Source: a virus (taxonomy: Duplodnaviria > Caudoviricetes). Taken from it: a stretch of DNA of 64,000 nucleotides. The stretch lies in the IMG/VR virus record IMGVR_UViG_2851870198_000001, positions 32,001 through 96,000 of that record. The stretch is one strand, 5' to 3'. Position numbers and translations under genes: made by a program. Of this stretch, positions 1 to 64,000 are shown piece by piece. The first letter of the stretch is position 1. Each line of letters opens with the position of its first letter. The notes under the pieces were generated by a model, which worked only from the letters and a program-made list of their open reading frames with translations, did not search any database and was not told the origin of the DNA.

Positions 1-3000
1 GTGCCCTCGATGGCGCTGTCCACGACGGCGCGGGCCACCGCGTCGGCATAGTCGTTCTGCACCGTGTCCCAGTTCGGGGCCGGGTTCGGGTTCCGCGAAC
101 CGTCCGTGCCCGCGGCCGGGGTCGGCGTAGGTGCCTGCGGCTCCACGTCCGGCTCGGGCAGCTGGTACAGCGCGTCGCCGGAGGCGAGGGTCCGCTTGGA
201 GCGGATCCCGTCGCCGTCCTCGACGGTCAGCACCCGCATCCCGCCGGCGGCCTCCTGGATGTGCACGACGCGGTACGCCGCCATCTCGTCCGGGTTGTCC
301 TCGCTGGGCAGGGCGATGATGTCGCCCTCGCCCACCGAGCCGACCGTGCCGGGCTCCGGCCGCCCCTCCGACACGCCCGCATCCGGAGTGCCAGCCCGTC
401 GGCTGAACTCGGCAGGCTCAGTGCCGTTCTTCAGGTGGGCGAGCACGTCTCGGATCGCGTCCGGCTTCAGGCCGTATATGCCCTTCAGCATGGACTCGAA
501 CATCCAGTCAGGCGTGCCGAGATTGGTCGTCTGGCTGCGGGCGTACGTGGCCTTGGCCTGTTCCCACGCCTCCCGCGAGATTCCGTCGATGTAGTTGATC
601 TGCGGGTTGAGGGGGTTCGGTGCCCGCCTCTTTCCGCCGATCACCACGTCTTCGGGAGCCGTGTCCGAGGTGGTCCCGGCGGCTTCCCCGGACGGACTGG
701 CCGCCCGGTCCAGGTGGTCAGCGGCCCGCTTGGCGGCGCGGCCCTCCGGCGTGGCCGGGTCGGCACCCTCGCGCAGGTCGTCGGCCAGGGCCGATGCTTG
801 CTGCGGGGTGACCGGCAGGTCCTGCCCGATTCGGGCCGCGGCCTGCTCGGCGTCCGGGTCGCTGGTCGCCGAGGCGCTGCGGTCCGTGGCGGCGTCCCGC
901 TCCTCCGGGGAGAGCTGCGGGTCGACCGTCGGCCCGGTCACCGGCTCCACGTGCGGCTTCGGCTCGTGGGAGGTGATCGGCTCGGCGGGCTTCGGAGTGT
1001 CCTCCGGCGCGAGGTCGGGGGCGCCGCCCTGGGCGTCGAGCGCGCGGTCGACGGGCGTGCCGTTGGGCACGGCCTGCCAGTCCGTTTCACCGGTGTCGGG
1101 GTCGTCCGAGCCGATGAGGGTGGTCTCCTCGTCCCGCTCGATGCCGGTGATCTTCGTGGGGTGGCCGTCGCGGACCATCACGTCGCCCTCCCGCAGGTCC
1201 CCGGCGGTAACCCGCTCCACGCGGGCCACCTTCGGCTGCTGGTCGGAGGAGTCTGCGGTGCCGCCCAGGACCCGCAGGCCCGTGACCGGCATGGGGGTCA
1301 TGCCGTCGGGGGTGGCGACGGTCGCGGTGTCGCCGTCGACCTCTTCCACGGTGCCGAGCATGTTGCCGTCCCGGTCGCCGACCACGTGGCCGACGTCGAC
1401 CCGGTGCCCGTCGGGCGTCCACCCGGCGGGCCGGGCGGCGCCGCCGTCGGTGACGTTCAGCGAGCTCGGCGCCTGGACGTCGTCGGTGCGGTCATCCCCG
1501 AAGCGGACCTGCACCGTGGCGGCGTTCGCGCCGACCACCACGCCGTCGTTGCCGCGGGAGTCGGTGACGAGGGAGCCGGGGAACAGGCCGTTGCCGCTGG
1601 CGTCCGTGGCTACCCGGCCGGAGATCCGGCCGGTGAGGACGTCGGAGTCGGCGCCGGTGCGCGGGGATCCTTCTGTGACGGTCGTGTCGTCGCCGTCGCG
1701 GGTGGCGCGGGCCGCGGCCGCGTCCGGGCTCACCCACACGGGGCTGCCCGCACCGTCGGGGGTGTCGGAGATCAGGATGCGGTGCTTGTCCTGCATCTTG
1801 CGGCCCTGGGTCGTCTGGATCTCCCTGGGCCCGTCCACGACGTATCCGGCCAGGGTCCGGGTGGTGCCGCGCTTGGTGGTGCCATCGACGCGGACCAGGT
1901 CGCCCATGCCGAGGTCGGATACCCGCACCCACTCGGCGGGCCGGCCACCGACCGGCTCCGGCGGGGCAGGCGGCTCGTCCGTGCCGGTGTCCGCGGCGGG
2001 TGCCTCACTCTGCTGCGGACGGGACGCCGGGGCCCCGCCCGTACCCGTGCCGGTGCGCTCGCCCGACTGCGGGCCGCTGCCCGTGCTGCGGCTGCCCGCC
2101 GCCGTGGGGGAGGCGTCCGTACCGCGGGCGGGAGCGTCACCGCTGCGGGAAGCCGCACCGCCCTGCGACGGTGCAGCCGCGCCGCCCGTGACCGGAGTGT
2201 CCTCCGACCGGGCCGGAGCCTGACCGGACGGGGCCTCGCGGTCCTGGGACGTAGCCGAACCGCCAGCCCGGGCGTCCCGCTGCCCGGGCTCCGGGGAACC
2301 AGCGTCAGGCGCCGAGCTGCTGCCCGGGGCCCGGTCGAGGCCGTTGGGGTGGTCGAGGCGAGAGGTCTCGCCGAGCTGCCGCCCGTAGGTGTGCTCATCC
2401 AGCGGCAGGCGGACATCGCCCGCAGCCATCAGCCGGCGCACGTTCTCATCGGCGGGGATGAGGAACGTCGAGCCGCCGACGCCGTACTGGCTGCGCGGGC
2501 TCGGGGACAGGGCAATGCGCCGCGCATTTGTCCGCTTGCCGTTCTGGGTGATCGTCGCCCGGGCGGGCTTGCCCACGACGTAGCCGATCTGGTCACCCGT
2601 CGCCCCGGGGTACAGGCCAGTGATGCGGCCCGACAGGCGGACGATGTCGCCCGGCTGGAGCTCGCCGACCGGCACGCTCACCGCGCGGCTCTCGCCGCCG
2701 TCGGCCTTGAGCTGGTCGAGGAACTGCTTGGCGGCACGATCCTGCCGGTGCTGATGGTGGGTCGCCCGCGGGTCCTCGGGTCGCAGGGAGTTGAGCGCAT
2801 CACCCAACATCCGGGCGAGCGAACCAGGGCCGACCATGTGGCCCTTGCCCTGCTCACTCTCGGGCTCCTTGTAGTGCGTGGAGTCGAGCCACAACAGCTC
2901 ATCGTGGGCGTGGGCCAGGTCGTCCGCCACGTTGCCACTGGGGGACTCGCCCCGCCCGAGCTGGGCGAGGTGAGCGCGCAGCCCCCGGTAGCGGCGCATG

Positions 3001-6000
3001 TCGTCGGCGTTGTCCTCCAACGACGGGTAGCCGCGGAACTCATCGTCGGGGTTGAACGCGAGGCCGTTGTCGTACAGAGCGATGCCCCGGGCCAGCCGTT
3101 CCGGCACGACGCTCAGGTCGGGCTCCCCTCGCTCCTTGTCCCGCAGTACGAGGTTGGCGATGGCCGCCTCACGGGTGGAGAAGTTGATCCCTCGGCTGTC
3201 CCACGGCTCCTGACTCCACCAGACCTCTTCCGGGTTGTCGGCGTTGACGAAACGGTGCGGTGCGAACAGACGCCCGATGAAACGGCCGTTGCGCCACACC
3301 TGCTCTCCCTGGTCGGCCTGGAGTGCAGGGGTGGGTGCGGTGCCTTCCTCGGCGAGCTCCCGCATCCGCTCCGGCGACCCGAAGAGCACACGCTCACCCT
3401 CCGCGCTGATGATCTCCTTCTCGCCCGTCGCGTACTGCTCCCGCATCTCGTCCGTGCTGGGCACGCGCGGGATGTCGCCCTGCGGCGCCGCCGGACCCGC
3501 GCCCACGCCATCCGTACGGCCGCCCGTGCTGGTGCCGTCAGGGGCGTTCGCCGTGGCGCGGGAACGCGCCACGTAGTCCTCGGTCGGCATGTCGACGTCG
3601 TCGGCCCGGGCCAGGAGACTGCCGGTGCCGTCGGCAGGCACCTGGACGGTCATCTCGTGGCGCGGCGTCACCCGCTGGGCGTCGGGGTTGTCGTCCCACG
3701 GAGTGGAGCCAAGGCGGAGTTGCCAGACCCGTTCCTTCTGCCCGTCACGGGTGCGGGTGACCCGTTTCGGCGTACCACGCAGGTAGCCGCTGTACTCGGT
3801 GTCGTTGATGTCCCACGACGGCCGCTTGCCCATGACGCGGACGACGTCGCCCGGACGCAGGTCCCGGATCGGCGTCGCGGTGCCCGCAGAACCGGACTCC
3901 TCAAGCGCCTGGAGAGCCTTCCACGCGGCCCGCGCCTTGCTGATCTGGTGGTGTGAGGCCCGCGGGTTGTCCGGCCGGATGGTGTTCAGCAGGTTCCGCA
4001 GGTTCGCCGCGTCCGCGCCGGGCTTCCAGAACTCGTCACGGTTGGGCTTGTAGCGGCCCGTCACCCAGTCGAGTTCGTCGATCGCCTGCGAGATGTCGTC
4101 GGCGACGTTCCCGCTGGCCGGACGCCCCGCGCGCAGGTCTTCCAGCAGCCCGCTGAGCGCCCGCCAACGCTCGCTCTCCTCCGGGGTGAGGTCCAGCCGG
4201 CCGGGCGCCTCCTTCGGCATGCTCACCACGCTGCCAATGAACGGTGTCGATGGCGCGAGCCGGTCGACGGGCAGCTCCCCGTGCTCCTGCGCCAGGCGCA
4301 CGAGCTCAGCGACAGCCCCCTCCCTCTCCTGGAAGTCCGGGTGAGGGTCCCGGGTGAACTTGCTGTAGGGCGCCCATGAGCCGCCGGTCGTGTGGATGGC
4401 GTGGCCGATCAGACGGCCGCCCATCCACACCTCGTCATAGCTTCCGGCCGGGCCGAGGTCGTCCACGGCGACCGCCTGGCGGGCGAGGTCACGCATCCGG
4501 TCGGCCGAGCCGAACCGGCGCGCGGCCGCCGCACGGTCGAGAGTCCGGCCAGCGTCGTTGTCCTGGCCGCTGCCGTCACCGCTGCGCGAGGCACCACCGT
4601 CCGGACCGTCGTCGGGCGCGTCGCTGTCGATGTCGGGCATGTGCGGGACGCGCGGCCGCGGCAGGTCCGGGCCGCCGCCTGCACCCTCGGGGCGGGGCCG
4701 GTCGTTGCCGGAGCGGTTCCGCCGCCTGCGACGGTCGTCGTCCTCCCGACCCTCCTGGTCGCCGTCCCCCTGGCGGCCACTGTCCTGGCCACTGTCGTCG
4801 TCGCCAGGACGCTGCGGGGCGTCGCCGCCGTTCGGAGGCTCACCACCCCCGCCGCTGCCGCCTTCGCGTCCCTCACGCTCCCGCTTCGGCGCCCGCTGGT
4901 CGTCGTTGTCCTCCCGCCGGCCGTCGCGACGGTCCCGCTCGTCCGTCTGCGCCGGACGGTCATCGTCCTGCTCACCGCGGCCCGTCGCAGCGTCGTGAGC
5001 GGCCACCAACCCGGCCTTGGCGAGCTCCTGGCCGTGCCACGTCCGCCGCTGACCGTCACTGGTCTCGGAGTGGTACAGCAAGACCTTCTCGCGGTCGTTC
5101 TCGATCCGGCCGATCTCTACACCGTCAACGCTGACAGTCCACTCCGCCTCACGGTCGAACTTGTCCTTCGCGATCGGGGTGAGCTCGGCGCGGGCCGCGA
5201 GAGCACTGACACGGTCAGGGCCACCGAGCTCGTACGTCTCGTCATCGACCGGCACCTCCCACTGGGTGAAGGTGTCCGTACGAGCCCGGCTCCGCGCCTT
5301 CTTGCGAACCGCCGGCTCCGGGTCCTCCACGATCACAACCCACTGATCAGGCTTCACATGGGTCTGCCCATGGTCGGAGTCCAGCGTCACCGACCGGACG
5401 TCGCCCTCACGGCCTCCGCGGTGCGTGTGAATGACGTAAGACGGCGGCTCAAGGCCGTTGAACGTGTCGTCGCCCGGCTGGCGGGACTGCGCTGCGTGGA
5501 AGATGTCTCCCTGGCGAAGGTCAGACCCCCGCGCCCACCGCATGCCCTTGGGCAGCTCCGCCTCGCCGACCTTGACCACACCGGATCCGGCCTGGGCGTC
5601 AGCGAAGGGAGCCGGCGGCGCGCCGAGCGTCGTCCGTCGGCCGTTGTCCCAGTACTGCCCGTGCCAGCGTCCGCTGTCTTCCCGCCTGGCCCATCCGGCG
5701 AACGCCGACCAGTAGGCGTCAGCGTCCGACTTGGCGGCGTGAAGGGGCCGCATGGCCTCGGGGTACGCGCCGCGCACGCCGAGCGCCACCTGGTCGGGAT
5801 TGTCACCGCCGACCACGTTGACGATGAAGTCCTCTGCCTGCTGCTCGGAAAGACCGTGCTCCGCCGCTCCAGCGCGGGCCCGCGCGATCTGCTCACGTAC
5901 GGCCGTCCGGATCTTCCCGGTGCGGTCCTTGAACATCTCCCCGGCCAGCTCGCGGGCCTTCTCCCGGCCCTTCTCGGTGGCGATGTGGTCGACCAGCACC

Positions 6001-9000
6001 CGACGGAGGTCCAGGCGCAGTTCCTCACCCGTCTGCTGCACAGAAGAACGCAGATCCGCAGCCAGGCCAGCGAGGTACTGACGGGCCTCCGGCGGCGCCT
6101 CTGCAAGGTTGCGCCGGGTGTTCTCGTCGTACTGCGCCAGCGGATCAACGGCAACAGCCGTGCGGAGCCACAGCCGCACTCTCTCAGGGTCCACCGACCC
6201 CAGCCAGTCCGGGCTGTGGTGGGCGAGCACGCGGTCGAGGTACGCGTTGCGCACCCCTGCCGGCTGCGGCTCCGCCCACACACCCGCCCAGCGCTTGATG
6301 CCGTCCGCCCGGCCGGTCGTATCACCGGGGAAGCCCAGCATCGGACTGTCGTTCGCCTCGGCGACCGCCAGAGCAGCCGCCTCCGCCGGGTTCGAGACAG
6401 CGGTGGCCGTGCCGGTGACCTCACCGTCTGAGGGCTGGAACCATCCGAGAGACCCGTGAACGTCGTGGTGCGCGCCAACCCACCCGCGAGAGGCGGGCCC
6501 ACCGGACGTCTGGAGAGAACCGATCCGCTCACCGTCGAGGTAGACGGCGCGACGAGTCTCGCTCATGTCGGCCCGGTCCGGGAGCGAAGAGTGGGGGACG
6601 ACGGTAGGTTCGCCGAGTTCAAGGGGCTTGCCGTCGAACTCCCCGGCCCTCTCCCGGGTCCCCTCCGCGGCCGCCGAGGGCACCGCGGGCGCGTTCTGAC
6701 CGCCGCTGCGAGCGACCCTGTCCTCCGGGACGGCCACGATGTTGTGCTGCCTGAACAGCACCGAGGGGTTGAGCTCGTCACCCCACAACGCGATGCCATC
6801 GGAGTCGAACCGCACAGGCTCGCTGCCGCGGACCACGACCTCCTTGTACATCTGGCGGCCACGGGTGCCGTGCTCCAGGAGGTCTCGGACACGGAACCGG
6901 TCACCCGGGCGCATCTCGATCGACATGGGGTCCTCGACGGCCGTCCAGCCCTCCGGCACCCGCTTACGCCTCGCGCGCTGCTCCCCCTCGTGCTCTTCCA
7001 GGCGCCGCGCCAGATCCGAGGTGTCCTCGCGTCCCGGGTTGCCCTCCGGCAGCCGCTCCACCAGGTCGCCGAGGCCCACGATGGCGTGCTCTCCGAACGT
7101 GCCCTTCTCGGACTTCGGTCGCTTGGCGGAGACGTCGAAGGTGACACGGCCGTCGTAGACCCTGACGCCCGTCACCTTGCCGACTATGCGGCCCGGACCA
7201 CGGCCAAAGATGTCGTCCTGGTCGACGGACACCCAGTCACCCTCACGGATCTCCGACGCTGGCACCATGTCACCGCCGTAGCGGGACGCCGCGGCCGGAG
7301 CATCGGCGCCGTCGCCCGCAGCAGTGGGGGCGGGTGCCCCCGAACGCCCGGCATCACCGCGGTGCCCGTACGGGACCCACTCCGGATTGTCGTAGTTGCC
7401 GACGACGTCCGGCTCACCGGGCGGCGGCATGGTCTGCCAGTTGAGCCACGCCCGCCGAGCCTGCGCACGGACCTTGTCCGCCGCCCTGTTGAGAACGGCC
7501 TGCTCCCGGCGGCCTTCCGGCGTCGAGGTGTCGACATCGTCCGCGGCCGCGGTGAACGCCGCGGCGATGCGCTCCATCTGCTGGTAGTTCAGGCCTCTGC
7601 TCCAGCCCTGCGCGGCCTGGCTCAGCTCAGAGTCGGAAGACTTCTCCCAGCCCTTGATCAGCTTGAAGAACTGCTCACGCTGCGCGTCGCTGAACTCGGA
7701 GTACTGGATCTCATCCCGGCCTTCCTCCGGGCGCAGGTGCCGCCAAGAGGTGTCCTGCAACGGGAGCCGCATGTGGGAGTCGCCGAGGCCGCCGTCAATC
7801 TGCTGGGCGGCTTCCCGCGGCCCATGCAGCGGGTCGGACGCAGACTCGGCCGTGCTTCCCTGGGCGGTTCCGCCGCGAGCGTCCTGCCCCAGCCACACGG
7901 AACCGCGGCGGCGCACCCAGCCGACCACATTGCCGTCCTCGTCCAGCACCTGGCCGTGGCCCTCGTCCAGGTTCAGGTTGGCCAGACGAGACCCGTAGAA
8001 GAGCTGCAGGCCTTCGGGAGACTGCGCCGCCTCCGAATCCCGCTGCCTCTTCTCCTGGCGTGCTGCTTCCTTCGCAGTGGGGGCGTCATGCTCGGCCGTA
8101 CGCGCCTCCCCGGGCATCGACAACTGCCGGGGCTCGTACGTCCGCGGAGCTCCACCGCCGTCCAGCACGATGACCTTGTCGCCGTCGGAGACGATGACGC
8201 GGCCCTCACCATTCGGAGTGACGACCCAGTCGTCCACACCCCACTGGCGGCCCGCTGCAGTCTCCGGAGCATCCGCCGAGGGGGACGGCGCCGGGTCCGG
8301 AGCCGTGTCCGCGGAGGGCGCCGGGGTGGTGCTGACGGGCTCGTAGCGGCCCTCGGCGAGAGCGCGGTCGAGCTCTTCATCCGAGGCGACCGGGAGCTGC
8401 GGCCGGCCCTGCCCGTTCAGGCGAAGCACCTGGGCCGGGCCGATCCACTGCTCGCGGTCCTGGCCGTCGACCTCGTAGCGGACGTACATGCCGGGGGCGT
8501 CGATCCGGTCGACGGTGCCGACGTTCGGGGTGCCGTCCTCCTCTTGGAAGTCGATCCGGTCGCCGACGTTGAACTCGTCCAGCACCCAGTCCCGGCGGTA
8601 GTCGCCGTTCGGCGGGAGCGTCGGGTCGTCCTCGCGGGTTGCCTGGAACACCCAGCCCAGCGAACCGGCGTCCAGGACGTCGGTGGCGCGAGTCAGGGCG
8701 ACGTACGCGACGCGCAGCGCCTCATCGTCGGGGATGGTCTCCCACTTGATGTTGCCGTGCTCGTTGTACTCCGGGCCGCGGAAGTCGTCTGCGATCCGGA
8801 CCCGCTCGGACTCCAGGCCCTTCGACTTGTGAGCCGTCGTCACGAGAACGTCGTGTTCCCGCTTCTCATCGACCAGGCGGCCGCCCTCGCTGTCCTCCTG
8901 CGGGTACAACTTCGCCAGGTGAGCGTCGATCTTCTGCTGCGCCTCCTCCAGGCTCAGCTTGTTGTCGACCTTGTGGACACCGCTGCGCCCCGAGCGCTCG

Positions 9001-12000
9001 TTCTTCCACGGCACATCCCGCTTGCCGGGCTCGTAGAAGTAGCGGCGGGTCGCCGGGTCGTACAGCAGCTTGCCGACGCCGTTGTTCTTCCCGTCGCCGA
9101 GCCACCGCTTGAGCTGGTCGACCTTCGGGTCGTTCCAGTCGAGATTGACCCACACGCGGCCGCCGACGTTCTCCGTCTCCGCCCGCTGCGCGCCGGACTC
9201 CAGCAGCTTGTCGATGTCGTCGGCGTGCTTCTCCAGCAGGTCGAACAGGCTCTTGAGCTGCTGCAGGTCCGGGTCGCCCTTCACGGCCTCCAGGATGTCG
9301 TCGAAGGCCATGCCGTTGAACCGGGCGAGCTCGGCATGGTCGGTGCGCTCCCCGTTGGCGAGCGCCCGGGCGGCCTGCACGAACTCCTGCAGATCCTTCA
9401 CGCCGCCGGACACGGCAACCCTGCGGCCGGCGCTGAGCGCTTCCACCGCCGCGAGCGCGACACCGGCGTTCGTACGGGCGATGACCATGGTCTCGTCGCC
9501 CGGCTTGATCGTGTCCAGGCGGGACTGCTTGCGGTCGAAGCCCTTGAGTCGCATCCGCGTGCCCAGCAGCCGCAGGAACCGGTTACCGGCGTCGGCGACG
9601 GCCGGCCCGAACCTGAACGACTGGGTGAGAGTCGCCCGCGCGTCCACTGGGAGCTTGCCCAGCGCGTCAGCGGCGCCCCGGAAGCCGTAAATGGCCTGGT
9701 TGGAGTCACCGACCGCGACGACCTGCACGCCCTGGGCCAGGGCGCCGCGGACCACGCCCTCCATGACCGGGTTGACGTCCTGCGCCTCGTCCCAGAACAG
9801 GGTGTCGGCGTCGAGTTTGTACCCGCCCAGGGCCCACATCTTGACGATGTAGTCGAAGTCCATCGTCAGGTCCTCGTCCGGGTCCCCGCGGGTGGGGTCG
9901 GTGAGGTTGTCCCACATGCGGTCAGCGAGCGGCTTCACCGCGTTGAACAGGTCGCGCCGCTCCTGCGCGCTCTTGGCGCCGGTGATGTGCTTCGGCAGCA
10001 TCTCCGCGTCGGCGGACTTGGCCCACTCGCGAATCATCCGCTCGGCGACCGTGGCCGCACCGCCCGGGGAGAGGTCCCGGTTCCCCGCCTTCACCGTGTC
10101 GTACCAGCGCATCCGGTCGGCGATCTGCTGCGCGGACAGCTTCTTGAAGCCGTTCCGCCGGTTCGACGGCAGCCGGTTGTTCAGCCGCTTGTCCGCCACC
10201 TTCGCCGCGTACGCGTTCGCGGTCGACGCGGTGAGGTTCTTCGCGTACTCGCCGCGAGCCTGAGCCTCACGGGCTTCCGCAGCCACCGACCGGTTGAAGG
10301 CCAGATACACGATCTTCTTGCCCGGCATGCGGTGGCTGAGCATCTTGAGCGTGGACGACTTGCCCGTGCCCGCGAGCGCCATCACCGCCATGTTCAGGCC
10401 GCGGCGGGCAGCGCCCTCGATGATGATGTTCTGCTCTTCGGTCGGCGGGTACGACTCGCGCGCCGAGGCCTCGGCGGAGATCCGCGCCCACTCCTCATCG
10501 GAGTAGCCGTGCTCCTTCGCCGCGGGCAGGTCTTCCACCCGCTCGACCAGGCCGACGGCCTCCGCGTCGTTCAGCCCGTACCCGGACAGGCGGTCGCGGA
10601 TAACGTCACCGCGGTCCCGCTCCTTCACCTTCCCGTCGTCGTCGTACTCCGGGGTCGGCTTCCAGCGGCGCCGCTCGGCGTCTTCGAGCTCGAACTTCCG
10701 CTTCTCCAGCCGGAAGCGGTAGGCCAGATCCACCGAGTCGGTCGCATCGCGCAGCGCCTCGATCCGGTCGTGGAGGTCATCGACCTCGTCCGCGATCTCC
10801 TCGTCGGTCATGTCGGCCGGCGACGTGCCCGCCACGGGGCGACTGTCCGACGGCGCGGACCGCGGCCGCTCCGCACGCTCAGGGACAGGCGAGGGGGCGG
10901 CCGGGGCCGGCTGGGGGTCCGGGGCGGCGACGGGACGCTCCTCGTTGCCCGCCGAGGTGGCAGGCGGATCGTCCTGGAACTCGCCGTCGCGGGTGCGGCC
11001 GACCACGTCGATGTACTCGACTTCCCGCTCGTCCCCGTTGCGCCCCCGCAGGATGGCCGAGTCGGGACCGGCCGAGCGGAGGAACTCGCCGCGCTGCTCG
11101 GCATTGAAGGCGCTGCGGTTCCAGAAGTGCACGGTGTCGCCGGGCTGGAAGTCGCCGCCCTCCCACGCCCGACCAGCCGACGGCGCAGCCGCCGGGCGGG
11201 TGTCGGGCTCGCTGGGCTGCGAGGTCTGGGAAGCGTCAGCCTCCGGGGCCGGGGCCGGGGCCGGGGACAGGCCGAGGCTCTCGCGGAGCGCAGCGTCGGC
11301 CTGCTGCTCGGCACGGTCGCGCTGCTCGTCCTCGCGACGGCGCTTCTCCACCGTCACCGCGTGCCGGGCAAGGTAGTCGTCCACCACCCGCATGAAGCGG
11401 GCCAGCGGCTCGGCGTCGACATCCGAGGGCAGCTCGTCGCGGAGACGCTGGGCGTGCTCGTGGGCCTCGGCGAGGCCGCCGGTGGCGTCATCGAAGTCGC
11501 CGGCCTCCTGGGCGGCGATGGCGTCGAACACCGCCGTACGCAGTGCCCGGGCGCTGCCAGGCTCCTCGCCGCGGCCGTAGGCGGCTTCCACAGCCCGGGT
11601 GATCTCACCCTGGGCCGCCTCGACACCCGCGAGGGCCTGCCGCCATTCACGGTCGTTGGCGAACGGGCGCACCGCGGGCTGCTGCCGTTCGCGGTTCCGC
11701 GGGGCCCGCTCGCGGGCCGGGGACGGCTGCGCGGCCGCGGGAGTCTCCTCCGGCTGCGGCTGGGCAGCCTGGCTGTTGTCCGCGGACTCGCCGGTGCTGG
11801 AGGCCTCACGCTCCGGGGCCTGCGCCGGCTGCTCGGGAGCAGCAGACTCGTCGGTCTGCGTCTCCGGCGCCTCAGACGCTTCGCTTTCGTCGTCCTCCGG
11901 CTCCTGGGGAGCAGTGGACTCGTCGGTCTCCGGCGCCTCGGGTGCTTCCGGCGCTTCGGTCTGCGGCGGCTCCGACGGGCGGGTGTCGCTGTCGGTGGCC

Positions 12001-15000
12001 GTCTCCGGGGCGTCCGTGCTGGTGTCCTCGGCCGTCGGCTCCGCGGTGCTCGCGGTCCCGACGTCACCCGCCGGGTTCTGGCCCTGCTTGCGGGCCTTGC
12101 GCCGGGTGCGGCGCTTCTGCTCGCGCTGCAGGCCGGCGTGACGCAGGATGTCCGCCTCGCTGGCCTCTTCGCGGGCTATCAGCCCGCCCAGCCGCTCGAC
12201 CTCCGACGTCAGCTCGGACTCGTTCATGGTGAGCGCGTCCGGCTGCGAGGGGGCGTTCGTCTGCCGCTGCTGGAACCGGGCCTCGAACTCCGCCCGCTTC
12301 GCAGCGAGCTTCTTGTCCCGCTCCGCGTCCCGGGCCTCGGTCGTCGGCCAGATGAAACGCACCTGGCCCTTGTCGTCCTGCGTGATCGACGGCGGGGCCG
12401 GGGTCTTCGGCGTCAGGTCGAGGTCCCGGGCGGAGACCTGCGCGAGAACGTCCTCTTCCTCCTCGCCGACCAGGGCGCGCATCTCCGCGTCGAGGGCGTC
12501 GATGGACGCCTTCTGCTGGGCGGCCGCGGCCTCCGTGCTCTGCGGCTGCGCCTTGAGACGCATCACCTCGTTGAGGATCTCGAGCTGGCGGTTGGCCTTC
12601 TCGAACTCCTCAGCGAGCTCGAAGGGCTTGCCCACGCGGACGGACGCCTGCTCGGCCGCCCGCCGCTTGTCGCTGAGCATGTCCTCCTGCCGGCGGACCT
12701 GCGCCTCCAGGTTGGCGATGGAGTCCTCGACGCGCTGCAACGGGATCCGCGGCGGCTTGCCGTCCACGTCGACCAGCTGGTGCGCCTCGTAGGTGCGGGC
12801 GCTGCCGGGGACGGCGGGGAGCTCCAGGCGCACGCCGTTGTCGTAGCGGCTGGCGTAGGAGTTCCAGGCCCGCGAGAACTTGGCGGCGATGTCGAGTCCG
12901 CCGACCTGGCCGATGATCTTCGGCGGCTCGTCGGGGTCGTACGCGCGGCGCCGGCCGTCCGCCTCGACCGCCCGCAGGGCCGCGGACAGTGCCTTGCGTG
13001 CCTCCTCGCGGCCCTCGGTCCCCGCGAAGTCGGTGCGGCCGATGCGGGCGTTGAAGTCCTCACCGCGGGTCGGCTTCCGCTTGGCGATGGCGTCCTGGAG
13101 GGTCGCCACGAGCTTCGTCGTCTGCTCCTCGGCGAGCTCCGCATCGCGGATGGCCCGCTGGAAGCCCTCCTGAGAACGCTGGTGGGCGTTGTACCGGGAC
13201 CGCAGCCGCTTCACGATCGGGCGGAGCTGCGCCTGAGCGATCAGGTGCGGGTCACCCGCGACCAGGGCGCTCGCCTCGTCGGCGTCGAACTTGACCTCGC
13301 CGATGTCCTCCACGACACGCTCGTTGAGCGAGCCGCGCATGAGCTGCCGGATGAACCGCGCCTTGCGGGCGATGGCCTCCCAGAACTTGGCGTCGGTGGA
13401 CCGCTCGGTGGCGTACTGGAAGATCGCGACCTCGGCGTTGGCGTTGCCCTGCCGGATGACACGCCCGTTGCGCTGCTCGACGTCGGCCGGCCGCCACGGA
13501 GCATCCACGTGGTGCAGCGCCGTCGCGCGGAGCTGCACGTTCGTGCCGGTGCCCATCTTGGCCGTGGAGCCGAGGAGCACGGACACCTTGCCGGTACGGG
13601 CCTCGTGGAACAGGCGCGCCTTGGCGGCGTCGTCCTTCGCCTCGTGGATGAACCGGATCTTCTCCGAGGGGATACCGCGCGCGATGAGGAGCTGCTTGAG
13701 CTCGTCATAGGTGGAGAAGTCGGTGTAGCCCTCGCCGTCCTCGCCCGTCGGGTCGGCGGCGTCCTCACCGTCGCCGGCCTTCTTCTTCCGCTTCTTCGTC
13801 TTGCCCGGGTCCTTCGGCGTGCCGAGGTCGAGGAAGACGATCTGCAGGCCGCCCTTCTCAGGATGCGGCGTGGGGTCGGTCTTGCTGGTCGGGTACTCGG
13901 CGTCCTTGGTCTGCTCGTGAATCCGGACGATGTTGTCCGCGACCGTCGGGAGCTTGTTGCCGCCGCCCATCTCGGGGTCGATGAGCCGCGGGTCGAGCGC
14001 GGCCATACGGCCGTCACCGAGGAGCTTGAGGTGGTTGTCCTCCTTCGGGTCGACGCGCCCGCCCGCCAGGCGGGCGGCGCGCGCCTTGATCTCCTCCTCG
14101 TAGGCTTCCTGCGCCTCCGACATCGGCATCGTGATCGTGACGGCCTTGCCGCCGGCGATGTCCGGGACGGGCAGGTCGAGGTCTTCGCTGGTCTTGACGT
14201 CGGCGAAGGCCCGCCACATCCGCAGGAGCTCCGGCACGTTCTGGAACGCCGCCAGGCGCACCTTCTCCGTGTAGGAGCCGTCCGCGCCGCGCTCCACGGC
14301 GCTGACCATCTGCCCGAACGTGGACGCGAAGTCGTCGAAGTCCATCAGGCCGAGCTGCTCAAGCAGGTCGGGGCGCAGGTAGCGCATCATCGTGTGGACT
14401 TCTGCGATGGAGTTGGCGACCGGCGTCGCCGTCGCGAACGTCACCACACGGCCGGTGGTGGACCGCTCGCGCAGCCACTCCAGCTTCATTTCCAGGTCGG
14501 AGGCCCGGTTCGAACCGTCAATGGCCGCGATGGACGACGGCGTGTCGAGGTTCTTGTACATGTGGGCTTCGTCTACGACGACGTAGTCGATGCCCATGTC
14601 CTCGAAGTGGAGGCCAGCGGCGTCCTTCATCCCGCTGAGCTTCTTGTCCAGCTTCTCCCGCAGGGTCTTGAGCTGGGTCTCCATCCGCTTGACCAGGCGG
14701 GTGTCGTTGTCCTCCCCGTCGATGGCCTTCTGCGCCTCGATCTTGGCTTCCAGGCGTTCCAGGCGGCGCCGGATGTAGGTCTCCTGCACCTCCGGACGCA
14801 TCTGGATCGACTCGAACGCGGTCTGCGTCATGATGATCGCGTCGTAGTCGCCGGCCGCAGCCCGGGCGATGAACTCGCGCCGGCCCTTGCCCGCAAGGTC
14901 GTCGCTGCTCGCGGTGAGGATCCGGTTGTTCGCCACGGACTCGGGGAAGATCTCCGCGAACTCCTGACGGAACTGATCCAGCATGTGGCCGGGCACGACG

Positions 15001-18000
15001 AGCGCGGCCTTCTTGACCAGGCCCAGGCGCCGGAGCTCCATGACGCCCATCGCCATCTCGGCGGTCTTACCGGCGCCGACCTCGTGGGCCAGGAGCACCG
15101 ACGGCTCATTGACCATCCGGGCGACGGCGGCGTGCTGGTGGGGGTGCGGCTTGAACCACTCGACCAGGCCCGGGATGGTGCGGCGCTGCCCGTCGTAGGA
15201 GCGGGGCGCCATCGAGTTGAACTGGTCGTTGTAGAGCCGCTTGTACTTCTCGGCGCGGTCCGGGTCGGCCCACAGCCAGTCTGTGAACGCCTCCTTGAGG
15301 AGTTCCGCCTTGGTCTTGGCGTCCTCGGTGGCCTTCGGGTCGAAAATCGAACCGTCGCGGGTCTTGACCGTGACGACGATCTTGCGGTTGGTGAGGATTG
15401 CCTCGGCGAGCTTGATCGCGTCGTAGCCGGGGGCGCTCCATGTGTCGCGGGTGCGGAAGGCGACGGCCTTCTTCACGGAGTCCGGGGCGTCGACCGCCCA
15501 CAGGGATCCGCCCTGCCAGGACACCTTGATCTGGTCGGTGCCGAGGGTTTCCCGAAGGAACTGCTGGACGGGTTCGTGCCCGAGCCAGGAGGCGCCCATC
15601 GGCGCGGCGATCTCACCGGTGGACAGGTCCGGCGGGATGACCCGCTCAAGGTGCTCGACGTTGATGTCGAAGGCGGGGTTCTCCGCCGCGGCCTCGCGGG
15701 CGGCGGTCAGCTTCTCGCGGACGTTGCCCGACAGGTAGTCGGCCGCCATGACGAGCTTGCCGTCCGGCGCCTGGAACGCCAGCGGGTACTCCACGCCGGT
15801 GTCCGGGTCGACCGACCGGGCGGCGAGGAGCTGGGCGACGGCGTCCTCGGCGTCGGTGTCCATGACCCGGGCCAGGCCGTCAGCGGTCAGCTGACCCTCG
15901 CGCTCCATGACGATCGCGAGGGCGTCCTGCGGGCTGTCCGCGAACTCGGCGATCTCCCGGTAGGTGCCCTGCCGCTTGGTGAAGATCGCGGCCCGCGTCG
16001 TCTTCTTGGTGATGTCGTCGTACTCGTCCAGCGGCGAGATGTTCGCCATCGTCGGGTCCTTGGTGAACAGACCCGCCCGCTGCGCCTTCTTGCGGTACTT
16101 CTTCTTGACCGTCTCCCCGGTCTCGGGGTCGGTGGCGGTGCGCTCGGCCCACGTGTACCGGTTGATCGCGCCGTACTTGTCGAAGTACGCCTGGTACTGC
16201 TCGTTCAGCTCGGCCCGCAGACGCTCGATCAGCGAGTCGTCGGCGTCCTTGCGGGACTCCTCCGCCAGCAGCGACTGGAAGGTGTCCCGGATCGCCAGCA
16301 GCCGGCGTCCCTCGTCCGCCTGCGTCTTCGGCACGGGGAAGGGGTGCACCATGCCGTCGCGGACCTGCGTGAACGTTCCGTCAGGCTCGGCCTGCACGTG
16401 CCCGTCCACACGGTCCGAGCCTGGCGGCAGCAGCGTGACCTTCTTCCGGTCCGCCGGGGCGGCCTGGTAGCCCAGGCCGGCGTCCTTCGCCGCGGCGACC
16501 GTCCGCTTGAGCGTCCGCGCGAGGTTGGCGATGGTGTCGCCGTCGCCGTCCACGCGGAGCTCGTTATCACGGTGCAGGCCGTGCCCGACGGCGAGCTTCC
16601 CGAGGACCTGCTCGGGGTGGTCGTGGAAGTAGGAGTTGTAGAAGACCGGCTGTGCACCCTCGGTCTCCGGGTCCGCCTGCCCGGGCAGACCGAAGCGGGG
16701 CAGGGAGTGCACCCACATCGGCGGGTCGTCCTTGCCACGCTCCGACGGCCGCTTGATCTCGCCCTTGCGGTTGCGGCCCGAATTGAACGCCTTGTCCTTG
16801 TCGCGGCGCCGGAAGATCAGCAGGTCGGTCATCACGCTCGTACCGGCGGTGCGCTGGTGCGCGCCGGACGGCAGACGGATCGCGCCGACGAGCTCGGCCT
16901 TCTCCGCCATCTCCATACGGGCGGCCTCGGCCTTCCCGCCGTGACCGTCCATCGTCAGAGCCGAGGTGACCACGGCGACCAGGCCGCCGCCGCGGGTCAG
17001 GTCCAGGCTCTTGAGGATGAAGTGGTTGTGGATCGAGTGGCCGCCCTTGTTGTGCACCAGGTCAGGCACCTTGTACCGGCCGAACGGCACGTTGCCGATC
17101 GCCATGTCGAAGGTGCCGTTCGGGGCACGGGTCTCACCGAACGACTCGTGACGGATCTCCGAGTGCGGGTAGAGCGCACCCGCGATACGGGCGGTGATCG
17201 GGTCGACCTCGACGCCGGTCATCTGCGCACCGTCGGGGGCGTAGCCGATGAAGTTGCCGATGCCCGAGCCGGGCTCCAGCACCTCACCGTTCTCGAACCC
17301 GAGGTCACGGACCGCGGCCCACACCTGCTGGACGATCTGCGGGTCGGTGTAGTGGGCGTTCAGCGTGTTCGAGCGGGCGTCTTCCCACTCGGCATCGGTG
17401 AGGAGCTCCCGCAGCCGCTCCGCGAGCGGCGCGAACTGGGCGTCGGGGCGGGGCTTGAAGATCTGCGGGACGGCACCCCACCCGGAGTAGCGGGCGAGCT
17501 CGGCCTGTTCGTCCGCGGTCGGCGGGCGGTCCTCGTCCTGCAGCCGGTGCAGGATCTCGATGGCCGCGATGTTGGCCTTGGCGCGGTTCAGCGGGGAGGA
17601 CGGGGCGAGCGTCGCCCCGTCGGCCGGCGGCTCGAACGCCGGGACGGCGCCGTTGCGGACCCTCTGCAGCCACTTGGCGGCCGTGCTGGAGGGCGTCGGG
17701 GCCGCCGGCCCCGTGTCGTCGTCCCCTACAGAGGCGGCAACGCCACCGGCGGCATGTCCTTCATCTCCGTCCCCGGCTCCTTCTCCACGCCGTACACCAT
17801 CTCGTGCAGCACCCGCTCGCGAGCCCGCATCCGCACCGACTTCAGCTCGTGCGCCCGCTCCACCACGTCCGTCCCCTCCCGAAGGGGCGGCGCCCACTCG
17901 TCCGTCAGCGCCTCGATTTCCTCGAGAATCTCCTCCGACCGCTGCCGGGCGAACTCCTCCAGCTCCGCGTTGCTGGCCATCGCCGCCACCTCGCTGGGCC

Positions 18001-21000
18001 GGTACGTTTTCCAGAACGTCCGGACGAGATCCTCGTACACCGCTGTTCCTCTCGTTGTGGTCGGCCAGGGCCTTGCGTGCGGCGCTGACGTTGTCGCGCG
18101 CCAGCCGCATCAGCTTCTGGACATACATGTTGTCGCGGCCCTCAAGACCGCGGGTCGCGCGCTGGATGGCATCCAGCGCCCGCTGGAACTCCTCGATCGC
18201 CTCGGACGGGGTCGACTCGCCCCGCTCGAAACGCTCCGCTGCCTCGGCAGAACCGTAGGCGAGCTCCCGGGCGGCCTCATCACCGTGCAGCCGCCCCAGG
18301 TCGTTGATGACGGGCAGGAGCGTGTTCTGCGCCTCCTGCAGCGCCTCGTTGATCTGCTGCTGCAGGGCGGTCTCCGCCGCCATCTTCGCGAGGTCGCGCT
18401 CCTCGGCGCGGGCCGCACGGTCGGCTTCCTCCCGGGCCGCCTGCGCCTTCTCCTCGTCCCGCTCGTGTACCAGGCCCGCGATGGCCGCCTCACGGGACAG
18501 GAACGTCCGCTCGGAGCTGTAGCGGGTGCCGTGGCCGAGCCGGTTCCACTTCCACATACCCCGGCCGCCCTGAAGGGTGGCGTTGTCCGAGCTGTCGCCG
18601 TCGATGGTGACGGGGATGTGGCCCCAGTCGTTGACCGATCCGAGCGCGACGCGGGACAACTGCGCCGAGTACGTCTCGGCGTCGCGGCGTTCGGCCTCCT
18701 CGATGATCTTCCCGCCCTCGACCTCATGGCGGTCGCTCTCTGCGGCGTCGTCGGTCTTCACGGCGGCCCGGACCGCAGCGTCGTAGGCGGCGTCAAGGTC
18801 TTCGCGCGGGACCGTGGACCAGTCCCGGCGCTCCGGCTGGGCCTGCGGCGTCTGCTGCTGCGGGCGCTCCTCCGGTGCAGCCGGGGCCGGGGCGGCTCCC
18901 TGGGCGGGGGCGTTGCCGCTCTGCTGCTGGGTGTCCCGCTCCGCCTGCCGCTTGCGGTACTCCTGCGCCCAGTACGTGTCTTCACGCCCGGCGTCGATCT
19001 CGTACTGGCCGCGGATGTCGTCCATCAGCAGGCCGAAGTCGCGCTTCCATCCGCTGATGCGGGAGGGGTGGCGCTTGTACAGCTCCGGGTCCCACCAGTC
19101 GATCGGCTGACCCGGGCGGCCGGGCTCTTCGAGCTCCGCGCCGAGCCGCATCGCGAACCGGTCGGCGTCGTCCAGCGTCTTGAACTGGCCGCCGGCACCC
19201 CCGGCGTAGCCGAGCGAGCGGCCGTCGTAGGCGCGGACCACCTCGAAGTCGCTGGGGCCCATCTGGATGACCGCGAACCCGCGGTGATCCGACATGGTGA
19301 TCTTCCAGCCCTCACGGCCGGCGTACGCGCGCAGGCGGTCCCGGGTGCGGTCATCGAGCGCCGGGTCGCCACCGTTCTTCCAGTAGTCCCGCAGCTGACC
19401 GGTGGTGCTCGGCTTCTTGAAGCCGTCGCCGTTGTCGTCGTTGCTGGACGGTCCGACGTGGCCGACACCGATGTTGGCCGCGGGCACGCCCGTGGTCTGG
19501 GCGAGCTGCTGGGCGGCCTGCACGAGCGGGTTCGGCCGCTCGGCCGGAGCCGCAGCTGGAGCAGCCGGGGCGGTGGGGGTGGCGGGGGTGCGCTTCTCGG
19601 CGGCGCCCTGCTTCTTCTTCGCGGCCTTCTCGGCGAACGCCTTCTTCGCGTCCTCGCCGGCCTGCCGCACCATCTTCTGGCCCTCGGGGGACTCAAGGCG
19701 CTGGTGGTAGCCGGGGCTGTCCCAGTCGAACGGCGTGCCGTCGATCTGTGCGACTTCCAGGCGGTTGGCGAACTCCATCGCCTCGCCCTTGCGTTCCGAC
19801 ATGGCCAGGCGGGCGCCGCTGCCGGAGACGATGACGGCATAGCCGGTCTTGGGCTTGCCGCCCTTCTCCACGGTCATCTTCGCGACGACGAACGTACCCC
19901 GGCGGGAGAGCTGCGGCTTGTCCAACTTGGCGAACAGGCCGGCGGTTTCCTTCTGGTGGCGCTGCTGTGCGGCCTTGTCGCTGGTGGCCGGCTCCAGGTT
20001 GCCGGTCTGCCAGTGCTGCTGCAGCGTGTTCAGGTTGGCGAACCGCTTGCCGCCCTTGTTTCGGGCCTTGGGTGTGGCTGCGGCGGGCTGGCCCGACGTG
20101 GACTCGGGCTTCATGCGGTAGGAGGTGCTGGCGGTGCCGTCCGAGCGCCACGCGCGCGGGACGAGCGGCTGATCCTTCCTCCGCTTCTTCGACGGCTTCG
20201 GGATCGGCTTCTTGCCGTGCGCCTGGAACCGGCGGTACGCGAGGTTCAGCGCGTCGGCGAGGTTCTGGGCGTAGCGGGTGACGTCTTCCTTGCCGTCCTG
20301 CTCGGCGAGCTCGGCCAGGCGCTCGGCGTCGTCTGCGAACCACGAGAGCCGGTCGAACTCCGTCGGGTCGGCCTGATCGGTCGGGCTGTCGGCGAGGTCG
20401 AACGGCTCCCCGCCACCGAGGTAGTCGGCCAGCTCGTTGTAGACGTCGTCTGCCTCGCTGTTGCCCCACTCGCCGGGCCAGGCGTTTTCCAGGTCCTCGA
20501 AGTAGTCGTTCGACAGGTCACGCAGGGCGCGGCGGGCGTGGTTGCTGTCCCAGAACTGCAGGTAGTGCTTGTTCACCTCGGGGCCGTCGGCGCGCAGCGC
20601 GTCACCGTTGCCCATGACGTGCCGACGGCGGCGGCTCTCCGGGCCGGCGCCCCCGTTGTCCGTCGTGATGGGCAGCAGATCGGGGAAGTCACGCAGCGGG
20701 TGGTTGCCGCGGTCCTGCGCGGAGCGGCCGGGGTCCTCGTCGCTGTCGTCCGGGCGGGACATGACGCGGCCCTGCGGGACCATCGGCTCGTCATCGTCGT
20801 CTTCGGGGTCGTCCGGGTCGGCGCCGAGGTCCACCCCGTCGACGTCGTCCCCGATCGGGTTGCCCTCGTCGTCCTGGTCGTGCGGGTCGTCGGGGGTCTG
20901 GCCGTTGTCACCGGGGTCGGTCGCCGGGTGTTCGTCGGTGTCGGGGTCGTCGTCCTTGTCGGGGGCGTGCTCGCCGTAGCCCAGGCCGCGGTTCTGGTCG

Positions 21001-21320
21001 CCGTAGCGCCGCTCGTCCTCGTCGCGGACCTTGCGCTTGCTCTTGGTCGGCGCCGAGCCGTCGGGGCGCGCGACCATGGTGAGCCGGGAGGCGTGGATGG
21101 TGGACCGCTTGCGCGTGGCCACGTTCTCCACCAGCACGTTCCGGCCGCCGAGGGAGCGCAGGACACGCGCCATGCCGCCGCCCCAGAGCCGCGCGATGCC
21201 GCCGGTCTCGATGAACCGGCCCTTGCTGTCGCGGGGGTGCAGGTCCGGGTTCCAGGGGCGGCGCAGCCTCTTGGTTTCGAGGCTGGCGATGATGAGGTCT
21301 GCGGCGCTCGTGATCGGCAT
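1..21320 (-). CDS. Giant DarB-like polyvalent protein (>=7,106 aa, 3' end outside window): N6-MTase + SNF2 helicase + UvrD helicase + repeats
   Basis: One continuous minus frame, from ATG 21320 (alternative ATG 21332) off the window edge. The antisense ORFs 261-3956, 4392-6431 and 6456-21635 are all in its codon register. Motifs: WNPDLHPRDSKGRF (~21230), LEPGSGIG (~17270), NVPF (~17085), HEVGAGKT (~15075), DEAH (~14565), QRNGRVIRQGN (~13460), ALAGTGKS (~10370), WDEAQD (~9785), VGDSNQAIYGFRGA, TAHKSKGLE, AYVALTRA (~8700). Confidence 0.92.
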   Translation of the reverse strand, partial: MPITSAADLIIASLETKRLRRPWNPDLHPRDSKGRFIETGGIARLWGGGMARVLRSLGGRNVLVENVATRKRSTIHASRLTMVARPDGSAPTKSKRKVRDEDERRYGDQNRGLGYGEHAPDKDDDPDTDEHPATDPGDNGQTPDDPHDQDDEGNPIGDDVDGVDLGADPDDPEDDDDEPMVPQGRVMSRPDDSDEDPGRSAQDRGNHPLRDFPDLLPITTDNGGAGPESRRRRHVMGNGDALRADGPEVNKHYLQFWDSNHARRALRDLSNDYFEDLENAWPGEWGNSEADDVYNELADYLGGGEPFDLADSPTDQADPTEFDRLSWFADDAERLAELAEQDGKEDVTRYAQNLADALNLAYRRFQAHGKKPIPKPSKKRRKDQPLVPRAWRSDGTASTSYRMKPESTSGQPAAATPKARNKGGKRFANLNTLQQHWQTGNLEPATSDKAAQQRHQKETAGLFAKLDKPQLSRRGTFVVAKMTVEKGGKPKTGYAVIVSGSGARLAMSERKGEAMEFANRLEVAQIDGTPFDWDSPGYHQRLESPEGQKMVRQAGEDAKKAFAEKAAKKKQGAAEKRTPATPTAPAAPAAAPAERPNPLVQAAQQLAQTTGVPAANIGVGHVGPSSNDDNGDGFKKPSTTGQLRDYWKNGGDPALDDRTRDRLRAYAGREGWKITMSDHRGFAVIQMGPSDFEVVRAYDGRSLGYAGGAGGQFKTLDDADRFAMRLGAELEEPGRPGQPIDWWDPELYKRHPSRISGWKRDFGLLMDDIRGQYEIDAGREDTYWAQEYRKRQAERDTQQQSGNAPAQGAAPAPAAPEERPQQQTPQAQPERRDWSTVPREDLDAAYDAAVRAAVKTDDAAESDRHEVEGGKIIEEAERRDAETYSAQLSRVALGSVNDWGHIPVTIDGDSSDNATLQGGRGMWKWNRLGHGTRYSSERTFLSREAAIAGLVHERDEEKAQAAREEADRAARAEERDLAKMAAETALQQQINEALQEAQNTLLPVINDLGRLHGDEAARELAYGSAEAAERFERGESTPSEAIEEFQRALDAIQRATRGLEGRDNMYVQKLMRLARDNVSAARKALADHNERNSGVRGSRPDVLENVPAQRGGGDGQQRGAGGVRPAAVGGDSRGNRGADGRVGAAPSGGDGRGGAGARAEVGADAGSRAGAARDGVRRGEGAGDGDEGHAAGGVAASVGDDDTGPAAPTPSSTAAKWLQRVRNGAVPAFEPPADGATLAPSSPLNRAKANIAAIEILHRLQDEDRPPTADEQAELARYSGWGAVPQIFKPRPDAQFAPLAERLRELLTDAEWEDARSNTLNAHYTDPQIVQQVWAAVRDLGFENGEVLEPGSGIGNFIGYAPDGAQMTGVEVDPITARIAGALYPHSEIRHESFGETRAPNGTFDMAIGNVPFGRYKVPDLVHNKGGHSIHNHFILKSLDLTRGGGLVAVVTSALTMDGHGGKAEAARMEMAEKAELVGAIRLPSGAHQRTAGTSVMTDLLIFRRRDKDKAFNSGRNRKGEIKRPSERGKDDPPMWVHSLPRFGLPGQADPETEGAQPVFYNSYFHDHPEQVLGKLAVGHGLHRDNELRVDGDGDTIANLARTLKRTVAAAKDAGLGYQAAPADRKKVTLLPPGSDRVDGHVQAEPDGTFTQVRDGMVHPFPVPKTQADEGRRLLAIRDTFQSLLAEESRKDADDSLIERLRAELNEQYQAYFDKYGAINRYTWAERTATDPETGETVKKKYRKKAQRAGLFTKDPTMANISPLDEYDDITKKTTRAAIFTKRQGTYREIAEFADSPQDALAIVMEREGQLTADGLARVMDTDAEDAVAQLLAARSVDPDTGVEYPLAFQAPDGKLVMAADYLSGNVREKLTAAREAAAENPAFDINVEHLERVIPPDLSTGEIAAPMGASWLGHEPVQQFLRETLGTDQIKVSWQGGSLWAVDAPDSVKKAVAFRTRDTWSAPGYDAIKLAEAILTNRKIVVTVKTRDGSIFDPKATEDAKTKAELLKEAFTDWLWADPDRAEKYKRLYNDQFNSMAPRSYDGQRRTIPGLVEWFKPHPHQHAAVARMVNEPSVLLAHEVGAGKTAEMAMGVMELRRLGLVKKAALVVPGHMLDQFRQEFAEIFPESVANNRILTASSDDLAGKGRREFIARAAAGDYDAIIMTQTAFESIQMRPEVQETYIRRRLERLEAKIEAQKAIDGEDNDTRLVKRMETQLKTLREKLDKKLSGMKDAAGLHFEDMGIDYVVVDEAHMYKNLDTPSSIAAIDGSNRASDLEMKLEWLRERSTTGRVVTFATATPVANSIAEVHTMMRYLRPDLLEQLGLMDFDDFASTFGQMVSAVERGADGSYTEKVRLAAFQNVPELLRMWRAFADVKTSEDLDLPVPDIAGGKAVTITMPMSEAQEAYEEEIKARAARLAGGRVDPKEDNHLKLLGDGRMAALDPRLIDPEMGGGNKLPTVADNIVRIHEQTKDAEYPTSKTDPTPHPEKGGLQIVFLDLGTPKDPGKTKKRKKKAGDGEDAADPTGEDGEGYTDFSTYDELKQLLIARGIPSEKIRFIHEAKDDAAKARLFHEARTGKVSVLLGSTAKMGTGTNVQLRATALHHVDAPWRPADVEQRNGRVIRQGNANAEVAIFQYATERSTDAKFWEAIARKARFIRQLMRGSLNERVVEDIGEVKFDADEASALVAGDPHLIAQAQLRPIVKRLRSRYNAHQRSQEGFQRAIRDAELAEEQTTKLVATLQDAIAKRKPTRGEDFNARIGRTDFAGTEGREEARKALSAALRAVEADGRRRAYDPDEPPKIIGQVGGLDIAAKFSRAWNSYASRYDNGVRLELPAVPGSARTYEAHQLVDVDGKPPRIPLQRVEDSIANLEAQVRRQEDMLSDKRRAAEQASVRVGKPFELAEEFEKANRQLEILNEVMRLKAQPQSTEAAAAQQKASIDALDAEMRALVGEEEEDVLAQVSARDLDLTPKTPAPPSITQDDKGQVRFIWPTTEARDAERDKKLAAKRAEFEARFQQRQTNAPSQPDALTMNESELTSEVERLGGLIAREEASEADILRHAGLQREQKRRTRRKARKQGQNPAGDVGTASTAEPTAEDTSTDAPETATDSDTRPSEPPQTEAPEAPEAPETDESTAPQEPEDDESEASEAPETQTDESAAPEQPAQAPEREASSTGESADNSQAAQPQPEETPAAAQPSPARERAPRNRERQQPAVRPFANDREWRQALAGVEAAQGEITRAVEAAYGRGEEPGSARALRTAVFDAIAAQEAGDFDDATGGLAEAHEHAQRLRDELPSDVDAEPLARFMRVVDDYLARHAVTVEKRRREDEQRDRAEQQADAALRESLGLSPAPAPAPEADASQTSQPSEPDTRPAAAPSAGRAWEGGDFQPGDTVHFWNRSAFNAEQRGEFLRSAGPDSAILRGRNGDEREVEYIDVVGRTRDGEFQDDPPATSAGNEERPVAAPDPQPAPAAPSPVPERAERPRSAPSDSRPVAGTSPADMTDEEIADEVDDLHDRIEALRDATDSVDLAYRFRLEKRKFELEDAERRRWKPTPEYDDDGKVKERDRGDVIRDRLSGYGLNDAEAVGLVERVEDLPAAKEHGYSDEEWARISAEASARESYPPTEEQNIIIEGAARRGLNMAVMALAGTGKSSTLKMLSHRMPGKKIVYLAFNRSVAAEAREAQARGEYAKNLTASTANAYAAKVADKRLNNRLPSNRRNGFKKLSAQQIADRMRWYDTVKAGNRDLSPGGAATVAERMIREWAKSADAEMLPKHITGAKSAQERRDLFNAVKPLADRMWDNLTDPTRGDPDEDLTMDFDYIVKMWALGGYKLDADTLFWDEAQDVNPVMEGVVRGALAQGVQVVAVGDSNQAIYGFRGAADALGKLPVDARATLTQSFRFGPAVADAGNRFLRLLGTRMRLKGFDRKQSRLDTIKPGDETMVIARTNAGVALAAVEALSAGRRVAVSGGVKDLQEFVQAARALANGERTDHAELARFNGMAFDDILEAVKGDPDLQQLKSLFDLLEKHADDIDKLLESGAQRAETENVGGRVWVNLDWNDPKVDQLKRWLGDGKNNGVGKLLYDPATRRYFYEPGKRDVPWKNERSGRSGVHKVDNKLSLEEAQQKIDAHLAKLYPQEDSEGGRLVDEKREHDVLVTTAHKSKGLESERVRIADDFRGPEYNEHGNIKWETIPDDEALRVAYVALTRATDVLDAGSLGWVFQATREDDPTLPPNGDYRRDWVLDEFNVGDRIDFQEEDGTPNVGTVDRIDAPGMYVRYEVDGQDREQWIGPAQVLRLNGQGRPQLPVASDEELDRALAEGRYEPVSTTPAPSADTAPDPAPSPSADAPETAAGRQWGVDDWVVTPNGEGRVIVSDGDKVIVLDGGGAPRTYEPRQLSMPGEARTAEHDAPTAKEAARQEKRQRDSEAAQSPEGLQLFYGSRLANLNLDEGHGQVLDEDGNVVGWVRRRGSVWLGQDARGGTAQGSTAESASDPLHGPREAAQQIDGGLGDSHMRLPLQDTSWRHLRPEEGRDEIQYSEFSDAQREQFFKLIKGWEKSSDSELSQAAQGWSRGLNYQQMERIAAAFTAAADDVDTSTPEGRREQAVLNRAADKVRAQARRAWLNWQTMPPPGEPDVVGNYDNPEWVPYGHRGDAGRSGAPAPTAAGDGADAPAAASRYGGDMVPASEIREGDWVSVDQDDIFGRGPGRIVGKVTGVRVYDGRVTFDVSAKRPKSEKGTFGEHAIVGLGDLVERLPEGNPGREDTSDLARRLEEHEGEQRARRKRVPEGWTAVEDPMSIEMRPGDRFRVRDLLEHGTRGRQMYKEVVVRGSEPVRFDSDGIALWGDELNPSVLFRQHNIVAVPEDRVARSGGQNAPAVPSAAAEGTRERAGEFDGKPLELGEPTVVPHSSLPDRADMSETRRAVYLDGERIGSLQTSGGPASRGWVGAHHDVHGSLGWFQPSDGEVTGTATAVSNPAEAAALAVAEANDSPMLGFPGDTTGRADGIKRWAGVWAEPQPAGVRNAYLDRVLAHHSPDWLGSVDPERVRLWLRTAVAVDPLAQYDENTRRNLAEAPPEARQYLAGLAADLRSSVQQTGEELRLDLRRVLVDHIATEKGREKARELAGEMFKDRTGKIRTAVREQIARARAGAAEHGLSEQQAEDFIVNVVGGDNPDQVALGVRGAYPEAMRPLHAAKSDADAYWSAFAGWARREDSGRWHGQYWDNGRRTTLGAPPAPFADAQAGSGVVKVGEAELPKGMRWARGSDLRQGDIFHAAQSRQPGDDTFNGLEPPSYVIHTHRGGREGDVRSVTLDSDHGQTHVKPDQWVVIVEDPEPAVRKKARSRARTDTFTQWEVPVDDETYELGGPDRVSALAARAELTPIAKDKFDREAEWTVSVDGVEIGRIENDREKVLLYHSETSDGQRRTWHGQELAKAGLVAAHDAATGRGEQDDDRPAQTDERDRRDGRREDNDDQRAPKREREGREGGSGGGGEPPNGGDAPQRPGDDDSGQDSGRQGDGDQEGREDDDRRRRRNRSGNDRPRPEGAGGGPDLPRPRVPHMPDIDSDAPDDGPDGGASRSGDGSGQDNDAGRTLDRAAAARRFGSADRMRDLARQAVAVDDLGPAGSYDEVWMGGRLIGHAIHTTGGSWAPYSKFTRDPHPDFQEREGAVAELVRLAQEHGELPVDRLAPSTPFIGSVVSMPKEAPGRLDLTPEESERWRALSGLLEDLRAGRPASGNVADDISQAIDELDWVTGRYKPNRDEFWKPGADAANLRNLLNTIRPDNPRASHHQISKARAAWKALQALEESGSAGTATPIRDLRPGDVVRVMGKRPSWDINDTEYSGYLRGTPKRVTRTRDGQKERVWQLRLGSTPWDDNPDAQRVTPRHEMTVQVPADGTGSLLARADDVDMPTEDYVARSRATANAPDGTSTGGRTDGVGAGPAAPQGDIPRVPSTDEMREQYATGEKEIISAEGERVLFGSPERMRELAEEGTAPTPALQADQGEQVWRNGRFIGRLFAPHRFVNADNPEEVWWSQEPWDSRGINFSTREAAIANLVLRDKERGEPDLSVVPERLARGIALYDNGLAFNPDDEFRGYPSLEDNADDMRRYRGLRAHLAQLGRGESPSGNVADDLAHAHDELLWLDSTHYKEPESEQGKGHMVGPGSLARMLGDALNSLRPEDPRATHHQHRQDRAAKQFLDQLKADGGESRAVSVPVGELQPGDIVRLSGRITGLYPGATGDQIGYVVGKPARATITQNGKRTNARRIALSPSPRSQYGVGGSTFLIPADENVRRLMAAGDVRLPLDEHTYGRQLGETSRLDHPNGLDRAPGSSSAPDAGSPEPGQRDARAGGSATSQDREAPSGQAPARSEDTPVTGGAAAPSQGGAASRSGDAPARGTDASPTAAGSRSTGSGPQSGERTGTGTGGAPASRPQQSEAPAADTGTDEPPAPPEPVGGRPAEWVRVSDLGMGDLVRVDGTTKRGTTRTLAGYVVDGPREIQTTQGRKMQDKHRILISDTPDGAGSPVWVSPDAAAARATRDGDDTTVTEGSPRTGADSDVLTGRISGRVATDASGNGLFPGSLVTDSRGNDGVVVGANAATVQVRFGDDRTDDVQAPSSLNVTDGGAARPAGWTPDGHRVDVGHVVGDRDGNMLGTVEEVDGDTATVATPDGMTPMPVTGLRVLGGTADSSDQQPKVARVERVTAGDLREGDVMVRDGHPTKITGIERDEETTLIGSDDPDTGETDWQAVPNGTPVDRALDAQGGAPDLAPEDTPKPAEPITSHEPKPHVEPVTGPTVDPQLSPEERDAATDRSASATSDPDAEQAAARIGQDLPVTPQQASALADDLREGADPATPEGRAAKRAADHLDRAASPSGEAAGTTSDTAPEDVVIGGKRRAPNPLNPQINYIDGISREAWEQAKATYARSQTTNLGTPDWMFESMLKGIYGLKPDAIRDVLAHLKNGTEPAEFSRRAGTPDAGVSEGRPEPGTVGSVGEGDIIALPSEDNPDEMAAYRVVHIQEAAGGMRVLTVEDGDGIRSKRTLASGDALYQLPEPDVEPQAPTPTPAAGTDGSRNPNPAPNWDTVQNDYADAVARAVVDSAIEG
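17726..18040 (-). CDS. TnpV-like small helical protein nested out of frame inside the giant gene
   Basis: GAGAGGAA RBS just before GTG. Normal protein composition, with a TnpV-like pattern (FWKTYRP...RARERVLHEMVY). The host frame is G/R/A low-complexity over this span. Confidence 0.8.
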   Translation of the reverse strand: MYEDLVRTFWKTYRPSEVAAMASNAELEEFARQRSEEILEEIEALTDEWAPPLREGTDVVERAHELKSVRMRARERVLHEMVYGVEKEPGTEMKDMPPVALPPL

Positions 21321-21357
21321 GCGGCGGAACATGCATGCCGGGAGTGGTTAACGTCGC
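21321..21357 (-). promoter_or_regulatory. Class A (late-type) promoter of giant gene
   Basis: GCGAC-N19-CATGTT-ccgccgc-ATG. Confidence 0.65.
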
Positions 21358-21394
21358 GGCCTCGGATTTCCGGCGGTGAGGGACTGGGGCCGGG

Positions 21395-21613
21395 CTACAT
21401 GGTTTCGGTGAGTATGTGGATCAGGAACCACACGGAGAAGCCGCTCCAGCCGACGGTGAAGAGGGCTCTGCCCGCTTTCGAGGTGCGGATCCGGAACAGG
21501 GTGCGGACGTTCTCCGACAGGGTGTCGCCGTCCTTGCGGTTCATCAGCGCCCACGTCTCAGCGAGCGCGAAGAGGGAGGTCCATCCGGCCCAGATAAGCC
21601 AGCTGTTGGTCAT
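21395..21613 (-). CDS. Small 2-TM membrane protein (72 aa)
   Basis: AGGAG RBS, ATG 21613, two hydrophobic Trp-rich segments. Confidence 0.7.
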   Translation of the reverse strand: MTNSWLIWAGWTSLFALAETWALMNRKDGDTLSENVRTLFRIRTSKAGRALFTVGWSGFSVWFLIHILTETM

Positions 21614-21656
21614 GGCCGTGCTCCTGACTGCGTGAAGGGGAAGGGGGCGGGGTGCG

Positions 21657-24125
21657 TCACTGGTCACCGCCCTGCTCGCGGGTGCGGTAGCGCAGCCGGC
21701 AGCGGCAGTTGATGGTGAGGTGGATGGGGGCGAGCTGATCGCCGGGGAACCGCATCGGGTAGCCGTCGACCTGGTACGGCTCGGCGACGGGCAGGGTGGT
21801 GCCGTCCACGGCTTCGTGGGCGGGCCGTACGCGGTCGTCGCGGCGGGTGACCCAGGTGCGGATGATGCCCGGGCCGATCGCCGCGGCGGTGGCCTCCGCG
21901 GAGCCGTTGACGGTGGCGACGGCCGCTGTCTCCGCGGCGTCGGTGATCTTCGTGGCGGCCATGTCGCGGAACGCGGTCCGCGCGAGCGCGACCAGGTCGT
22001 CAATGTCCTCGGTGACGTCCTGCCCTTGTGTGAGCAGGGTGGTGATCGTGTCGAGGAAGGCGCGGGCGATGTTCTCGGCGGCCGCCACGGCGTCCAGGAC
22101 CGCGGCCGTGATGCGGGGCGATGCCTCCGCCGGCAGGGGCACGCCGAAGGCGTCCGCGGTGCGCTGGGCGGTGGTGGCCGCGATCCGGGTGAGGGACCGG
22201 GCGAGCGCGCTGGTGACTTCCTCCAGCCACCGGTCGGTGCCGACGATGCGGTCGACGTCCAGCGGAGTGGTGCCGCCGCGGCTGTCCTGGGGGCTCTGCG
22301 GCCGCCAGAACCGGGTGCCCTTGCGGGCCTTGGGGGAGCGCAGGCGGGCGGTGATGACGCCCTCCTGCCGGTCGAACAGGGACTCCAGCGCCAGGGCTAC
22401 GGCGTCGCGGGCGCGGTCGAAGTCGGTGTCGGTGACCTCGAACTCCGGCCCGACGTGCGGGCTCTGGTGGGGGAGTGCCTTGGTCTGCAGGGTGCGGGCG
22501 TCCTCGACGGCGGCCGCGGCCGCGCCCGGCTCCGTCTCGGGCATCTCGCGGGCGTCGGCGACGGCGGCGGCCGCTTCACCCGGCGCCGAGGGGACGGCGT
22601 CCGCGCGGGCCTCGGCGACCGCGCCGGCCGCCGCGCCCCGTTCGGCGCCCATGGCGTCGGCAGGCGCTTCGCCGCCCTCGGCGCGGGCCTGCGCGACCGC
22701 TTCCGCCGCGGCGCCCTCCCCGGGTCCGGCCCCGGGGTCGAGCGGCGCGTTCGGATCGCCGCCGGCCCCGGGCATGGGACCGCCCATGCCCATGCCCATG
22801 CCGCCTTGGTCGCCCTGGATGCCGAGCGCGGCCGCGTCCTGCGGGCGCAGCGGAACGGGCGCCTTCTGCGGGGAGATCCACAGGGCGCGGGAGTGCGCGT
22901 TGTTGTAGGCGGGCAGGCCCGCGCGGCGCCGGTACTCGTCAATGGAGATCAGGCCCGCCTCGAACTCCTCGCGGGCCTCCTGGCGGCGCTTGCGGCGCGG
23001 CAGCTCCAGGGCCTGCACGGTGGACGTGTCGTAGCGGATGGACAGGTCGGCGCCGCCGAGGTCACCGGCGAACGCGTCAGCGATCAGCGACAGGTGGCCG
23101 AGCTCGGTGTGAATCCAGAACCCGTACTCTTCCTGCTCCGCGTTGTCGAAGGTGCGCCCGGAGGCGTTGCCGGTGACCGACTCGGGAACACCGAACGCGC
23201 CGAGAATCTCGATCTTCGCGTTCTGCGCGGCGTGCTCGTAGGCCATCTCACGCGGGCGGGTGGCGAGGTCGACGTACGTCATGCCGCCCTGCCCGGCGCC
23301 GACGACGGACACGTGCCCGGCGTACTCGGAGCCGGGCAGGAACCGTGCCTCCAGCCGGTCCATGTCCGCGTCGGTGAGCGAGCTGGTGTCGACGGCCACG
23401 ATCCCGCCCGGGCGCGCGTCGTTCTTGATGAACGCCACGTTGTACATGCGCGACAGGTGGTCGAGCTCGATGCTGATGCCGGCCGCTTCCAGCGGGGTCT
23501 GCCCGGAGAACGGATCGGTCGGGTGCGGCTCACGGATCCAGCGCACGCGTTCGGGTTCGAGCTCACGGACGTGCCCGTACAGGGTCGTGAACTCGAAGTG
23601 CTTGATGTACTCGCCCTTGTCGTCCGGCACGGGGATGACCCGGTCCGGGGGCAGCAGGTCGAGGCGGGTGATGGTGCCGCGGTTGGAGCGCGTGACCTCC
23701 AAGAACGCGCCGCGCTTGGACAGCAGGATCTGCGCGGACAGCCGCCGCCGAAGCTGCGCGCCGGACTCCAGCGGGTTCGCCTTCGGGCCGTTCAGCAGCC
23801 GCAGCAGCGGATGGTCGTCTATGACCTCCTCGAACTCGCCGTCTTCGGTGAGGCCGCGCCCGATCTGCAGGGGGAGCCGGGCGGCGTGCTTGCCCATGGT
23901 GTCGATGGCCTTGTAGACCCAGATGACACGCTCGTATCCCTCGGTGACGACACGGCCGATGTCCCAGCCGTCCGCGCGGCCTTCGGTGCCCCAGATGTTG
24001 GTGGTACCGGCGTAGGCGGTGGACGTGTACCCGCCCGTCCACGTGATCGTTTTCGACTCGTCCGGTTGGGGGCCCGGCGTCTGCAGCATGTTGCGCAGCG
24101 CGGGGAACCAGCGGCGTCGCGCCAT
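21657..24125 (-). CDS. Phage portal protein fused to C-terminal MuF/SPP1 gp7-like head morphogenesis domain
   Basis: HK97-like portal motifs (HPLLRLLN..PKANP, LDLLPPDRV, GQTPLEAA, FIKNDARPGG, ILGAFGVP). C-terminal WVTRRDDRVRPAH...FPGD...NCRC. Confidence 0.9.
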   Translation of the reverse strand: MARRRWFPALRNMLQTPGPQPDESKTITWTGGYTSTAYAGTTNIWGTEGRADGWDIGRVVTEGYERVIWVYKAIDTMGKHAARLPLQIGRGLTEDGEFEEVIDDHPLLRLLNGPKANPLESGAQLRRRLSAQILLSKRGAFLEVTRSNRGTITRLDLLPPDRVIPVPDDKGEYIKHFEFTTLYGHVRELEPERVRWIREPHPTDPFSGQTPLEAAGISIELDHLSRMYNVAFIKNDARPGGIVAVDTSSLTDADMDRLEARFLPGSEYAGHVSVVGAGQGGMTYVDLATRPREMAYEHAAQNAKIEILGAFGVPESVTGNASGRTFDNAEQEEYGFWIHTELGHLSLIADAFAGDLGGADLSIRYDTSTVQALELPRRKRRQEAREEFEAGLISIDEYRRRAGLPAYNNAHSRALWISPQKAPVPLRPQDAAALGIQGDQGGMGMGMGGPMPGAGGDPNAPLDPGAGPGEGAAAEAVAQARAEGGEAPADAMGAERGAAAGAVAEARADAVPSAPGEAAAAVADAREMPETEPGAAAAAVEDARTLQTKALPHQSPHVGPEFEVTDTDFDRARDAVALALESLFDRQEGVITARLRSPKARKGTRFWRPQSPQDSRGGTTPLDVDRIVGTDRWLEEVTSALARSLTRIAATTAQRTADAFGVPLPAEASPRITAAVLDAVAAAENIARAFLDTITTLLTQGQDVTEDIDDLVALARTAFRDMAATKITDAAETAAVATVNGSAEATAAAIGPGIIRTWVTRRDDRVRPAHEAVDGTTLPVAEPYQVDGYPMRFPGDQLAPIHLTINCRCRLRYRTREQGGDQ

Positions 24126-24126
24126 G

Positions 24127-24483
24127 TCACTCCTCCCCGCCGCTCAGCCACATGGCGACGGCCAGCAGGGAGCCGAACAGCACCGCCCAGGGGGTGATCC
24201 AGTACGCGCCCACGGTGGTCAGAGTCAGACCGAGCGTCAGCGTCACGTGCCCGGCGGCCCGGGAGCGGGGGGTGGCCGGCTCGTCGCGGAGGATGCTGCC
24301 GCCCGCGGTCGCGGTGACCAGGCCGATCAGGAGCAGCGCGACGGGCGGGAACGCTAGGTAGAGGGCTCCCAGCAGGCCGACCGTTCCGGCGGCGAACAGG
24401 AGCAGGCCTGTCACGTCGCGGGCGAGGCGTCGCCACGGCGCCGGATGGCTTGGGGGCGGTGGTGACTGCGTTGGAGGATTCAC
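24127..24483 (-). CDS. Membrane protein (about 4 TM)
   Basis: Hydrophobic ORF that abuts the portal gene and has a class A promoter. Confidence 0.7.
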   Translation of the reverse strand: MNPPTQSPPPPSHPAPWRRLARDVTGLLLFAAGTVGLLGALYLAFPPVALLLIGLVTATAGGSILRDEPATPRSRAAGHVTLTLGLTLTTVGAYWITPWAVLFGSLLAVAMWLSGGEE

Positions 24484-24520
24484 GCGGCGGACCGTAGGAA
24501 GGCCCGCGGGTTTGCGTCGC
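24484..24520 (-). promoter_or_regulatory. Class A promoter of portal operon
   Basis: GCGAC-N19-TACGGT-ccgccgc-GTG. Confidence 0.65.
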
Positions 24521-24540
24521 GGGCTACCCGGCGGCCGCGA

Positions 24541-24744
24541 TCACCAGGGCAGCCAGTCGCCCGAACCGCTCCCGGGGCTGCCGGGGCGGGACTCACCGGC
24601 GATGACGATGCAGGCGATGCCGAGCCAGGTGGCGACGGCCACGAGGATGCCGACCGTGGTGGCGACCTGGTCGTCACCGGTGTGTGCGTAGGTGAGGCAG
24701 CCGGACAGGCCGCCGAGGAGCAGGCCGAGGAGGAAGACGCGCAC
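24541..24744 (-). CDS. Small 2-TM membrane protein
   Basis: Hydrophobic C-terminal part of ORF 24541-24984. GTG 24744 follows an AGGA. Confidence 0.55.
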   Translation of the reverse strand: MRVFLLGLLLGGLSGCLTYAHTGDDQVATTVGILVAVATWLGIACIVIAGESRPGSPGSGSGDWLPW

Positions 24745-24754
24745 GGCGGGGGTC

Positions 24755-25198
24755 CTATCGGGCGGGGCGGGAGACGCCCGCGACGTAGGCGCTGATGCCG
24801 CGCCGCTGAATGTGGCCGCCGGGCACGAGCTTGGCGTTCGGCGGCGGGGTGGGGATCTTCCGCTTGGCGCGCACCGTCTGGTCGCCGCCGATGAGGTGCC
24901 GGTTGTCGACCAGGGCCTCGCAGTCGCGTCCGGCGACGTCCTCGTAGGGGCGGCGGCAGGCCCGGCAGTACACCTCAAGCGCATCGACGCGGATACCGCC
25001 CGCGGCAGTGAAGGAGCCGCGGAAGTCGGCTTGCTTCGCGACCCGGTCCTCGACCTTGATCTCCGCGGCGACGATCCACACGTGGGCGAGGGAATCGGTG
25101 GGCGCGGGGGCGGGAGGGGGCGGCGGGCTGTCGATCTGCTCGAAGAGATCAGCGAAGGGGGCGATCTCCAGTTGGTCCCGCACTACCGCTGTCGTCAC
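24755..25198 (-). CDS. Hypothetical protein with CxxC motif
   Basis: GGAGG RBS; YCRACRRPY. Confidence 0.7.
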   Translation of the reverse strand: MTTAVVRDQLEIAPFADLFEQIDSPPPPPAPAPTDSLAHVWIVAAEIKVEDRVAKQADFRGSFTAAGGIRVDALEVYCRACRRPYEDVAGRDCEALVDNRHLIGGDQTVRAKRKIPTPPPNAKLVPGGHIQRRGISAYVAGVSRPAR

Positions 25199-25253
25199 GT
25201 GGAAGTCCTCCGGTATCTCAGTGGCCCCCCAGCGTCAACGTCTCGCTGTCGTA

Positions 25254-25282
25254 TGGACGGAGTGACCGCCCGTGGCGTTACA
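25254..25282 (-). promoter_or_regulatory. Class B (ECF-sigma-type) promoter
   Basis: TGTAAC-N17-CGTCCA. Confidence 0.55.
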
Positions 25283-25302
25283 CCTGGGCATGAGGAGGAA
25301 CG

Positions 25303-25332
25303 CAGGAACCCCCGCCGTGGCGGGGGTTCCTG
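25303..25332 (-). terminator. Intrinsic terminator-like hairpin
   Basis: CAGGAACCCCCGCC/GGCGGGGGTTCCTG inverted repeat directly after the NUDIX stop. Confidence 0.65.
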
Positions 25333-25348
25333 GGCCAGGGAGGGACTT

Positions 25349-25780
25349 CTACCAGCCGTGCACGGAGAACGGTTCGCCCTTGAGGTAGTGGGCGATGCCC
25401 AGTGCGTTGTACGGGACGGTGTTGTCGGGGAGTTGGTCACTGGGGTGCCAGGACAGGCCCGCGCACTTGTGGGGCTCCATGTTGCGTGGCTCGCCCTCCC
25501 AGTGCCGGGCCGCGAAGAACCAGCCGATGCGGGGCTCCCCCTCCGGGTTGCGGAAGTGCATGACGTGCACGACCCGTAGGGCCTCCCGCGCGACGATGAT
25601 GCCGGTCTCTTCCAGGCCCTCGCGGATCACGGCCTCGAACACGTCCTCGCCGTCATCGAGTTTCCCGGAGGGGAGGTTCAGCATTCCGTCGGCGTAGCCG
25701 GTGCCCTGCCGTTCGGCAAGGCACACAGCTCCGTCCCGCTCCAGGATGAGCATGACGTCGATCACGGGCTGTTGGGGCAC
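25349..25780 (-). CDS. NUDIX hydrolase
   Basis: Nudix box GKLDDGEDVFEAVIREGLEETG; EPHKC motif. Confidence 0.93.
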   Translation of the reverse strand: MPQQPVIDVMLILERDGAVCLAERQGTGYADGMLNLPSGKLDDGEDVFEAVIREGLEETGIIVAREALRVVHVMHFRNPEGEPRIGWFFAARHWEGEPRNMEPHKCAGLSWHPSDQLPDNTVPYNALGIAHYLKGEPFSVHGW

Positions 25781-25835
25781 TGTGCTTCGTCCTCCGACCG
25801 GTGGGGCGCTTGCCGGTAGGGGACTCTAGCGGCGC

Positions 25836-26450
25836 TCAGCCTGCGAGCAGCCCCATCTCTTCAACGCGTTTCACGGTCCACTGGACACGCTCCGCCGCGG
25901 TGAGGCCGAGCGGCATTTCCAGGATCGGCAGGTTCGGGACCCTGCTGAGGGTGTCGCGGATCGCGTCGTCCGCTGGGTCCTGCAGCGCGAGGACTTTCTC
26001 CCGCATGCGGTCGCCGCCGGCCTTCTGGTCGTACCGGTCGGAGCAGTACACGACCGCGTCGTACGCGTGAGGCATCCAGGCCCGGCAGAAGGCATCGGCC
26101 GCGCCCAGCACGGTCGCGGTCGCCGGTTCGGTGAGGTCCAGGACCAGGCTGGCGAGTGCCAGAACGTTCGCCGGGGTCTTGTCGGTGATGAGGACCTGGT
26201 GGTGGCGGGCGGCGCGCAGGGGCACCGTGAAGTGCTGCGCGAAGAGGTCGACCTCTGCCACGAGATCGAAGGTCCCTTGGTTGTGGAGGACGATGTCCTC
26301 CATGAACGGGCTGGTGCGGGCCGGCTCCCCGGTGCAGGCGGCGTTGATGCCCTGCTCACGCAGGTGCGCGGTCAGCGCGTGGACGAACGTCGTCTTGCCG
26401 GCCGCTTGGGTGCCTTCGACGGCGATAACGCGGCAGTCGCGGATGGGCAC
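25836..26450 (-). CDS. P-loop NMP kinase-like (thymidylate kinase/AAA_28-like) protein
   Basis: N-terminal IAVEGTQAAGKTT; TGEPAR; LITDKT; YDAVVY. Confidence 0.8.
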   Translation of the reverse strand: MPIRDCRVIAVEGTQAAGKTTFVHALTAHLREQGINAACTGEPARTSPFMEDIVLHNQGTFDLVAEVDLFAQHFTVPLRAARHHQVLITDKTPANVLALASLVLDLTEPATATVLGAADAFCRAWMPHAYDAVVYCSDRYDQKAGGDRMREKVLALQDPADDAIRDTLSRVPNLPILEMPLGLTAAERVQWTVKRVEEMGLLAG

Positions 26451-27232
26451 GAGTCCTCCAGGAGTGCGGTGAAGGTGGGAGTTTCCAGCCAGCCCCAGGC
26501 GCCTTTGGCGCCGTCGGCGATGGCTCGGTTGACGTTCAGGCCGGGGTTCGGCCGGTGGGCGAGTCCGGCGGTGAGGGCGGCGACGTAGGCCGTCGAGAGG
26601 GAGTGGCGGAGGTTCAGCACGCTGACGCGTTCACGGCCTTCGGGCTCGCCGCCCTCGATCCAACGACGGTGCCAGGCAGGCATGGACGCCTTGCGTAGCT
26701 CGGGCTGGGTGACGTCCAGGCCGAGCTCCGTGCAGACGTCCACCAGGCGGCGGGAGGCGCCGGTGAGCAGGTGGCCGGCGTCGTACCGGGTGTCCACGTA
26801 GTGGCTGGCGTTCGGGTCGGCGTCGCGGCGCTGCCGCCACTGCTCGCGGGCCTGTTGCAGGGCGGGGACGGCGTCCGTGGGGGCGTTGGCCTCCAGCACG
26901 GACAAGTCCGCGCAGAACTGGTGCCCGGTGATGATGGTGGCCGTGTCCGCGGCCGCGGTGACCGTGTCCGCGGCGTGCCGGATCATGGCGTCCATCTCCC
27001 CGGGCTCCTCGACGTAGACACTGGTCCACTCGTACGGCACGTCTGTGAGGTCGGCCGTGCCACCGGCGGGCAGGTCGAGCCAGGCGACGCTGTAGCAGAA
27101 GGGCCGCTGACCGTTCTTGATCCTGTAGTTCTTCGTCCACTCGACATCGACGGACGCGATGCGCACCGTCCCGGAGCGCAACGGCGGGGGCGCCAAGGGG
27201 CGGGCGCTGGTCAAGCTGCTCTTGATGATCAT
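26372..27232 (-). CDS. DnaQ/DEDD 3'-5' exonuclease-fold protein
   Basis: ExoI-like ASVDVEW, ExoII-like ITGHQFCADL, YVDT, RRLVDVCTELG; atypical ExoIII (NLRH). Confidence 0.6.
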   Translation of the reverse strand: MIIKSSLTSARPLAPPPLRSGTVRIASVDVEWTKNYRIKNGQRPFCYSVAWLDLPAGGTADLTDVPYEWTSVYVEEPGEMDAMIRHAADTVTAAADTATIITGHQFCADLSVLEANAPTDAVPALQQAREQWRQRRDADPNASHYVDTRYDAGHLLTGASRRLVDVCTELGLDVTQPELRKASMPAWHRRWIEGGEPEGRERVSVLNLRHSLSTAYVAALTAGLAHRPNPGLNVNRAIADGAKGAWGWLETPTFTALLEDSCPSATAALSPSKAPKRPARRRSSTR

Positions 27233-27290
27233 GGGGTGTTCCTGCCGTAGGACGGGGCCGCGCGCCCGGTGCGCGCGGCCCCGTCGGACG

Positions 27291-28079
27291 CTACTCGTTG
27301 CGCGTGGCCGCCACGCCGCCCAGGAGAGAAGGCGCTGCCTCCCACGCGGCTTCGGACAGCGCGTCGAAGATGCTCAGCGGTCCCTCCCAGTGGAGCCGGC
27401 CCGTGTGCTTGCCCCCGAGGAGCGCCGTGGTGAGCGCTGAGGACAGGACGCTTCCGGCCAGGGCGTCCGGGGAGAACGCCGCGGCCCGTTCCTCCGCGAG
27501 GGCCTCACAGGCTTCCTGCGCGCTGGCCTGCTGCTGCTCGCCGGCGAACGACTTGAGCGGGTTCAGGCCGTGCGCGCTGGCGGTGTCGCTGATGAGTCCG
27601 GCCGGGCCCAGGTCGTGGCTGGTGTCCACACACAGGGCGATTCCCCGCTCCCGGGTGGTGCGGTCCTTCCAGGCGTCGGCGATGGCGGTCACGCCCGGGT
27701 AGCGCGGCTCGCCTTCGGCGCGGGGGAGCTGCTGGAGGACGTGCAGGTCGTCGGCACCGTTGTGCCAGGCGAGGACCTGCGACTTGCGGCGGGCCTGGAC
27801 GAGGAGGACGTCGAGCTGCCGGACGATCGCCGCCGTCTCGCCCATGGCCTGCGGTAAGAGGACCCGGTACCCGAAGTTCATGAGCGGGGCGGAGACGGGA
27901 ACGGACTGGGTGCGGTGGATCTTCATGAGCACCGCGGCGGCGCCCATGAGGATCGGTTCATCCCCGGCCTCACCCCACAGCAGAGAGATACCGGTCAGCC
28001 ACGTCGCCGGTTTCTGTACGGGCCGGGTGACCGACCCGAACGGCGTTTCGGGCCAGCCGAGGTTGGTGCGTTCCAGCAC
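27291..28079 (-). CDS. Hypothetical protein, probable degenerate DnaQ-fold paralog
   Basis: VLAWHNGADDL and CVDTSHDL parallel the neighbouring gene; no DxE motif is evident. Confidence 0.55.
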   Translation of the reverse strand: MLERTNLGWPETPFGSVTRPVQKPATWLTGISLLWGEAGDEPILMGAAAVLMKIHRTQSVPVSAPLMNFGYRVLLPQAMGETAAIVRQLDVLLVQARRKSQVLAWHNGADDLHVLQQLPRAEGEPRYPGVTAIADAWKDRTTRERGIALCVDTSHDLGPAGLISDTASAHGLNPLKSFAGEQQQASAQEACEALAEERAAAFSPDALAGSVLSSALTTALLGGKHTGRLHWEGPLSIFDALSEAAWEAAPSLLGGVAATRNE

Positions 28080-28080
28080 G

Positions 28081-29058
28081 TCACACCCCCTGGGTGACGG
28101 CGTGGATTGAGCGGCCGACGTACTTGGAGATGTGGTTCTCCTTGAAGCGGTACCGCTCCCAGATGGCGCTGATGGGCTCCTCCAGGACGTTGCCCAGGTT
28201 CTCCCACAGGTCCGGCGCGTCGTAGACCGGCCACGCGCGGGCGATGCCGTTCGGCTCCACGACGATCATGTGCCCCTCGTTCTCGGGGGTCCACGCCGTC
28301 AGCCGCAGTGCCGGGGACCACTGCATCTCAGCGCGCTGCTCCTTGAGCCGCGCGAACGTGGTCTCGGCTTCCTCGGTGGTGATGAACTCGTGGTCGGCGA
28401 GGTTCAGCGCGTTGCCCTTGCGCAGGGGCAGGATCAGCTTGACCTTCGTGGCGTCCAGGACGTCGGCGATCTGCACGGTGTACGGCAGCACCGACAGGGT
28501 GGAGCGGTAGACCACGGCCGACAAGGCGAGGGGGATGCCGGCCTCTTGCAGCACCCGCACGCCGGCCATCGTCTTGTCGTAGTCGCCACGGACGCGTTTG
28601 AAAGCGGCGCGGGGTCCCTCGAACCCGACATTGGCGTATGCGATCTTGTCGGCGATGTTCTTCGCGTGGTCGAGGGCGTGTGTGGCGTTCGTGGGCACGG
28701 CCACGATGTGGTGCCCGTGGAAGATGTCCACGACCTCGCTGAAGTCTTTCCGCATCAGCGGCTCACCGCCGGACAGGAAGACCCGGCTGACGCCGGAGAG
28801 GTTCTGGCGGATGGTGTCGAGCTGGTCGAGGGTGGGGTCCGGCATCTGCAGGGTTTCGGAGCAGAACGAGCAGTCGAAGTCACAGCGCTTGGTGACCTGC
28901 ACGATCACTGACAGCGGCGCGGTGAGCGAGTCCGCGATGGCCTTGATGCTGAGGTCTGCCGGGGCGTCGAAGTGCTGGCCGTTGAAGGCGTATCCGACGC
29001 CTCCGCCGAGTTCCTGCCGGTTCTGCCTGGGGATATCGGGCATTCCGAGGTCGGTCAC
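28081..29058 (-). CDS. Radical SAM protein (325 aa) with Cys-less SPASM/twitch-like tail
   Basis: CDFDCSFC, LSGGEPL, VPTN; GGAGG RBS before GTG 29058. Confidence 0.93.
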   Translation of the reverse strand: MTDLGMPDIPRQNRQELGGGVGYAFNGQHFDAPADLSIKAIADSLTAPLSVIVQVTKRCDFDCSFCSETLQMPDPTLDQLDTIRQNLSGVSRVFLSGGEPLMRKDFSEVVDIFHGHHIVAVPTNATHALDHAKNIADKIAYANVGFEGPRAAFKRVRGDYDKTMAGVRVLQEAGIPLALSAVVYRSTLSVLPYTVQIADVLDATKVKLILPLRKGNALNLADHEFITTEEAETTFARLKEQRAEMQWSPALRLTAWTPENEGHMIVVEPNGIARAWPVYDAPDLWENLGNVLEEPISAIWERYRFKENHISKYVGRSIHAVTQGV

Positions 29059-29213
29059 GGTTCCTCCGTGTTCAGTTGGATGGAGCAGAACGGCCCGGCG
29101 CGGGGCGATGACCTGCCGTGGGGGAACACGGATCGGGCAGTTCGTTCCCGCGCCGGGAGTTGTGCCTGTCCGGCGGCTCGGCCAGGGGACATCCGGGCCG
29201 CCGGACAGGGGCT

Positions 29214-29903
29214 TTATGCGGTGCGCTCCAACTCCCACAGCAGTTGGTCCAGGCCGACGGCCCGGAAGGAGCCGAGTCGGCGCACCATTTGGGAGGCGAG
29301 GATGGTCGGCAGGAGTTTGTGGCCGTACGGGATCGGCCCGTCGGGGCGCTGCACGACCTGCACGCCGTGTTCGCCGTAGCCGTAGCCGACGCCGTTCACC
29401 CCGTACATGGGCGCGCTCTGCGCGAGGAACACCATCGGGTCGGGTGTGAGGTGCGGGCACAGGTCGGCGGCGGGGCGTGCGTGCTGGGCACACACCGGCG
29501 GCTGGTTCGTGAGGATCACCGGCTGCGCGGGGTCCACGGTGTCCGGGCCGGCGAGGAAGATGAACCCGAGCGGAGTCCGGGCGGGCTCGGCGCAGACCTG
29601 GCAGCGCAGCGCTTGCATGCAGCCGCGTTGCCGCAGGGGGTGCATCATCCGCCACTGCGGCCGGCCCGTCGGCCGTCCCTGGTCATCGACCGGGCCGAGC
29701 CCGCAGCGCGCCCACAGCACGCCGCGCAGGTCACGGTCGCGGGGGTCTTCGTCGGCGTAGCGCAGCCGGTAGCGGTCCGGCCCGATCGTGGTCAGCATCA
29801 GGTTGTCGGGGGCGGCTTCCTCGCCCTCGCGCTGGATGACGAACGGGACGATGCGGGAGTCGGGGAGCACGGTGGTCTTTCTCGTGGTGCGGTTGGTGGT
29901 CAC
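29214..29903 (-). CDS. Conserved actinobacterial hypothetical protein (CQVC...C)
   Basis: GTGA coupling to the upstream gene; HPLRQR..M..LRCQVC; QPPVC. Confidence 0.7.
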   Translation of the reverse strand: MTTNRTTRKTTVLPDSRIVPFVIQREGEEAAPDNLMLTTIGPDRYRLRYADEDPRDRDLRGVLWARCGLGPVDDQGRPTGRPQWRMMHPLRQRGCMQALRCQVCAEPARTPLGFIFLAGPDTVDPAQPVILTNQPPVCAQHARPAADLCPHLTPDPMVFLAQSAPMYGVNGVGYGYGEHGVQVVQRPDGPIPYGHKLLPTILASQMVRRLGSFRAVGLDQLLWELERTA

Positions 29904-30325
29904 GCGGCCTCCTTGAGGCAGCGGATGGCGGCAAGCCGGTCGTGGAGTTCGTTGACGGTCCACCCCAGCCGGCGCAGGTGCGCTATCTCCGCCTGGCGGC
30001 CGTGAGGCAGGGGATCGGTGTGCAGGGCGCGGGCGCGCAGGACGAGCTGCGCCGCGGCGGTGTCCCGCTCGGCCTCGCCCGCCACGGCGATGGTGACCAG
30101 CCGGGCGAGGTGCTCGCGGAGCCGGTCGGCGAGCTGGGCGGTCTCTCCTTCGGCCGGGGGGACGTCGTCCAGGACGGCGGCCACGTCGTCCAGCAGGGCG
30201 CCACCGTCGAACGCGGTCCAGCCGCGAAGCCGGTCCAGCACGGTGGTGAGCTGCCCGCTGTCCAGGGGCGGCGTCCACGGGCGGACGGGACGCGTGAAGC
30301 GGGGGACGGTGTTGCGGGCGGTCAT
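29900..30325 (-). CDS. DUF6415-like helical protein
   Basis: LREHLARLV...HLRRLGW pattern; translationally coupled on both sides. Confidence 0.6.
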   Translation of the reverse strand: MTARNTVPRFTRPVRPWTPPLDSGQLTTVLDRLRGWTAFDGGALLDDVAAVLDDVPPAEGETAQLADRLREHLARLVTIAVAGEAERDTAAAQLVLRARALHTDPLPHGRQAEIAHLRRLGWTVNELHDRLAAIRCLKEAA

Positions 30326-30882
30326 GGCCTGCCGTCCACGGCGAGGGTGCACCAGGTGGTGGTGCCGTTCTGCTCTGTTCCCCATGTGCCGCCGTGAGCA
30401 GCGGCGAGGCAGTTGACGAGGAAGAGGCCGCGACCGCGCTCGGCGTCGTCGGGGGCGTTGCGCGCGACCGGCTGGCCGGGTGTCTCACCGTGGACGGCCA
30501 GGCGCAGGACGCCGTCCCGCACCGTCACGGTCATGGTGATCTGATTACCGTCACCGTGCTGGATGGCGTTGGTGACGAGTTCGGAGACGATGAGCGTGGC
30601 GTCGTCCACGAGGGCCTCAAGGCCGCAGTAGCGCAGCCGGGCCGCGGTCAACTTCCGGGCCATCCCCACCCGGCGCGCGTCCCGTTCGGGGATCTCGCCC
30701 CCGGCGCGGGGCGGACAGACCTCGAAGCACACGCTCATCCGGTCGTCGTCCCGCCGCAGGGGCTCGGGAAGGCCGTGGTCGGGGAGTAACCGGTCCGCCG
30801 CAGGCGCTGTCAGGGGAAGAGCAGCGGCTTCTAAGGCGCTTCGACGGGTGCGCCCCGGGGCCGGGAAGTGGGCAGTCGTCAT
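30322..30882 (-). CDS. HATPase_c (RsbW/AbaA-like) ATP-binding protein
   Basis: LIVSELVTNAIQHG, ERGRGLFLV; two in-frame TTA codons. Confidence 0.88.
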   Translation of the reverse strand: MTTAHFPAPGRTRRSALEAAALPLTAPAADRLLPDHGLPEPLRRDDDRMSVCFEVCPPRAGGEIPERDARRVGMARKLTAARLRYCGLEALVDDATLIVSELVTNAIQHGDGNQITMTVTVRDGVLRLAVHGETPGQPVARNAPDDAERGRGLFLVNCLAAAHGGTWGTEQNGTTTWCTLAVDGRP

Positions 30883-30988
30883 GGTCGGCTCCATGTCGAA
30901 ATGGCGTGTGACGACATGGTGGCTAACCGTGAAGGCCCCAACTATCAGTACTTGTTGATAGTTGGGGCCAAGGCTTCACCCGGCGTGA

Positions 30989-32185
30989 CTAGTGGGCGGG
31001 TGCGGGGCCCAGCCACGACCCGTAGGACAGGAAGCTGTCTGGGAGGCGGCGGTGAGCGGCCTCCAGCCCGGCGTACGTCTCCCGCACGGTCGGGTGGTAC
31101 TTCGCCTGCTGCGGGGCGGCCTTGCGCGCCTTGAGCAGGTTCTCGAAGGAGGCGTCGATGTTGCCCGTCCACAGCAGGGAGCGGGCGACCTCTGCGTAGT
31201 GGTGGCTGGTCCGGGAGTTGGGCCACGAGTCCGGGATGTACGTGGTGCGGGCGGCCTCCACGGACTCGCCGTACTGGTCCAGCTCGGCGAGGACGGAGAC
31301 GCGGTGGACGCCCACGTTGGTCGGACCGAAGGCGAGCCAGTGGACCTTCATCGCTTCGCCGGTCTCGCTCGCGATCTGCTCGGCTTCACCGAGGTGGACG
31401 TGCGCTTCGTCCGCGTCGTGCGCCCGGCCGGCCAGCACCGCGGCGCCCAGGTGGAGCTGCCCGGTGACGACACGGCGTTCGCGGGTGGGCTCGGCCTGTT
31501 CCAGGGTGGTCAGGCCGAGACGCACCAGGCGGGTGCCGGTGCGGTACTTGCCCTCACGCAGGTAGGTCAGGGCGCGCAGGTACTGGTACATGCCGCCCAG
31601 GACGGCGTCTGACCCACGCTGGGCGGCCCAGTCGAGGCGGGCCAGCGCGAGCTGGGCGAGGTCGGGATAGCCCAGCTTCGCCGCGACGTCGTAGGCCGTC
31701 CGGTAGAAGCTCGCCAGTGTCAGCCAGCCCTCCCGGGTCTGAGCGGTGTGCGCGGCCGTCGTGCCTTCCTCGATGAGACTCGAGACTCGCGACGCGGCGC
31801 TCTTGATGTTCCCCGCCCGTACATCCGCGCAGAGCCGTTCCGCTTCGCGGTGCAGTTCCTCCGGTCGGCGGGCCTGGACGTCGGGGTCGGGGCCCAGGTC
31901 GTACACGTCGAGGGCTTCACGGATCGGCCTTATCAGCACGTCGAGTTGGTCGGCGCGCAACTCGTCGGCGTAGGGCTGACCCTGAATGGTCACCACTTCC
32001 ACGCGCAGCGCGCGGGCGCACGCCCCCACGACGTGCGGGGAGGCAGGGATGACGCCTTGCTCAACCTTCGTCAGGGTGCTGTACGGGATGTTCGCGAGCT
32101 CGCTGAGGGCTCTTTGCGTCAATCCCCGTTCGCGGCGCAGACGGGCGATTCGAGTACCGGTGTGGTCTTGCGGCAGAGCGTGCAT
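30989..32185 (-). CDS. XRE-family HTH regulator with helical/TPR-like C-terminus
   Basis: RIARLRRERGLTQRALSE...LTKVEQG; FGPTNV..H motif; AGGAG RBS. Confidence 0.9.
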   Translation of the reverse strand: MHALPQDHTGTRIARLRRERGLTQRALSELANIPYSTLTKVEQGVIPASPHVVGACARALRVEVVTIQGQPYADELRADQLDVLIRPIREALDVYDLGPDPDVQARRPEELHREAERLCADVRAGNIKSAASRVSSLIEEGTTAAHTAQTREGWLTLASFYRTAYDVAAKLGYPDLAQLALARLDWAAQRGSDAVLGGMYQYLRALTYLREGKYRTGTRLVRLGLTTLEQAEPTRERRVVTGQLHLGAAVLAGRAHDADEAHVHLGEAEQIASETGEAMKVHWLAFGPTNVGVHRVSVLAELDQYGESVEAARTTYIPDSWPNSRTSHHYAEVARSLLWTGNIDASFENLLKARKAAPQQAKYHPTVRETYAGLEAAHRRLPDSFLSYGSWLGPAPAH

Positions 32186-32248
32186 ACTGGCTCCTGTTCT
32201 GCTTCGACACCAGAACCGTACCCGCGGTCGGCTCCGCCGGTACACGAA

Positions 32249-32280
32249 TAGCCCCACCGCTCACACCGAGTGGTGGGGCT
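32249..32280 (-). terminator. Hairpin downstream of recombinase
   Basis: AGCCCCACC...GGTGGGGCT inverted repeat. Confidence 0.5.
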
Positions 32281-32294
32281 TCGTGTTCCGCTTG

Positions 32295-33500
32295 TCAGGC
32301 GGGTTCCGTGTGACCGCCGAGCGGAACCTTCGACAGTGGGTCGTCCTCCGGTTTGATCAGGGTGCGGTCGTAGACCGTGTCAGCCGTGGTCGACCCTGCC
32401 GCCCAGCGGCCGCGTCGGTTCCGTTCCCGCAGCGGTACCCCGGCCGCGATCATGTCGGTGTTCGGGCCGGCCCGCAGACTGTGCGCGCGGACCTTCTTCC
32501 CGCCCAGGTACGGGATTCCGGCGCGGCTGGCGAGCAGCTGCACACGCTCGTTGACCGCGCCGCCCTTCATCCGTTCGCCGCGCCGGGTGGCGAGCTTGCG
32601 GTTGGCGAGCCGGCCGGTGACGGTCAGGGCCCGGAAGACGGGCTGTGCCGGGGCGTCGGCGTCGAGCTCCTTGAGTACCGCGAACCAGGCCTTCGCGCGG
32701 TGGACCAGGCGGATGTCGTCGCGGTCGGCGATGAACTCCGTGGCGCCCTTGGCCTGCCGGTCCGTCTTGGACGTCGCCGTGGTGACGAGCAGCCCGGTGG
32801 GCAGGATCTTCACCTGTTTGACGAGTAGGTCCGTGAGCTCGGCGCGGCGGTGCAGGTTGGAGTAGGCCAGCGTCAGCATGAACGCGTCCCGCTTGCCGAT
32901 GTTCGTGGACTCGTCGCATTGCTCCAGGCACTTGAGCAGGTAGGGGAGGGTGAGCGCGGCCGCGCGGTCGACCTCCCCGCCGGCGGCCGCCCACTCCTGC
33001 CGCCACCGCCGGATCTTCCCGCGGACGCGCGTGGGGTCGGGCCGCATGTCGGCCGGCTGCCAGTTCCAGATGCGGCTCATGTACTGGCTGACCGTGTCCG
33101 GCTTGAACTCCCCGCCCTTTCCGCGGCGGATGAGGTGCAGGCCGTAGGAGGTATACGTCGCCGTGGTGCACGGATACGCCACCCGCGGCGGCTCCTGCCG
33201 CGCGCACCACTGCTGGAAGGCGCGGATGGTGGAGTCGCGGTTGATCCGCGTGTTCTCGGCGAGGTCGGGTTCGGCGAGGTCTTCCTTGTCCTCCTCGGTG
33301 ATGCGGAAGTCGTCCTCTGTCCACGGCGGCCGCTCGTCGGCGCGGGGCGGCATCTCGCCGGGGGCGAGCATCGTGTGCCGGGTGAAGAGGTAGCGCACCG
33401 GCTCCGGCTGCTGTTCGGAGCCGACGAGTTCGGCGTCGATGACCTCCAGCTCGGCGCCGCCGGGTTCGAGGTTCAGTCGCTCCAGTCGCTCGATGGTCAC
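32295..33500 (-). CDS. Cre-like tyrosine recombinase
   Basis: LHRRAEL (R), SKTD (K), HSLRAG (HxxR), GRW (W), TVY (Y); GTG 33500 coupled to upstream stop. Confidence 0.9.
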   Translation of the reverse strand: MTIERLERLNLEPGGAELEVIDAELVGSEQQPEPVRYLFTRHTMLAPGEMPPRADERPPWTEDDFRITEEDKEDLAEPDLAENTRINRDSTIRAFQQWCARQEPPRVAYPCTTATYTSYGLHLIRRGKGGEFKPDTVSQYMSRIWNWQPADMRPDPTRVRGKIRRWRQEWAAAGGEVDRAAALTLPYLLKCLEQCDESTNIGKRDAFMLTLAYSNLHRRAELTDLLVKQVKILPTGLLVTTATSKTDRQAKGATEFIADRDDIRLVHRAKAWFAVLKELDADAPAQPVFRALTVTGRLANRKLATRRGERMKGGAVNERVQLLASRAGIPYLGGKKVRAHSLRAGPNTDMIAAGVPLRERNRRGRWAAGSTTADTVYDRTLIKPEDDPLSKVPLGGHTEPA

Positions 33501-33832
33501 CGCGCGGCCTCGACCGGGTAGTCGGGATGGCTCCTCCAACGCTCGGCTTCCCCGCGGTACCAGGCCAGCTTGCGGACGGCGCCGACGATGTCCCCGTGGT
33601 GAAGGGACTCCTCCGCCGCGCCGAGTGCGTACCCGATCGACTCCCAGAACCGCGGTTCGGTGATCTGCTCCTGGGCGCGGGCCTTCACGAACTTGTGCAT
33701 GGCGGTGATCTTGGCGTGCATCTCGGTGAAGGCGTCGGCGTCGGCCGGGGCGGCGATGGGCGATCCGTGGGGCGGCGCTTCGGTTGGCTCCGGCCGGAAT
33801 CCCTGCGGGCTGTACCCCCGTCGCTCGGTCAC
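33497..33832 (-). CDS. Hypothetical protein
   Basis: GTGA coupling; protein-like composition from GTG 33832. Confidence 0.6.
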   Translation of the reverse strand: MTERRGYSPQGFRPEPTEAPPHGSPIAAPADADAFTEMHAKITAMHKFVKARAQEQITEPRFWESIGYALGAAEESLHHGDIVGAVRKLAWYRGEAERWRSHPDYPVEAAR

Positions 33833-34194
33833 GAGTCGGCTCCGTCCTGGAGGTCGGCGGGCTTGCGGAAGCCGAAGGAGGCGATGGCGTCTGGCCTGTC
33901 CACCCAGCCGTCTGCCCACGCGGTGAGATTGCCTGCTGCATCGGTGTCCAGCTTGATCACTCGCATGATCGGGTACATCTCGGCGGGGTGCTCGACGTGG
34001 CCGAGGTGCGCCAGGCGGTCGGCGGCCGGCACCGGCCCGCTGCCGGCGCGCGGCTTCCATCCGGTTTCGCTGATGTGCGGGTAGTTTTCTGCCCTTTCAT
34101 GGAGAGCCCGCTTGGCGGCCGGGTCGGCGGAGGTGCGCATCCGGCCGAGCGTGGGATGGCTGTCGGGCTGCTGCGGGCTGGTCTGGTCGGTCAC
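33829..34194 (-). CDS. Hypothetical protein
   Basis: GGGAGG RBS; first gene of the recombinase operon. Confidence 0.65.
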   Translation of the reverse strand: MTDQTSPQQPDSHPTLGRMRTSADPAAKRALHERAENYPHISETGWKPRAGSGPVPAADRLAHLGHVEHPAEMYPIMRVIKLDTDAAGNLTAWADGWVDRPDAIASFGFRKPADLQDGADS

Positions 34195-34375
34195 TGTGAC
34201 CCCTCCCCAGGTGGCGACTATTCCAAATAGAATAACCGGTAAGGGTGTCCTAACTGGGTTACGGCGCGCCGGAGTTAATCAGTCAAACCCTGGGAAAACC
34301 CTGCACTCGCAGGGCGGGGTGTGCCATCCTTCTAACCCGGATTGAACCCGGGTTAGTTAGCTGAGAGGCGTTCTC

Positions 34376-34828
34376 GTGGAAATCACGATCAAGGTCCCCG
34401 ACCCCGCACCGCCGGAGATCATCACAGCGCTCGCCGACCTCATGGCGCGCATCGGCGGCGACGCCACGGTCACGACCGACACCGAATGGACCGTCGACCG
34501 CGCCGTGAAGCTCCTGCGCGACACCAACGCCCGCACGCTCGTGCTGGTGGAGGCAGCGGTCGAGGGGGAGGGCTGGGTCGACGGGCCGTCCTTCCGCGAG
34601 AAGTACGGCGAGAACGCACTGCGCGGCCCGTCCCAGACCATCACCAAGGCCATCCGCCGCGGCGCCGAACGAGGCGACTGGTCCCCCGAGATCACCCCGC
34701 CGTTCAAGGCGACCACGCCCGACAAAGAGGGCTGGTCCAAGACCGGCGGCTACTACCTCGCCGAGGGGCTGCTGCCCATCTTCACCGAGGCCTGGAACAT
34801 CCTGAAGGAGAAGGGCGTCAAGCCGTGA
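34376..34828 (+). CDS. Hypothetical protein (possible winged helix)
   Basis: GAGAGG RBS, strong GC3 bias. Confidence 0.7.
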   Translation: MEITIKVPDPAPPEIITALADLMARIGGDATVTTDTEWTVDRAVKLLRDTNARTLVLVEAAVEGEGWVDGPSFREKYGENALRGPSQTITKAIRRGAERGDWSPEITPPFKATTPDKEGWSKTGGYYLAEGLLPIFTEAWNILKEKGVKP

Positions 34829-35115
34829 CCGTCATCCCCTACACCCACTGGGCCTACTTCCCCGACCAGGACAGCGCGCAGCACTGCGCCACCGACCTGG
34901 CGGATTTCGTCACCCGTCTTCGGGAGCAGGAAGACGGGACATGGCTGCTGCTGGCCGGGCGTGACGTCGACACGGCCGAACTGCCGGAGCGGCACGGCAT
35001 GGTCGAGGCGATCGTCCAGCGGTACGGAGGAGCCTACGACGGCGGCGAGGTCACCTACCTCCACGGCAAACCGGTGGCCGATCCCCTGATCACTGACGAG
35101 GAGAGCGACCGATGA
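34825..35115 (+). CDS. RraB-like (RNase E inhibitor fold) protein
   Basis: HWAYFP...YGGAYDGG; GTGA coupling. Confidence 0.6.
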   Translation: MTVIPYTHWAYFPDQDSAQHCATDLADFVTRLREQEDGTWLLLAGRDVDTAELPERHGMVEAIVQRYGGAYDGGEVTYLHGKPVADPLITDEESDR

Positions 35116-35711
35116 CCCGCCAGACCAGCGCCCCGTTCGACCACATCAGCCTCAACCCCACGCACGTCACCCTGGGCGAGATCGTCCGCCGTGTCGAAGA
35201 CGGCATGCTCGAACTCGACCCGCCGTATCAGCGCGGTGACGTATGGACCGAGGACCAGCGCATGGCTCTCGTCCAGTCGTGGCTGCGCGGGCTGCCCGCC
35301 GGCGTGGTCATCCTCTCGGACCGCTGCAACGAGCGATGGAGCAAGGCGCACGACGGACAGAGCCCTTACGACACCGGTGAGCCGCTGTGGGCCTGCGTGG
35401 ACGGGAAACAGCGGTTCACCACTGCCGTGTTGTGGCGCACCGACGGGTTCGCGGTGCCCGCGTCGTGGCTGAACCCGGAGCTCGTGGAGACGACCGAGGA
35501 GACCGACGACGGCCCGTACGTCCGCTACAGCGGCCTGACCGTGCCCGGGCAGCGGTTCGTCGAGCGGTACTGCTCCCTCCTGATCGCCGAAGCCAAGGAG
35601 TGCGCGACCGTCGAAGAGGAAGCCGAGCTGTACCTCCTCGTCAACGGCGGCGGCACCCCCCAGACCGACGAGACCATGGCGAACGCCGCACGCGTCGCCG
35701 GGACCGACTGA
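35112..35711 (+). CDS. Stand-alone DUF262 (GmrS/ParB-like) domain protein
   Basis: PPYQRGDVW, VDGKQR. Confidence 0.85.
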   Translation: MTRQTSAPFDHISLNPTHVTLGEIVRRVEDGMLELDPPYQRGDVWTEDQRMALVQSWLRGLPAGVVILSDRCNERWSKAHDGQSPYDTGEPLWACVDGKQRFTTAVLWRTDGFAVPASWLNPELVETTEETDDGPYVRYSGLTVPGQRFVERYCSLLIAEAKECATVEEEAELYLLVNGGGTPQTDETMANAARVAGTD

Positions 35712-35804
35712 CCACACCCACACCCGATGCGGGAGGGCGCGGCGTACGAGCGAACGCCGCGCCCTCCCCGCTCCCGGAAGGAACCAGACATGACTCATCA
35801 CTGC

Positions 35805-35834
35805 GCGACCGAAGCCCGGGCGCGGGGGCACGCT
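35805..35834 (+). promoter_or_regulatory. Class A promoter
   Basis: GCGAC-N19-CACGCT. Confidence 0.5.
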
Positions 35835-35868
35835 GCACGCCCCTGCGGGACCGGTCGGGAGGCGTGAC

Positions 35869-36438
35869 GTGGGATTCCGTATCAGCGAGAAGGACGTGGA
35901 CAAGTACCCGGGCCTGCGTGAGCGCCTGGAGCAGGCCCGCGCCGGCACCCGGGCTGCCCCCGCCGCGCGGCAGAAGCCGAAGGCGGCGAGCGGTGGCGGC
36001 TCGGCGTACGTCGAGTGCGACGTCGCCGCGGAGGCGGCCGGCGCGCGGCACTGGCTGCTGGAGCTGCCCGCGATCGAGCTCATCAACGCCAACGAGGTGC
36101 GCGGTTGGCACTGGAGGAAGGAGCGGCGGGTGGCGGCCCGTATCCGTGAGGCCGCCGCGGTGGTCGCCCGGCAGGCGAAGGTGCCCCGGCTGGAGCGGGC
36201 GAGGGTGCTGTACCTGGTCCACCCCACCAGCCGGACGCGCGTCTTCGACCCGTCGAACTGGGCGCTGTCGGCGAAGGCGGCAGTGGACGGCCTGTCGGAC
36301 GCCGGGATCTGGGAGGACGACAACGCCGCGGTGGTGACGGGCGTCGACCCGCGGGCCGGGGCCCGGCAGAACGGCGCCCGGGTGCGGCTGTCCCTCGTCG
36401 TCATCGACCAGGGCGCGCCCCCGGCGGCCGTGTTGTAA
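35869..36438 (+). CDS. RusA-like Holliday junction resolvase
   Basis: DPSNWALSAKAAVDGLSDAGIWEDDN. Confidence 0.75.
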   Translation: MGFRISEKDVDKYPGLRERLEQARAGTRAAPAARQKPKAASGGGSAYVECDVAAEAAGARHWLLELPAIELINANEVRGWHWRKERRVAARIREAAAVVARQAKVPRLERARVLYLVHPTSRTRVFDPSNWALSAKAAVDGLSDAGIWEDDNAAVVTGVDPRAGARQNGARVRLSLVVIDQGAPPAAVL

Positions 36439-36462
36439 CGCTTCTGCTGGTCACCCCGTCTA
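36434..36462 (+). promoter_or_regulatory. Class B promoter
   Basis: TGTAAC-N17-CGTCTA. Confidence 0.6.
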
Positions 36463-36539
36463 TCTCGTGCACGGCCCCCTGCGTTCGGCGCCCGCCGACA
36501 CCCCGCTCATGCAGGGGGCCGCGCGCTGAGGAGATGCGG

Positions 36540-36797
36540 ATGAGCACTGCCACCGACACGCGCGCCCACGTGCTGCGCGAGGCCTCCCTGACGATCTGCG
36601 GCCGCCGCGAGGGCAAGACGGCCGCGTGCACGTCGTGCCTGCGGAAGGCCGACGCCGTGGTGCACACCATCCGCGGGCCCGAGCTGAACACGGCGCTGCT
36701 GCCGAGACTGGCGGACATCATCTGCGGCTCGGAGGGGCAGCCGTGCGCGTCGTGCTGGGAGAAGGCGACCACGCTGCTGCTGGAGCTGAGGCCGTGA
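36540..36797 (+). CDS. Small Cys-rich protein with internal duplication
   Basis: Two IC G..EG..C.SC..KA units; GAGGAG RBS. Confidence 0.65.
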   Translation: MSTATDTRAHVLREASLTICGRREGKTAACTSCLRKADAVVHTIRGPELNTALLPRLADIICGSEGQPCASCWEKATTLLLELRP

Positions 36798-37357
36798 CCG
36801 CGGGGACTGCTGGCGGGCTGCTGCAGGTGCGCGGCACCGTTCTGCTCGGTGGGCAGGAGTGCATGGCGCAGGTGCAGGTCAACGGCTTCACCGAGTGGGG
36901 CGAGTTGCCGGTGACGGCGCGGAAGACGGCAGTGCACACGGTCAAGACGATGCTGCTCTTGCAGGGCGCGCTATGCCTGGTGTGCGCGGACCGGCACGAG
37001 AGGGCGGACCCGTGCCGGCTGTGCCCGCCGGTGCTGCTGCAGATGTGCGACGGCCGCGGGGAGTACCCGATCACCGGGGACATGCTGCGTGTGTACTCCG
37101 TGCCCACCCGGTTCAGCCTGGTCGCCACCGTGGGGGAGGCGCGGGAGGTGTACTCGGCGCTGGAAGTGGCCGGGCTGGAGTGGCTGCAGACGGCGCCGGA
37201 GCACCGTCACCGGCTGATGCGGGCCGTGGTCGACCGGCTGCTGCACCTGTACCCGGGCACCGACCCGGGCGAGGTGCACGCGCTGATCTGGGACGGCAGC
37301 CGGGAGAACCCGTATCCCTTCAACTGGGCTGCTGTGCTTGCTGATCGCGACGGGTAG
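36794..37357 (+). CDS. Hypothetical protein with CxxC motifs
   Basis: GTGA coupling; CLVC...CRLC. Confidence 0.6.
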   Translation: MTAGTAGGLLQVRGTVLLGGQECMAQVQVNGFTEWGELPVTARKTAVHTVKTMLLLQGALCLVCADRHERADPCRLCPPVLLQMCDGRGEYPITGDMLRVYSVPTRFSLVATVGEAREVYSALEVAGLEWLQTAPEHRHRLMRAVVDRLLHLYPGTDPGEVHALIWDGSRENPYPFNWAAVLADRDG

Positions 37358-37583
37358 TCTGGTGGCATAACAGAAGAGCCGGGCCCTTGTGGAGGGCTTG
37401 GCAGGACAACGCCACGGCGCACGAGCGAGCGCCAGGCGAACGCTCCCGAACCCACCAGGAGGGCTCTCATGCTCTGCGCCCGTTCCCTCTTCCCCGGCGT
37501 CTCCGTCCTGACGTGACGTGACGCGGCCCCGACCTGGGGTTTCGCCCGTCATCCACGTCACGTCACTTCCCGGGGAGACTGCT

Positions 37584-39575
37584 GTGCCTCCGCACCCTTC
37601 GCATGACCACATACTGGCGCGCGCCGCGCTGGGGGCCACGCGTGCCATCGGCAAGGTGTGCCGCTGGTGCGCGCGCCGCCGGTACGAACTCGCCCCCGCG
37701 GCCGCTTCCCTGACCCTGACCAGCCTGTCGTGGGCGCACCACCTCGGCGGTGTGGGCCTCGGCGAGCACTTGGCGTACGGCGGGGTGACGGCGGCCGCGA
37801 CCGCGGCCACCGTGCTGGCCCTCAAGAACAAGCACAAGACGTTCGCGACCGCCGCGGGGAGCGCCGCGGCCGTGGTGGGCGACACGTGGATCGGGGCCGG
37901 CCTCGGCCCGTCCGTGCCGTCCCTGATCGCGACGGGCCTGGTCACCGGCGGGGCGTACGTGCCCTACATGCGGTGGCTGACCCGCGAGCGGCAGGCCCGC
38001 CTCAAGCTGTCGGTCGACGCGGCGAAGGCCGGCGTCGGCGTCGAGGCGCTGGGCACCGGCACGCACACCGGACTGACCGGGGCGTCGCCGGAGGAGACCC
38101 GCCTCATGCAGGCCCTGGTCGCGATGCTGTCCATCCCCGCCGTCGATGTGACCGCGCTGGAGCACACCCGGTTCGGGTGGCGCGCGGTGGTCACCCTGCC
38201 AGCGGGACGCGACACCGCCCCGTCGAAGGTCATCGCGCGGCGGGAACAGCTCGCGGCGAACATCGGCATGCCCGGGAAGCTGCGCCTGGCCAAGGGCGAG
38301 GCGGACAACGAGCTCGTGGTGTGCATGTACGAGACGGACCCGCTCGCGAAGACGCTGGCGTGGCCCGGGCCGTCCACGGCGACGTGCCTGGAGCCCGCGG
38401 TGCTCGGCATGGACGCCTTCGGGCAGCCGGTGCTGGTTGACCTGCTGTACAACCACGTGCTGATCGGTGGCGCCTCCGACAACGGCAAGTCGTCCCTGCA
38501 GTCGGTCCTGATCGCCTACGTGGCCGCGTGTGAGGACGCGGAGGCGGTCCTGATCGACCTCAAGCCGGGCGCGGTGGAGCTGGGGCCGTGGGGCCCGTGC
38601 GCGCTCGCCCTGGCGGACACCCCGGCCAAGGCGCTGCACACCCTGGAATGGGTGTGGGCGGAGGTCCAGCGGCGCGGCGAGTACATGCGGGACCTGGGCG
38701 CCAAGCAGGGCAAGCCGGTGAAGAAGTGGATCCCCGGCGAGCACGGCCCGGCGCTGTTCGTGTTCATTGACGAGCTCGCCGAGCTGATGCGGCAGCTCCC
38801 GAACGCGTCGAAGCTGCTGGAGTCGATTCTGCAGGTGGCCCGGTTCACCGGCATCACGCTGGTGTGCGCCACTCAGTCCCCCTCGAACCGGGTGTTCGGT
38901 GGGAACACCGACGGCCGGCAGCAGTACCAGGTGCGTATCGGGCTCGGCGCGAAGGAGTCCACGACCGCGAACCTGATCTTCGGGCCGGGCGCGTACGGGG
39001 ACGGCTGGTGCCTGGACGAGTTGGAGGGGCCGGGCTACTTCTTGCGCTGGGACCGCAACCATCAGGTGCCGGTCGTCTCCCGCGCGTTCTTCATGACCGA
39101 CGACGAGATCGGCGCGGCCACGCACCGCTACGCCCGGGCGGACGCCGAGGAGGGGCGGGAGCACCCGCAGGACGTCCCGGACCCGGACGACGACCCCACT
39201 CCGCCGACCCCGCCGACGCCTCCGGGCCCGGGCGGCGGCCGGCCGGTGCTGCGGGCGGTGCCGACGTTCCCCGACGGGTCGCCGATCGCGGACGAGCGGC
39301 ACCTGGCGCTGTGGAAGGCCGTCGAGGAGGCCGGGCAGGAGGGCATCACCATCGACGCCCTGGTCGCGCTCGGCCTGCCCGAGTTCAACGCGCGGTCGTC
39401 GGTGAACGGCCCGCTGTCGCAGTGGCGACGCAAGGGCTGGGTGGTCGAGGCAGGCAAGAAGAACCGGGCCATGGCGTTCCGGCTCGCGCCGCGCCCGGCG
39501 ATGCCCCAGCAGAAGACCGCGGCTGAGGCCGCTTCCACCGACGAGGAGACGGCAGCATGCCCCGCAACCCTGTAG
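37584..39575 (+). CDS. traB: TraB-like FtsK/SpoIIIE conjugal DNA translocase
   Basis: N-terminal TM segments, GGASDNGKS, LIDLKPG, FVFIDELAEL, ATQSP, C-terminal wHTH-like region. Confidence 0.88.
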   Translation: MPPHPSHDHILARAALGATRAIGKVCRWCARRRYELAPAAASLTLTSLSWAHHLGGVGLGEHLAYGGVTAAATAATVLALKNKHKTFATAAGSAAAVVGDTWIGAGLGPSVPSLIATGLVTGGAYVPYMRWLTRERQARLKLSVDAAKAGVGVEALGTGTHTGLTGASPEETRLMQALVAMLSIPAVDVTALEHTRFGWRAVVTLPAGRDTAPSKVIARREQLAANIGMPGKLRLAKGEADNELVVCMYETDPLAKTLAWPGPSTATCLEPAVLGMDAFGQPVLVDLLYNHVLIGGASDNGKSSLQSVLIAYVAACEDAEAVLIDLKPGAVELGPWGPCALALADTPAKALHTLEWVWAEVQRRGEYMRDLGAKQGKPVKKWIPGEHGPALFVFIDELAELMRQLPNASKLLESILQVARFTGITLVCATQSPSNRVFGGNTDGRQQYQVRIGLGAKESTTANLIFGPGAYGDGWCLDELEGPGYFLRWDRNHQVPVVSRAFFMTDDEIGAATHRYARADAEEGREHPQDVPDPDDDPTPPTPPTPPGPGGGRPVLRAVPTFPDGSPIADERHLALWKAVEEAGQEGITIDALVALGLPEFNARSSVNGPLSQWRRKGWVVEAGKKNRAMAFRLAPRPAMPQQKTAAEAASTDEETAACPATL

Positions 39576-39880
39576 AACCGACGCACGTCTACCAGCCGAT
39601 GGCGCAGCACATGCCGGTCGAGTACTACCGGCCGCAGCAGCCGGTGTGCCAGTGCGGCGGGCACGCCCAGGCGCAGCCGCAGCAGCCGGTGCAGCAGATC
39701 ATCGTGAAGCAGGCGGACCCGTTCGCCCGCTACCTCGGGCTCGGCTTCGCCGCGGCCGCGATCGGCCTCATGGTGATGGCCAGCCTGGTCATCACCCTGG
39801 TGATGCTCGGGTTCTGCGCCCTGTGTCTGGCGGCGCTGGCGTGGGTGGTCCGGCCGATGATCCAGCGGAAGAAGGGCTGA
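39557..39880 (+). CDS. SpdD-like small membrane spread protein
   Basis: Q/P-rich N-terminus, long hydrophobic C-terminus, overlaps traB. Confidence 0.6.
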   Translation: MPRNPVEPTHVYQPMAQHMPVEYYRPQQPVCQCGGHAQAQPQQPVQQIIVKQADPFARYLGLGFAAAAIGLMVMASLVITLVMLGFCALCLAALAWVVRPMIQRKKG

Positions 39881-39951
39881 GGGGCCGTGTCGAGGACGTT
39901 CCTCACGGCCGCAGGAAGGACCGGTGACGGTTCGTGCGATGATCCCCGGTT

Positions 39952-40413
39952 ATGGGGAGACAACACACATGGGGGAGAGCGGCCAGCACTGTGGTGCTGG
40001 CCGCAGTCGTTGCCGGGGTGAGCGGCTGTGGTGGCGGCTCGGAGAAGAGCGAGGCGGCCAAGCCGTCCGCTCCGGCCGCGCCGAGCCTGAGCGCGGCCAC
40101 CACGGCGTTCCAGGACGCTGTGGCCGACCACGGAAGCGGCGGCTGCCCGTCGACCGAGCCGGGCACGTGCTGGGAGGAGATGCAGGCGCTCATCAAGCCC
40201 GCCCGGACGCTGCGCAAGGCGATGAACGCGCACAAGGACACCGGCCCGGAGTTCTGGTCTGAGGCCTACGTGTTCATCGACAAGATGGAGAAGGGCGTCG
40301 CGGTGGGGGAGGACCGGGGCGGCGGTCTGAACAACGTCACCAGCAACCGGCCGGACGTGTTCGGCTCCGCGCATGACCTGTCGAGGTGGTTGGACGCGCA
40401 TCCGGTCGCGTAG
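39952..40413 (+). CDS. Putative lipoprotein
   Basis: Signal peptide with lipobox VSGC. Confidence 0.7.
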   Translation: MGRQHTWGRAASTVVLAAVVAGVSGCGGGSEKSEAAKPSAPAAPSLSAATTAFQDAVADHGSGGCPSTEPGTCWEEMQALIKPARTLRKAMNAHKDTGPEFWSEAYVFIDKMEKGVAVGEDRGGGLNNVTSNRPDVFGSAHDLSRWLDAHPVA

Positions 40414-40560
40414 CCGGGTGCGCTGCAGGAAAGATAAGGGCCGCGCCAGTGCAGGAGGGGGGACCCTGCTGGCGCGGCCTTGCCACCTGCGGCTTCGGGG
40501 GGCGTCCGCGGTGGCGTACCGCACGGATACCCCGGCTCCCGCCGCTCATACCGGGACCGG

Positions 40561-40791
40561 TCAGGTGAGTTCGCGCCGGCGGGCTGCAGGCTGGTCGTCG
40601 CGCTCCACGGTGACCGGGCCCGGAGCAGCGGGCAGAAGCTCGAAGACTACGCGCCGGCCCGGGCCGCGCATGCTCAGCTCGCGCGGGGCGCTGGCGACCA
40701 GGGCGGTGGACGCCTGAACGAACGGCAACAGCATCTCCAGTACCGCGGCGACCTCGTTCTCGTCGCCCATGATTCGAATCTGTGCCATCAC
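40561..40791 (-). CDS. Small hypothetical protein
   Basis: AAGGA RBS, coupled to upstream stop. Confidence 0.55.
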   Translation of the reverse strand: MMAQIRIMGDENEVAAVLEMLLPFVQASTALVASAPRELSMRGPGRRVVFELLPAAPGPVTVERDDQPAARRRELT

Positions 40792-41375
40792 GTTCCTTTG
40801 GATGCGAGCTTGATGAGGTCGGCGAGGTGCTGTCGGCCCTCGGCCGCATGCTTCTTCGCGGCCTTCGCCGCCTTGAGGATCTCCGCGTTGGGGACGTCCG
40901 CGTTCATCAGGGGGGCCATGGCGCACACGGCGCGCAGCCACGCCATCGCGGGCCAGGCGACGTTGAAGGCGTCGGGCTCCTTCGGGCCTTCCATCTCCTC
41001 CATGTCGAGGAGGGTTGAGTTCAGCCGGTGCTCGATGACGCGCGCGATGGCGAACGATGCCGCCTCCCACAGTTCCGGAGTGACCTCCCGGCCGGGCATG
41101 ACGGTGCCGGCTGGCATCTGTTCACCCTCCATGGCCATGCCAGCCATCAGCGCCATGTTGACGTAGCCGGCGCGGACCTGCGCGGTATCGACGCGGTCAA
41201 CGTCGAACATGGCCAGTTGCTCGACGCAGAACAGCAGCGCGCCGAGCGCCATCGCCCGGGGCATCTGGGGCCCGTCGCCCATCTTGATGCCGAGCGCAGC
41301 GATGGCGTTGTTGAGCTGTTCGGCCGTGGCCATGGGTTCGCGGCCGTCGGGACGTCCCCGTGGGTCGTTGGTCAT
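40788..41375 (-). CDS. Hypothetical protein
   Basis: Protein-like composition; start uncertain. Confidence 0.6.
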   Translation of the reverse strand: MTNDPRGRPDGREPMATAEQLNNAIAALGIKMGDGPQMPRAMALGALLFCVEQLAMFDVDRVDTAQVRAGYVNMALMAGMAMEGEQMPAGTVMPGREVTPELWEAASFAIARVIEHRLNSTLLDMEEMEGPKEPDAFNVAWPAMAWLRAVCAMAPLMNADVPNAEILKAAKAAKKHAAEGRQHLADLIKLASKGT

Positions 41376-41464
41376 GCGCGGCAACGTAGCGCACCGCGCT
41401 GACGTAGCGGCCTGCATGCGCCGTCTCGCCACGCTGGTGAGGGAGCGGACAGTAGGGTCGGCGC

Positions 41465-41896
41465 ATGAGCGATGAGCAGGTTCCGCCGCACCCGTCCGCC
41501 CCTGACGACCTTCCGCCTCTCACGGTGGCGGACATGCCTCCCCAGCTCCGGGCCGCGCTGAAACAGATGAGCCGCCGCGGGCCCGTCATCGACGTCGCGA
41601 CGCGGGAGATCGTCGCGGAGGCCGGGGAGCTCGTGGGGGAGGAGCCCGGGGAGGGCCTGGTGGGCTGCCTGGAGTGCGCCCGGGCGGTCGCCCTGGGCTG
41701 GTTCGGCGGCATCGCCCGGCACGTGGGCATGGAGGGCGCGCCCGTGTGCGTGCTGTGCGGCGAGGGCGAGGCAACGCTGACCGCGGTCGACTGGTTCGCG
41801 ATGACGGGCCAGTTGGCCGCCGCGCGGACCGCGGACGGCTCGCGACGTACGTGGCGGGACGACGCGGTGAAGGGCCTGGGCGCTCGCGGGCTGTAA
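41465..41896 (+). CDS. Hypothetical protein with 2x CxxC
   Basis: CLEC...CVLC; TAGGGT -10 six nt before ATG. Confidence 0.65.
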   Translation: MSDEQVPPHPSAPDDLPPLTVADMPPQLRAALKQMSRRGPVIDVATREIVAEAGELVGEEPGEGLVGCLECARAVALGWFGGIARHVGMEGAPVCVLCGEGEATLTAVDWFAMTGQLAAARTADGSRRTWRDDAVKGLGARGL

Positions 41897-41905
41897 CGCC
41901 TAGCG

Positions 41906-42760
41906 TCAGGTGTTCTGCGTGGCCCGGAGTTCGCCGAGGCGCAGGGGGCGGCCGAGGACGTTGAGGACCAGGCGGCGGTGCGCGGCGTGCAGGGCGCGCA
42001 CGGTGGCCCGTCGGGCGCCAAGCGGGGGCAGCTCGACGTCGGGCCGGCGGGGATTGCCGGGCTGCTTGGTGGGGATCCACAGGTATCCGGGGTCGCTGCC
42101 TTCGAGACGTGCGGTGATCGCGGCGCGCTGGCGCAGCCACCGGCGGACGGTGCGCACGGTGTCCTCGTCCAGTTCCACGGGCCCGTCTTCGAGGAGGAGC
42201 TGCGGGGGCTGCGCCTTGAGGCGGAGGTCGGGCACGTCGAGCTCGGCGAGTTCGCTGATGGTGCGGCCGGTGGCGGCGACCAGGGCGGCGAGGGCGGCGG
42301 TGCGGATCCAGGTGGGTTCGTTGGCGGCCGTGGGCCGGCGTACGGCGAGGGTGCGGATGATCTGGGCGGCTTCCTCGGGGTCGAGGTGTTCGCCCGTCTC
42401 GTTCGGGGGGACCTCCAGCCGCCAGGGGGTGCCGAGGTGGGCGGCGAACACGTTGTAGGTGATGATCCGGCTGCGTTCGCTGGCCGCGGCGGAGACGGCG
42501 CGCGGGCCGTGGAGTGTGTTGCGCTGCCGCAGCTCGCCGGCGGCGGCCGCGGCGAGCCAGGCGTCGGCGCGCTCCAGGTCCATGAGTTCCTCGGCGGTGA
42601 GCTCCAGCGGGGCGTGCGGGTCGGCCTCGCGCAGGGCGTTGAGGGCGTGTTCGAGGTACTCGGTGAGGTAGTGGCCGCGCAGGCGGCGGGTGCCGATGGC
42701 GTAGCCGCGTTCGTGGAGCTCGGCGAGGAAGTCGGCGATGGCCTGTCGGGCGGTGGTCAC
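41906..42760 (-). CDS. Tyrosine-recombinase-like protein lacking catalytic residues
   Basis: Core-binding-like N-terminus; ATGRTISELAELDVPDL box I lacks the catalytic Arg; no HxxR or Tyr. Confidence 0.7.
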   Translation of the reverse strand: MTTARQAIADFLAELHERGYAIGTRRLRGHYLTEYLEHALNALREADPHAPLELTAEELMDLERADAWLAAAAAGELRQRNTLHGPRAVSAAASERSRIITYNVFAAHLGTPWRLEVPPNETGEHLDPEEAAQIIRTLAVRRPTAANEPTWIRTAALAALVAATGRTISELAELDVPDLRLKAQPPQLLLEDGPVELDEDTVRTVRRWLRQRAAITARLEGSDPGYLWIPTKQPGNPRRPDVELPPLGARRATVRALHAAHRRLVLNVLGRPLRLGELRATQNT

Positions 42761-42782
42761 GCCCGACAGGGTACGGGGCGCC

Positions 42783-43031
42783 TCAGACGGAGGCCGTGCG
42801 GACGACGGCGATGGTCTGCCCGCTCGTGGTGCGGAAGGTGTGGCCGCAGCCGGTGAGGGTGAGGAGCGCCACGGTGGTGTCGACGCGGTCCCAGTCGTAG
42901 CCGGTGACGGCGTCGCGGCAGGAGGGGCACCAGGCGGCGATGACCGTCCCGTCGGGGGTGCCGACGGCCTGGACGGGGGCGGGCAGGTCGGGGGCGTCGG
43001 CGTAGCGCTGCAGGAGTTCAGGGGAGGGCAT
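42783..43031 (-). CDS. Small zinc-ribbon protein
   Basis: WCPSC...GCGH; GGAG RBS. Confidence 0.55.
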   Translation of the reverse strand: MPSPELLQRYADAPDLPAPVQAVGTPDGTVIAAWCPSCRDAVTGYDWDRVDTTVALLTLTGCGHTFRTTSGQTIAVVRTASV

Positions 43032-43054
43032 GCTTCACGTCTCCGCTGACTCTT

Positions 43055-43230
43055 GGGTTACAGAAGAAAGCGCCTCCCAGCCGGGCTGCCGCGGGGCGGG
43101 TGCTGGTGCATAGGGGTCCGTGCCGGTACGGTCCGAACCGTGACGGTGCGGCTCGGTCCGTCCCGGACCCATGACAGGCCCACAGGGGGCGGGGAGCCTG
43201 GGCGGGGTAAGGCGCTCTGTTCTGTAACCC
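43055..43230. repeat. 21-bp imperfect inverted repeat pair
   Basis: GGGTTACAGAAGAAAGCGCCT (43055-43075) vs reverse complement of 43210-43230, 19/21 identical. Confidence 0.75.
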
Positions 43231-43243
43231 GGCAGCCGGCTTG

Positions 43244-43777
43244 TCACTGGGCCGCCCGAAGGCGGGAGTAGTAGTCGCAGCGGCACAGTGCGGCGACGGC
43301 CTGGGCGAAGCCGGGCGGGGCGCCATGCAGGCCGGTCAGGTCGCGCGCGACGGTGCACGCGGGGTCGGCGTGCACCTGCCGCAGGTGCGGGGTGGTGCGT
43401 ACGTGCGGGGCGAGCCGGACGGCGAGGGAGACCAGGCCCTCCAGGTAAGTGGACTCGCCGTCGCGGCGCAGGGCGCGCCACAGGGCGAAGCCCTCCTCGT
43501 AGGCGTCCGCGGTGGGGTAGGCGTAGCGGTGCGGGCCCTCGAAGCGGTCCGCCAGCTCGTGCACGGTGTAGGGGCGGGGGCTGTCGGTGTGGGCGCGGTC
43601 GTACCCCCACGGAACGCTGCAGGAGCGGCCGTGCAGTCGGCACGCGTTGAGCTCGGCGAGCATCTTGGCCAGCACCAGCGGTCTCCCTCCCCCTCGTGTA
43701 GACGCCCGCCGGCCCCGGGCTGCCATGTCGAACTCCCGGAAGGAGTACTCGGGACCGGCGGGCGCGTCCATCACCAT
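43244..43777 (-). CDS. Hypothetical protein
   Basis: ORF downstream of a class B promoter; start uncertain. Confidence 0.5.
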   Translation of the reverse strand: MVMDAPAGPEYSFREFDMAARGRRASTRGGGRPLVLAKMLAELNACRLHGRSCSVPWGYDRAHTDSPRPYTVHELADRFEGPHRYAYPTADAYEEGFALWRALRRDGESTYLEGLVSLAVRLAPHVRTTPHLRQVHADPACTVARDLTGLHGAPPGFAQAVAALCRCDYYSRLRAAQ

Positions 43778-43784
43778 CACCGTG

Positions 43785-43813
43785 TAGACGGGGTGGGGCG
43801 CGGATCCGTTACA
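43785..43813 (-). promoter_or_regulatory. Class B promoter
   Basis: TGTAAC-N17-CGTCTA. Confidence 0.6.
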
Positions 43814-44403
43814 GCTGCTCGCCGCGCAGCGTGCGGCGGACCGGTTCGAGGTCGGCGACCGGGATCGAGCCGGACAGAGGAAGACCAGCCTCCTTCCACG
43901 CGGCGGCGGCGCGCTGCTCGTCACCGCCCGCGTCCCCGATGAGGACCTGGCGGGCGACCTGGTTGGCGAGGGTCCCCTCGCCGAGGTCGAGGAGGCGGGC
44001 GACCATGCGGACGTTCTCGAACTTCCCGCCGCTCTTGGGCTGGTTGTAGCGGTAGACGAGCACCCAGCGGCCTTCGAGCTCCCGCGCCCGCTCGATCATG
44101 GCGCGGCCGGACAGGGTGGTGTCCTGCTCGGTGCGGATCGTCTCCGCGACGCCGGAGTCGGGGCGCAGCGTGAGCAGGCCGCGGCGGCTGCTCTCCTCGA
44201 TCTCCACGCGTTCCAGGAACGCGGCGAAGGGCCGGGAGGCGTCGAGGGTCTGCACGGCCTGCTCGACCTGGCGGGCGGTGAACGCGAGCTCGGTCGCGAG
44301 GTGCTGGACTCGGGTCAGCCAGCCCGCTTCTCCGCTGGGGGAGGTGGGGGCCGGGCCGGCGGCGTGCGCGGCCGCGGCGACGAGAGCGGTGTAGTCGGTC
44401 ACG
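43809..44403 (-). CDS. Hypothetical protein
   Basis: Strong GC3 bias from GTG ~44403. Confidence 0.7.
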
Positions 44404-44718
44404 GGTCCATGATGACGGGGCCGGGGAATTGGCATATGCCAAACACCAATCACTTTCACGCCACCAGATTGTCCGGATATGTTCACGACTCTCAACATCC
44501 GGAAACGCCAACAACCTTCACGTCTGACGGAAGATCAAAGGCCATGCGTGCTTGCGAGTTGGAGGCTGGTGACCGTTACCGGGGCGGTGTTTCGGACGTA
44601 AACTCGCACTATCGGCCGTCAGTAAGAAACCCCCGGTCGGCGCCTGGCTTCCACTCCTGCGCCTCAGGGGGTTCCTTACTGCCGATTCCCTCTCGCAGCG
44701 AACGATTGGAGAACCTCC

Positions 44719-44916
44719 ATGCATCTTCCCATGTCTTCCCAAGATTCGGACCCTCCGGGCCGCTGGCAGCGGCTCGCCGTGGCGGTGCGCCGCAAGGTTG
44801 AGCTGATCCGGCGTAAGGCCAGGGTGGTCCGGCGTCGGTTCCTGCTCGGGATGGTGTCCGGGGCGGGGTCGGCGTGTGTGAGCGTGGCCGTCGTGTGGTG
44901 GCAGAACCGACGTTGA
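44719..44916 (+). CDS. Small basic protein with C-terminal TM
   Basis: GGAGA RBS; Arg-rich stretch followed by a hydrophobic one. Confidence 0.5.
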   Translation: MHLPMSSQDSDPPGRWQRLAVAVRRKVELIRRKARVVRRRFLLGMVSGAGSACVSVAVVWWQNRR

Positions 44917-44963
44917 CCAGGTCGTGAGCCGTCGAGGGGGGCAAGAGCGCTCCCCTCGGCGGC

Positions 44964-45216
44964 TCACGTCGTGTGTGGGGCGCGGCGGTAGTGCCAGATC
45001 AGGCCGTCGGCGTGGTCGACGGGCGTACGGTCCCGGTCGTAGCGGACGACCCGGAAGGCGGGCCGGTCGGGGTCGACGTCGTCGTGGTGGGCGTGGAGCG
45101 CGCCGGGGAGCAGCTCGGCGACCTTGATGTCGGGGGGGCGGGTTGAAGGGGTCGCCGGGCACGGCGAGGCGGCGGCCGTCCGCGGGGCCGCCGACGAGTT
45201 CGATCTCGACGCTCAC
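44964..45216 (-). pseudogene. Small phage protein (GGPADG motif) frameshifted at a C7 tract
   Basis: GGAGG RBS. Span is 253 nt (3n+1), and removing one base at 45132-45138 restores an 83-aa protein-like ORF. Confidence 0.6.
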
Positions 45217-45358
45217 GGTGTTGTCCTCCGCGGGGGCTGGGGTACTCGGCCGGTGGCTGCTGGTGCGTCGGCTTGTGACGGTGGCCGGCGCACCAGAGCT
45301 TCCAGAAGCTGGTCGGCGCCCGCGGGAGGTGTCCAGGCTCCCGGGGCGCGTCACCGCA

Positions 45359-45387
45359 TAGACGTGGTGGGCGCAGGATTCGTTACA
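45359..45387 (-). promoter_or_regulatory. Class B promoter
   Basis: TGTAAC-N17-CGTCTA. Confidence 0.6.
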
Positions 45388-45392
45388 GCCGG

Positions 45393-47159
45393 TCAGGCGA
45401 TGATGCCGCGGCGGCGGGGGTTGGGCTCGTAGATGGCCAGAAGGATCGCCTCGGCGCGGTCGGGGGACTTCATGCCGCGGGCCTGCATCTGCTTCTTGGA
45501 CTCCACCACGGCGTATCCGCCGGCGTTGTTGCCGAGGTTGGGCGTGGTGAGCTGAATCGCGGCTTCGCGGTCGACGCGCAGACGCAGCCGGCCGGTGCCG
45601 GTTGCGGGGTCGGGCTGCAGGAGCTGGCGGGTGGCGAGCCACATCTCGTCCCGCTTGCGGTAGGGGCGCATGGGCGCGCCGGGGTCGTCGCGGTCGGGGG
45701 ACTCGGAGACCATCACGCCGAAGACTTCGGAGTGGTGGCGGCCGTTCTGTCCCCAGACTTCGAGCATGCCGACGGCGCCGTGGCCGAGGCCGTTCTTGTC
45801 GATCTTGACGTGGACCTTGGCGGTGGAGCCGAGGGCCTTGGCAAGGCGTTCGGCGGCCTTGACCTCTTCGAGGATCTTCTTGGCGACCTTGACCTGGTTG
45901 TCGTTGGCCATGCCGGAGGAGTGGTGCCGGTGCTCCACGACGTCGCCGACGATGCGGTAGATGGTGAACTCGTCGCCGCCGTCGGCTGCGACGTCCACGC
46001 CGAGGCGCACCCAGGCGCCGCGCTTGACGGTGTGGGTGGCCTTCTCGCCGTCGAGGCCGAGGTCGCACAGGCGGACCCAGCCGGGGCCGGTGGGGTCCTC
46101 GTTGTCCTTGGCGTCTTCCACCCAGGTGGTGGGGATGACCTTGCCGCCGCCGCCCTTGGGGAACTTGGCGTGCACCTTGGCGATGACGTACGGGTGGTCG
46201 TCGCCGTACTCGCGGATGGTGCGGTCCACCCAGTCCTGGGCGGGCAGGTGGATGGCGAGGGAGTGCCGGGCGACGGCCGACGGGCAGTCCAGGCAGTACG
46301 GGACCCGCTCGCCTGTGATCGCGGGGGAGTCGAGCGTGGCGATGGGGATGGTGACGGTGCCGGGCTCGTCGGGGTCGTCGCCCTCCTCGCACATGACCTC
46401 GAACCATGAGCGGGGGTCGTCGGTGGGCGGGTTGCCGATGGCGAGCATGCGCGCGTCGCCGGTGAGGAGGTTGTTCGTTCCGGCGCCGATGCTGCGGGCG
46501 ATACCGCCGGCCTCGTCCACGATGATGACGAGCTTGGGGTTTCCGTGGATGCCCTGCATCGAGGCCTCGTCGTGGGCCTGGGCGGTGAAGCCGTACGCCA
46601 CGCGGACATCGTTGTTCCACTGGTCGGGCATCTTCCACTGCACTTCGTCACAGAAGCCGGGCAGGCCCGCGCGGGAGATCGTCTTGCGGATGTGCGGCCA
46701 GAGCTGGTTACGGACCTGCCGGAAGCGGGTGGCGGTGGTGACGACGAGCATCGTGCCGACGGGGTTCGTCGCCCCGGCCCAGGCGCAGAGCCTTCCGGCG
46801 ATGTAGGTCTTCCCGACGCCGAACCCGGCGGGGACCATGACGCGGGTGTGCTTGGGGACGGCGTCCACGATCTCCCGCTGCTTCGACCAGATCGACTCCC
46901 CCAGCACGTCCTCGATGAACCCGGACGGGGTGTCGGCCCACAGGCCGTAGAGGCTGCCGGTCTCGCGTTCGACTTCGGCCAGGACGTGCGTGAGGTCGAC
47001 GGCGTCGAGGGTCTTGAGCGCGGCCCGGCGCACCGGGACGGGGGCGCGCAGCAGGGTGTCGGCGATGCTGGTGGCTTCCTTGGAGCGGACGCCGGAGCGG
47101 TTCTCGACCAGGGTGTTCGCGGCGGCCACAGCAGGGGTTTGAGGTCTGGGGGCGGCCAT
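45393..47159 (-). CDS. terL: Terminase large subunit
   Basis: WSKQ, AGFGVGKT, IIVDEA, IGNP; nuclease motifs LGVDVAADGGD and SPDRAEA. Confidence 0.9.
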   Translation of the reverse strand: MAAPRPQTPAVAAANTLVENRSGVRSKEATSIADTLLRAPVPVRRAALKTLDAVDLTHVLAEVERETGSLYGLWADTPSGFIEDVLGESIWSKQREIVDAVPKHTRVMVPAGFGVGKTYIAGRLCAWAGATNPVGTMLVVTTATRFRQVRNQLWPHIRKTISRAGLPGFCDEVQWKMPDQWNNDVRVAYGFTAQAHDEASMQGIHGNPKLVIIVDEAGGIARSIGAGTNNLLTGDARMLAIGNPPTDDPRSWFEVMCEEGDDPDEPGTVTIPIATLDSPAITGERVPYCLDCPSAVARHSLAIHLPAQDWVDRTIREYGDDHPYVIAKVHAKFPKGGGGKVIPTTWVEDAKDNEDPTGPGWVRLCDLGLDGEKATHTVKRGAWVRLGVDVAADGGDEFTIYRIVGDVVEHRHHSSGMANDNQVKVAKKILEEVKAAERLAKALGSTAKVHVKIDKNGLGHGAVGMLEVWGQNGRHHSEVFGVMVSESPDRDDPGAPMRPYRKRDEMWLATRQLLQPDPATGTGRLRLRVDREAAIQLTTPNLGNNAGGYAVVESKKQMQARGMKSPDRAEAILLAIYEPNPRRRGIIA

Positions 47160-47196
47160 GGCGCGCACTGTGCATGGCGGCTGCCGCTACCGTCCC
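47160..47196 (-). promoter_or_regulatory. Class A promoter of terL
   Basis: GGGAC-N19-CACAGT-gcgcgcc-ATG. Confidence 0.65.
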
Positions 47197-47360
47197 GGGG
47201 AATGTGAAGGGGCTCCCGGGCCTGTCACCTGGTGTCCGCGGCCCCGGGGGGGGAGTAGGGCGTTGGACTTGCGGTGACGGGCCCGGGAGCCCGAGGGGGT
47301 GGCTGACCCCCCGGGGGGGGTAGGGGGTCAGCCGGGTGAGCGACCTGTCCTTCACACCCG

Positions 47361-47389
47361 TAGACGGAGTGAGGCGCCGAAACGTTACG
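47361..47389 (-). promoter_or_regulatory. Class B promoter upstream of terL
   Basis: CGTAAC-N17-CGTCTA. Confidence 0.55.
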
Positions 47390-47420
47390 GGTGCCTGGGG
47401 GAAGTTTTTCCTCCGGCTCG

Positions 47421-48452
47421 TCAGGCGGTCGCGTTGAGGGCGCGGTTGACGGCGGCGACGTCGCGGCCGATTGCCTCGGCGAGGCGGGTCTGTGTCCAGC
47501 CGTACGGCTCGGCGTGCAGGGTGCGCATGGCGGCGGTGCGCAGCGCGATGGCCGTCTGCCGGCGGGCGGCGGCGGCTTCGTAGGCGGCGGCGATCTGCGG
47601 GAGCTGCTCGGCGGCCTCGGGGTTGTAGTCGATCCCGGCGGCGCGGGCGGCGGCCGGCTGTTCGTCGCGAGGTGGGAGGGCTGCGCCGCGGGGCACGCCG
47701 AGGGTGCGTTCGAGGACGCGCTTCATGCCCTGCCGGGACAGGCCTGCGGCGTGGTAGACGGCGCGGGCGGTGGTGTAGCAGGCGAGGGCGGTGAGGGCCT
47801 GGTCGCGTTCGGGCAGGAGGAGGTTCACCTCGTCCTCGGCCTGCTCGACGGCGTCCACGGCACGGGCGAGGAGCTCCTCGGGCGGCAGGTTCAGGTCGGC
47901 GAACTCGTTGCGGAGTTCGGCGGCGGCCTGGTCGCGGACGGCGGTGAAGTCGGGGGGCGTCGGGGTGGTGGCGCGGACGCGGCCGCCTGCGGTGCGGACG
48001 GCTTCGTGTGCGGCTTCGAGGTGGGGGAGGGCGGCGTCGCGGCGGGCCTTGGCGGTCTCGTAGCGGCGGGCGACCTGCACGGCCTGGTCGTGGATGTCCG
48101 GCTGGGCGTGGGCGGGGTTGTGGGCGCGGGCCTGCTGCAGGCCGGCGGTGCCGGTCCAGCGGCGTCCCTCGGGCAGGTGGGCGCCGTTGTGCTGGGCGGC
48201 GACGCGCTGGGCGTAGAAGTAGGCCATGCTGCAGGCGTCGGCGAGTTCCTTGCTGACGCGGCCGTCGGCGAGGGCGGCCGCGGCGAGGAGCTGGTCCCGC
48301 TCGGGCTTGAGCAGGGCCAGCTCGGCGTTCGCCTGGTCGCGGATCTCGGCGGCGCGGGCGCGGCGCTCGAAGGGGTCCGTGACCTTGGCGAGTTCGCGGT
48401 CGACGTCGGTGGCGGCGGTGGTGCGGAGCCGGTCGTAGTCGGTGGTCAGCAT
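47421..48452 (-). CDS. Helical protein with internal duplication and C-terminal HTH
   Basis: Two LL.PERDQ...YE.A.ARR units; WTQTRLAEAIGRDVAAVNRAL. Confidence 0.75.
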   Translation of the reverse strand: MLTTDYDRLRTTAATDVDRELAKVTDPFERRARAAEIRDQANAELALLKPERDQLLAAAALADGRVSKELADACSMAYFYAQRVAAQHNGAHLPEGRRWTGTAGLQQARAHNPAHAQPDIHDQAVQVARRYETAKARRDAALPHLEAAHEAVRTAGGRVRATTPTPPDFTAVRDQAAAELRNEFADLNLPPEELLARAVDAVEQAEDEVNLLLPERDQALTALACYTTARAVYHAAGLSRQGMKRVLERTLGVPRGAALPPRDEQPAAARAAGIDYNPEAAEQLPQIAAAYEAAAARRQTAIALRTAAMRTLHAEPYGWTQTRLAEAIGRDVAAVNRALNATA

Positions 48453-48517
48453 GGTGGTGTCCCGTTCCCGGGTGCGCACCCGTGCGGGCGCTGGTGGCAG
48501 GGGCCTCCCCTAGCCGT

Positions 48518-48551
48518 GCTTCCTTGACCGAGAATCGTACACCACATCAAA
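48518..48551 (-). promoter_or_regulatory. Class C promoter/operator, copy 1
   Basis: TTTGATGTGGTGTACGATTCT; 26/34 identical to 63755-63788. Confidence 0.65.
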
Positions 48552-48667
48552 CGCGTGTGTGGTGGGGCGTGCCCGGTCCCGGGCGGCCAGCACCGCGAGG
48601 ACGTCGTGCGCGGGCAGCCGGTCGACGTCCAGGCGCACCCGGGGCGGGATCGTCGGGGTGAGGGCGG

Positions 48668-49081
48668 TCACCGGCGCCTCCGGTGCCGGGCCTTTTCCAG
48701 CCGGTACAGGCACAGGGTGCGCGAGGCGAGGGTGACCAGCATGCCGATACGGACGTCCCCCGGCCGGCGGCTGCCCGGGCGGGGCGGGCCGCCGTACACG
48801 AATCCGGCGCTGACCGGCACGGCGCGGCGGGTACGCCACCCTCCGACCGACCAGCGGCCCCAGTCGCGGAACCACGTGCGGGTGGTGCCCGGGGCGTTGC
48901 CGAACTGGCCGAGGGCGAGCGTGCCGCCGAGGACAGTCAGCATGACGCCCAGAGTGCGCGGCGCGCCGCCGGAGTATGTGCGGATGCGGGAGGCGGCGAA
49001 GCGGCCGCTGCTGGAGCTCCAGGCGGCGAGGTACCAGCGGACGGTGAGCGGCCAGGCGTGCACCACCTTGGGGCCGTTCAT
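48668..49081 (-). CDS. Hypothetical basic protein
   Basis: ATGA coupling to HNH gene. Confidence 0.5.
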   Translation of the reverse strand: MNGPKVVHAWPLTVRWYLAAWSSSSGRFAASRIRTYSGGAPRTLGVMLTVLGGTLALGQFGNAPGTTRTWFRDWGRWSVGGWRTRRAVPVSAGFVYGGPPRPGSRRPGDVRIGMLVTLASRTLCLYRLEKARHRRRR

Positions 49082-49443
49082 CGGGTCACCGCCTTGGGAG
49101 TGCGGATCATGGAGCGGGTGCCGTCGGGGTGGAGGGCGTACTGGCGGCCGCCGGGGTAGGTGACGGCCATCTCACCGGGGAGCATGGGCCGGCGGACCTT
49201 CCAGCCGTGGCTGTAGGACTCGCGGGGGTGGTCCTCGAACCAGCCGTTGCAGACGGTGCACACCAGGAGCAGGTTCTGCGGCTGGTTGATCCACGCCTCG
49301 CGGGCGCCTCCCATACCGCGGTTGACGCGGTGGTGGATGGTCAGGTTCGCGGGGGAGTCGCAGCGTACGCAGCGGCCCCCGTCGCGGGTGTGCACGACCT
49401 GGCGCACGGTGTCGGTGGGGCCCGTACGGCGTCGGGTGGCCAC
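49078..49443 (-). CDS. HNH endonuclease
   Basis: RDGGRCVRC...HHR...NLLLVCTVCN. Confidence 0.85.
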   Translation of the reverse strand: MATRRRTGPTDTVRQVVHTRDGGRCVRCDSPANLTIHHRVNRGMGGAREAWINQPQNLLLVCTVCNGWFEDHPRESYSHGWKVRRPMLPGEMAVTYPGGRQYALHPDGTRSMIRTPKAVTR

Positions 49444-49519
49444 AGCCGTTTCTCCGTCCCGCCCCAGCCTGCTGGGCCGCCAGGAGCGCGGCCGCGGGGA
49501 AGCGGCGGGGCAGGAGCGG

Positions 49520-49549
49520 AACATGCACGCCAGGGGTGGTTACCGTCCC
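49520..49549 (-). promoter_or_regulatory. Class A promoter of HNH operon
   Basis: GGGAC-N19-CATGTT; spacer very similar to the giant-gene promoter. Confidence 0.65.
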
Positions 49550-50028
49550 GCGGTCTGCTTCCGCACGGCGTAGAACAGGGTGGTGATGGTGTGCTGGCTG
49601 CGGTGCACGTCGCCGTCATCGAGGGCTTCAAGCGCGGCGGCCGCCGCTTCCCGGATGGGGTGGGGGAGCGCTTCGTCGGAGGCGACCTTGTAGGCGTGTG
49701 CGCGGCGCACGGCCCGCTCCTCGGGGGTGACGCCGTCCGGGCTGGCGGGGAACACCGCGGCCTCGTACTGAGAGATGGTCGCCAGCAGGCTGTCTGACCG
49801 TCCCTCGATGTATGCGGACCGCGCGGCCGCGCCCTGGGCGGTCTCGGCGGCGGCCAGGGCGCGGCCGCGGGCGAGGAACCCGCCGATGAGCGCGCCGCCT
49901 CCGGTGATCGCGGCGACGGCCAGGGCGATGCCAGGGCCTCCGGCGGCCGCACCGACGCCGGCGCCCAGGGTCGCCACGGCGGCCGCGACGGCGGTGGTTC
50001 CGTACAGGTGGGCGCGCTCAGGAGTCAT
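49540..50028 (-). CDS. Membrane protein (2 N-terminal TM)
   Basis: Hydrophobic N-terminus, GC3 bias. Confidence 0.65.
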   Translation of the reverse strand: MTPERAHLYGTTAVAAAVATLGAGVGAAAGGPGIALAVAAITGGGALIGGFLARGRALAAAETAQGAAARSAYIEGRSDSLLATISQYEAAVFPASPDGVTPEERAVRRAHAYKVASDEALPHPIREAAAAALEALDDGDVHRSQHTITTLFYAVRKQTAGR

Positions 50029-50040
50029 ACAGTCAGTGTG

Positions 50041-50544
50041 TCAGCCCTCCCCCAGCCCCGGCCCCGGTTTCTGCTGCTGGCGGGTGCGGGCGGTGTTGAG
50101 GGCGTCGAGGAGCTCCACGGCGTACGAAACGGGAACGGACTCGATGAGCAGTTTCCCGAGACCGTCCTCGCCGATGGTGAGGGACCATTCGGCGCCGGTG
50201 GCTTCGTCGTCGTAGTGGAAGGTCCCGGGGTCCTCTTCGGCGAGGGGAAGTTCGGCCTCCTCGAACCAGCCGACCCCGAACACCGCGTCACTGGCCTCGC
50301 CGAGGAGCGTGTTGGGAATGTCGGAGAGCTCGACCGTGGCGCGGGTGTCGGTGTCGATGCACACCCGGCCGGCTCCCAGATCGCCCGGCTTGTCGATCGC
50401 CAGCATCACCGGGCAGCAGTAGGTGGGCGTGCGGGTGTGGTCGAGGCCGGGCAGGGCCAGGCGCAGCGCGTTGACGGCGGAGTCCTTGAGGTGCTCGTTG
50501 GCGTCCCGCCACTCTTCGAGGGCTTCCATCACGGTGGGGTTCAT
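50041..50544 (-). CDS. Acidic hypothetical protein
   Basis: GC3 bias from ATG 50544. Confidence 0.7.
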   Translation of the reverse strand: MNPTVMEALEEWRDANEHLKDSAVNALRLALPGLDHTRTPTYCCPVMLAIDKPGDLGAGRVCIDTDTRATVELSDIPNTLLGEASDAVFGVGWFEEAELPLAEEDPGTFHYDDEATGAEWSLTIGEDGLGKLLIESVPVSYAVELLDALNTARTRQQQKPGPGLGEG

Positions 50545-50697
50545 GGCCCCGGATGGAAGGCGCCGATCCGGTTTGCGTCTCGGGGTGAGCCCGCCTTGGC
50601 GGGCGAAAATCCTCGAGACGGCCCGGCGGCCGGACAGCCTCCCCCAACCCCCACAGTTCGGGTTGTTACTTCGGTTGGTTGAGTTCTTCTTGTTTAC

Positions 50698-50819
50698 ATG
50701 CGCCACAGCGCATGAGGCCACATGCGCTGTGGCGCATCAGGCCTGATACGCCACAGCGCATCAGGATTTCACCACGTGCGCTGCAGCGCATGAGGAAACC
50801 CTGATGCGCCAGAGCGCAC
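50698..50819. repeat. Array of five 16-bp palindromes ATGCGC-N4-GCGCAT
   Basis: Copies start at 50698, 50722, 50746, 50776, 50804. Confidence 0.9.
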
Positions 50820-50838
50820 GTGGATTAAAAACCGCAGG

Positions 50839-51621
50839 TCACAGGGTCTTCGCGGTCCGGTGCAGACGGGAGCGCAGCCAGGAGCGGATCCGGCCCCGCC
50901 GACGGCTCAGGTCGATCACCGGCTCCCCCTCGGCCGCAGTCTGCTCCGGCGCTTTGAAGTGGTAGGCAGTCGACTTCTCCGGCAGCAGCATCGGCCGCCG
51001 GTCCGCGTTCACCGCGTACGCCTCCAGCAGCTCACTCGGCACGCACGTACAGCCCACGCCCTTGAGCTCCAGCCCCACCGGCACGGACTCCCCGGAGCCC
51101 TCCACCGCGGCGACCCGCCGGTGCAGGTCCACACACAGCCGCTCGTACTCGGAGCTCGCCCCGTCGATGCGGGAACGAGCACCGCGCGCAAGCCACCGCT
51201 GCAGCGTCCTCAGCGTCACCCCGGCGGCCGCGGCCGCTACCGCCCGCCCGTCCCCCGCCTCTACGCTGCGCACCACCACATCGACCAGGTCCGCGTTCAG
51301 CAGCGGCGGCCGCCCCGTCGGCTTCACCTCACGCACGCTCACCTTGGCCGCACGGCAGGCCTGCTCGGCGTCCTCCACGCACTTCACCAGCCGCAGACAC
51401 AGCCCCTCGTGCCCCATCAGCGCACTGCCGTCGACACCGGCGTCCCGCAGCCGGCGGCCGTCGGCGAGCCACCGCATCAGCGAGGCATAGCCGACCTTCA
51501 CCGCGGCGGCGATCTCCCGCCGGTTCATGCCCTGCTCGGCGGCGGCCGCGATGTCCTTGATCAGATCGGCGGTGAGCAGCGTGGGGCGGCCGCGGCGCGG
51601 CAGGGGCTTCGAGTTCGTCAT
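50839..51621 (-). CDS. Tandem HTH protein (small-terminase-like DNA binder)
   Basis: Two GRP.LL.ADL...AA.V...L.RWL..G repeats. Confidence 0.65.
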   Translation of the reverse strand: MTNSKPLPRRGRPTLLTADLIKDIAAAAEQGMNRREIAAAVKVGYASLMRWLADGRRLRDAGVDGSALMGHEGLCLRLVKCVEDAEQACRAAKVSVREVKPTGRPPLLNADLVDVVVRSVEAGDGRAVAAAAAGVTLRTLQRWLARGARSRIDGASSEYERLCVDLHRRVAAVEGSGESVPVGLELKGVGCTCVPSELLEAYAVNADRRPMLLPEKSTAYHFKAPEQTAAEGEPVIDLSRRRGRIRSWLRSRLHRTAKTL

Positions 51622-51658
51622 GGCCGCGGACCGTAGGTAGTTGGGCGGCTTGTGTCGC
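51622..51658 (-). promoter_or_regulatory. Class A promoter
   Basis: GCGAC-N18-TACGGT-N8-ATG. Confidence 0.6.
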
Positions 51659-51659
51659 G

Positions 51660-52619
51660 TCATGCGGCGAGCTCCGCATCGATCGCCATCTGCTCCCAGC
51701 CGGCCCCCGTCGGGCTCGGTGAGCTCGGCACGCGTGGGCCGGACGCGCCCGGGGTGGGCGGCTGGGTGATGCGCCGGTACCAGGCCAGCGCGCCGTCGAG
51801 GCAGTAGCCACACGTCTGTGCCTTGTGGGTGCATGACTCCAGCCGGATCTTCCGCTTGCGGTACCCGTACGACCAGGCCTGAGAGTCCGCGGACGCCAGC
51901 CGCTCCCCGTACATGGCCAGCCCGTCGGTCTTCACACCGAAGCCGTGCAGGCGCAGCCCCAGCGCGGACAGCGTTCCGATGATCTCGGCTATCTCGCTGG
52001 TGTCCTCCCGGCGGCACACCGACCCCACCCCCACCACGGGGACCGTGTCCAGGTCGACCCCGGCTTCCTCGTACAGGCGCACGCAGTGCAGGTAGTCCTC
52101 AAGGGCCCAGCCCTGCAGTACGGGGATCCACGGCACATCGGGGGCCAGGGCGCGCAGTTCGAGGAAGTTGGCGACCGTGAGGCGCTGGTGGATGCGCACC
52201 GCGGTCGTCAGGTCGTGCTCGTCGTCGCCGTCGGCCAGGCCGCGGAGCTCGCGCGTGCCGTGGAAGTAGCGTTCGTGGCGGGCGCCGAGGTGCCGGTTTT
52301 TCCCGTAGATCACCCACGGCTCGCACATGCAGTCCTGCGGTGCGGCCCACAGCATCCGCTCCGGCCCCAACTGGGCGCGGTAGCGGCGCACCTCGGCCGC
52401 GTACTCGGCCGGGCTCACCCTCCACCGGCCGAACTTCTTGAGCTCGGTGAACCCGCCGGAGTCGAGGGCGAAGTCGTGCAGGGCGCGCGGCATCACCCGG
52501 TTCGGGGAGCGGCGGGCCAGGCGGGCGCGGGAGACGAACAGGGCGACGCCGTCCAGGCCGGGATGCGGTTTCCACAGCCAGGACGGTTCAGGGATGCCGA
52601 GGAAGAACCGGGCCTTCAT
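51660..52619 (-). CDS. DpdA/TGT-like deazaguanine DNA transglycosylase
   Basis: FALDSGGF, APQDCMCEP, IPVLQG, VGVGSVC, LHGFGVK, SADSQAW, C-terminal Cys cluster. Confidence 0.82.
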   Translation of the reverse strand: MKARFFLGIPEPSWLWKPHPGLDGVALFVSRARLARRSPNRVMPRALHDFALDSGGFTELKKFGRWRVSPAEYAAEVRRYRAQLGPERMLWAAPQDCMCEPWVIYGKNRHLGARHERYFHGTRELRGLADGDDEHDLTTAVRIHQRLTVANFLELRALAPDVPWIPVLQGWALEDYLHCVRLYEEAGVDLDTVPVVGVGSVCRREDTSEIAEIIGTLSALGLRLHGFGVKTDGLAMYGERLASADSQAWSYGYRKRKIRLESCTHKAQTCGYCLDGALAWYRRITQPPTPGASGPRVPSSPSPTGAGWEQMAIDAELAA

Positions 52620-53257
52620 GCCGGGCGGCGCCGCATCCCTATCAGGTGCAGCACCACCACGGCGGCGGCCGTCATCTCCGCCTTCGCGAGGATCTGCCCG
52701 GGCAGGAAGTGCAGGGAGCCGAACGCCAGCGACAGGAACAGCAGCGAGTCCACGACCAGGCCGACCGCGTTGGACGCGGCCACCGCGGCGACCAGCCGGC
52801 CCCGGGCCGGGCGCTGCGACTCCCACGCCAGAGTGCGGCGCGCGCGGCGGGAGAACCGGGCCCGGGCGAGGAGCAGCGCCTTGCGCAGCCCATGCTTGCG
52901 GACCGGGGTGTAGACGGCCATGTCCACCAGCTCGGCCACCCCGAACGCCACTGCGGACGCCAGCGCAAGGCCCGGGTCGGCCCCCAGGTACGACAGGAGC
53001 GTGCCGGTCGCGATGGCGACCAGGACCGCGGACCGGCCCGCCACTTCGTGGACCAGGTCCCGCAGCACCAGCGCGAGACCCGCGGTGAACACGGCGGCCG
53101 GGGCGGTCAGCCCGAACCCGACACCCACGGCCCCGACATGGGTGATCAGCAGGTTCGCGGCCGGGATGGTCGCGATGTACAGGACGTAGGCGGCCGCAGC
53201 AGCGGAGACCGTCAGGGCCCGCGAGAGGCCAGCAGACGGCCCGGTGATCTTCAACAT
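52616..53257 (-). CDS. VUT family (YhhQ-like) queuosine-precursor transporter
   Basis: LVLRDLVHE, AELVDMAVYTP, VDSLLFLSLAFG, GQILAK. Confidence 0.88.
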   Translation of the reverse strand: MLKITGPSAGLSRALTVSAAAAAYVLYIATIPAANLLITHVGAVGVGFGLTAPAAVFTAGLALVLRDLVHEVAGRSAVLVAIATGTLLSYLGADPGLALASAVAFGVAELVDMAVYTPVRKHGLRKALLLARARFSRRARRTLAWESQRPARGRLVAAVAASNAVGLVVDSLLFLSLAFGSLHFLPGQILAKAEMTAAAVVVLHLIGMRRRPA

Positions 53258-53335
53258 GCGGCGGACCGTAGGAACCGGCCCGCCCTACCGTCCCCGGCTC
53301 ACCACGCGACGCAAACCGGCCGCCCCCTGCACGGT
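53258..53335. promoter_or_regulatory. Divergent pair of class A promoters
   Basis: Minus: GGGAC-N19-TACGGT-ccgccgc-ATG. Plus: GCGAC(53306)-N19-CACGGT. Confidence 0.65.
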
Positions 53336-53389
53336 GCGCGGCACCCGGGGCGCAGCAGAGCGCCCCCACCGGCCCGGAGGCCACCCCCG

Positions 53390-53779
53390 ATGCTGAACTC
53401 TCTCCGCCGCGCCCTGAACGCTCAAAGTCTCGCCCTGTGGACTGCCGGGATCTCCGCCACGGGGAACACCACCCTGGCGCTCCTGACCGGCCTGGACGTG
53501 CGGCTCGGCTACTTCCTGCTCCTCGCCGCGGTCACCAGCGGCGCCCTGGCCGTTGCCGGTCCCGGCGCCGGAGGCCTGATCGCCTACGTCGCCGCCTCCG
53601 GCCTGTGCGGGATCTCCCTGTGGGCCGGACTCCTCCCCACGGCCGCGGTCGTCCTCGGCCGGGTCGTACGGCGCGCACGGATGCTCTCCCAGACCGACGC
53701 GACCGCACCCAAGCGCGGCGGCCGCCCGGGCGTCTGGGGCACGCTGCAGGCGTGGGCCGGCTGGGAGCAGAGGCGGTGA
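53390..53779 (+). CDS. Membrane protein
   Basis: GGAGG RBS; hydrophobic. Confidence 0.65.
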   Translation: MLNSLRRALNAQSLALWTAGISATGNTTLALLTGLDVRLGYFLLLAAVTSGALAVAGPGAGGLIAYVAASGLCGISLWAGLLPTAAVVLGRVVRRARMLSQTDATAPKRGGRPGVWGTLQAWAGWEQRR

Positions 53780-54255
53780 GCGGACTGCACGTCGTGCCCG
53801 TGCGGCAGGTCGAGGCGAAGGCCTTCGTCACCGCCTGGCACCGCCACCACAAGCCGCCGCCCGGCGCCGTGTTCTGCCTCGGCGCCGCCGACGACGACGG
53901 CATGCTGCGGGCCGTCGCGATGGTGGGGCGCCCCGTCGCCCGGCTCTTTGACGACGGGCGCACCTTGGAAGTCACCCGCACCGCCACAGACGGCGTCCGC
54001 AACGCCAACAGCGTCCTGTACGGCGCAGCATGGCGCGCAGCGAAGGCCCTCGGCTACGCGCGGCTGATCACGTACACGCAGGACGGGGAGAGCGGCGCGA
54101 GTCTTCGGGGCGCCGGCTGGAAGGTCATCGCGCAGCGCAAGGCCCGCCGCGGCTGGGACTGCGTCAGCAGGCCACGCTCCTCCCGCGGGACGGACAACAT
54201 CGCGCGCACCCTGTGGGAGGCGCCGAGCAGCTGCACGGACTCCGCCCCGCGGTAA
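53776..54255 (+). CDS. XF1762-family protein
   Basis: WHRHHKPP, VGRPVAR, LEVTR, NANSVLYGAAWRA, ESGASLRGAGW. Confidence 0.85.
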   Translation: MSGLHVVPVRQVEAKAFVTAWHRHHKPPPGAVFCLGAADDDGMLRAVAMVGRPVARLFDDGRTLEVTRTATDGVRNANSVLYGAAWRAAKALGYARLITYTQDGESGASLRGAGWKVIAQRKARRGWDCVSRPRSSRGTDNIARTLWEAPSSCTDSAPR

Positions 54256-54291
54256 GCGGCCCCGCACCGCGGCGGGCGCGGGGCCGAAGGG

Positions 54292-54951
54292 CTATGCGGC
54301 GGGCTCGTACGTCACCGACCAGCCCTCGCAGGACTCGGCCACCTGGTTCAGCGCGGCGACCTCCACCTCGTCGGCCGTGAGGCTCCAGCGCAGCTTGGTG
54401 CCCACCCACTCCACCACGTACCGGCAGTGCACATCGGCGACCGGCGGCAGCCACTCGGCCGGGTCCTGGTCCGACTTGCTGCGGTTCGAGCGTGCCGTCA
54501 CCGCGACCAGACTGACGGACGAGCCCTGATCGTTGGCGTAGGCCTCCCGGCGGGCCGACGTCCACGCGTACGCGCCGCTGTCCCAGGCTTCGGCGAGCGG
54601 CACCATGTGGTCGATGTCCAGCCCGGACGCGGACGTGACCCATGCCCCGTCGTAGTAGGAGAACCACCGTCCGCCGGTCAGGCGGCAGCCCGCGCCGACC
54701 TCCGGCGGCTCCACGGCCTCGTCCAGGAGTACCTCGTAGCGGGTGTTGCAGCCGTCCGCGGGGTCGTCGCCGGTGTTCCAGTGTCGGAACGCCGAGCGGC
54801 TGTAGCCGTCACGGGACTCGACGGCTGGCTGCAGGCTGGCCACGGCCTCCGCGAGCGGCAGCGTCTCGGCAGCGTGCACGGGCGCGGAGCTGGCGAGGGG
54901 CGTGAGGGCGAGCGCGGTGGCGGCGAGGCCACGCATCAGGGCTTTGATCAT
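54292..54951 (-). CDS. Secreted HNH nuclease (DUF1524-like)
   Basis: Signal peptide; DIDHMVPLAEAW; NRSKSD. Confidence 0.88.
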   Translation of the reverse strand: MIKALMRGLAATALALTPLASSAPVHAAETLPLAEAVASLQPAVESRDGYSRSAFRHWNTGDDPADGCNTRYEVLLDEAVEPPEVGAGCRLTGGRWFSYYDGAWVTSASGLDIDHMVPLAEAWDSGAYAWTSARREAYANDQGSSVSLVAVTARSNRSKSDQDPAEWLPPVADVHCRYVVEWVGTKLRWSLTADEVEVAALNQVAESCEGWSVTYEPAA

Positions 54952-55111
54952 GCCCCGGTGATAGCGACCGCGCGCGGCCGCCGTCCTGGGATCCGGCGGC
55001 ACGCCCCTCGGATGGCGGGCATTCGTCGTACCGGGGCGCCGAGTGCGCGGTCCGGGCCAGATCGTTCGTTTCGGCCGGTCAGAGCGGGGTTTGGGCGTAG
55101 GCTCACGGTTC

Positions 55112-55267
55112 GTGGAGAGCTACAGAATCCGCTGGACCGAGGACGGCGAGGAGCACGTCTCCGCGGTCGCCTACGGACCGAAGAGCGCACAGGTGCATGT
55201 GGACGAACTGAGGGCCCGCGAGGGCGTCTCCGACGTCGAGAAGTTCAGCGTCAAACCGGGGGAGTAA
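55112..55267 (+). CDS. Small hypothetical protein (51 aa)
   Basis: TAGGCT -10 before GTG; TAATG coupling to the next gene. Confidence 0.5.
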   Translation: MESYRIRWTEDGEEHVSAVAYGPKSAQVHVDELRAREGVSDVEKFSVKPGE

Positions 55268-55611
55268 TGGGACTGGGCTTGTATGAGGACGTCACGACGC
55301 TGGCCGGAAAGATGGGGGGTATGGACAAGTTCCTCGGCTCCTTGGAGAAGGCCGCGTATGAGAAGGGCATGACTGCGGGCATCAAGAAGGGCATGGCGGC
55401 GGGCTTCAAGAAGGGCGCAGTCACGGGCTTCAACAAGGGCGTGGCCGCGGGCTTCAACAAGGGCACCGTCGTTGGCGTGGTGATCACCGGAGCCGCTGCT
55501 GGTGGGGTCGCTGTCGCAGCCCATTGGTACATGGCTCGCAAGGAGCGCGCCGAGGAGACGCAGAAGGGGCCAGCGCCGGGCGCGCCGGAGTCTGAGGACA
55601 GCGACTCCTGA
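55267..55611 (+). CDS. GxxxG octad-repeat membrane-anchored protein
   Basis: Five KG-anchored 8-aa repeats followed by a TM segment. Confidence 0.65.
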   Translation: MGLGLYEDVTTLAGKMGGMDKFLGSLEKAAYEKGMTAGIKKGMAAGFKKGAVTGFNKGVAAGFNKGTVVGVVITGAAAGGVAVAAHWYMARKERAEETQKGPAPGAPESEDSDS

Positions 55612-55615
55612 GCAA

Positions 55616-55653
55616 GGGGGAACCCCCGGCTGCTTCGGCGGCAGGGGGTTCCT
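55616..55653. terminator. Bidirectional terminator-like hairpin
   Basis: GGAACCCCC...GGGGGTTCC between convergent genes. Confidence 0.65.
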
Positions 55654-56621
55654 CACTCCTGGAACCGCGGCACCTCGCCCGGGGCGACGTCGGGGCGCGC
55701 CCGGTGCCAGCGCGCGGCGTGCCTCCAGCGGCCTCCGCTGTCGCGAGCGACGTCGACGCCGACCTCCACCACCAAGTCGGGCGCCACGAGCGTCACGTGC
55801 AAGGTCTCCCGTGTCCCCCACCCGGCGGAGAACGTCCACCCGGTCCACGGATGCCGCGCGGCGGCCGCGGTGAGCAGCGGGGCCAGCATGCGGCCCGCGG
55901 CCTGCGGGAGCGTCGTGGTGCGGCCGACGTAGCGCAGCCGGCCCGCGGTGTCGTACCGGCCGAGGAGCAGCGTGCGGGGCGCGGCGGCCGGGCCGGTGTA
56001 CGCGCCCACGATCGCGTCCTCGGTGTGCCTCACCTTGTGCTTCTTCCACCCTCTCGCCCCTGGGGCGTAGGTGCTGCGCAGCCGCTTGAAGACCACGCCC
56101 TCGATGCCCACCTGGGTCCAGTTGGCCAGCCAGTCGTCCACGGTGGACTGCTCGGTGGTCGACGGGCACAGCGCCCACGTACCGGACAGTCCGTGCTCGG
56201 CGAAGAGCCCTTCCAGGGCCGCACGGCGCCGCTCGTACGGCCATCCGGTGGTGTCGGTGCCCTCCAGGCGCAGCAGGTCGAAGGCGACGAAGTGGGCGGG
56301 CCACTCCTCGGCGAGCCGGGCGGCCGCGGGCCCGCGCCGCTGCAGGCGCCCCTGCAGCCGCTCGAACGCGAGCCGGCCGCCCTCCCACACGATGAGCTCC
56401 CCGTCGAGGGCCGTACGGTCAGGGAGCTGCCCGGCGGCCGCGCGTACCTCGGGGAACGCCTCGGTCAGTGGGGTGCCCTGCCGGGAGCGCAGCACCAGGT
56501 TCCCCTGGCTCCAGGACAGCAGGGCGCGCCACCCGTCGAGCTTCACCTCTGCCGCCCACCCTGCGGGCAGGACGGGGTCCGGCGTCGGGGCGGCGAGCAT
56601 CGGCTCCGGCAAGGTCCACAT
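55653..56621 (-). CDS. ATP-dependent DNA ligase (LigC/LigD-ligase-like)
   Basis: EVKLDGWR, LDGELIV, FVAFDLL, EGVVFK, WKKHK. Confidence 0.93.
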   Translation of the reverse strand: MWTLPEPMLAAPTPDPVLPAGWAAEVKLDGWRALLSWSQGNLVLRSRQGTPLTEAFPEVRAAAGQLPDRTALDGELIVWEGGRLAFERLQGRLQRRGPAAARLAEEWPAHFVAFDLLRLEGTDTTGWPYERRRAALEGLFAEHGLSGTWALCPSTTEQSTVDDWLANWTQVGIEGVVFKRLRSTYAPGARGWKKHKVRHTEDAIVGAYTGPAAAPRTLLLGRYDTAGRLRYVGRTTTLPQAAGRMLAPLLTAAAARHPWTGWTFSAGWGTRETLHVTLVAPDLVVEVGVDVARDSGGRWRHAARWHRARPDVAPGEVPRFQE

Positions 56622-56644
56622 GCCGCAGGTGTTCCACGCGCGGG

Positions 56645-56986
56645 TCAGCCGTCCACATAGCCGAGCTCGGTGTCCGGGCGGCAGTGCGAGCACGCCGGCA
56701 CACCTTCCGCGAGCGCGCGGAGCGCCTGCTCCCGGCTCACGCCCTCCGAGCGTTTACCCGCGTTCCAGCAGCCGCCGACGTGGACGTACACGGGCGCCGA
56801 GCGCGCATTCAGCCCGCGCTCCAGCAGCCAGTCCGGGACGGGTGGGCGCGCCTGCATCCCGCGCTGGCGTTCGGCCTCCCGCTGCTCCTCCGCAGCGATC
56901 CATCGTCGGGTGCGCTCCAGGTCCCTCCGCTGGACCTCCTCCAGGAAGCGGAGCAGCGCGAGACGCGACACATTGGCATCGCTCAT
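56645..56986 (-). CDS. DUF6233-like protein
   Basis: VHVGGCW...ACSHCRPDTELG. Confidence 0.8.
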   Translation of the reverse strand: MSDANVSRLALLRFLEEVQRRDLERTRRWIAAEEQREAERQRGMQARPPVPDWLLERGLNARSAPVYVHVGGCWNAGKRSEGVSREQALRALAEGVPACSHCRPDTELGYVDG

Positions 56987-56994
56987 ACGTTCGA
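56979..56994 (-). promoter_or_regulatory. LexA/SOS box overlapping a leaderless start
   Basis: TCGAAC-GTAT-GAGCGA with TAGAAT -10 immediately upstream. Confidence 0.7.
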
Positions 56995-57047
56995 TTCTAG
57001 GATGTGCTGGTCACACGGCCACACGGGGGGAAGGGAGGGAGACCGCT

Positions 57048-57380
57048 ATGGAGCCCGCGGAGCTGCTCGCCCGGCACGGCATCGCCCCCGGCGCGCTGGA
57101 ACCCGCCCCCGCGCCGCCCGCCCGGCGCCACACCCTTGACCGCGTCACGGCCATGCCGCCGCGCCCCTGCTCCGTCTGCGGCCACATGGCCGTGACCGCC
57201 CGCGCCGTGGCCTTCGCCGGTGCCGGACACCGCTGGGTGGACCTGTGCCGGGACCACGCTCTGGCCGTGTGGCGGCCCTCCCGGGTCCCTGCGACGCTGC
57301 CCGAGATCGCGGCGGACCTGCGCGCGGCTCTGGAGGCTGCTGAGCGGGCGTACGCCGAGCGGAGCCGGGAGGTGACGTGA
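57048..57380 (+). CDS. Hypothetical Zn-finger-like protein
   Basis: GGAG RBS; CSVC...WVDLC..H. Confidence 0.65.
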   Translation: MEPAELLARHGIAPGALEPAPAPPARRHTLDRVTAMPPRPCSVCGHMAVTARAVAFAGAGHRWVDLCRDHALAVWRPSRVPATLPEIAADLRAALEAAERAYAERSREVT

Positions 57381-57509
57381 CGCGGATCCTGCGTACGGGG
57401 GGCTGCGTCACGCCACGTCGGGAGCGGGCCGGCTGCACGTCGCGGCACCGGGCCCGTTCTCTATTCTGTTCGAGTCGGCCGCGGGGTCGGCCGACGAGAA
57501 GAGGAAGCC

Positions 57510-57710
57510 ATGAGCAGCACCCCGGTACCGCCTGTGACCGAGCCGGACAGATCGGCCCAGTTCTGCCCGTCCGACCAGATCGGACCGTGCGCCATGTGCC
57601 AGCGGCCGACCCACAAGTACGGCCACGGCGCGCGGTCCCCGCTGTGCGACTACTGCGACGAGGTGGCCGTGCAGAAGTGGGGTAAGCCGCTGCGCGTCGC
57701 CCGGGCCTGA
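57510..57710 (+). CDS. Small Zn-finger protein
   Basis: GAGGA RBS; CAMC...CDYC. Confidence 0.65.
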   Translation: MSSTPVPPVTEPDRSAQFCPSDQIGPCAMCQRPTHKYGHGARSPLCDYCDEVAVQKWGKPLRVARA

Positions 57711-57753
57711 CGATGTGACGTGACGTGAGGGCCGCCGGAGCGGCCGCGTCATG

Positions 57754-59148
57754 TCACGTACGGGCGTGCACGACCTCCACCCGCGAGGCGTCCGACAGGG
57801 AGCGGACGACGATCGCGGACGTGAGGCGCCTCCCCCGGTGGATGCTCGGGCAGCACGCGTCATGGATCGCGGCGTAGTAGGCGCTGATGTGGTCGCTCGC
57901 GTCACTCGGCGTCAACGGCCGGTTGTCGGTGAGCGCCGCCATGAGCGCGTTGACCGGGTGCCCGGGCGCAGCGGGGGCCGGCTGGCAGACCTCGGGGCGC
58001 GCCGCCCGCGCGCCGAGCTTCGCGGCCAGGTCCGCGGCCTTGGACTCGGCCTCCTCCGCACGCTGCTCCGCCCGCCTCGCCCGCTCTTCGGCGACCTGCT
58101 CAGCGCCCGTACGGCGCGCGCGGGCCTCGTGCCCGGCCTCCTCCGGCGACATGCCGTAGTACTGGCCCAGGGCGATCCAGACGTCCACCCACGTCTTCGC
58201 CTTCCGGATGGTGTCGAGGGCGCGCTGCGCCGCGGTCGGCGTCTGCGAGCGGAGGGCGAGCGCGGCAGCGGTGGTCTCCTGGACGCGCTTCGTCGCCTCC
58301 CGTGCTTCCCGTAGGGCGGTGTCCCGCTGGGTGACGAGGTCGGTGTGCCGGGCGCTGCCGGAGCCGCTGGCACGCTCGGCGTGCTCCAGGTCGCGGCGGG
58401 CCAGGGCGAGCTCTGCGGCCGCGCCGCAGTGGCAGGTGACATGGGGGAGGGTGCCGTCGTATTCGGCAACGGCGGCCAGGGCGGCGCTGAGGGTAGTAGC
58501 CGATCGGACGCGGATGACGGCGGCTTCCGCACGGTGGGCGCGGTTGCGGTAGCGCATCGTGCGGGCCACGGCGGCGTTCTCACGGGTCCGGGCGTCGGCG
58601 GCGTTCTTCTGCGCCTGGTCGGCGCGCCCGTTGGCCTCGGCCGCGGTGGAGGACTGGTAGCGGGCGCTGGCGGCCCAGCGGTGCGCGGTGGCCGCGTGCT
58701 CGATGAGCGTGGGCCACGGGGTGGCCGGGTCGAGGTCGAGGGCGTCGGCCAGGGCGCGGCGGCGCCTCTCGTCGGCCCCGGCAGCGGGATCGAGGGCGAG
58801 CGCCGGCCCGGGTGCGCAGTCGGCAGGGCGCGGCTGCGCCGCGGCGGTGAGCCGGGCGGCTTCCGCTTCGGCGGCCGCGACCCGGTCTTCGAGTTCGCGT
58901 ATCGCAGTGTCCGCGGCCTCCCGGTTGGTCGTGAGGGCGCGCTGTGTGGTGGCCAGGGTTCCGCGGAGCTCTTCGCCGATGCGGACCTCTTCGCGGACGT
59001 ACGCGGCCAGGGCGGCGCCTTCGGCCGGGGAGAGGCGTCCGGCTTCCAGGCGGGGCAGGTACCGGTCGAACGTGGCGTGCCGGTCCCGGCGCTGCTGCTG
59101 CTGGGGGTACTTGTTGCGTGATCCGCGGTGCGGGCGGGGGTGGCTCAC
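57754..59148 (-). CDS. Ala/Arg-rich coiled-coil protein
   Basis: 464-aa ORF, GAGGAG RBS, heptad-like segments. Confidence 0.75.
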   Translation of the reverse strand: MSHPRPHRGSRNKYPQQQQRRDRHATFDRYLPRLEAGRLSPAEGAALAAYVREEVRIGEELRGTLATTQRALTTNREAADTAIRELEDRVAAAEAEAARLTAAAQPRPADCAPGPALALDPAAGADERRRRALADALDLDPATPWPTLIEHAATAHRWAASARYQSSTAAEANGRADQAQKNAADARTRENAAVARTMRYRNRAHRAEAAVIRVRSATTLSAALAAVAEYDGTLPHVTCHCGAAAELALARRDLEHAERASGSGSARHTDLVTQRDTALREAREATKRVQETTAAALALRSQTPTAAQRALDTIRKAKTWVDVWIALGQYYGMSPEEAGHEARARRTGAEQVAEERARRAEQRAEEAESKAADLAAKLGARAARPEVCQPAPAAPGHPVNALMAALTDNRPLTPSDASDHISAYYAAIHDACCPSIHRGRRLTSAIVVRSLSDASRVEVVHART

Positions 59149-59170
59149 GGGCTCGGCTCCTCTGGTGTGG

Positions 59171-59494
59171 TCAGCGGCGGGGCGCGGCGGGCGCCTTCGG
59201 GCGGACGGCCTTCGGTTCGGCCGGGGCCTTCACCCCGGGGCGTACGGCGGGCCGCTTCCGCGTGCCGGGGAGGGCGGCCGGCACGCTGTCGGCGCCGTAC
59301 AGGACGCAGGGGCGTGCGCCGGACGGGACCAGGTCGACGGAGCCGGTACGGGATGCGGGGCACCGCGGCATCCCGTCGTCGTCGCCGGTCTGCAGAGCGG
59401 CCAGGAGCGCAATCCCGGACACGATCAGGACCAGGACGACGAAGAACACGGTCGCTCGAAAGTGCCGGTCGTGCTTGGCGGTGTGGTGGTGCAT
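59171..59494 (-). CDS. Single-TM protein
   Basis: Hydrophobic N-terminal helix. Confidence 0.6.
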   Translation of the reverse strand: MHHHTAKHDRHFRATVFFVVLVLIVSGIALLAALQTGDDDGMPRCPASRTGSVDLVPSGARPCVLYGADSVPAALPGTRKRPAVRPGVKAPAEPKAVRPKAPAAPRR

Positions 59495-59509
59495 CAGGGC
59501 CCTTTCGGG

Positions 59510-59941
59510 TCAGAGGACGAGTTGGGTGTCGCGGCTGTCGCCCTGGACGTAGTGGTCCTCACCGGGGAAGCGGCCCGCGTGGTCGGGCATGAGGACCTGC
59601 CACAGGGGCGTGGCGGGGGCGAGTCCGCGGAAGCGGCCGGTGTCGGTGACGGGGCGCAGCCGGGCAAGGTGGCCGCGGAGGACGCGGTCGAGGAGCAGCC
59701 CGTCAACGGGGGTGAGGTCGTCTTCCTCGAGTTGCGCCATGGCGCAGTCAAGGACGTCGTCCGCGAGCGGGTACGGCAGTCCGCTCACTGCCAGCTCGTA
59801 CGCGCGGCCGGGCCGGTCGGCGAGGCCGATGGTGTACGTGTACGGCGGGGTGACGTGGGCGGGGTCCCACACGTGCATGACGGCGTGGGGCGGGGTCTCG
59901 GCGAGCACGCAGGAAGACAGGCGGGCGGTGTCGGTGCTCAA
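59510..59941 (-). CDS. DUF4262-like protein
   Basis: YTYTIGL...ELAVSGL...QVLMPDHAGRFP; start uncertain (TTG 59941). Confidence 0.7.
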   Translation of the reverse strand: MSTDTARLSSCVLAETPPHAVMHVWDPAHVTPPYTYTIGLADRPGRAYELAVSGLPYPLADDVLDCAMAQLEEDDLTPVDGLLLDRVLRGHLARLRPVTDTGRFRGLAPATPLWQVLMPDHAGRFPGEDHYVQGDSRDTQLVL

Positions 59942-59975
59942 GGGTGTGCGGTTCCTTCCCGGGGTGGCTGTGCGG

Positions 59976-60005
59976 TAGACGGAGTGAAGGCCTTGATCCG
60001 TTACA
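59976..60005 (-). promoter_or_regulatory. Class B promoter
   Basis: TGTAAC-N18-CGTCTA. Confidence 0.55.
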
Positions 60006-60018
60006 GCCGGGCGGCCGC

Positions 60019-60219
60019 TCATGTGCGGGTGTCGGCTTCCTCGCGGCACCAGTCGGCGAGCGCGAGCAGCTCGGACCGGGTGAGGGTGCGCAGCAGCGGC
60101 AGGGCGCGCGCCTTGTCGGTGAGGGCCGGGGCGGACGTGAAGGGGATGGGCGCGGCCGTGGCAATGGCGGGCGTCCGGTGCACGCCGACGGTGAGGTCGG
60201 CGCCTCCTGGGATGTTCAC
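60019..60219 (-). CDS. Small hypothetical protein
   Basis: Co-oriented ORF with GC3 bias. Confidence 0.5.
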   Translation of the reverse strand: MNIPGGADLTVGVHRTPAIATAAPIPFTSAPALTDKARALPLLRTLTRSELLALADWCREEADTRT

Positions 60220-60287
60220 GGGTGCTCACGATCTACTCGTGCAAGGACGGCCCGGGGCGCGGGTGTGCGCCGCGGGCCGGCTGCCGG

Positions 60288-60953
60288 TCAGCGGGTGGTG
60301 TCGAGTTCGGCGAGGAGCGCCGTGGTGAAGGTGCGGGCGACCGCGACGGCCGGGCGCCGCCAGGCAGGGGAGTTCGCCAGGAACGTCCATCCGGTCTCGT
60401 TCAGCGGGATGTGCCGGTAGCCCTCGGCGGCGGGGACGGCGTCGGGCTGGTGCGCGCCGTAGGCGTCCACGAGAGCGCCGTCCGGGCGGACGACCACCAC
60501 GTGGTGGAAGCGGCAGGCGCACAGCCCGGCGTAGGCGTCATCGTCGGCGCTGCACTCGTCGGGGTCGTACACGCAGTCAGGGGTGATGAGCACGGCCATG
60601 GGCCAGCCGGTCACCTCGGCCAGGGCGCGGGCGAGGGCATGGCACTGGCCGCGGGTGAACGCCTTGCGGGCGTGGTCATCGAGTTGGCCGGTGATGAGGC
60701 TGAACCGGGCGCCGTTCGCGCCGGGCACAGCGACCGACAGTCCGGCCGGGAGCGGGAAGTGCTCGGCGAGCTCCTCCATCGCCGCGGTGAGGAAGTCGTG
60801 CGTCTCTGCGGCCGCTTCCGCCTGGGCGTCGGCGAAGTCCTCGTCGGAGTCGTCGGTGTCGCCGTAGGCGTCGGCGTACGGGGCGAGGTCGGCGCGGTGC
60901 CGGTCGGTCATCTGCCAGTAGCGCAGGAGCAGGGAGGTGACGGTGTCGCTCAC
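60288..60953 (-). CDS. Hypothetical protein, possible papain-like Cys-His-Asp fold
   Basis: FTRGQCHALARAL...HHVVV...LVDAYG. Confidence 0.65.
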   Translation of the reverse strand: MSDTVTSLLLRYWQMTDRHRADLAPYADAYGDTDDSDEDFADAQAEAAAETHDFLTAAMEELAEHFPLPAGLSVAVPGANGARFSLITGQLDDHARKAFTRGQCHALARALAEVTGWPMAVLITPDCVYDPDECSADDDAYAGLCACRFHHVVVVRPDGALVDAYGAHQPDAVPAAEGYRHIPLNETGWTFLANSPAWRRPAVAVARTFTTALLAELDTTR

Positions 60954-61018
60954 GAGTGTGTGCCTTCCGGCGGTAGAGGTGCGGGCCGGCCGGGTGTGGC
61001 CGGGCGCAGCAAGGGGTG

Positions 61019-61246
61019 TCAGCGGGCGGGCGGCAGCACGGGCCGGACGTCGTGGTGTTCGGCGTCGTAGTCGCGGCGTACGCGGTGAAGGATCAGGTCC
61101 GCGGTTGCGGGGTCGAAGCCGAGGAGCAGATCGGTCATGAGGTCGCTGGCCTGCCAGTTCAGCGGTTCGTGCATCTCGCTCGGCCCGACCAGCGAGGCGT
61201 AGCGGGCGAGGGCGGTAATGGCGGCCGCGCGGGTGTCGGCGCTCAC
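61019..61246 (-). CDS. Small hypothetical protein
   Basis: GGAGG RBS, GTGA coupling. Confidence 0.6.
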   Translation of the reverse strand: MSADTRAAAITALARYASLVGPSEMHEPLNWQASDLMTDLLLGFDPATADLILHRVRRDYDAEHHDVRPVLPPAR

Positions 61247-61530
61247 TGGGCGGCCTCCTGCGGTTGGTCCCGCAGGACGTTCATGGCGGTGATCACGGCG
61301 CGCGCCACGGTGCCGATGAACTCGCCGCGCTGCCCTCCGGTGCGCTCGGCGAACCGGTCATTGGCCAGGGACATGAACCGGTCGGTGGGGTCGCTGCCGC
61401 CGGTGATGAGCACGGCCAGTTGGTCGGGGGAGGCCTGGTTCAGGTCGAGGGCCATTTCCACGATCACGGGGTGCGCGGTGAGGGCGCGTACGGACGCGTC
61501 GAGCGTGGGGCTGACAGCGGTGACGCTCAT
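61243..61530 (-). CDS. Hypothetical protein
   Basis: GGAG RBS before ATG 61530. Confidence 0.6.
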   Translation of the reverse strand: MSVTAVSPTLDASVRALTAHPVIVEMALDLNQASPDQLAVLITGGSDPTDRFMSLANDRFAERTGGQRGEFIGTVARAVITAMNVLRDQPQEAAQ

Positions 61531-61633
61531 CGGGGGTGCTCCCATCGGCGGGGTGGGCGGGCGATGGGGGCGCAGCATGCGGGGCGGGACCGCTTGTGTC
61601 GCGCGGTCCCGCCCCGTCGGTGCTGTGTGCTGG

Positions 61634-62167
61634 TCAGGCGGGCCGGAAGTGGGCGCGGCGGCCGCCGTGCGGGGAGGTGAGGGTGAACGTCCCGCCGGTG
61701 CCGGGGGTGATGCGGGCGCCGTTGCGGATCGACTTCTGTGCGCTGGCCATGGCGTGCCCCCATGACAGGACGGTGCGCCATGCGGGGGTGTCGGTGCCGT
61801 CCACGTCGATGGCGTAGTTGGGTGCCTCGGCGCGGGGGCGGACGGTGGCGCGCAGCACGTCGCGCTTGTCCTCGGTGCCGAGTTCGGCGGTGGCGCGTTC
61901 GGCGGGCGTCATGCCGTTGAGGCGGGCGGCGCGCGCGAGTTCGGCGAGGGCCTCCGCGACGCCGTGGCCGAGGGCGGTCAGGGCGTAGCGGGCGTGGCGG
62001 TTGCGGGGGTCGCTGGTGGGGCAGATGAGCCGCTTGTCGTACAGGGCGGCGAGGGTGGAGCGGCGGACGTCCACGGGCACCCGCCCGTGGTCGGCGGCGG
62101 CCGCGGTGACGGTCTGCTGCTGCCGGTCGGACATGTCGCGGATGATGCGGCGGAGGTAGGCGTTCAC
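61634..62167 (-). CDS. Hypothetical protein (possible wHTH N-terminus)
   Basis: GAAGG RBS; STLAALYDKRLI...YALTALG. Confidence 0.65.
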   Translation of the reverse strand: MNAYLRRIIRDMSDRQQQTVTAAAADHGRVPVDVRRSTLAALYDKRLICPTSDPRNRHARYALTALGHGVAEALAELARAARLNGMTPAERATAELGTEDKRDVLRATVRPRAEAPNYAIDVDGTDTPAWRTVLSWGHAMASAQKSIRNGARITPGTGGTFTLTSPHGGRRAHFRPA

Positions 62168-62186
62168 GGGCGTGCCCTTCGGGTGT

Positions 62187-62270
62187 GGGAGCGGGCCGGC
62201 CGTCTCGCTCGTGACGGCCGGAGGCTGATGCGGGGCGCACCCCCGGGCCGGCGTGCGGCCCGGGGGTGCG
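62187..62270 (-). ncRNA. Structured leader repeat copy 1 (two hairpins + possible pseudoknot)
   Basis: Hairpin with loop CACGC, hairpin with loop ACGAGCGA, then CCGCTCCC. Confidence 0.55.
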
Positions 62271-62278
62271 GGGAGGGG

Positions 62279-62941
62279 TCAGAAGCCGTCGCCGTAGCGG
62301 CTGGAGGGGTCGATCCAGCCGGGGAGCAGCCGGTACGGCTGGGCCAGGCGGCGGGCCTCGAACAGCGCTTCGTCGCTGCGGATGACCACGGCGTCGCGGC
62401 GGGCGGCCTCCACGGCGGCACGGGCCTGCTCTTCGGTCTCGTAGTGGAAGGTGGGGAGGACGAGGGATCCCTTGTCCGCGGAGCCGGACGGGATGATGTG
62501 GACGCTGCGGCCGTCGCGGTGTGCGGCGCGGCACGCCTTGTTGGGGCCGGTGCAGCGGCGGACGAAATCGGGGAAGCGCTGCGGGCCGTGCACGACGGGG
62601 GCCGCGGTGACGCGGGCGGCGATGTACTGGGCGACGGCGTCGGCGGCCGCGATGGCGTCGGCGCGGGCGTCGAGGGCGGATTCCCCGTCACCGCTGCAGA
62701 ACAGCGGCTCGCCGTTCAGGTCGCCGTTCGCGTCGCGGGTGAAGATGCTCCACCCGGTGTGAGCGTCCACGGCGTGACGGACGGAGAATTCCCGGTCGGC
62801 GATCTCCAGCGTGCCGTGCCCCTCCACGGGGACGATCAGGCACTCACCCCACTGGCCGGAGTCGAAGCGGGTGCCGGTGACGGCGCGGGCGGACAGGTGG
62901 GCGAGGAGCAGCGAGTCGGCGGAGAGGGTGACGGTGCGCAT
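62279..62941 (-). CDS. Hypothetical protein
   Basis: GAAGG RBS before ATG 62941. Confidence 0.7.
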   Translation of the reverse strand: MRTVTLSADSLLLAHLSARAVTGTRFDSGQWGECLIVPVEGHGTLEIADREFSVRHAVDAHTGWSIFTRDANGDLNGEPLFCSGDGESALDARADAIAAADAVAQYIAARVTAAPVVHGPQRFPDFVRRCTGPNKACRAAHRDGRSVHIIPSGSADKGSLVLPTFHYETEEQARAAVEAARRDAVVIRSDEALFEARRLAQPYRLLPGWIDPSSRYGDGF

Positions 62942-62964
62942 GGTGGGCGCCCTTCTGGGTCGGT

Positions 62965-63037
62965 GGGAGCGGTGTAGGCGCGGGGAGTCTCGCTCGTGAC
63001 TCCCCGTTGGGTCCCCGGGCCGGCGTGCGGCCCGGGG
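62965..63037 (-). ncRNA. Structured leader repeat copy 2
   Basis: Same loops, compensatory stem changes. Confidence 0.55.
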
Positions 63038-63051
63038 CGGGGTGAAGCGGG

Positions 63052-63459
63052 TCAGGCGGCGTCGCGGATCGCGTCGCGGAGCATGGCGGGCCGGTTGGCC
63101 AGCGGGGTGAACTCGTAGTCGAGGAGCAGCACCTGGGCGGCCTCCGCGGCCTTGTCGGTGTCCGCGTCCCGGGCGATGGTGCCGAGGGGCGTGCCGTCGG
63201 TGTCGATGACGGTCACGGTCCACGCGTCGCGCTCGGGGGTGAAGTGCAGGATCGGGGCGGTGAGGGGCGCGTCCGGGTCGAGGGGGACCAGGTAGTCGGT
63301 GGGCCCGTAGGGGCACGGGGTGATGTCGCGGGCGTTGAGGGCCGCGCGCAGCAGGTCCCGAGCGGTGGGCGGCTCGTTCTCGCTGGCGGTGAGGGCGGCC
63401 AGCGCTTCCGGGAGCGTGAGGACCATGCTCGCGGGGAGGCTGCTGAGGTAGTCGCGCAT
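63052..63459 (-). CDS. Hypothetical protein
   Basis: GGAAGG RBS before ATG 63459. Confidence 0.65.
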   Translation of the reverse strand: MRDYLSSLPASMVLTLPEALAALTASENEPPTARDLLRAALNARDITPCPYGPTDYLVPLDPDAPLTAPILHFTPERDAWTVTVIDTDGTPLGTIARDADTDKAAEAAQVLLLDYEFTPLANRPAMLRDAIRDAA

Positions 63460-63484
63460 GGGGTGCGCCTTCCTGGTTGTTGTC

Positions 63485-63554
63485 GGGAGCGGCGTCCGCT
63501 GGCTCGTCTCGCTCGTGACGGCCTGCAGGCGTGCGGTGGGCCAGCGTGCGGCCC
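63485..63554 (-). ncRNA. Structured leader repeat copy 3
   Basis: Same loops; a G-U pair supports the minus strand. Confidence 0.55.
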
Positions 63555-63560
63555 GGGTGG

Positions 63561-63737
63561 TCAGATGCCGATGCGGCGGGCGATCTCCGCCACGATGACG
63601 ACCGGCGGGTCGGTGGGGTCGATTCCGGCGGCCCTGAGCTCTTCGGCGGTCTCGGCGGCGGCGTCGGCGTGGCAGTCGGCGCAGATGTCGCCGTCCAAGT
63701 CGTCGCGTTCTTCCTCGCAGATGAGGCACTCGGCCAT
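63561..63737 (-). CDS. Small acidic Zn-finger protein
   Basis: CLIC...CADC; GAGGGG RBS. Confidence 0.6.
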   Translation of the reverse strand: MAECLICEEERDDLDGDICADCHADAAAETAEELRAAGIDPTDPPVVIVAEIARRIGI

Positions 63738-63754
63738 CCCCAACCCCTCTCGTA

Positions 63755-63788
63755 GCTTCCTACGAATAGAACTGTACACCACATCAAA
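63755..63788 (-). promoter_or_regulatory. Class C promoter/operator, copy 2
   Basis: TTTGATGTGGTGTACAGTTCT. Confidence 0.65.
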
Positions 63789-63821
63789 GAGTGCTGCCAG
63801 CTCTCAGCCGAAAAGCGCAGA

Positions 63822-64000
63822 TCAACGCACATGCGCGCGGGCCTGCTCCAGCCACCAGGCGCGCCGCTTTGCCGGTATCGGCCACCGGTGCACACCGAAC
63901 TCAGCCCGCCCGTCCCCCGGCGCCGGGTACCGGTGCACCGTGAGCGTTCCCCCGGGGAACACCTCGCACGGCTCGGAGATCTCGAACACCAGCCGGGCCC
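63822..64000 (-). CDS. 3' end of a hypothetical gene entering from outside the window
   Basis: Open minus frame ...RRAWWLEQARAHVR* ending at TGA 63822. Confidence 0.4.
   Translation of the reverse strand, partial: ARLVFEISEPCEVFPGGTLTVHRYPAPGDGRAEFGVHRWPIPAKRRAWWLEQARAHVR

What the first reader, a model, noticed from the sequence alone, without database searches (positions are those of the whole stretch)
17726..18040. Complete TnpV-like gene overprinted inside the giant gene, just before its methyltransferase domain
Seen: a 104-aa same-strand, different-frame ORF with its own strong RBS and typical codon bias. Over exactly this span the host frame stays open but becomes G/R/A low-complexity linker. 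Known: the sequence pattern resembles TnpV of Tn4451-type elements, whose function is unclear. Inference: a fully nested gene locked to the MTase-helicase module, which could act as chaperone, inhibitor/antitoxin or packaging adaptor. I do not know of this nested architecture being described, and gene callers would normally miss it.
Basis: partly seen in the sequence, partly recalled or inferred. Interest (0 to 1): 0.8.

Follow-up and report, generated by a model that had tools for sequence, protein, structure and literature searches.

The report
Small gene hidden inside giant gene
A complete, conserved 104-residue TnpV-like gene is written in a second reading frame inside a 7,694-residue phage-plasmid gene, just ahead of its DNA methylase part, and the same arrangement recurs across actinobacterial plasmids, where annotation handles it inconsistently.

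Summary
Window 17726-18040 (minus strand) holds a 104-aa ORF with a GTG start and the RBS GAGAGGA. It lies in the +1 frame of a giant ORF that is 7,694 aa in the full record.

Over this span, third-position GC moves from the giant frame (0.41) to the nested frame (0.95). This is the only place in the giant gene where that happens.

The arrangement is conserved. In 35 of 41 related loci (Streptomyces, Kitasatospora, Micromonospora, Nocardia, Micrococcaceae; phage-plasmids and conjugative plasmids), the small ORF is followed in the -1 frame, without a stop, by the conserved start of the methylase-helicase module. That module has no start codon of its own.

Only the nested frame is under purifying selection on its residues (omega 0.17-0.70 in five groups). 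The host frame shows none (omega 1.0-2.2), but it stays open far more often than chance allows.

AlphaFold gives pLDDT 95 for the nested frame and 52 for the host frame of the same DNA.

Homology to TnpV (PF14198) is real but distant and below Pfam's cut-off. The function was not tested. My best guess is an acidic helical partner or chaperone of the methylase-helicase.

I found no published description. The nested architecture is a new variant of known kinds.

The parts
17726..18040 (-). Nested TnpV-like gene: 104 aa, GTG start, TAG stop included, +1 frame of the giant gene.
   Evidence: GC3 is 0.95. Nested omega is 0.38, CI 0.23-0.59. AF2 gives pLDDT 95.4 and pTM 0.83. It is the only PF14198 hit in the record.
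18047..18053 (-). Shine-Dalgarno-like GAGAGGA, 6 nt upstream of the nested GTG.
   Evidence: A core of at least 4 nt of AGGAGG lies at -18..-4 in 34 of 35 related loci.
17724..18041 (-). Host-frame linker of the giant protein, codons 1098-1203. It is G/A/R-rich, is read from the same DNA, and is constrained only to stay open.
   Evidence: Host omega is 1.02. AF2 gives pLDDT 52.5 with no secondary structure. The host frame is open in 24 of 24 loci, against 0.002-0.68 expected per locus.
1..21332 (-). Giant polyvalent gene. The ATG is at 21332 and the gene runs past the window's left edge, 7,694 aa in the full record.
18041..21332 (-). N-terminal 'A' module of the giant gene, 1,097 aa. It evolves fast and matches no family. 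Its N-terminus carries LHPRDSKGRF.
   Evidence: No Pfam or PHROG hit. dN/dS is 0.58-0.77 for pairs in the window clade (mean ratio 0.67). The motif is shared with L002.
17480..17636 (-). Conserved start of the methylase-helicase module (F[EQR]P..LAPS..AN..A..L....R.AT..EQ..LA.[WY]SGWGA) in the host frame. There is no start codon between the nested stop and this region.
16887..17147 (-). Eco57I-like N6-adenine methylase match, giant residues 1396-1482.
   Evidence: 20.4 bits, below the cut-off of 25.3.
13446..14606 (-). SNF2-related domain plus Helicase_C.
   Evidence: SNF2-rel_dom 20.3 bits (below 24.9); Helicase_C 30.4 bits (above 23.5).
9669..10394 (-). UvrD-type helicase N-terminal domain.
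   Evidence: 53.5 bits, E 3.7e-14.
21657..24125 (-). The upstream neighbour: a portal protein with a MuF-like head-morphogenesis end.
   Evidence: phrog_2662 at 2.4e-81; phrog_2468 and phrog_3517 head morphogenesis.

Best explanation
Two proteins are read from one stretch of DNA.

Shown by sequence and comparison:
- The giant gene's ribosomes read frame 0 straight through 18041-17724. This yields a disordered Gly/Ala/Arg-rich tether that joins the variable N-terminal module to the methylase-SNF2-UvrD core.
- The only requirement on that frame is that it contains no stop.
- The same DNA, one base further on, carries a complete gene with its own Shine-Dalgarno and GTG. It encodes an acidic four-helix protein (pI 4.75) of a distant branch of the TnpV family, and its residues are under purifying selection.
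- The pairing is ancient. In the simplest relatives (actinobacterial plasmids), the methylase-helicase gene starts with a conserved leader peptide, M-A-R-R-K-K-Q-I-D-G-Q-L-S-[LF]-E-x-L-W. This lies 76-91 nt upstream of the small gene's ATG in 12 loci; one locus has a longer leader. The gene crosses the whole small gene in the -1 frame and goes directly into the methylase module.

Inferred:
- The small protein is made by internal initiation on the same mRNA.
- It works as an obligate partner of the methylase-helicase (chaperone, adaptor or brake for a protein that travels with the DNA into a new cell). This resembles small acidic chaperones encoded beside their secreted clients.
- The overlap makes the two genes inseparable.
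- I put about 0.8 on the architecture and about 0.3 on the partner or chaperone role.
For: Frame switch. GC3 switches frame in the window and in all 7 first loci. It is unique within the giant gene.

Conservation. Of 25 loci (the window plus L002-L025, some redundant), 22 have an intact nested ORF with the -1 frame open at least 1.3 kb upstream and to the locus end. L004 has the minimal form. L010 and L016 do not fit. Of 41 loci, 35 have the methylase-N motif in the -1 frame with no stop after the nested stop: 30 by pattern, plus 5 window-clade loci with YSGWG.

Start signals. 34 of 35 loci have an SD core before an ATG or GTG.

Selection (own OLGenie-like counts):
- Nested omega: 0.38 (CI 0.23-0.59), 0.70 (0.44-1.14), 0.49 (0.25-0.93); 0.17 (0.09-0.27) and 0.49 (0.34-0.72) in Micrococcaceae plasmids.
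- Host omega: 1.02, 1.24, 1.77, 2.16, 1.32 (same calls).
- In the window clade, sites that are synonymous only in the nested frame change at 0.38. The mean flank dS is 0.35 downstream and 0.55 upstream.

Host frame kept open. It is open in 24 of 24 and 11 of 11 loci (three loci are in both sets). The chance of this under synonymous redrawing is 0.002-0.68 and 0.001-0.064 per locus.

Host translation must start upstream. No host-frame start lies between the nested stop and the conserved motif. The leader peptide is conserved at the residue level while the DNA differs.

Fold. The nested frame gives pLDDT 95.4 and pTM 0.83 from 20 sequences. The host frame of the same DNA gives 52.5 and 0.10 from 16 sequences.

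Family. There are 738 representatives at E<=1e-3, and the 150 best are nearly all 85-270 aa. 18 of 81 sampled hit PF14198 (best 2.3e-8), with no rival family.

Charge. 20 of 20 family members have pI 4.3-5.2.

Virion context. A portal-MuF gene lies directly upstream.
Against: There is no direct evidence of translation for either frame. No RNA run was listed, and no ribosome profiling or proteomics was available.

In group g2 the nested omega CI reaches 1.14. Extreme GC3 (0.97-0.98) limits synonymous change there, so these ratios are rough.

The loci within a group are related, so the per-locus 'open by chance' figures are not independent.

One representative protein (P0040) carries a QLSLF-type leader in the same frame as its TnpV domain. 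That hints at a fused form somewhere, and I could not fetch its locus.

The partner or chaperone role rests on linkage, size, charge and analogy only. Fold searches gave nothing above noise.

The window protein itself fails Pfam's TnpV cut-off.
Confidence: 0.75

Rival explanations
1. Programmed -1 ribosomal frameshifting. Ribosomes start at the small gene's own start, and a fraction slip -1 near its end. This makes a TnpV-methylase-helicase fusion, and the small protein is the unshifted product.
For: The methylase module always lies in the -1 frame and begins 3-25 codons after the nested stop with no start of its own. P0040 shows a leader and a TnpV domain in one frame.
Against: A canonical X_XXY_YYZ heptamer lies within the last 40 nested codons in only 1 of 28 loci. 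A conserved host-frame start, SD and leader peptide lie upstream of the nested gene in the minimal loci. In 22 loci a long N-terminal module is already in the host frame. Frame 0 therefore reaches the methylase without any shift.
Confidence: 0.06
2. The nested ORF is a relic or a by-product. It is no longer translated, and its apparent conservation comes from constraints on the giant gene or on the mRNA.
For: No expression data exist. Off-frame ORFs are common in DNA of 70% GC. A 5,059-aa shadow ORF lies on the other strand.
Against: Purifying selection acts on the nested residues and not on the host residues. Start and SD are kept in 34 of 35 loci. GC3 follows the nested frame. The fold is confident. 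The family has 738 representatives, and the best 150 are mostly small proteins. A stand-alone copy exists without any giant gene (L010).
Confidence: 0.04
3. The giant ORF is really two or three genes, or an assembly frameshift, that only look fused because the -1 frame of a GC3-rich gene rarely has stops.
For: Host codon position 1 equals nested position 3 (95% G/C), so stops are rare. P(open) for the window is 0.41 by chance.
Against: No stop ends the upstream module in any of 22 loci. The upstream and downstream modules are always in one frame. The methylase module lacks its own start. Lower-GC plasmids keep the frame open at P 0.001-0.064. Laid contigs show no indels, and an independent assembly (L009, 99% identical protein) has the same frames.
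Confidence: 0.03
4. The architecture is the same but the role differs. The small protein acts on DNA or on recombination (the role once postulated for Tn4451 TnpV from a likeness to lambda Xis), or it is a transcription regulator of the element. It is not a partner of the giant protein.
For: A passage in PMC3158075 says TnpV was postulated to act in excision. In 4 Arthrobacter plasmids a 'recombinase family protein' gene lies directly upstream of the small gene.
Against: The model is all-helical and the protein is acidic (net -9), which is unlike a basic winged-helix Xis (recalled). The constant neighbour across 35 of 41 loci is the methylase-helicase, not a recombinase. PMC12634702 states that the function remains unknown.
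Confidence: 0.2

Closest known systems
TnpV of Tn4451-type elements (Pfam PF14198)
   Same: It is a small protein of about 100-130 aa on mobile elements. It gives the only Pfam signal for the window protein (E 0.0093) and for 8 of 14 close relatives. 18 of 81 wider relatives match at E<=1e-3. NCBI's pipeline names many actinobacterial homologues 'TnpV protein'.
   Different: The window protein scores 16.4 bits against a cut-off of 27. Even the PGAP-named L047 protein (20.0 bits) and the related pTC2 (L046) protein (23.9 bits) score below it. Here the gene is embedded in a methylase-helicase gene. In Tn4451, as I recall, tnpV sits beside tnpX and catP.
P1 DarB and the methylase-helicase dyad of 'polyvalent proteins' (Iyer et al. 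2017, PMC5512222)
   Same: The host gene has an adenine-methylase-like region followed by SNF2 and Helicase_C, with an extra UvrD helicase. The paper notes this combination for a gigantic Streptomyces plasmid protein (passages; domains). It lies next to head genes.
   Different: A term search of that paper found no occurrence of TnpV, overlapping or frameshift. Its supplements could not be opened. The nested gene at the N-terminal border of the dyad is not part of the described architecture.
Lambda Rz/Rz1 and other same-strand embedded phage genes (recalled)
   Same: A complete gene in the +1 frame lies inside another gene on the same strand. Each has its own start, and the two products work together.
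   Different: Here the host is a protein of about 7,700 aa. The overlapped host segment is an unconstrained linker. The embedded gene belongs to an old, widespread family, and the pair is kept across a bacterial class on plasmids as well as phages.
Small acidic chaperones encoded beside translocated clients, such as VirE1 for VirE2 (recalled analogy)
   Same: A small, acidic, helical protein is encoded with a large DNA-acting protein that is delivered into a recipient cell.
   Different: There is no sequence or fold match. Binding was not tested here.

Membership tests
TnpV (Pfam PF14198) | Score at or above Pfam's gathering cut-off (27 bits). | tested here: not met
   16.4 bits, E 0.0093. 16.7 bits in the six-frame search of the record. 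8 of 14 close relatives match, all below the cut-off.
TnpV (Pfam PF14198) | Homology shown through intermediate sequences, with no competing family. | tested here: met
   Profile A2 finds 738 representatives. 18 of 81 sampled hit PF14198 at E<=1e-3 (best 2.3e-8). The other three families were each hit by only 1 member. The Atlas neighbours include 'putative TnpV protein' at 0.90.
TnpV (Pfam PF14198) | A small protein encoded on a mobile element. | tested here: met
   104 aa on a 125.9-kb virus record. Relatives lie on 61 actinobacterial plasmid records.
DarB-like methylase-helicase polyvalent protein (host gene) | An adenine methylase domain followed by an SF2 (SNF2) helicase in one polypeptide. 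| tested here: met
   Eco57I-like 20.4 bits and SNF2-rel_dom 20.3 bits are both just under their cut-offs. Helicase_C at 30.4 bits and UvrD at 53.5 bits are over theirs. The order is as in the family. 15 sequences share invariant methylase-type motifs such as NVPFG.
DarB-like methylase-helicase polyvalent protein (host gene) | Carried in the virion or transferred with the DNA. | not testable with these tools
   Only context is available: a portal-MuF gene lies directly upstream.
Same-strand overlapping (nested) gene pair | Both frames are open, and the embedded frame is under purifying selection. | tested here: met
Same-strand overlapping (nested) gene pair | The host frame is maintained beyond chance across the overlap. 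| tested here: met
   It is open in 24 of 24 and 11 of 11 loci, against P 0.001-0.68 per locus. The loci are related, so these are not independent trials.
Same-strand overlapping (nested) gene pair | Both products are detected. | not testable with these tools
   No RNA holder was listed. No profiling or proteome data were available.
Programmed -1 frameshift cassette | A conserved slippery heptamer near the end of the upstream frame. | tested here: not met
   Found in 1 of 28 loci.

The most novel reading that the evidence does not exclude
An ancient dual-coding module spans the class Actinomycetes. The anti-restriction-type methylase-helicase of actinobacterial plasmids and phage-plasmids has its N-terminal tether written in the -1 frame of the gene for its own obligate partner, a TnpV-family protein. 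The overlap makes the two inseparable. The small protein is the dedicated chaperone or delivery adaptor of the giant one. This would give the TnpV family its first function, and it would give a textbook case in which an old folded protein's gene is overprinted by a younger disordered linker.
Probability: 0.3. Interest if true: 0.8.

Novelty: new variant of a known kind. Interest (0 to 1): 0.66.

Why it matters
Long same-strand overlaps with support for both frames are rare in bacteria and their elements, and annotation pipelines are built to reject them. Here one is kept across a whole class, on phage-plasmids and on conjugative plasmids. The division of labour is clean: one frame is a folded protein under selection, and the other is a spacer that only has to stay open.

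Three consequences follow:
- It links the uncharacterised TnpV family to a defined partner, the DarB-like methylase-helicase, and so makes TnpV's function testable.
- It shows that public annotations of these plasmids are inconsistent. Some drop the small gene. Others begin the helicase after residues that are conserved in relatives, so they appear truncated.
- It gives a natural system to study how two start sites 76-91 nt apart share one mRNA.

Tried and rejected
- Fold searches of the confident model. Foldseek against PDB and BFVD found nothing at E<=0.001. VIA-align wide gave a best Z of 6.0 (Cse1 C-terminus) and 5.2 (lambda GamS), within the noise the tool describes for helical models.
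- PDB by profile. The only hit was a designed repeat protein, which I take as a composition artefact.
- NCBIfam and PHROGs gave nothing for the small protein.
- tblastn of the small protein against 50,697 phage records found no match.
- Fused forms. A word-index search for longer proteins with profile A2 found one 217-aa protein only, and the tool calls that weak evidence.
- P0040 locus. It was not found in metagenome contigs or viral contigs, and P0027 was not found either.
- L049 (Dermacoccus) turned out to be a decayed, frameshifted copy.
- Sequencing runs. No RNA holder was listed. The nine substitutions seen inside the ORF in laid contigs fall 2, 3 and 4 on nested codon positions 1, 2 and 3. 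That is too few to use.
- Literature. Searches for 'TnpV' (38 papers, mostly unrelated acronyms), 'TnpV'+'helicase' (2), 'Tn4451'+'TnpV' (2) and overprinting terms (14 hits, 13 listed) turned up no description of this architecture. I read only search listings and 'find' passages.

Full report
**1. What is there**

The window is bases 32001-96000 of a 125.9-kb IMG/VR virus record with about 71% G+C. On the minus strand an ORF runs from the ATG at 21332 past the left edge of the window. With the neighbouring 20 kb of the record it totals 7,694 aa.

Pfam finds, in order:
- an Eco57I-like methylase stretch at residues 1396-1482 (20.4 bits, under the cut-off);
- SNF2-related (20.3 bits, under the cut-off) plus Helicase_C (30.4 bits);
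- a UvrD helicase (53.5 bits).

The first 1,097 residues match nothing. The gene just upstream is a portal protein with a MuF-like end (phrog_2662, 2.4e-81). The host gene is therefore a DarB-type 'polyvalent' methylase-helicase of a Streptomyces phage-plasmid. A contig of Streptomyces pseudogriseolus NRRL B-3288 carries the same small protein at 99% identity (L009).

**2. The observation**

At 17726-18040 (minus strand) there is a 104-aa ORF with a GTG start and a TAG stop, offset +1 from the giant frame. GAGAGGA lies 6 nt before the GTG.

A GC3 frame plot shows the giant frame at 0.9 or more everywhere except here. Over this span it falls to 0.40-0.56 while the nested frame has 0.86-0.94. 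Across all 7,694 codons this is the only place where host-frame GC3 collapses. Twenty-two of 382 windows were flagged, and those outside codons 1081-1161 keep host GC3 at 0.75-0.90.

The host frame stays open and reads G 31%, A 19%, R 13%. No indels appear in contigs of four DNA runs laid on 17500-18300; one run may be the source.

**3. It is conserved, and older than this element**

*Close homologues.* Called proteins of 104-123 aa, 69-91% identical, exist in 7 clusters.

*First set of loci.* tblastn and pattern scans fetched loci from Streptomyces plasmids, IMG/VR contigs, and genomes of Streptomyces, Actinacidiphila, Kitasatospora, Kineosporiaceae and Nocardia. I examined 25 loci (the window plus L002-L025). 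Some are redundant: L008 equals L007, L022 equals L014, and L021 is close to L014.
- In 22, the nested ORF is intact and the -1 frame is open at least 1.3 kb upstream and to the locus end.
- L004 has no N-terminal module.
- L010 is a stand-alone small gene.
- L016 is a partial remnant.
- GC3 switches frame in every one of the first 7 loci.

*Wider sampling.* A profile search of 401 sampled Actinomycetes genomes found 14 with a match. A tblastn with one of these found 61 actinobacterial plasmid records (Arthrobacter 16, Streptomyces 10, Nocardia 6 and others). Many are named 'TnpV protein' by their annotators.

*The minimal form.* In these more distant loci the small gene is followed, in the -1 frame, by the conserved start of the methylase module, F[REQ]P..Q.DLAPSG..AN..A..L....R.AT..E..LA.W[SG][SG]WG. 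It begins 3-25 codons after the nested stop. No host-frame start codon lies in between.

A host-frame ATG or GTG with its own SD lies 76-91 nt upstream of the nested ATG in 12 loci (L033-L038, L046, L047, L053, L055, L056, L058). The plausible GTG starts of L044, L052 and L054 and the ATG of L057 lie at 82-85 nt. The peptide it opens, M-A-(G/R)-R-K-K-Q-I-D-G-Q-L-S-[LF]-[ED]-x-L-W....R-[DN]-E-Q-V-R, is conserved between Micrococcales and other orders while the DNA differs. L051 has a longer leader.

*Overall count.* Over all 41 loci scored, 35 have the methylase-N motif in the -1 frame without a stop. Thirty were found by pattern. The 5 window-clade loci read YSGWG instead; SGWGA is invariant in A4 for the window, L005 and L006, and I infer it for L007 and L009 from near identity. 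The six exceptions are L010, L016, L030 (contig end), and L032, L038 and L049 (frameshifted or decayed).

**4. Which frame is selected**

I counted differences by their effect in both frames, in the manner of OLGenie, with bootstraps over codons.

| Group | Nested omega (dNN/dNS), 95% CI | Host omega (dNN/dSN), 95% CI |
|---|---|---|
| Window clade | 0.38 (0.23-0.59) | 1.02 (0.63-1.73) |
| Streptomyces g2 | 0.70 (0.44-1.14) | 1.24 |
| Streptomyces g3 | 0.49 (0.25-0.93) | 1.77 |
| Micrococcaceae g4a (57-66% GC) | 0.17 (0.09-0.27) | 2.16 |
| Micrococcaceae g4b (57-66% GC) | 0.49 (0.34-0.72) | 1.32 |

In the flanks the host frame shows dN/dS 0.09-0.25 downstream (the methylase side) and 0.43-0.67 upstream. 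So the residues of the small protein are constrained and the host-frame residues are not.

The host frame is nonetheless never interrupted. It is open in 24 of 24 loci where synonymous redrawing of the nested codons gives 0.002-0.68. It is open in 11 of 11 Micrococcaceae loci where chance gives 0.001-0.064. The loci are related, so these are not independent trials, but the direction is clear.

AlphaFold2 agrees. The nested frame gives pLDDT 95.4 and pTM 0.83: four helices plus an ordered tail, from 20 sequences. The host frame of the same DNA gives pLDDT 52.5, pTM 0.10 and no secondary structure, from 16 sequences.

**5. How it most likely works**

*Shown:*
- One continuous host reading frame links a variable N-terminal part to the methylase-helicase core through a spacer that must only stay open. 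That N-terminal part is a 26-30-codon leader in plasmids, and 400 to about 1,300 residues in the phage-plasmid clade and some plasmids.
- An independent gene with its own SD and start (34 of 35 loci) occupies the +1 frame of that spacer.

*Inferred:* the small protein is made by internal initiation on the same mRNA. Because its gene cannot be deleted or moved without breaking the giant gene, the two are inherited as a unit.

*On the role,* the evidence is indirect:
- constant linkage to the methylase-helicase (35 of 41 loci);
- small size, helical fold and acidity (pI 4.3-5.2 in 20 of 20);
- a setting in which the giant protein is expected to travel with the DNA. DarB as a virion protein is from passages of PMC5512222.

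I favour a dedicated partner (chaperone, adaptor or brake) at about 0.3. A DNA-directed or regulatory role is next, at about 0.2. It echoes the old Xis-likeness idea for TnpV (passage of PMC3158075). A resolvase-type gene also sits directly upstream in 4 Arthrobacter plasmids.

A -1 frameshift that would fuse the small protein to the methylase is unlikely. A slippery heptamer occurs in 1 of 28 loci, and a conserved upstream start and leader already serve the host frame.

**6. Direction of overprinting (inference)**

The small protein belongs to a large family. There are 738 representatives at E<=1e-3, and the best 150 are nearly all 85-270 aa. The family reaches PF14198, which was defined on Tn4451-type elements. 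The host-frame stretch is disordered and neutral. The simplest reading is that the giant gene's frame runs over an older gene, not that a new gene arose inside the giant one.

One representative (P0040) has a QLSLF-type leader in the same frame as its TnpV domain. At least 12 of the 23 N-terminally extended representatives show the +1-frame shadow of the leader instead. I could not fetch P0040's locus, so the ancestral state stays open.

**7. Family and novelty**

*TnpV membership.* The window protein scores 16.4 bits against a cut-off of 27, so I do not file it as a threshold member. Homology at superfamily level is supported:
- 8 of 14 close relatives give weak hits, and 18 of 81 wider relatives match at E<=1e-3 (best 2.3e-8), with no rival family;
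- PF14198 hits only this ORF in the whole record;
- Atlas neighbours are named TnpV.

*Literature.* Term searches inside the polyvalent-protein paper found no mention of TnpV, overlap or frameshift (its supplements were closed). Four library searches found no description of the architecture.

*Public annotation is inconsistent.* Of the 15 annotated plasmid loci I opened:
- 4 show only the giant CDS over the small ORF (L002, L003, L045, L046);
- 10 annotate both genes and start the helicase 39-330 nt after the small ORF's stop, inside or after conserved residues;
- 1 (L004) lists only the small gene, because the plasmid table omits genes that cross the record start.

I rate this a new variant of known kinds (nested phage genes, the TnpV family, DarB-like proteins), with interest about 0.66.

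Noticed in passing
L046:1129-1204, L047:2919-3000, L033:1425-1500 and relatives: The minimal methylase-helicase genes open with a conserved leader, M-A-R-R-K-K-Q-I-D-G-Q-L-S-[LF]-E-x-L-W. Its Q-L-S-[LF] core recalls, from memory only, the QL[SD]LF sliding-clamp-binding motif. This was not tested. The window's giant gene lacks this leader and has a 1,097-aa module instead.
   Followed up: partly
P0040 (representative protein): This is the only one of 23 N-terminally extended representatives in which a QLSLF-type leader is in the same frame as the TnpV domain. It may be a fused form or an indel. Its locus could not be fetched.
   Followed up: partly
window 21200-21332 (-); L002:2257-2400: The N-terminus of the giant protein carries LHPRDSKGRFIETGG, shared almost letter for letter with the Streptomyces sp. 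NBC_00536 plasmid gene although the modules differ in length (1,097 against 578 aa). It may be a head-targeting or processing signal.
   Followed up: no
window 6456-21635 (+): A 5,059-aa ORF lies on the opposite strand of the giant gene. It is a shadow of the GC3-rich coding strand, not a gene.
   Followed up: partly
L044, L047, L051-L058 (plasmid records): RefSeq and GenBank annotations start the 'helicase-related protein' 39-330 nt after the small gene's stop. That is within or after the conserved F[RIV]P..Q..LAPSG..W[GS]SWG region in the loci read closely (L044, L047, L058), so these proteins appear N-terminally truncated in the databases.
   Followed up: yes
L047:2258-2935, L052:158-868, L053:114-713, L054:158-868: A small 'recombinase family protein' gene lies directly upstream of the TnpV-like gene in four Arthrobacter plasmids. 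This echoes the recombinase-TnpV neighbourhood of Tn4451-type elements.
   Followed up: no
L010 (Actinacidiphila soli contig) and L016 (Streptomyces griseoflavus contig): L010 carries a stand-alone copy of the small gene (68% identical) with no giant frame around it. L016 carries a partial copy (residues 47-104 only). The small gene can therefore persist or decay on its own.
   Followed up: partly
P0033 (612 aa): This representative has seven matched stretches of the C-terminal half of the family profile, within a repetitive protein. It is an odd tandem form and was not examined.
   Followed up: no
window 4830-5010 and about 900-1200 bases beyond the window's left edge (giant codons ~5440-5560 and ~7420-7560): In these windows the +1 frame's GC3 (0.87-0.93) slightly exceeds the host frame's (0.80-0.90). 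No ORF passed the GC3 filter within the window (which did not cover the part beyond its left edge). This is probably a composition effect and not a second nested gene.
   Followed up: partly
window 25349-25780, 28081-29655, 30989-32257 (-): Genes upstream of the portal gene include a NUDIX hydrolase, a radical-SAM protein and a 422-aa transcription regulator (PHROG matches).
   Followed up: no

Follow-up and report, generated by a model that had tools for sequence, protein, structure and literature searches.

A five-gene radical SAM, exonuclease-fold, kinase and NUDIX cassette of Streptomyces phages and other actinobacterial carriers: a candidate nucleotide-based conflict module

A stretch of viral DNA of 64,000 nucleotides, referred to here as the window, carries five genes between positions 25349 and 29058 that encode a radical SAM (rSAM) protein, two proteins, B and C, with a predicted exonuclease fold, a kinase-like protein and a NUDIX protein. 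The window sits within a virus record of 125,903 bp, a relative of the temperate Streptomyces phage Gilgamesh. An earlier note, made from the sequence letters, had read the genes as an operon for an undescribed pathway to a modified nucleotide, either an antiviral agent or a DNA-modification precursor. The questions are whether the genes constitute a genuine unit, what they might make and whom they would serve. The analysis points, tentatively, to a mobile module for conflict that works through a modified nucleotide, with a logic that by analogy may resemble that of viperin-plus-kinase systems and Ophion.

Table 1. Positions of the five genes and the bracketing hairpins in the window
Feature	Positions	Strand	Remarks
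Two adjacent strong hairpins in the untranslated stretch 5' of the rSAM gene	29085..29208	-	
rSAM gene	28081-29058	-	325 aa; GTG start 4 nt 3' of GGAGG
B gene	27291-28079	-	262 aa; begins 1 nt past the rSAM stop
C gene	26372-27232	-	286 aa; 58-nt gap separates it from B
Kinase gene	25836-26450	-	204 aa; 79-nt overlap with the C tail
NUDIX gene	25349-25780	-	143 aa; 55-nt gap separates it from the kinase gene
Terminator-like hairpin at the operon end	about 25299-25336	-	13-bp core; 13 nt past the NUDIX stop

All five reading frames were co-oriented, as the note had described (Table 1), and their third-position GC content of 0.90-0.93 supports them as coding. For the terminator that the note saw at the close of the operon, there is a terminator-like hairpin with a folding energy of -30.8 kcal/mol (z = -3.35; 1 of 200 shuffles was equally stable); it lacks a U-tract and was therefore missed by the consensus terminator scan. 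The upstream segment 29059-29215 of the minus strand folds at -80.8 kcal/mol (z = -4.77), a stability that none of 200 shuffles matched. This stretch had no Rfam family match, and both of its inverted repeats were present, with no compensatory changes, in Gilgamesh and at loci L001, L002 and L003. The first of the two hairpins is probably the terminator of the preceding gene, while the second stops about 25 nt 5' of the ribosome binding site of the rSAM gene. Because there is no space for a promoter between the hairpin pair and this site, the operon may need antiterminated phage transcription and be silent in the lysogen. The cassette may then be read solely in this way, which is a point against a defensive role.

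The rSAM protein matched the Pfam family Radical_SAM (PF04055) with an E value of 4.5e-13 and has the CX3CX2C motif (C59/C63/C66), a GGEP motif and a conserved C-terminal domain free of cysteine. These three are its only cysteines and no other cysteine column was conserved in the alignment of 18 homologues (mean column identity 71%), so that an auxiliary Fe-S cluster, which the note had thought unlikely, is impossible. The best NCBIfam matches were PqqE (55 bits, cut-off 381), NirJ, WgkB, AhbD and MoaA, all far under their cut-offs, and the alignment profile found PqqE (2e-9), SkfB (1e-8), BlsE (3.5e-7) and MoaA (2e-6) as the best relatives in the PDB. The SPASM pattern reported for the tail is a resemblance seen by eye, but the Pfam search gave no SPASM model match to the tail at E <= 0.1, and the NCBIfam SPASM-family matches finish by about residue 245. 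Some database sources label homologues of the protein 'radical SAM/SPASM'.

The kinase has a Walker A motif, GTQAAGKTT, and an invariant D90-K91-T92. Its matches to AAA_28 (26.2 bits, 1e-5) and Thymidylate_kin (22.9 bits, 7.8e-5) were under the Pfam cut-off of 27, and the dTMP kinase model TIGR00041, which has a cut-off of 83 bits, gave 23. The alignment profile matched deoxyadenosine/deoxycytidine kinase at 2.4e-4 and M. tuberculosis TMPK at 7e-4 in the PDB, suggesting a remote P-loop nucleoside or nucleotide kinase-like protein of the dTMP kinase/dNK type. The NUDIX protein matched PF00293 with an E value of 4.6e-16, and the residues of its intact Nudix box (G39, E45, R53, E54, E57, E58) were invariant in 23 sequences. 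Its profile matched a MutT/NUDIX structure at 1.5e-18 as well as plant NUDX1, NUDT15, MutT and MTH1, and to judge from these matches the protein is closest to the NTP-sanitizing enzymes MutT, NUDT15 and MTH1. The two assignments agree with those of the note.

B and C had no family match in Pfam, NCBIfam, PADLOC or PHROG and no sequence-level match among solved chains in the PDB. The AlphaFold (AF2) models have a pLDDT of 88.7 for B and 88.1 for C, and the best VIA-align match of each was a family-B polymerase exonuclease domain (C: Z 13.9, rmsd 3.2, 183 residues; B: Z 13.0, rmsd 3.0, 167 residues). Nearly all of the best 50 structural matches listed for C were DEDD-type exonuclease domains or proteins, the BFVD matches for the pair were PolB and a YprB-like phage protein, and the two proteins are paralogous (hhalign probability 99.2%, E 2e-19). 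The search for C homologues found 976, of which the 120 listed all lacked a Pfam domain; C itself had a weak RNase_H_2 match (0.023).

The invariant residues of C (alignment A3) are D29-x-E31, H104/Q105/D109, D147 and H210. C thus appears to have a PolB/DnaQ-type 3'-5' exonuclease fold that looks active, with DxE, H..D and the histidine retained, but its activity is not assured because the fourth acidic residue is off the canonical H-x4-D position, the canonical ExoIII aspartate being absent. Its last ~25 residues (pLDDT 51-57) are an extension confined to Streptomyces, the codons of which run into the first part of the kinase gene in another frame; in homologues outside Streptomyces the stop codon comes earlier. 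B is predicted to be a degenerate version of the same fold, in which the ExoI DxE and the ExoIII histidine have been lost: its invariant residues (alignment A2) include D90, R97, H106 and D152, and strand 1 has no acidic pair. The models and the motifs agree with the note in its structural prediction of a pair, one member active-looking and the other degenerate. B is the fastest-evolving member of the cassette, with a median identity to its homologues of 32%, compared to 64% for the rSAM, 55% for C, 55% for the kinase and 57% for NUDIX, and it was found in every form of the cassette, the one with four genes included.

B also bears on a very improbable reading, in which the rSAM would be a PqqE/SkfB-like maturase that modifies B at its N-terminal loop (residues 6-21), the other genes being loosely linked. 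SPASM/twitch enzymes (PqqE, SkfB, anSME), the peptide-modifying ones among them, and MoaA are the best sequence neighbors of the rSAM core, the rSAM and B genes are translationally coupled, and residues N6, L7, P13, G15 and P20 of B are conserved despite a pLDDT of about 52. However, unlike SPASM/twitch maturases, the rSAM lacks the auxiliary-cluster cysteines that define them, neither a peptide partner nor, in the rSAM and neighboring genes, an RRE/PqqD domain was found, and the kinase and NUDIX genes are linked as firmly as B.

The association of the genes was examined by scoring them with tblastn at 74 related actinobacterial loci out of 185,579 species genomes. All five were co-linear at 43 of the 74 loci and four at another 11, and the cassette is consequently a real unit and not a chance association. 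There was no conserved sixth gene among these loci and the flanks varied from one to another, the most common neighboring families being Methyltransf_19 (11 loci), HATPase_c_2 (10 loci) and XRE (8 loci). In a four-gene clade of Frankiaceae (SH-aLRT 100), the degenerate B was retained and the active-looking C was lost. This loss weakens the idea that the exonuclease pair confers self-resistance; of the interpretation in the earlier note, which is partly supported overall, the structural predictions stood and this role did not fare as well. The genes are strongly co-conserved. In the library searches no model of a characterized cofactor, RiPP or defense system claimed the five genes, and no account of the set was found in the literature, so that these searches assigned the cassette to no described system, in line with the note.

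The cassette travels as one unit in Streptomyces phages, conjugative elements and actinomycete chromosomes. Gilgamesh genes 39-43 are the same five genes with the same synteny; between the two phages, identity is 79-90% for the proteins of the cassette and 51-66% for portal, capsid and tape measure. The copy at L004 belongs to a second phage type, with Terminase_6C and an SPP1-type portal. Other copies occur with a T4SS coupling protein and TrwC relaxase (L016), with integrases and RepSA (L060), or with Replic_Relax and an integrase or transposase (L017, L018, L024, L030). Two adjoin CRISPR-Cas, of type I-C (L017) and I-E (L011), while others (L012, L026, L055) are surrounded by ordinary chromosomal genes, a setting that argues for the cell, and not a mobile element alone, as the beneficiary. 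A clear mobile-element or defense marker was present at about 13 of the 39 Pfam-scanned loci, and PADLOC, applied to four genes on either side, found a known or candidate defense gene at 3 of 18 loci (CRISPR-Cas at L011 and L017, PDC-S03 at L019); on these counts the defense-island signal is modest.

Upstream of its portal gene the phage has a variable slot, and the cassette is cargo that occupies this slot optionally. Of the ten nearest relatives by portal in IMG/VR (portal identity 68-81%), none had the rSAM, B, C or kinase gene in the slot and one had a partial NUDIX gene at a contig edge. In four of the ten the slot was occupied by other enzyme sets: another rSAM with GNAT; NUDIX, EEP, ATP-grasp and RNase T; LanB with PCMT; or a methyltransferase. 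Next to the phage cassette are also a portal-MuF fusion and a giant protein combining SNF2, methylase and UvrD, a neighborhood associated with counter-defense.

This setting raises an alternative that we consider unlikely, that the cassette serves the phage or conjugative element by undoing the products of nucleotide-based host immunity, the NUDIX protein and the exonuclease cleaning up chain-terminating or signaling nucleotides and the kinase restoring the pools. Several copies are borne by phages or conjugative/integrative elements, two unrelated phage types have the cassette shortly before the portal gene, the phage cassette adjoins the portal-MuF fusion and the multi-enzyme protein, and the slot of one relative has NUDIX, EEP and RNase T and lacks an rSAM. 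Nevertheless, the rSAM has no obvious clean-up role, yet is the most conserved member; several copies adjoin CRISPR-Cas or lie amid ordinary genes of the chromosome, settings in which anti-defense would be of no help to the cell; and only 1 of 50,697 deposited phage genomes was positive (one phage, two records), as against 74 species genomes.

That the operon is accessory cargo in a temperate Streptomyces phage and other mobile elements, a context the note did not see, also moves weight to an antiviral or conflict role and away from a DNA-modification precursor. For hypermodification, the model is T4-type pre-replicative modification, and a kinase, an NTP pyrophosphohydrolase and an exonuclease are the classical accessory set of base-replacing phages. 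The rSAM would make a non-canonical nucleotide at the (d)NMP or (d)NTP level, the kinase would convert it to the triphosphate, NUDIX would clear the competing canonical dNTP and the exonuclease would supply or edit nucleotides, so that the carrier DNA becomes modified and resists restriction. The phage-borne cassette resembles that accessory set, and Gilgamesh has queuine tRNA-ribosyltransferase-like and PAPS-reductase-like genes, so that its phage group does modify DNA. This is quite unlikely for the cassette itself, however: neither a DNA polymerase of family A, B or C nor a TGT homologue is present in the virus record, the closest phage relatives lack the cassette, the chromosomal and conjugative-element copies have no partnered restriction gene, and the unit includes no transferase or glycosylase able to install a base.

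In the tentatively favored conflict module, the rSAM would use 5'-deoxyadenosyl-radical chemistry, with no auxiliary cluster, on an NTP, dNTP, NMP or 3'-terminal nucleotide to give the modified nucleotide that we infer to be the product. The kinase and the MutT-type NUDIX protein would shuttle substrate or product across the mono- and triphosphate levels, either supplying the radical enzyme or capping the level of the analogue. C, as a working 3'-5' exonuclease, would trim 3' ends of nucleic acids, for example those bearing the analogue, and B, a catalytically dead copy, might serve the rSAM as adaptor or sensor subunit. The role would be one in mobile element-host conflict: the cassette would most probably protect the lysogen or carrier cell from other phages, with nucleic-acid synthesis poisoned or marked, the mode of action proposed for viperin-with-kinase systems and Ophion.

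Several observations argue for the conflict module, 1) every partner has a nucleotide or nucleic-acid fold, 2) the Nudix box, Walker A, the DxE/H..D/H residues of C and CX3CX2C are kept, 3) B evolves rapidly and is retained by the Frankiaceae clade that lost C, and 4) the genes are a unit with hairpins on both sides, carried as mobile cargo by varied carriers. Against it stand the modest defense-island signal, the portal-MuF and giant-protein neighborhood, the lack of space for a promoter after the upstream hairpins, the displaced fourth acidic residue of C, and a prokaryotic viperin (pVip) match limited to the generic N-terminal core of the rSAM.

The likeness to pVips with kinases is an rSAM that shares its operon with a nucleotide kinase, in mobile or defense-prone DNA, from which a modified nucleotide is expected. 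The matches to the PADLOC pVip models were weak (8.5e-9 and 5.1e-7) and spanned only rSAM residues 51-151, corresponding to positions 2-105 among the 257 of the model. The match of solved viperins, at 1e-4 and over residues 34-102 only, was weaker than those of PqqE, SkfB, BlsE and MoaA, and the C-terminal domain is unrelated. NUDIX and the two exonuclease-fold genes are not known to be part of pVip systems. B and C resemble PolB exonuclease and YprB-like RNase H-fold proteins (Z 13-14 over about 170-185 residues), C with the ExoI and ExoII motifs, but unlike the polymerase domain they stand alone.

In oxetanocin A biosynthesis, the B12-dependent rSAM OxsB acts on phosphorylated nucleotides and the HD-domain phosphohydrolase OxsA sets the phosphate level. 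The cassette likewise pairs an rSAM with a phosphohydrolase, although its hydrolase belongs to the NUDIX type and a B12 domain is absent. The pairing would fit a nucleoside-analogue natural product, in which the rSAM remodels a phosphorylated nucleotide, NUDIX dephosphorylates it to release an antimetabolite, and the kinase and exonuclease give self-resistance. The hosts are actinomycetes and the nucleoside-antibiotic enzyme BlsE is the third-best solved relative of the rSAM, but exporter, regulator and tailoring genes are all absent from the unit and the carriers are phages and conjugative elements, not biosynthetic clusters, which makes this reading improbable.

An experimentally validated defense of similar design is a precedent for the conflict module. 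Ophion consists of the OpnA rSAM, the OpnB PHP protein and the OpnC PRTase, and protects against phage, for which its authors propose interference with nucleic-acid synthesis (bioRxiv 10.1101/2025.09.30.679545). Both designs combine an rSAM with a proofreading-type phosphoesterase or exonuclease and a nucleotide-metabolism enzyme. Unlike Ophion, the cassette has a DEDD fold in place of PHP and a kinase with NUDIX in place of the PRTase, and its hosts are Actinomycetota, whereas those given for Ophion are Gammaproteobacteria.

The five minus-strand genes of the cassette, which encode a radical SAM enzyme (rSAM), proteins B and C, a kinase and a NUDIX protein, formed an operon whose coordinates (25349-29058) and layout were correctly described in an earlier note on this DNA. 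The rSAM gene started with GTG at 29058, with GGAGG four bases before it, and from rSAM to NUDIX the genes were spaced by 1 nt, by 58 nt, by a 79-nt overlap and by 55 nt. The third-position GC was 0.90-0.93 in all five ORFs, in a window with a GC content of 68-75%. A perfect hairpin with a 13-bp core was located 13 bases past the NUDIX stop (-30.8 kcal/mol, z = -3.35), and the fold of the leader 5' of rSAM was equalled in stability by none of 200 shuffles. The strong hairpins 5' of rSAM and 3' of NUDIX indicate that the operon is insulated on both sides. The two leader hairpins were retained in Gilgamesh, a Streptomyces phage related to the virus of the window, and in three Streptomyces loci, with no compensatory changes; they may act as terminators or attenuators or, at the DNA level, as operators. 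Within 24000-31000, Rfam gave no match at E <= 1. A promoter scan gave 0 sites in 24000-34200 and a terminator scan found none at either operon end, both with a consensus from which Streptomyces signals differ.

The rSAM protein (325 aa) matched PF04055 at 4.5e-13 and had the CX3CX2C and GGEP motifs. Its only cysteines were C59, C63 and C66, all invariant in an alignment of 18 homologues, in which there was no conserved cysteine column past residue 66. With three cysteines only, an auxiliary Fe-S cluster is excluded, which confirmed what the earlier note had deduced from a Cys-free tail; the 'SPASM pattern' that it saw in the same tail was a visual resemblance that no model confirmed, and PF13186 (SPASM) gave no match at E <= 0.1. 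The best curated relatives were PqqE, NirJ, WgkB, AhbD and MoaA, all several-fold under cut-off. A SPASM/twitch maturase (PqqE, SkfB) was rejected since the auxiliary-cluster cysteines were absent and the scores fell under the curated cut-offs (PqqE, 55.3 of 381 bits; WgkB, 50.9 of 650; StsB, 37.6 of 625); that the cassette serves protein maturation is considered highly improbable. MoaA (GTP 3',8-cyclase) was rejected because there was no C-terminal cysteine for the second 4Fe-4S cluster and the scores were under the equivalog cut-offs (TIGR02666, 40.6 bits against 284; TIGR02668, 49.5 against 325).

A PDB search with the 18-homologue profile retrieved PqqE (2e-9), then SkfB, BlsE and MoaA, while solved viperins matched at 1e-4, over residues 34-102 of the generic core only. 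The PADLOC model PDLC02903 matched residues 51-151 (model 2-105 of 257, 33 bits) and PDLC02904 residues 51-128 (model 5-88 of 262, 27 bits). Like prokaryotic viperins (pVip), rSAM has the CX3CX2C cluster and a nucleotide kinase as its neighbour, here a P-loop kinase in the same operon, but the pVip assignment was rejected since the profile match was confined to the first third of the protein and did not extend to the full length or the C-terminal NTP-binding domain. Because the scores were far under the cut-offs and the matches core-only, rSAM belongs to none of the PqqE, NirJ, WgkB, AhbD, MoaA or viperin families. Its feature neighbours in the ESM Atlas were all generic radical SAM clusters, and no fused, longer forms were found at 1e-20, an observation of little weight.

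Neither B (262 aa) nor C (286 aa) had a family in Pfam, NCBIfam, PADLOC or PHROGs, and no solved PDB chain matched C by sequence profile. AlphaFold models, made from input alignments of 32 homologues for B and 30 for C, had pLDDT values of 88.7 and 88.1, respectively, and were compared by VIA structure search, all-against-representatives. The top match was a family-B polymerase exonuclease domain for both C (Z 13.9, rmsd 3.2, 183 residues aligned) and B (Z 13.0); nearly all of the 50 matches listed for C were DEDD-type exonuclease domains or proteins, as were nearly all the other matches listed for B. C is therefore predicted from its model to have an RNase H-like DEDD (DnaQ-like) exonuclease fold, and B is predicted to have a DEDD exonuclease fold too, though without the full set of catalytic motifs. 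The two proteins are paralogous (profile comparison 99.2%, E 2e-19).

Invariant residues of C in the alignment included D29, E31, H104, D109 and H210. Five positions after H210, where the canonical ExoIII Asp is expected, there was an Ala; this Asp might be replaced by D147, which is also invariant and located after strand 5. Since the canonical residue is absent, activity of C is probable, not certain. In hhalign, 'ISLLW' of B was opposite 'VDVEW' of C and 'LSSAL' opposite 'LRHSL'. B was without the ExoI D-x-E and the ExoIII His, and no acidic pair was conserved on strand 1 across 32 sequences. The suggestion that the cassette pairs an active with a degenerate exonuclease therefore held, C keeping the motifs that B has lost, with the reservation that C itself is without the ExoIII Asp. 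The C stop was about 25 codons earlier in other genera than Streptomyces, where tblastn alignments read through it because the DNA of the kinase P-loop is conserved; the C tail that overlaps the kinase gene was of low confidence in the model.

The kinase (204 aa) had a Walker A motif and a remote kinship to dTMP and deoxynucleoside kinases, and its profile gave weak dNK/TMPK matches only in the PDB. A dTMP kinase (Tmk) was rejected, the scores being 22.9 bits for PF02223 (cut-off 27) and 23.3 for TIGR00041 (cut-off 83.25), over residues 8-46 only. The NUDIX protein (143 aa) scored 59.5 bits with PF00293 (cut-off 21.1) and had an intact Nudix box, GX5EX7REUXEEXGU, with G39, E45, R53, E54, E57 and E58 invariant in 23 sequences. 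The nearest proteins were the NTP-sanitising enzymes MutT, NUDT15 and MTH1; equivalence to MutT (8-oxo-dGTPase) was rejected on the scores with NF008044 (40.7 bits, cut-off 148) and TIGR00586 (32.7, cut-off 97.9).

The protein collection contained 976 homologues of C and, at E <= 1e-3, 869 of rSAM; the top 120 of the latter were all >=60% identical and almost all from Actinomycetota. One genome per species was scanned, which gave 74 loci, and gene content was determined by local tblastn with the window proteins. The five genes were co-linear in 43 of the 74 loci; four genes, without C, were present in 11, only NUDIX was missing in 3 and displaced by 5 kb in 1, 6 were cut at contig ends, and the other 10 were irregular or matched rSAM only in part. 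The four-gene form made up, in a quick IQ-TREE tree, a single clade of nine from Frankiaceae (SH-aLRT 100); the remaining topology followed actinomycete families, so transfer seems to be mostly within families. B was by far the least conserved protein (median identity 32%; the other four had 55-64%) and, among the regular cassette forms, the exonuclease-fold copy that was never lost. Clustering of 356 neighbouring proteins yielded no sixth conserved gene; the neighbour families found, Methyltransf_19, HATPase_c_2 and XRE/DUF5753, were those that typify the variable islands of actinomycetes. HIT and nucleoside-deoxyribosyltransferase-like genes upstream in one locus (L015, on a Lentzea plasmid from the genome collection) were rejected as extra components, being present there alone; PLSDB plasmids had no rSAM match at 1e-20. 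Four nucleotide- or nucleic acid-directed partners are locked to rSAM.

The window spans 32001-96000 of a 125,903-bp virus record that was rated 95% complete. Among 50,697 deposited phage records, rSAM or C occurred in Gilgamesh only (deposited twice), a 129-kb temperate phage with the host Streptomyces lividans JI 1326, whose genes 39-43 are the cassette. In its annotation three of the five are hypotheticals, one is a thymidylate kinase and one a MutT-like enzyme. Four IMG/VR contigs carried the cassette. Common to both phages was the order integrase, HTH regulator, small genes, cassette, two small genes, portal-MuF fusion and giant gene. They were 79-90% identical in the cassette proteins and 34-66% identical in portal, capsid, tape measure and integrase. 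Ten contigs with the portals closest to that of the window (68-81% identity) kept the portal and the two small genes; none had rSAM, B, C or kinase in the available sequence, which extended >8 kb upstream in six of them, and one had a partial NUDIX at the contig edge. Since the slot upstream of the portal gene holds other enzyme sets in relatives, the cassette is interchangeable cargo in a hotspot, not phage core. In at least six Streptomyces loci the cassette was preceded by a homologue of the Cys-rich protein (29214-29900), and in phages without the cassette (L085, L088) such homologues stood before other cargo. For the latter reason its gene was rejected as a component; it may belong to the phage backbone and mark the hotspot edge. 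XRE and HATPase_c_2 genes also recurred close to the cassette at numerous other loci.

The absence of the cassette from the closest phage relatives weakens the possibility that it serves DNA hypermodification, as do the absence of a family A, B or C DNA polymerase and of TGT from the whole 126-kb virus record and of an installing enzyme or restriction partner from the unit; this role is quite unlikely. Gilgamesh had TGT-like and PAPS-reductase-like genes 75 kb from its cassette, and a link to 7-deazaguanine chemistry was rejected since the record of the window has the cassette but no TGT. The giant ORF, with SNF2 helicase, faint Eco57I-like methylase and UvrD helicase domains, presumably resembles the multi-enzyme 'polyvalent' phage proteins; of its counterpart, Gilgamesh gene 48 (4,624 aa), only the first ~190 residues align, at 48% identity. 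This 7,694-aa protein and the adjoining portal-MuF fusion suggest counter-defence cargo, a reading also kept in play by the leader hairpins, which might make expression dependent on phage antitermination; we regard this explanation as unlikely.

Features of the window and of related loci (L-numbers are handles of loci or contigs compared with the window)
Feature	Coordinates	Strand	Remark
rSAM gene	28081-29058	-	
B gene	27291-28079	-	
C gene	26372-27232	-	
Kinase gene	25836-26450	-	
NUDIX gene	25349-25780	-	
Streptomyces C gene within kinase gene	26372-26450	-	79 nt, other frame
Two adjacent hairpins	29085-29208	-	before rSAM RBS; 155-nt stretch before first gene, -80.8 kcal/mol, z = -4.77
Cys-rich 228-aa protein (CxxC, PHROG 30088, no Pfam family)	29214-29900	-	directly upstream of cassette
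XRE-family HTH protein (422 aa), HATPase_c_2 anti-sigma-like ATPase, DUF6415 protein	29903-32257	-	between integrase and cassette
Giant single ORF	3-21332	-	directly downstream of portal-MuF gene; past left window edge (7,694 aa in whole record)
GmrSD_N-like	35112-35708	+	
GmrSD_C-like	54295-55002	-	separate protein from GmrSD_N-like
Vut_1/YhhQ-family transporter-like	52619-53257	-	
FtsK/SpoIIIE ATPase	37518-39572	+	
ATP-dependent DNA ligase	55656-56693	-	
Different rSAM (371 aa), GNAT	L085:5904-8801		slot, upstream of two small genes and portal
Methyltransferase	L086:5758-8802		slot, same position
NUDIX, EEP nuclease/phosphatase, MvdD-type ATP-grasp, RNase T	L088:3403-7654		slot, same position
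LanB dehydratase, LanB-C/PCMT fusion	L092:1223-7732		slot, same position
Second, unrelated prophage type	L004:2193-14683		Terminase_6C, SPP1-type portal; cassette again directly upstream of portal gene
Conjugative element	L016		TraG-like coupling protein, TrwC relaxase
Integrating element	L060		RepSA, integrases
Micromonosporaceae elements	L017, L018, L024, L030		Replic_Relax, integrase or transposase
CRISPR-Cas neighbours	L017, L011		type I-C (L017), type I-E (L011)
Plainly chromosomal surroundings	L012, L026, L055		
Streptomyces locus without NUDIX	L005:2703-9229		~1.1 kb between B and C; then XRE gene and two tandem dCTP-deaminase-like genes
Exo_endo_phos (EEP) genes adjoining cassette	L010:7024-7911; L079:7995-9832; L020:7647-8504		two copies in L079

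Carriers outside this phage group are included in the table, and a clear mobile-element or defence marker was present within four genes on either side in about 13 of 39 loci scanned. The cassette, an insulated module, travels between phages, conjugative elements and chromosomes. The folds of the partners and the mobility of the unit point to a role in conflict that is based on a modified nucleotide; that the product is a nucleoside antimetabolite is very unlikely. Protection of the carrier is a serious possibility, somewhat short of probable, and is favoured because 1) some copies are located where a benefit could go to the cell alone and 2) B, a dead domain that evolves fast, resembles a sensor or adaptor. 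One specific form of carrier protection, put forward tentatively as somewhat unlikely, is a phage-carried immune module, a 'poison nucleotide with built-in proofreader', that would exclude competing phages without death of the carrier. The rSAM, of a new kind without an auxiliary cluster, would convert an ordinary nucleotide into an analogue that terminates chains or miscodes, whenever B, its dead-exonuclease partner, senses invader nucleic acid. The MutT-type NUDIX and active C would prevent entry of the analogue into the pools and 3' ends of the carrier, so that Gilgamesh-like lysogens, and cells with the cassette on other elements, would exclude competing phages and survive. Viperin with a kinase is one known example of such a design, and the recently validated Ophion defence system (bioRxiv 10.1101/2025.09.30.679545) is another. 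The Ophion architecture (rSAM, PHP protein and PRTase) was not found, as none of the cassette genes had a PHP or a Pribosyltran domain. In the full-text literature outside subscription journals, no paper on the cassette or on phage Gilgamesh was found.

Viperins, the radical SAM enzymes that make antiviral nucleotides, are one of the few instances in which bacterial and human immunity have chemistry in common. The cassette adds a widespread module of viperin-like general design (869 rSAM and 976 C homologues), with an rSAM outside the described families and two of five proteins without any family. It is unusually tractable, having an isolated, sequenced carrier phage that grows on a laboratory strain (S. 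lividans JI 1326) and close phage relatives that lack it, with other enzyme sets in the slot. Identification of what it makes could bring a new nucleotide analogue to light and could show the role of a paired active and dead proofreading domain outside a polymerase. It would also reveal the cargo hotspot in large temperate actinophages as a place for finding further systems.

Some loci departed from the regular arrangement, among them the Streptomyces locus without NUDIX in the table. The EEP nuclease/phosphatase gene that adjoins the cassette in three loci is possibly an optional add-on.

What the first reader, a model, noticed from the sequence alone, without database searches (positions are those of the whole stretch)
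62187..63554. Thrice-repeated covarying double-hairpin leader with a potential pseudoknot before consecutive early genes
Seen on the minus strand in three successive intergenic gaps: hairpin 1 GGGCCG-CACGC-YGGCCC, then hairpin 2 with invariant GTC-ACGAGCGA-GAC, then CCGCTCCC, then a GAAGG RBS. The outer stem of hairpin 2 changes with compensation (CCGGCC/GGCCGG vs CGGGGA/TCCCCG vs a bulged GGCC stem). Loop GAGCG is complementary to the downstream CGCTC, which would form an H-type pseudoknot. Inference: an undescribed cis-regulatory RNA, processing/stabilising element or ssDNA promoter, which might also act as a gene-cassette shuffling site.
Basis: partly seen in the sequence, partly recalled or inferred. 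Interest (0 to 1): 0.75.

Follow-up and report, generated by a model that had tools for sequence, protein, structure and literature searches.

The report
Repeated phage mRNA leader hairpin
A short RNA hairpin with a fixed eight-letter loop sits in front of a dozen non-structural genes of a large Streptomyces phage-plasmid and its relatives, and looks like an undescribed signal that controls how these messages are kept or translated.

Summary
Three successive minus-strand gaps (window 62165-63554) each carry a GC-rich hairpin after the stop codon (HP1), a second hairpin with loop ACGAGCGA (HP2), CGCTCCC, a C/A-rich spacer, an SD and a start.

HP2 is one of at least 12 such hairpins in this 125.9-kb Streptomyces phage-plasmid-like record. 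I aligned 49 distinct copies from eight related records. Stems covary strongly: 81.6% of cells pair against 52% in shuffles, and all 9 pairs show double changes. The loop stays fixed. Phage Gilgamesh and a related plasmid carry a sister motif with loop AGAGCA. Rfam has no match.

Many copies start about 5 nt after a conserved -10-like box, so they probably lie at the 5' end of the transcript. Others are operon-internal.

The pseudoknot is not supported:
- One relative has G7 changed to A in all 7 of its eight-base-loop copies, with CGCTC unchanged.
- The sister clade lacks CGCTC.
- Several copies leave only 0-5 nt to span a 9-15-bp helix.

Best reading: a new 5'-UTR RNA leader whose loop is read by an unidentified trans-acting factor. 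HP1 is a local terminator-like or 3'-protecting hairpin. The mechanism is inferred, not shown.

The parts
63771..63787 (-). Promoter-like box TTGATGTGG-TG-TACAGT (the -10-like TACAGT is at 63776-63771), at the head of the operon. This promoter has no HP2 leader.
   Evidence: One search found the exact box at 6 intergenic sites in the genome (one of them a variant). Searches show the related box GGACnnGGTGTACAGTT in relatives. The E. coli-type consensus scan found 0 promoters, so the promoter reading is an inference from conservation.
63561..63737 (-). First ORF of the operon: 58 aa, acidic, with CxxC...CxxC.
   Evidence: No Pfam or PHROG family.
63538..63554 (-). HP1 copy 1: GGGCCG-CACGC-TGGCCC, a 6-bp stem with a G-U pair, starting 6 nt after the stop codon.
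63496..63528 (-). HP2 copy 1: a bulged stem around the loop ACGAGCGA.
   Evidence: (R1, 45.3 bits).
63457..63491 (-). Copy 1 tail: CGCTCCC, a C/A-rich spacer, SD GGAAGG and the ATG of gene A.
63013..63037 (-). HP1 copy 2: a 10-bp stem, CCCCGGGCCG/CGGCCCGGGG.
62981..63006 (-). HP2 copy 2: CGGGGAGTC-ACGAGCGA-GACTCCCCG, a 9-bp stem.
   Evidence: (52.8 bits).
62939..62971 (-). Copy 2 tail: CGCTCCC, spacer, SD GAAGGG and the ATG of gene B.
62237..62269 (-). HP1 copy 3: a stem of 14-15 bp.
62196..62221 (-). HP2 copy 3: CCGGCCGTC-ACGAGCGA-GACGGCCGG, a 9-bp stem. Only 2 nt separate it from CGCTCCC.
   Evidence: (54.6 bits).
62165..62193 (-). Copy 3 tail: CGCTCCC, spacer, SD GAAGGG and the GTG of gene C.
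61581..61615 (-). A strong GC-rich hairpin (13-bp arms) that begins 18 nt after the gene C stop codon. It is the likely end of the operon.
   Evidence: Read directly. It has no T-run, and one search found 0 terminator-like sites.
35735..35775 (+). A further HP2-type leader with an 11-bp or longer stem, loop ACGAGCGA and CGCTCCC. It precedes a 25-aa mini-ORF, which is followed by a 189-aa ORF.
   Evidence: (27 bits).
37412..37447 (+). A further HP2-type leader before a 15-aa mini-ORF. The mini-ORF's stop abuts the GTG of the FtsK/SpoIIIE-like gene.
   Evidence: (30.6 bits).

Best explanation
HP2 is one copy of a previously undescribed structured RNA leader, used many times by a family of roughly 125-137-kb Streptomyces phages and phage-plasmids.

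Anatomy (shown):
- A hairpin of 4-15 bp whose stem sequence is free to vary, while its 8-nt loop ACGAGCGA is fixed. One relative has ACGAGCAA, and a sister clade that includes phage Gilgamesh has AGAGCA.
- In this clade the motif CGCUC(C) follows 11-18 nt after the loop.
- A G-poor, C/A-rich spacer comes next, then a strong SD and the start codon.
- Every copy points the same way as the gene behind it.
- All copies lie in the non-structural arm of the genome.

Inferred mechanism:
- Where a copy follows the conserved -10-like box, the helix starts about 5 nt after that box. The transcript would therefore begin with the hairpin, which would shield the mRNA from 5'-end-dependent RNases.
- In operon-internal copies the hairpin would do the same after a cut upstream.
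- The invariant loop is the docking site for a trans-acting factor, most likely a phage-encoded RNA-binding protein. That factor would set the stability or translation of the whole gene set together.
- The unstructured C/A spacer keeps the SD open.

It is a variable, GC-rich, U-tract-less hairpin right after the upstream stop codon. I read it as a partial terminator or a 3'-exonuclease barrier for the upstream cistron.

The confidence given is for the whole statement. That HP2 is a functional folded leader element I hold at about 0.85. The specific mechanism (a protected 5' end plus a loop-reading factor) I hold at about 0.4.
For: Copy number and specificity:
- 12 of the 14 occurrences of ACGAGCGA in the whole record (both strands) lie in hairpins of 4 bp or more. 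All 12 are intergenic and just upstream of a start.
- Covariance model R1, built from 7 copies, found further copies in this record and in six related virus records. There were 58 matches, of which 41 were distinct.
- Model R2 found 7 more in plasmid NZ_CP107821.1.

Covariation, measured on an ungapped, loop-anchored alignment of 49 distinct copies that was not fitted to a model:
- 81.6% of 441 cells pair, against 52.1 +/- 1.9% in shuffles (0 of 500 reached the observed value) and 33-42% with the partner slid by 1-3 columns.
- All 9 pairs show changes on both sides.
- The covariation score is 0.647 against 0.182 in shuffles.
- The 49 copies have 21 different inner 4-bp stems.
- RNAalifold predicts the same hairpin independently.

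Strand:
- G-U pairs outnumber A-C mismatches 23 to 11 on the sense strand.

Loop conservation:
- Columns A15-C20 are invariant in all 49 copies.
- Loop counts are 39 ACGAGCGA, 9 ACGAGCAA and 1 ACGAGCGG.
- The loop type is uniform within a genome. This record has 12 of 12 hairpins with G at position 7. NZ_CP107821.1 has 7 of 7 with A at position 7.
- Gilgamesh has 10 hairpins and NZ_CP107934.1 has 13, all with loop AGAGCA.

Link to translation starts:
- 48 of 49 copies have an SD-preceded start downstream.
- In 43 of 49 the start lies 12-30 nt after CGCTC.

Position at the 5' end:
- Perfect 11-12-bp helices start 5 nt after the box GTGTACAGTT (and the sequences).

Conservation by gene family:
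- Orthologous genes keep the leader across 2-7 records.

Genes served:
- An ERF recombinase, the FtsK/SpoIIIE-like gene and a DUF2637-like gene.
Against: - No transcript data exist. No listed sequencing run is RNA, so the 5' ends, any processing, and even RNA as the working molecule are inferred.
- No RNA-binding protein could be named. The neighbouring ORFs have no Pfam or PHROG family.
- The one ORF that I followed up for a matching presence/absence pattern is a secreted, Cys-rich protein.
- Uniform loops within a genome could also arise by gene conversion among copies.
- A close relative by portal identity (NZ_CP122459.1, 65%) has no detectable counterpart. The element is therefore not essential to the whole family.
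- CGCUC(C) is unexplained in this model.
- The consensus scan found no sigma-70-type promoter or U-tract terminator. The promoter and terminator labels rest on conservation and position only.
Confidence: 0.5

Rival explanations
1. A nut-like processive antitermination site. The hairpin would play the part of boxB and be bound by an N-like protein. CGCUC(C) would play the part of boxA and recruit NusB/NusE. RNA polymerase could then read through HP1-type hairpins inside the operons.
For: - Many copies lie just downstream of promoter-like boxes.
- Terminator-like hairpins lie inside the operon.
- The loop is invariant while the stem is free, as in boxB.
That comparison is from memory and was not tested here.
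Against: - There are 12 or more sites per genome.
- Each site is tied to a start codon 30-45 nt downstream. Nut sites are not tied to starts in this way.
- In the window each site lies after, not before, the hairpin it would have to overcome, and the first promoter has no site.
- The sister clade has the hairpin but no CGCUC.
- No N-like or Nus-related family was found in the ORFs I scanned.
Confidence: 0.1
2. One reading: an H-type pseudoknot formed by the loop GAGCG pairing with the downstream CGCUC. It would act as a self-contained riboregulator of the adjacent ribosome-binding site.
For: - The 5-nt complementarity is present in 39 of 49 aligned copies, and 4 nt of it in 9 more.
- The distance from loop to CGCUC is constrained to 11-18 nt, and 35 of 49 copies fall at 14-16 nt.
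- One long leader keeps both motifs about 95 nt apart.
Against: - There is no covariation, because both partners are fixed.
- NZ_CP107821.1 changed loop G7 to A in all 7 of its eight-base-loop hairpins (an eighth hairpin has the 7-nt loop ATGAGCA) without changing CGCTC.
- Of the 23 AGAGCA hairpins of the sister clade, only 1 has GCTC downstream, by my reading of the output.
- One hairpin in this genome has no CGCTC within 70 nt.
- In at least 7 of 49 copies a 9-15-bp helix is followed by only 0-5 nt before CGCUC. That linker is too short to cross such a helix unless the helix opens.
Confidence: 0.07
3. An RNA-processing site. A host or phage endoribonuclease would recognise the hairpin or the HP1-HP2 junction and cut polycistronic transcripts into units, each flanked by a 5' hairpin (HP2) and a 3' hairpin (HP1). 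This would resemble the RNase III sites between T7 early genes, which I recall from memory.
For: - HP1-type hairpins directly precede operon-internal copies in this record (3 cases), in G001, G002 and G006, and in Gilgamesh and NZ_CP107934.1.
- Each cistron is bracketed by stable hairpins.
Against: - Most copies follow a promoter-like box directly and have no upstream RNA to be cut from.
- The stems are 4-15 bp, shorter than typical RNase III substrates.
- There are no end-mapping data.
Confidence: 0.12
4. A DNA-level element. It could be an operator for a DNA-binding protein, an ssDNA promoter, or a PeSL-like or attC-like recombination cassette boundary whose main role is gene shuffling.
For: - The leaders sit at the junctions of shuffled protein modules. 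The N-terminal part of gene B and the N-terminal part of gene C are parts of one 318-aa gene in G001. The C-terminal part of gene C is a separate 79-aa gene in G002 with its own HP1+HP2.
- The upstream module, either a promoter box or HP1, is exchangeable in front of the same gene family.
Against: - Compensatory stem changes with a fixed loop are not what a duplex-DNA operator shows.
- Orientation is strictly with the gene, and the distance to the start is fixed.
- There is a G-U over A-C bias on the sense strand.
- The complete relatives I searched are dsDNA phages with direct terminal repeats.
- Shuffling at conserved leaders can be a by-product of their repetition.
Confidence: 0.08
5. A selfish intergenic repeat (REP- or MITE-like) with no role in expression.
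For: It is multi-copy, intergenic and palindromic.
Against: - Orthologous genes keep it across 2-7 records.
- It has a fixed orientation and a fixed distance to the SD and start.
- The loop is conserved while the stems have diverged completely.
Confidence: 0.03

Closest known systems
[quoted passage not shown] Source: PMC3203893, abstract and passages of the SAS section read. PMC12699233, passages read, says their role still needs experimental verification.
   Same: - Both are actinophage elements.
- SAS has 11-19 copies per genome; this element has 12 or more.
- Both are restricted to the non-structural arm.
- Both are co-oriented with, and just upstream of, translation starts of a subset of genes.
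- ESAS adds an inverted repeat upstream of the SAS.
- Orthologous genes keep the element.
- The consensus differs between subclusters.
- The function is unknown.
   Different: - In ESAS the 17-bp arms are conserved in sequence and the spacer varies. Here the arms vary with compensation and the loop is fixed, which points to a folded strand read at its loop.
- The 13-bp SAS GGGATAGGAGCCC includes the SD. Here the conserved single-stranded motif (CGCUCC) lies 6-12 nt upstream of the SD and is missing in the sister clade.
- There is no sequence similarity.
Lambda-type nut sites (boxA plus the boxB hairpin). Recalled knowledge, not looked up here.
   Same: - A hairpin with a sequence-specific loop on a free stem, plus a short single-stranded motif beginning CGCUC.
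- Located downstream of early promoters in a phage.
   Different: - The order of the two parts is reversed.
- The loop is 8 nt (or 6 nt) rather than a GNRA-like pentaloop.
- There are a dozen copies rather than two.
- Each copy is tied to a start codon.
- No N-like protein was found.
PeSL promoter-early stem-loop cassettes of T4-type phages (Arbiol et al. 2010). Recalled knowledge, not looked up here.
   Same: - Repeated stem-loop-containing regulatory cassettes lie between small early genes.
- They mark module boundaries and may promote shuffling.
   Different: - A PeSL is a terminator stem-loop followed by a sigma-70 early promoter.
- In the window there is no promoter between HP1 and HP2.
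- The conserved part here lies downstream of the promoter, in the transcript.
5'-terminal stabiliser hairpins such as the ompA leader in E. coli and the 5' stabilisers of Bacillus and phage SP82. Recalled knowledge, not looked up here.
   Same: A stable hairpin at or within a few nucleotides of the mRNA 5' end, followed by an open ribosome-binding site.
   Different: A generic stabiliser needs no fixed loop sequence. Here the loop is the most conserved part.

Membership tests
Any Rfam 15 family | A covariance-model score at or above the family's gathering threshold. | tested here: not met
   One search found 0 matches in the whole window at gathering thresholds. One search (62100-63900, E up to 10) found only Lambda_thermo at 14.3 bits against a threshold of 50, with E = 9.2.
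Lambda-type nut site | A boxB hairpin with a GNRA-like pentaloop. | tested here: not met
   The loop is 8 nt (ACGAGCGA or ACGAGCAA), or 6 nt (AGAGCA) in the sister clade. A GNRA-like fold of GAGC(R)A is conceivable but was not tested.
Lambda-type nut site | boxA lying 5' of boxB, with few sites per genome that are not tied to start codons. | tested here: not met
   CGCUC lies 3' of the hairpin. There are at least 12 sites in this record. In 43 of 49 copies a start follows CGCTC within 12-30 nt.
Lambda-type nut site | A cognate N-like arginine-rich antiterminator. | tested here: inconclusive
   The Pfam and PHROG scans of the ORFs I chose returned no such family. Not all ORFs were scanned, and N proteins are small and poorly modelled.
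Cluster K SAS/ESAS | The 13-bp GGGATAGGAGCCC at the start codon, and 17-bp inverted repeats with conserved arms and a variable spacer. | tested here: not met
   The leader sequences show no such 13-mer. The arms vary (21 different inner stems) and the loop is fixed. The definition is taken from PMC3203893.
Cluster K SAS/ESAS | Multi-copy, in the non-structural arm, co-oriented with a subset of starts, and kept by orthologous genes. | tested here: met
   One search gives positions between 67.7 and 124.7 kb, against the capsid and portal genes at 25-56 kb.
H-type pseudoknot riboregulator | A second helix supported by covariation, and loop lengths able to span the helices. | tested here: not met
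   Both partners are invariant, so covariation cannot be scored. The G7-to-A change is uncompensated in all 7 eight-base-loop hairpins of one relative. The linker is 0-5 nt after a 9-15-bp helix in at least 7 of 49 copies.
Intrinsic terminator (for HP1) | A GC-rich stem followed by a U-tract. | tested here: not met
   The stems are present, but no T-run follows. One search found 0 terminator-like sites in 61400-64000. U-tract-less terminators have been reported for actinophage phiC31. That is recalled and was not checked here.
PeSL cassette | A stem-loop terminator followed directly by a sigma-70 early promoter. | tested here: not met
   Only 3-20 nt separate HP1 from HP2 in the window, and there is no TAnnnT box or consensus promoter there. 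One relative copy (L221:1501) does have a hairpin, then a promoter-like box, then the leader.
5'-terminal mRNA stabiliser hairpin | A hairpin within a few nucleotides of the mapped 5' end that lengthens mRNA half-life. | not testable with these tools
   The only evidence is positional: the helix starts about 5 nt after the -10-like box. No RNA runs were listed.

The most novel reading that the evidence does not exclude
A large family of Streptomyces phage-plasmids runs a regulon-wide RNA operator system. One still-unknown phage factor would read the GAGC-core loop of a dozen leader hairpins and so time the stability or translation of the non-structural genes. Loop and factor would co-evolve between lineages (ACGAGCGA, ACGAGCAA, AGAGCA). 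The same repeated leader would double as a recombination joint that splits, fuses and reshuffles protein modules into new cistrons.
Probability: 0.3. Interest if true: 0.75.

Novelty: new variant of a known kind. Interest (0 to 1): 0.6.

Why it matters
If this reading is right, it adds a new, well-supported structured RNA family to phage biology. There are 49 covarying copies, plus a 23-copy sister motif in a cultivable phage. The element is absent from Rfam 15 and from the papers I searched.

It would give actinophage biology a tractable example of a gene-start-associated repeat whose physical form (a folded strand read at its loop) can be argued from sequence. The long-known SAS/ESAS repeats do not allow that.

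Streptomyces phage Gilgamesh grows on S. lividans, and several relatives are resident plasmids of sequenced strains. The function can therefore be tested directly.

A compact hairpin, spacer and SD cassette that serves many unrelated genes in a high-GC host may also be useful as an expression part for Streptomyces engineering.

Tried and rejected
Longer gapped patterns were needed.
- blastn of the 2.5-kb region against the phage collection found no match.
- blastn of a 100-nt promoter-plus-leader query against plasmids found only NZ_CP107821.1.
- Sequencing runs: no RNA holder was listed.
- A scan of genome contigs for a 20-base leader pattern got no answer from the machine three times. The distribution in bacterial genomes was therefore not measured.
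- One record behind locus L191 was not held and was not searched.
- The search for a trans factor by presence/absence (present where a leader motif exists, absent from NZ_CP122459.1) gave five ORFs. Two of them I judged to be antisense shadow ORFs. The 153-aa one I followed up is a signal-peptide, Cys-rich, Ca-binding-like protein and was rejected. The 189-aa and 190-aa ORFs have no Pfam family. No structure prediction was run.
- A generic count of enriched hairpin loops was swamped by GC-rich palindromes. It recovered only the motifs already known, and nothing in NZ_CP122459.1.
- Genes A and B are not detectably similar to each other (E = 1.4), so tandem gene duplication does not explain the triple repeat.
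- Complementarity of the loop or of CGCUCC to the 16S rRNA 3' end was considered from memory only. I saw none and dropped it without a test.
- A resemblance of A-C-GAGC-G-A to the sarcin-ricin loop was likewise considered from memory only, left as an untested lead and dropped.
- Literature: the motif string together with 'phage' returned only primer coincidences. 'Streptomyces' + 'phage-plasmid', 'actinophage' + 'early promoters' + 'terminators' and 'Gilgamesh' + 'Streptomyces phage' (0 papers) gave nothing on this element.
- Supplements of the two SAS/ESAS papers were not opened.
- Rows dropped before the covariation count: a regex found 63 candidates. 11 had fewer than 3 contiguous stem pairs and were mostly coding matches. 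Of the remaining 52, I left out L133:251-286 (loop ACGAGCGG, no leader context) and two 36-mers identical to rows I kept (L231:2501, L235). That left 49.
Full report
**What is there**

On the minus strand of window 61500-64000 there is one operon. In order it contains:
- a conserved promoter-like box, TTGATGTGG-TG-TACAGT, at 63787-63771;
- a 58-aa ORF;
- three ORFs of 135, 220 and 177 aa (genes A, B and C);
- a strong hairpin at 61615-61581.

Each of the three gaps between these ORFs has the same layout. The stop codon is followed by a GC-rich hairpin (HP1), a short linker and a second hairpin (HP2) with the core GTC-ACGAGCGA-GAC. Then come CGCTCCC, a G-poor spacer, an SD (GGAAGG or GAAGGG) and the start codon.

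The exact repeats are far beyond chance. The HP2 14-mer occurs 3 times exactly and 6 times at up to 2 mismatches, against 1.81 expected, and 0 of 100 shuffles reached 6. The HP1 17-mer gives 4 matches against 0.71 expected, and 0 of 100 shuffles reached 4. The fourth HP1 match lies inside coding sequence. RNA folding returns both hairpins in all three gaps, with z-scores of -0.70, -3.13 and -3.26.

**What the record is**

The window is bases 32001-96000 of a 125,903-bp virus record with 71% G+C.

It encodes a capsid protein, a portal-MuF fusion and a prohead protease. It also encodes ParB and an FtsK/SpoIIIE protein.

Its portal protein is 78% identical to that of a 132.6-kb circular plasmid of Streptomyces sp. 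NBC_00536. It is 52-66% identical to those of six other Streptomyces plasmids of 125-132 kb, and 55% identical to that of Streptomyces phage Gilgamesh, which is 129 kb and grows on S. lividans. Two related IMG/VR records are complete and have direct terminal repeats.

The record is therefore a large Streptomyces phage of the kind that can live as a plasmid.

**HP2 belongs to a multi-copy family**

The whole record holds a fourth exact copy at 105025-105066 on the plus strand. That copy has no HP1. It follows a promoter-like box directly.

I built a covariance model from seven copies. It found diverged copies in this record and in six related virus records. There were 58 matches, of which 41 were distinct. 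A second model found seven more in the NBC_00536 plasmid.

In this record, 12 of the 14 occurrences of the 8-mer ACGAGCGA (both strands) lie in hairpins of at least 4 bp. All 12 are intergenic. Two of them are in the window, at 35735-35775 and 37412-37447 on the plus strand. All 12 lie between 67.7 and 124.7 kb, outside the structural-gene block.

**Covariation**

I aligned 49 distinct copies, ungapped and anchored on the loop, so the alignment was not fitted to any model. The rows I dropped are listed under Tried and rejected.
- 81.6% of 441 cells form standard pairs. Shuffles give 52.1 +/- 1.9% (0 of 500 reached the observed value). Sliding the partner by 1-3 columns gives 33-42%.
- All nine pairs show changes on both sides. 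The three innermost pairs are never broken.
- The 49 copies have 21 different inner 4-bp stems.
- Even the closing pair covaries: C-G, U-G, G-C, A-U and U-A.
- RNAalifold predicts the same helix independently.
- On the sense strand, G-U pairs outnumber A-C mismatches 23 to 11. This modest bias is the expected one for a structure that works in the transcript.

The loop positions A-C-G-A-G-C are invariant in all 49 copies.

**Context**

Every copy points the same way as the gene behind it.
- 48 of 49 have an SD-preceded start downstream.
- In 43 of 49 the start lies 12-30 nt after CGCTC.

Many copies follow a conserved box directly. In this record the box is TTTGATGTGGTGTACnnT, and in relatives it is GGACnnGGTGTACAGTT. 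When the helix is perfect over 11-12 bp, it begins 5 nt after that box. If TACAGT is the -10 element, the transcript starts at or next to the first paired base. This is inference. A consensus scan tuned to E. coli found no promoter here.

Other copies are operon-internal and have no such box. These include the three in the finding, the two others in the window, and the set in front of a conserved 90-aa gene in four relatives.

Promoter box and leader are separable. Two boxes in this record have no leader.

Orthologous genes keep the leader across 2-7 records. Genes served include an ERF-family recombinase, a DUF2637-like protein and the FtsK/SpoIIIE gene. The FtsK/SpoIIIE gene is reached through a 15-aa mini-ORF whose stop abuts its GTG start.

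**The sister motif**

Phage Gilgamesh and plasmid NZ_CP107934.1 have no ACGAGCGA hairpins (0 of 4 and 0 of 3 occurrences). Instead they carry 10 and 13 hairpins with the loop AGAGCA on variable stems. Many of these follow the box GGTGTACTGTT, and each is followed by ACCACGAAG..GAGGA and a start. In Gilgamesh these starts match annotated genes 125, 126, 129, 131 and others.

The NBC_00536 plasmid has ACGAGCAA in 7 of 7 hairpins and none with ACGAGCGA.

The shared core is GAGC flanked by A. The loop type is uniform within a genome and differs between lineages.

Plasmid NZ_CP122459.1 (portal 65% identical) has no detectable counterpart.

**The pseudoknot**

The complementarity of GAGCG with CGCUC is real, and the spacing is constrained to 11-18 nt. 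The idea nevertheless fails four tests.
- Both partners are fixed, so there is no covariation to score.
- The G7-to-A change in every eight-base-loop copy of one relative leaves CGCTC untouched.
- The sister clade has the hairpin without any GCUC partner. Only 1 of 23 copies has GCTC downstream, by my reading of the output.
- In this genome one hairpin has no CGCTC within 70 nt. Another has it about 95 nt away, behind an inserted structured segment.

There is also a steric problem. In at least 7 of 49 copies a helix of 9-15 bp is followed by only 0-5 nt before CGCUC. Copy 3 of the finding has 9 bp followed by 2 nt. Such a linker cannot cross the helix unless the helix opens.

I therefore treat the hairpin and CGCUC(C) as two separate modules. 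The hairpin stays near the 5' end, and CGCUC(C) stays near the SD. What CGCUC(C) does is unexplained.

**HP1**

The three window copies share the top of the stem, and stem length ranges from 6 to 15 bp.

Orthologous or analogous hairpins precede operon-internal leaders in G001 (CCCCGGCCGG-CACT-CCGGCCGGGG), G002, G006, Gilgamesh and NZ_CP107934.1. Their sequences are unrelated to one another.

No U-tract follows, and the consensus scan calls no terminator.

I read HP1 as a generic hairpin at the 3' end of the upstream cistron. It may be a partial terminator of the U-tract-less kind reported for actinophage phiC31, which I recall but did not check. It may instead be a barrier to 3' exonucleases. 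It is not a partner of HP2 in a defined double-hairpin motif.

**Module shuffling**
- The N-terminal part of gene B matches two tandem segments of a single 318-aa protein in G001.
- The N-terminal part of gene C matches the N-terminus of that same G001 protein.
- The C-terminal half of gene C is a separate 79-aa gene in G002, with its own HP1+HP2.
- In G001 and G005 the gene C-like gene follows a promoter box plus leader. Here it follows HP1 plus leader.

The leaders therefore sit at joints where modules have been fused, split or re-headed. Genes A and B are not detectably similar to each other.

**How it most likely works**

Shown: a folded element on the sense strand, read at a fixed loop, placed 30-45 nt before starts of non-structural genes, often right behind a conserved promoter-like box.

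Inferred: it is a 5'-UTR RNA that gives the message a protected 5' end and an open ribosome-binding site. Its loop would be bound by a trans-acting factor that co-regulates the set.

A purely structural stabiliser would not need a fixed loop. Uniform loops within genomes that differ between lineages fit a genome-encoded reader, although gene conversion could give the same pattern.

The ORFs I scanned have no informative families. The one candidate from presence/absence profiling that I followed up is a secreted protein.

The rivals are set out with their evidence in their own section. They are nut-like antitermination, a processing site, a DNA-level recombination element or operator, and a selfish repeat.

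**Comparison with what is known**

Rfam 15 has nothing like it.

The closest described thing is the SAS/ESAS system of Cluster K mycobacteriophages. It has the same genomic behaviour but the opposite conservation pattern, with conserved arms and a variable spacer. Its function is still untested (PMC3203893, passages; PMC12699233, passages).

My four literature searches found nothing on this element or on Gilgamesh. This covers only the held open-access library.

**Verdict**

It is a new structured leader motif with solid comparative support. Its mechanism is open and can be tested in a cultivable phage.

Noticed in passing
window 1-21332 (-), continuing to G000 30248: A single 7,694-aa ORF lies between the portal and capsid regions. 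The first 5,000 residues contain SNF2-type and UvrD-type helicase domains. It resembles the giant 'polyvalent' proteins of phages and conjugative elements, which I recall from memory. It is conserved at 39-57% identity in the four relatives I compared.
   Followed up: partly
window 63771-63787 (-) and 48542 (-); G000 100507 (-), 100604 (+), 105004 (+), about 119240 (+): A conserved promoter-like box, TTTGATGTGGTGTACnnT, occurs at six intergenic sites. The related box in relatives is GGACnnGGTGTACAGTT or GGTGTACTGTT. It probably marks a co-regulated promoter class, possibly with an operator. Two of the sites have no HP2 leader.
   Followed up: partly
window 37469-37516 (+) and 35790-35867 (+): Two leaders drive mini-ORFs of 15 and 25 aa. 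Their stops abut the GTG starts of the FtsK/SpoIIIE-like gene (37518) and of a 189-aa ORF (35869). This suggests translational coupling through an upstream ORF. The NBC_00536 plasmid has a 16-aa ORF in the same place.
   Followed up: partly
window 61634-62941 (-); L137 (G001); L136 (G002): Genes B and C correspond to modules of one 318-aa gene in a relative. The C-terminal half of gene C is a separate 79-aa gene in another relative. This is gene fission or fusion at the leader cassettes.
   Followed up: partly
W01 (MN234216.1) 9039-118227; W04 (NZ_CP107934.1): A sister leader motif with loop AGAGCA (10 and 13 hairpins) is present in Streptomyces phage Gilgamesh and in an S. zaomyceticus plasmid. 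In Gilgamesh the annotated start of gene 137 (DNA methylase, 118223) lies upstream of the hairpin, while an SD-preceded ATG follows it. That start may be mis-called.
   Followed up: partly
L129:6653-8710 (-) (G000 26653-28710): The prohead serine protease (Peptidase_S78) is fused to a 2'-5' RNA ligase / LigT-like phosphoesterase domain.
   Followed up: no
G000 119266 (+) (L131 about 3230-3400): One leader has about 90 nt inserted between the hairpin and CGCUCC. The insert includes a further hairpin (CTCTCACT...AGTGAGAG). The same arrangement recurs in the NBC_00536 plasmid.
   Followed up: no
L130:3575-4036 (-) (G000 99575-100036): This 153-aa ORF has a signal or transmembrane segment, a GDDNRDGxVDEDESGWDC motif and conserved cysteines. 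It is 85% identical to a Gilgamesh ORF, although most other shared genes are far less similar. Homologues sit on 120-137-kb contigs of many Streptomyces species.
   Followed up: partly
L130:14283-15412 (-) (G000 110283-111412): Two adjacent winged-helix proteins (Crp-like and MarR-like HTH). They are shared with NZ_CP107821.1 and NZ_CP122459.1 but not with Gilgamesh, and are candidate repressors.
   Followed up: no
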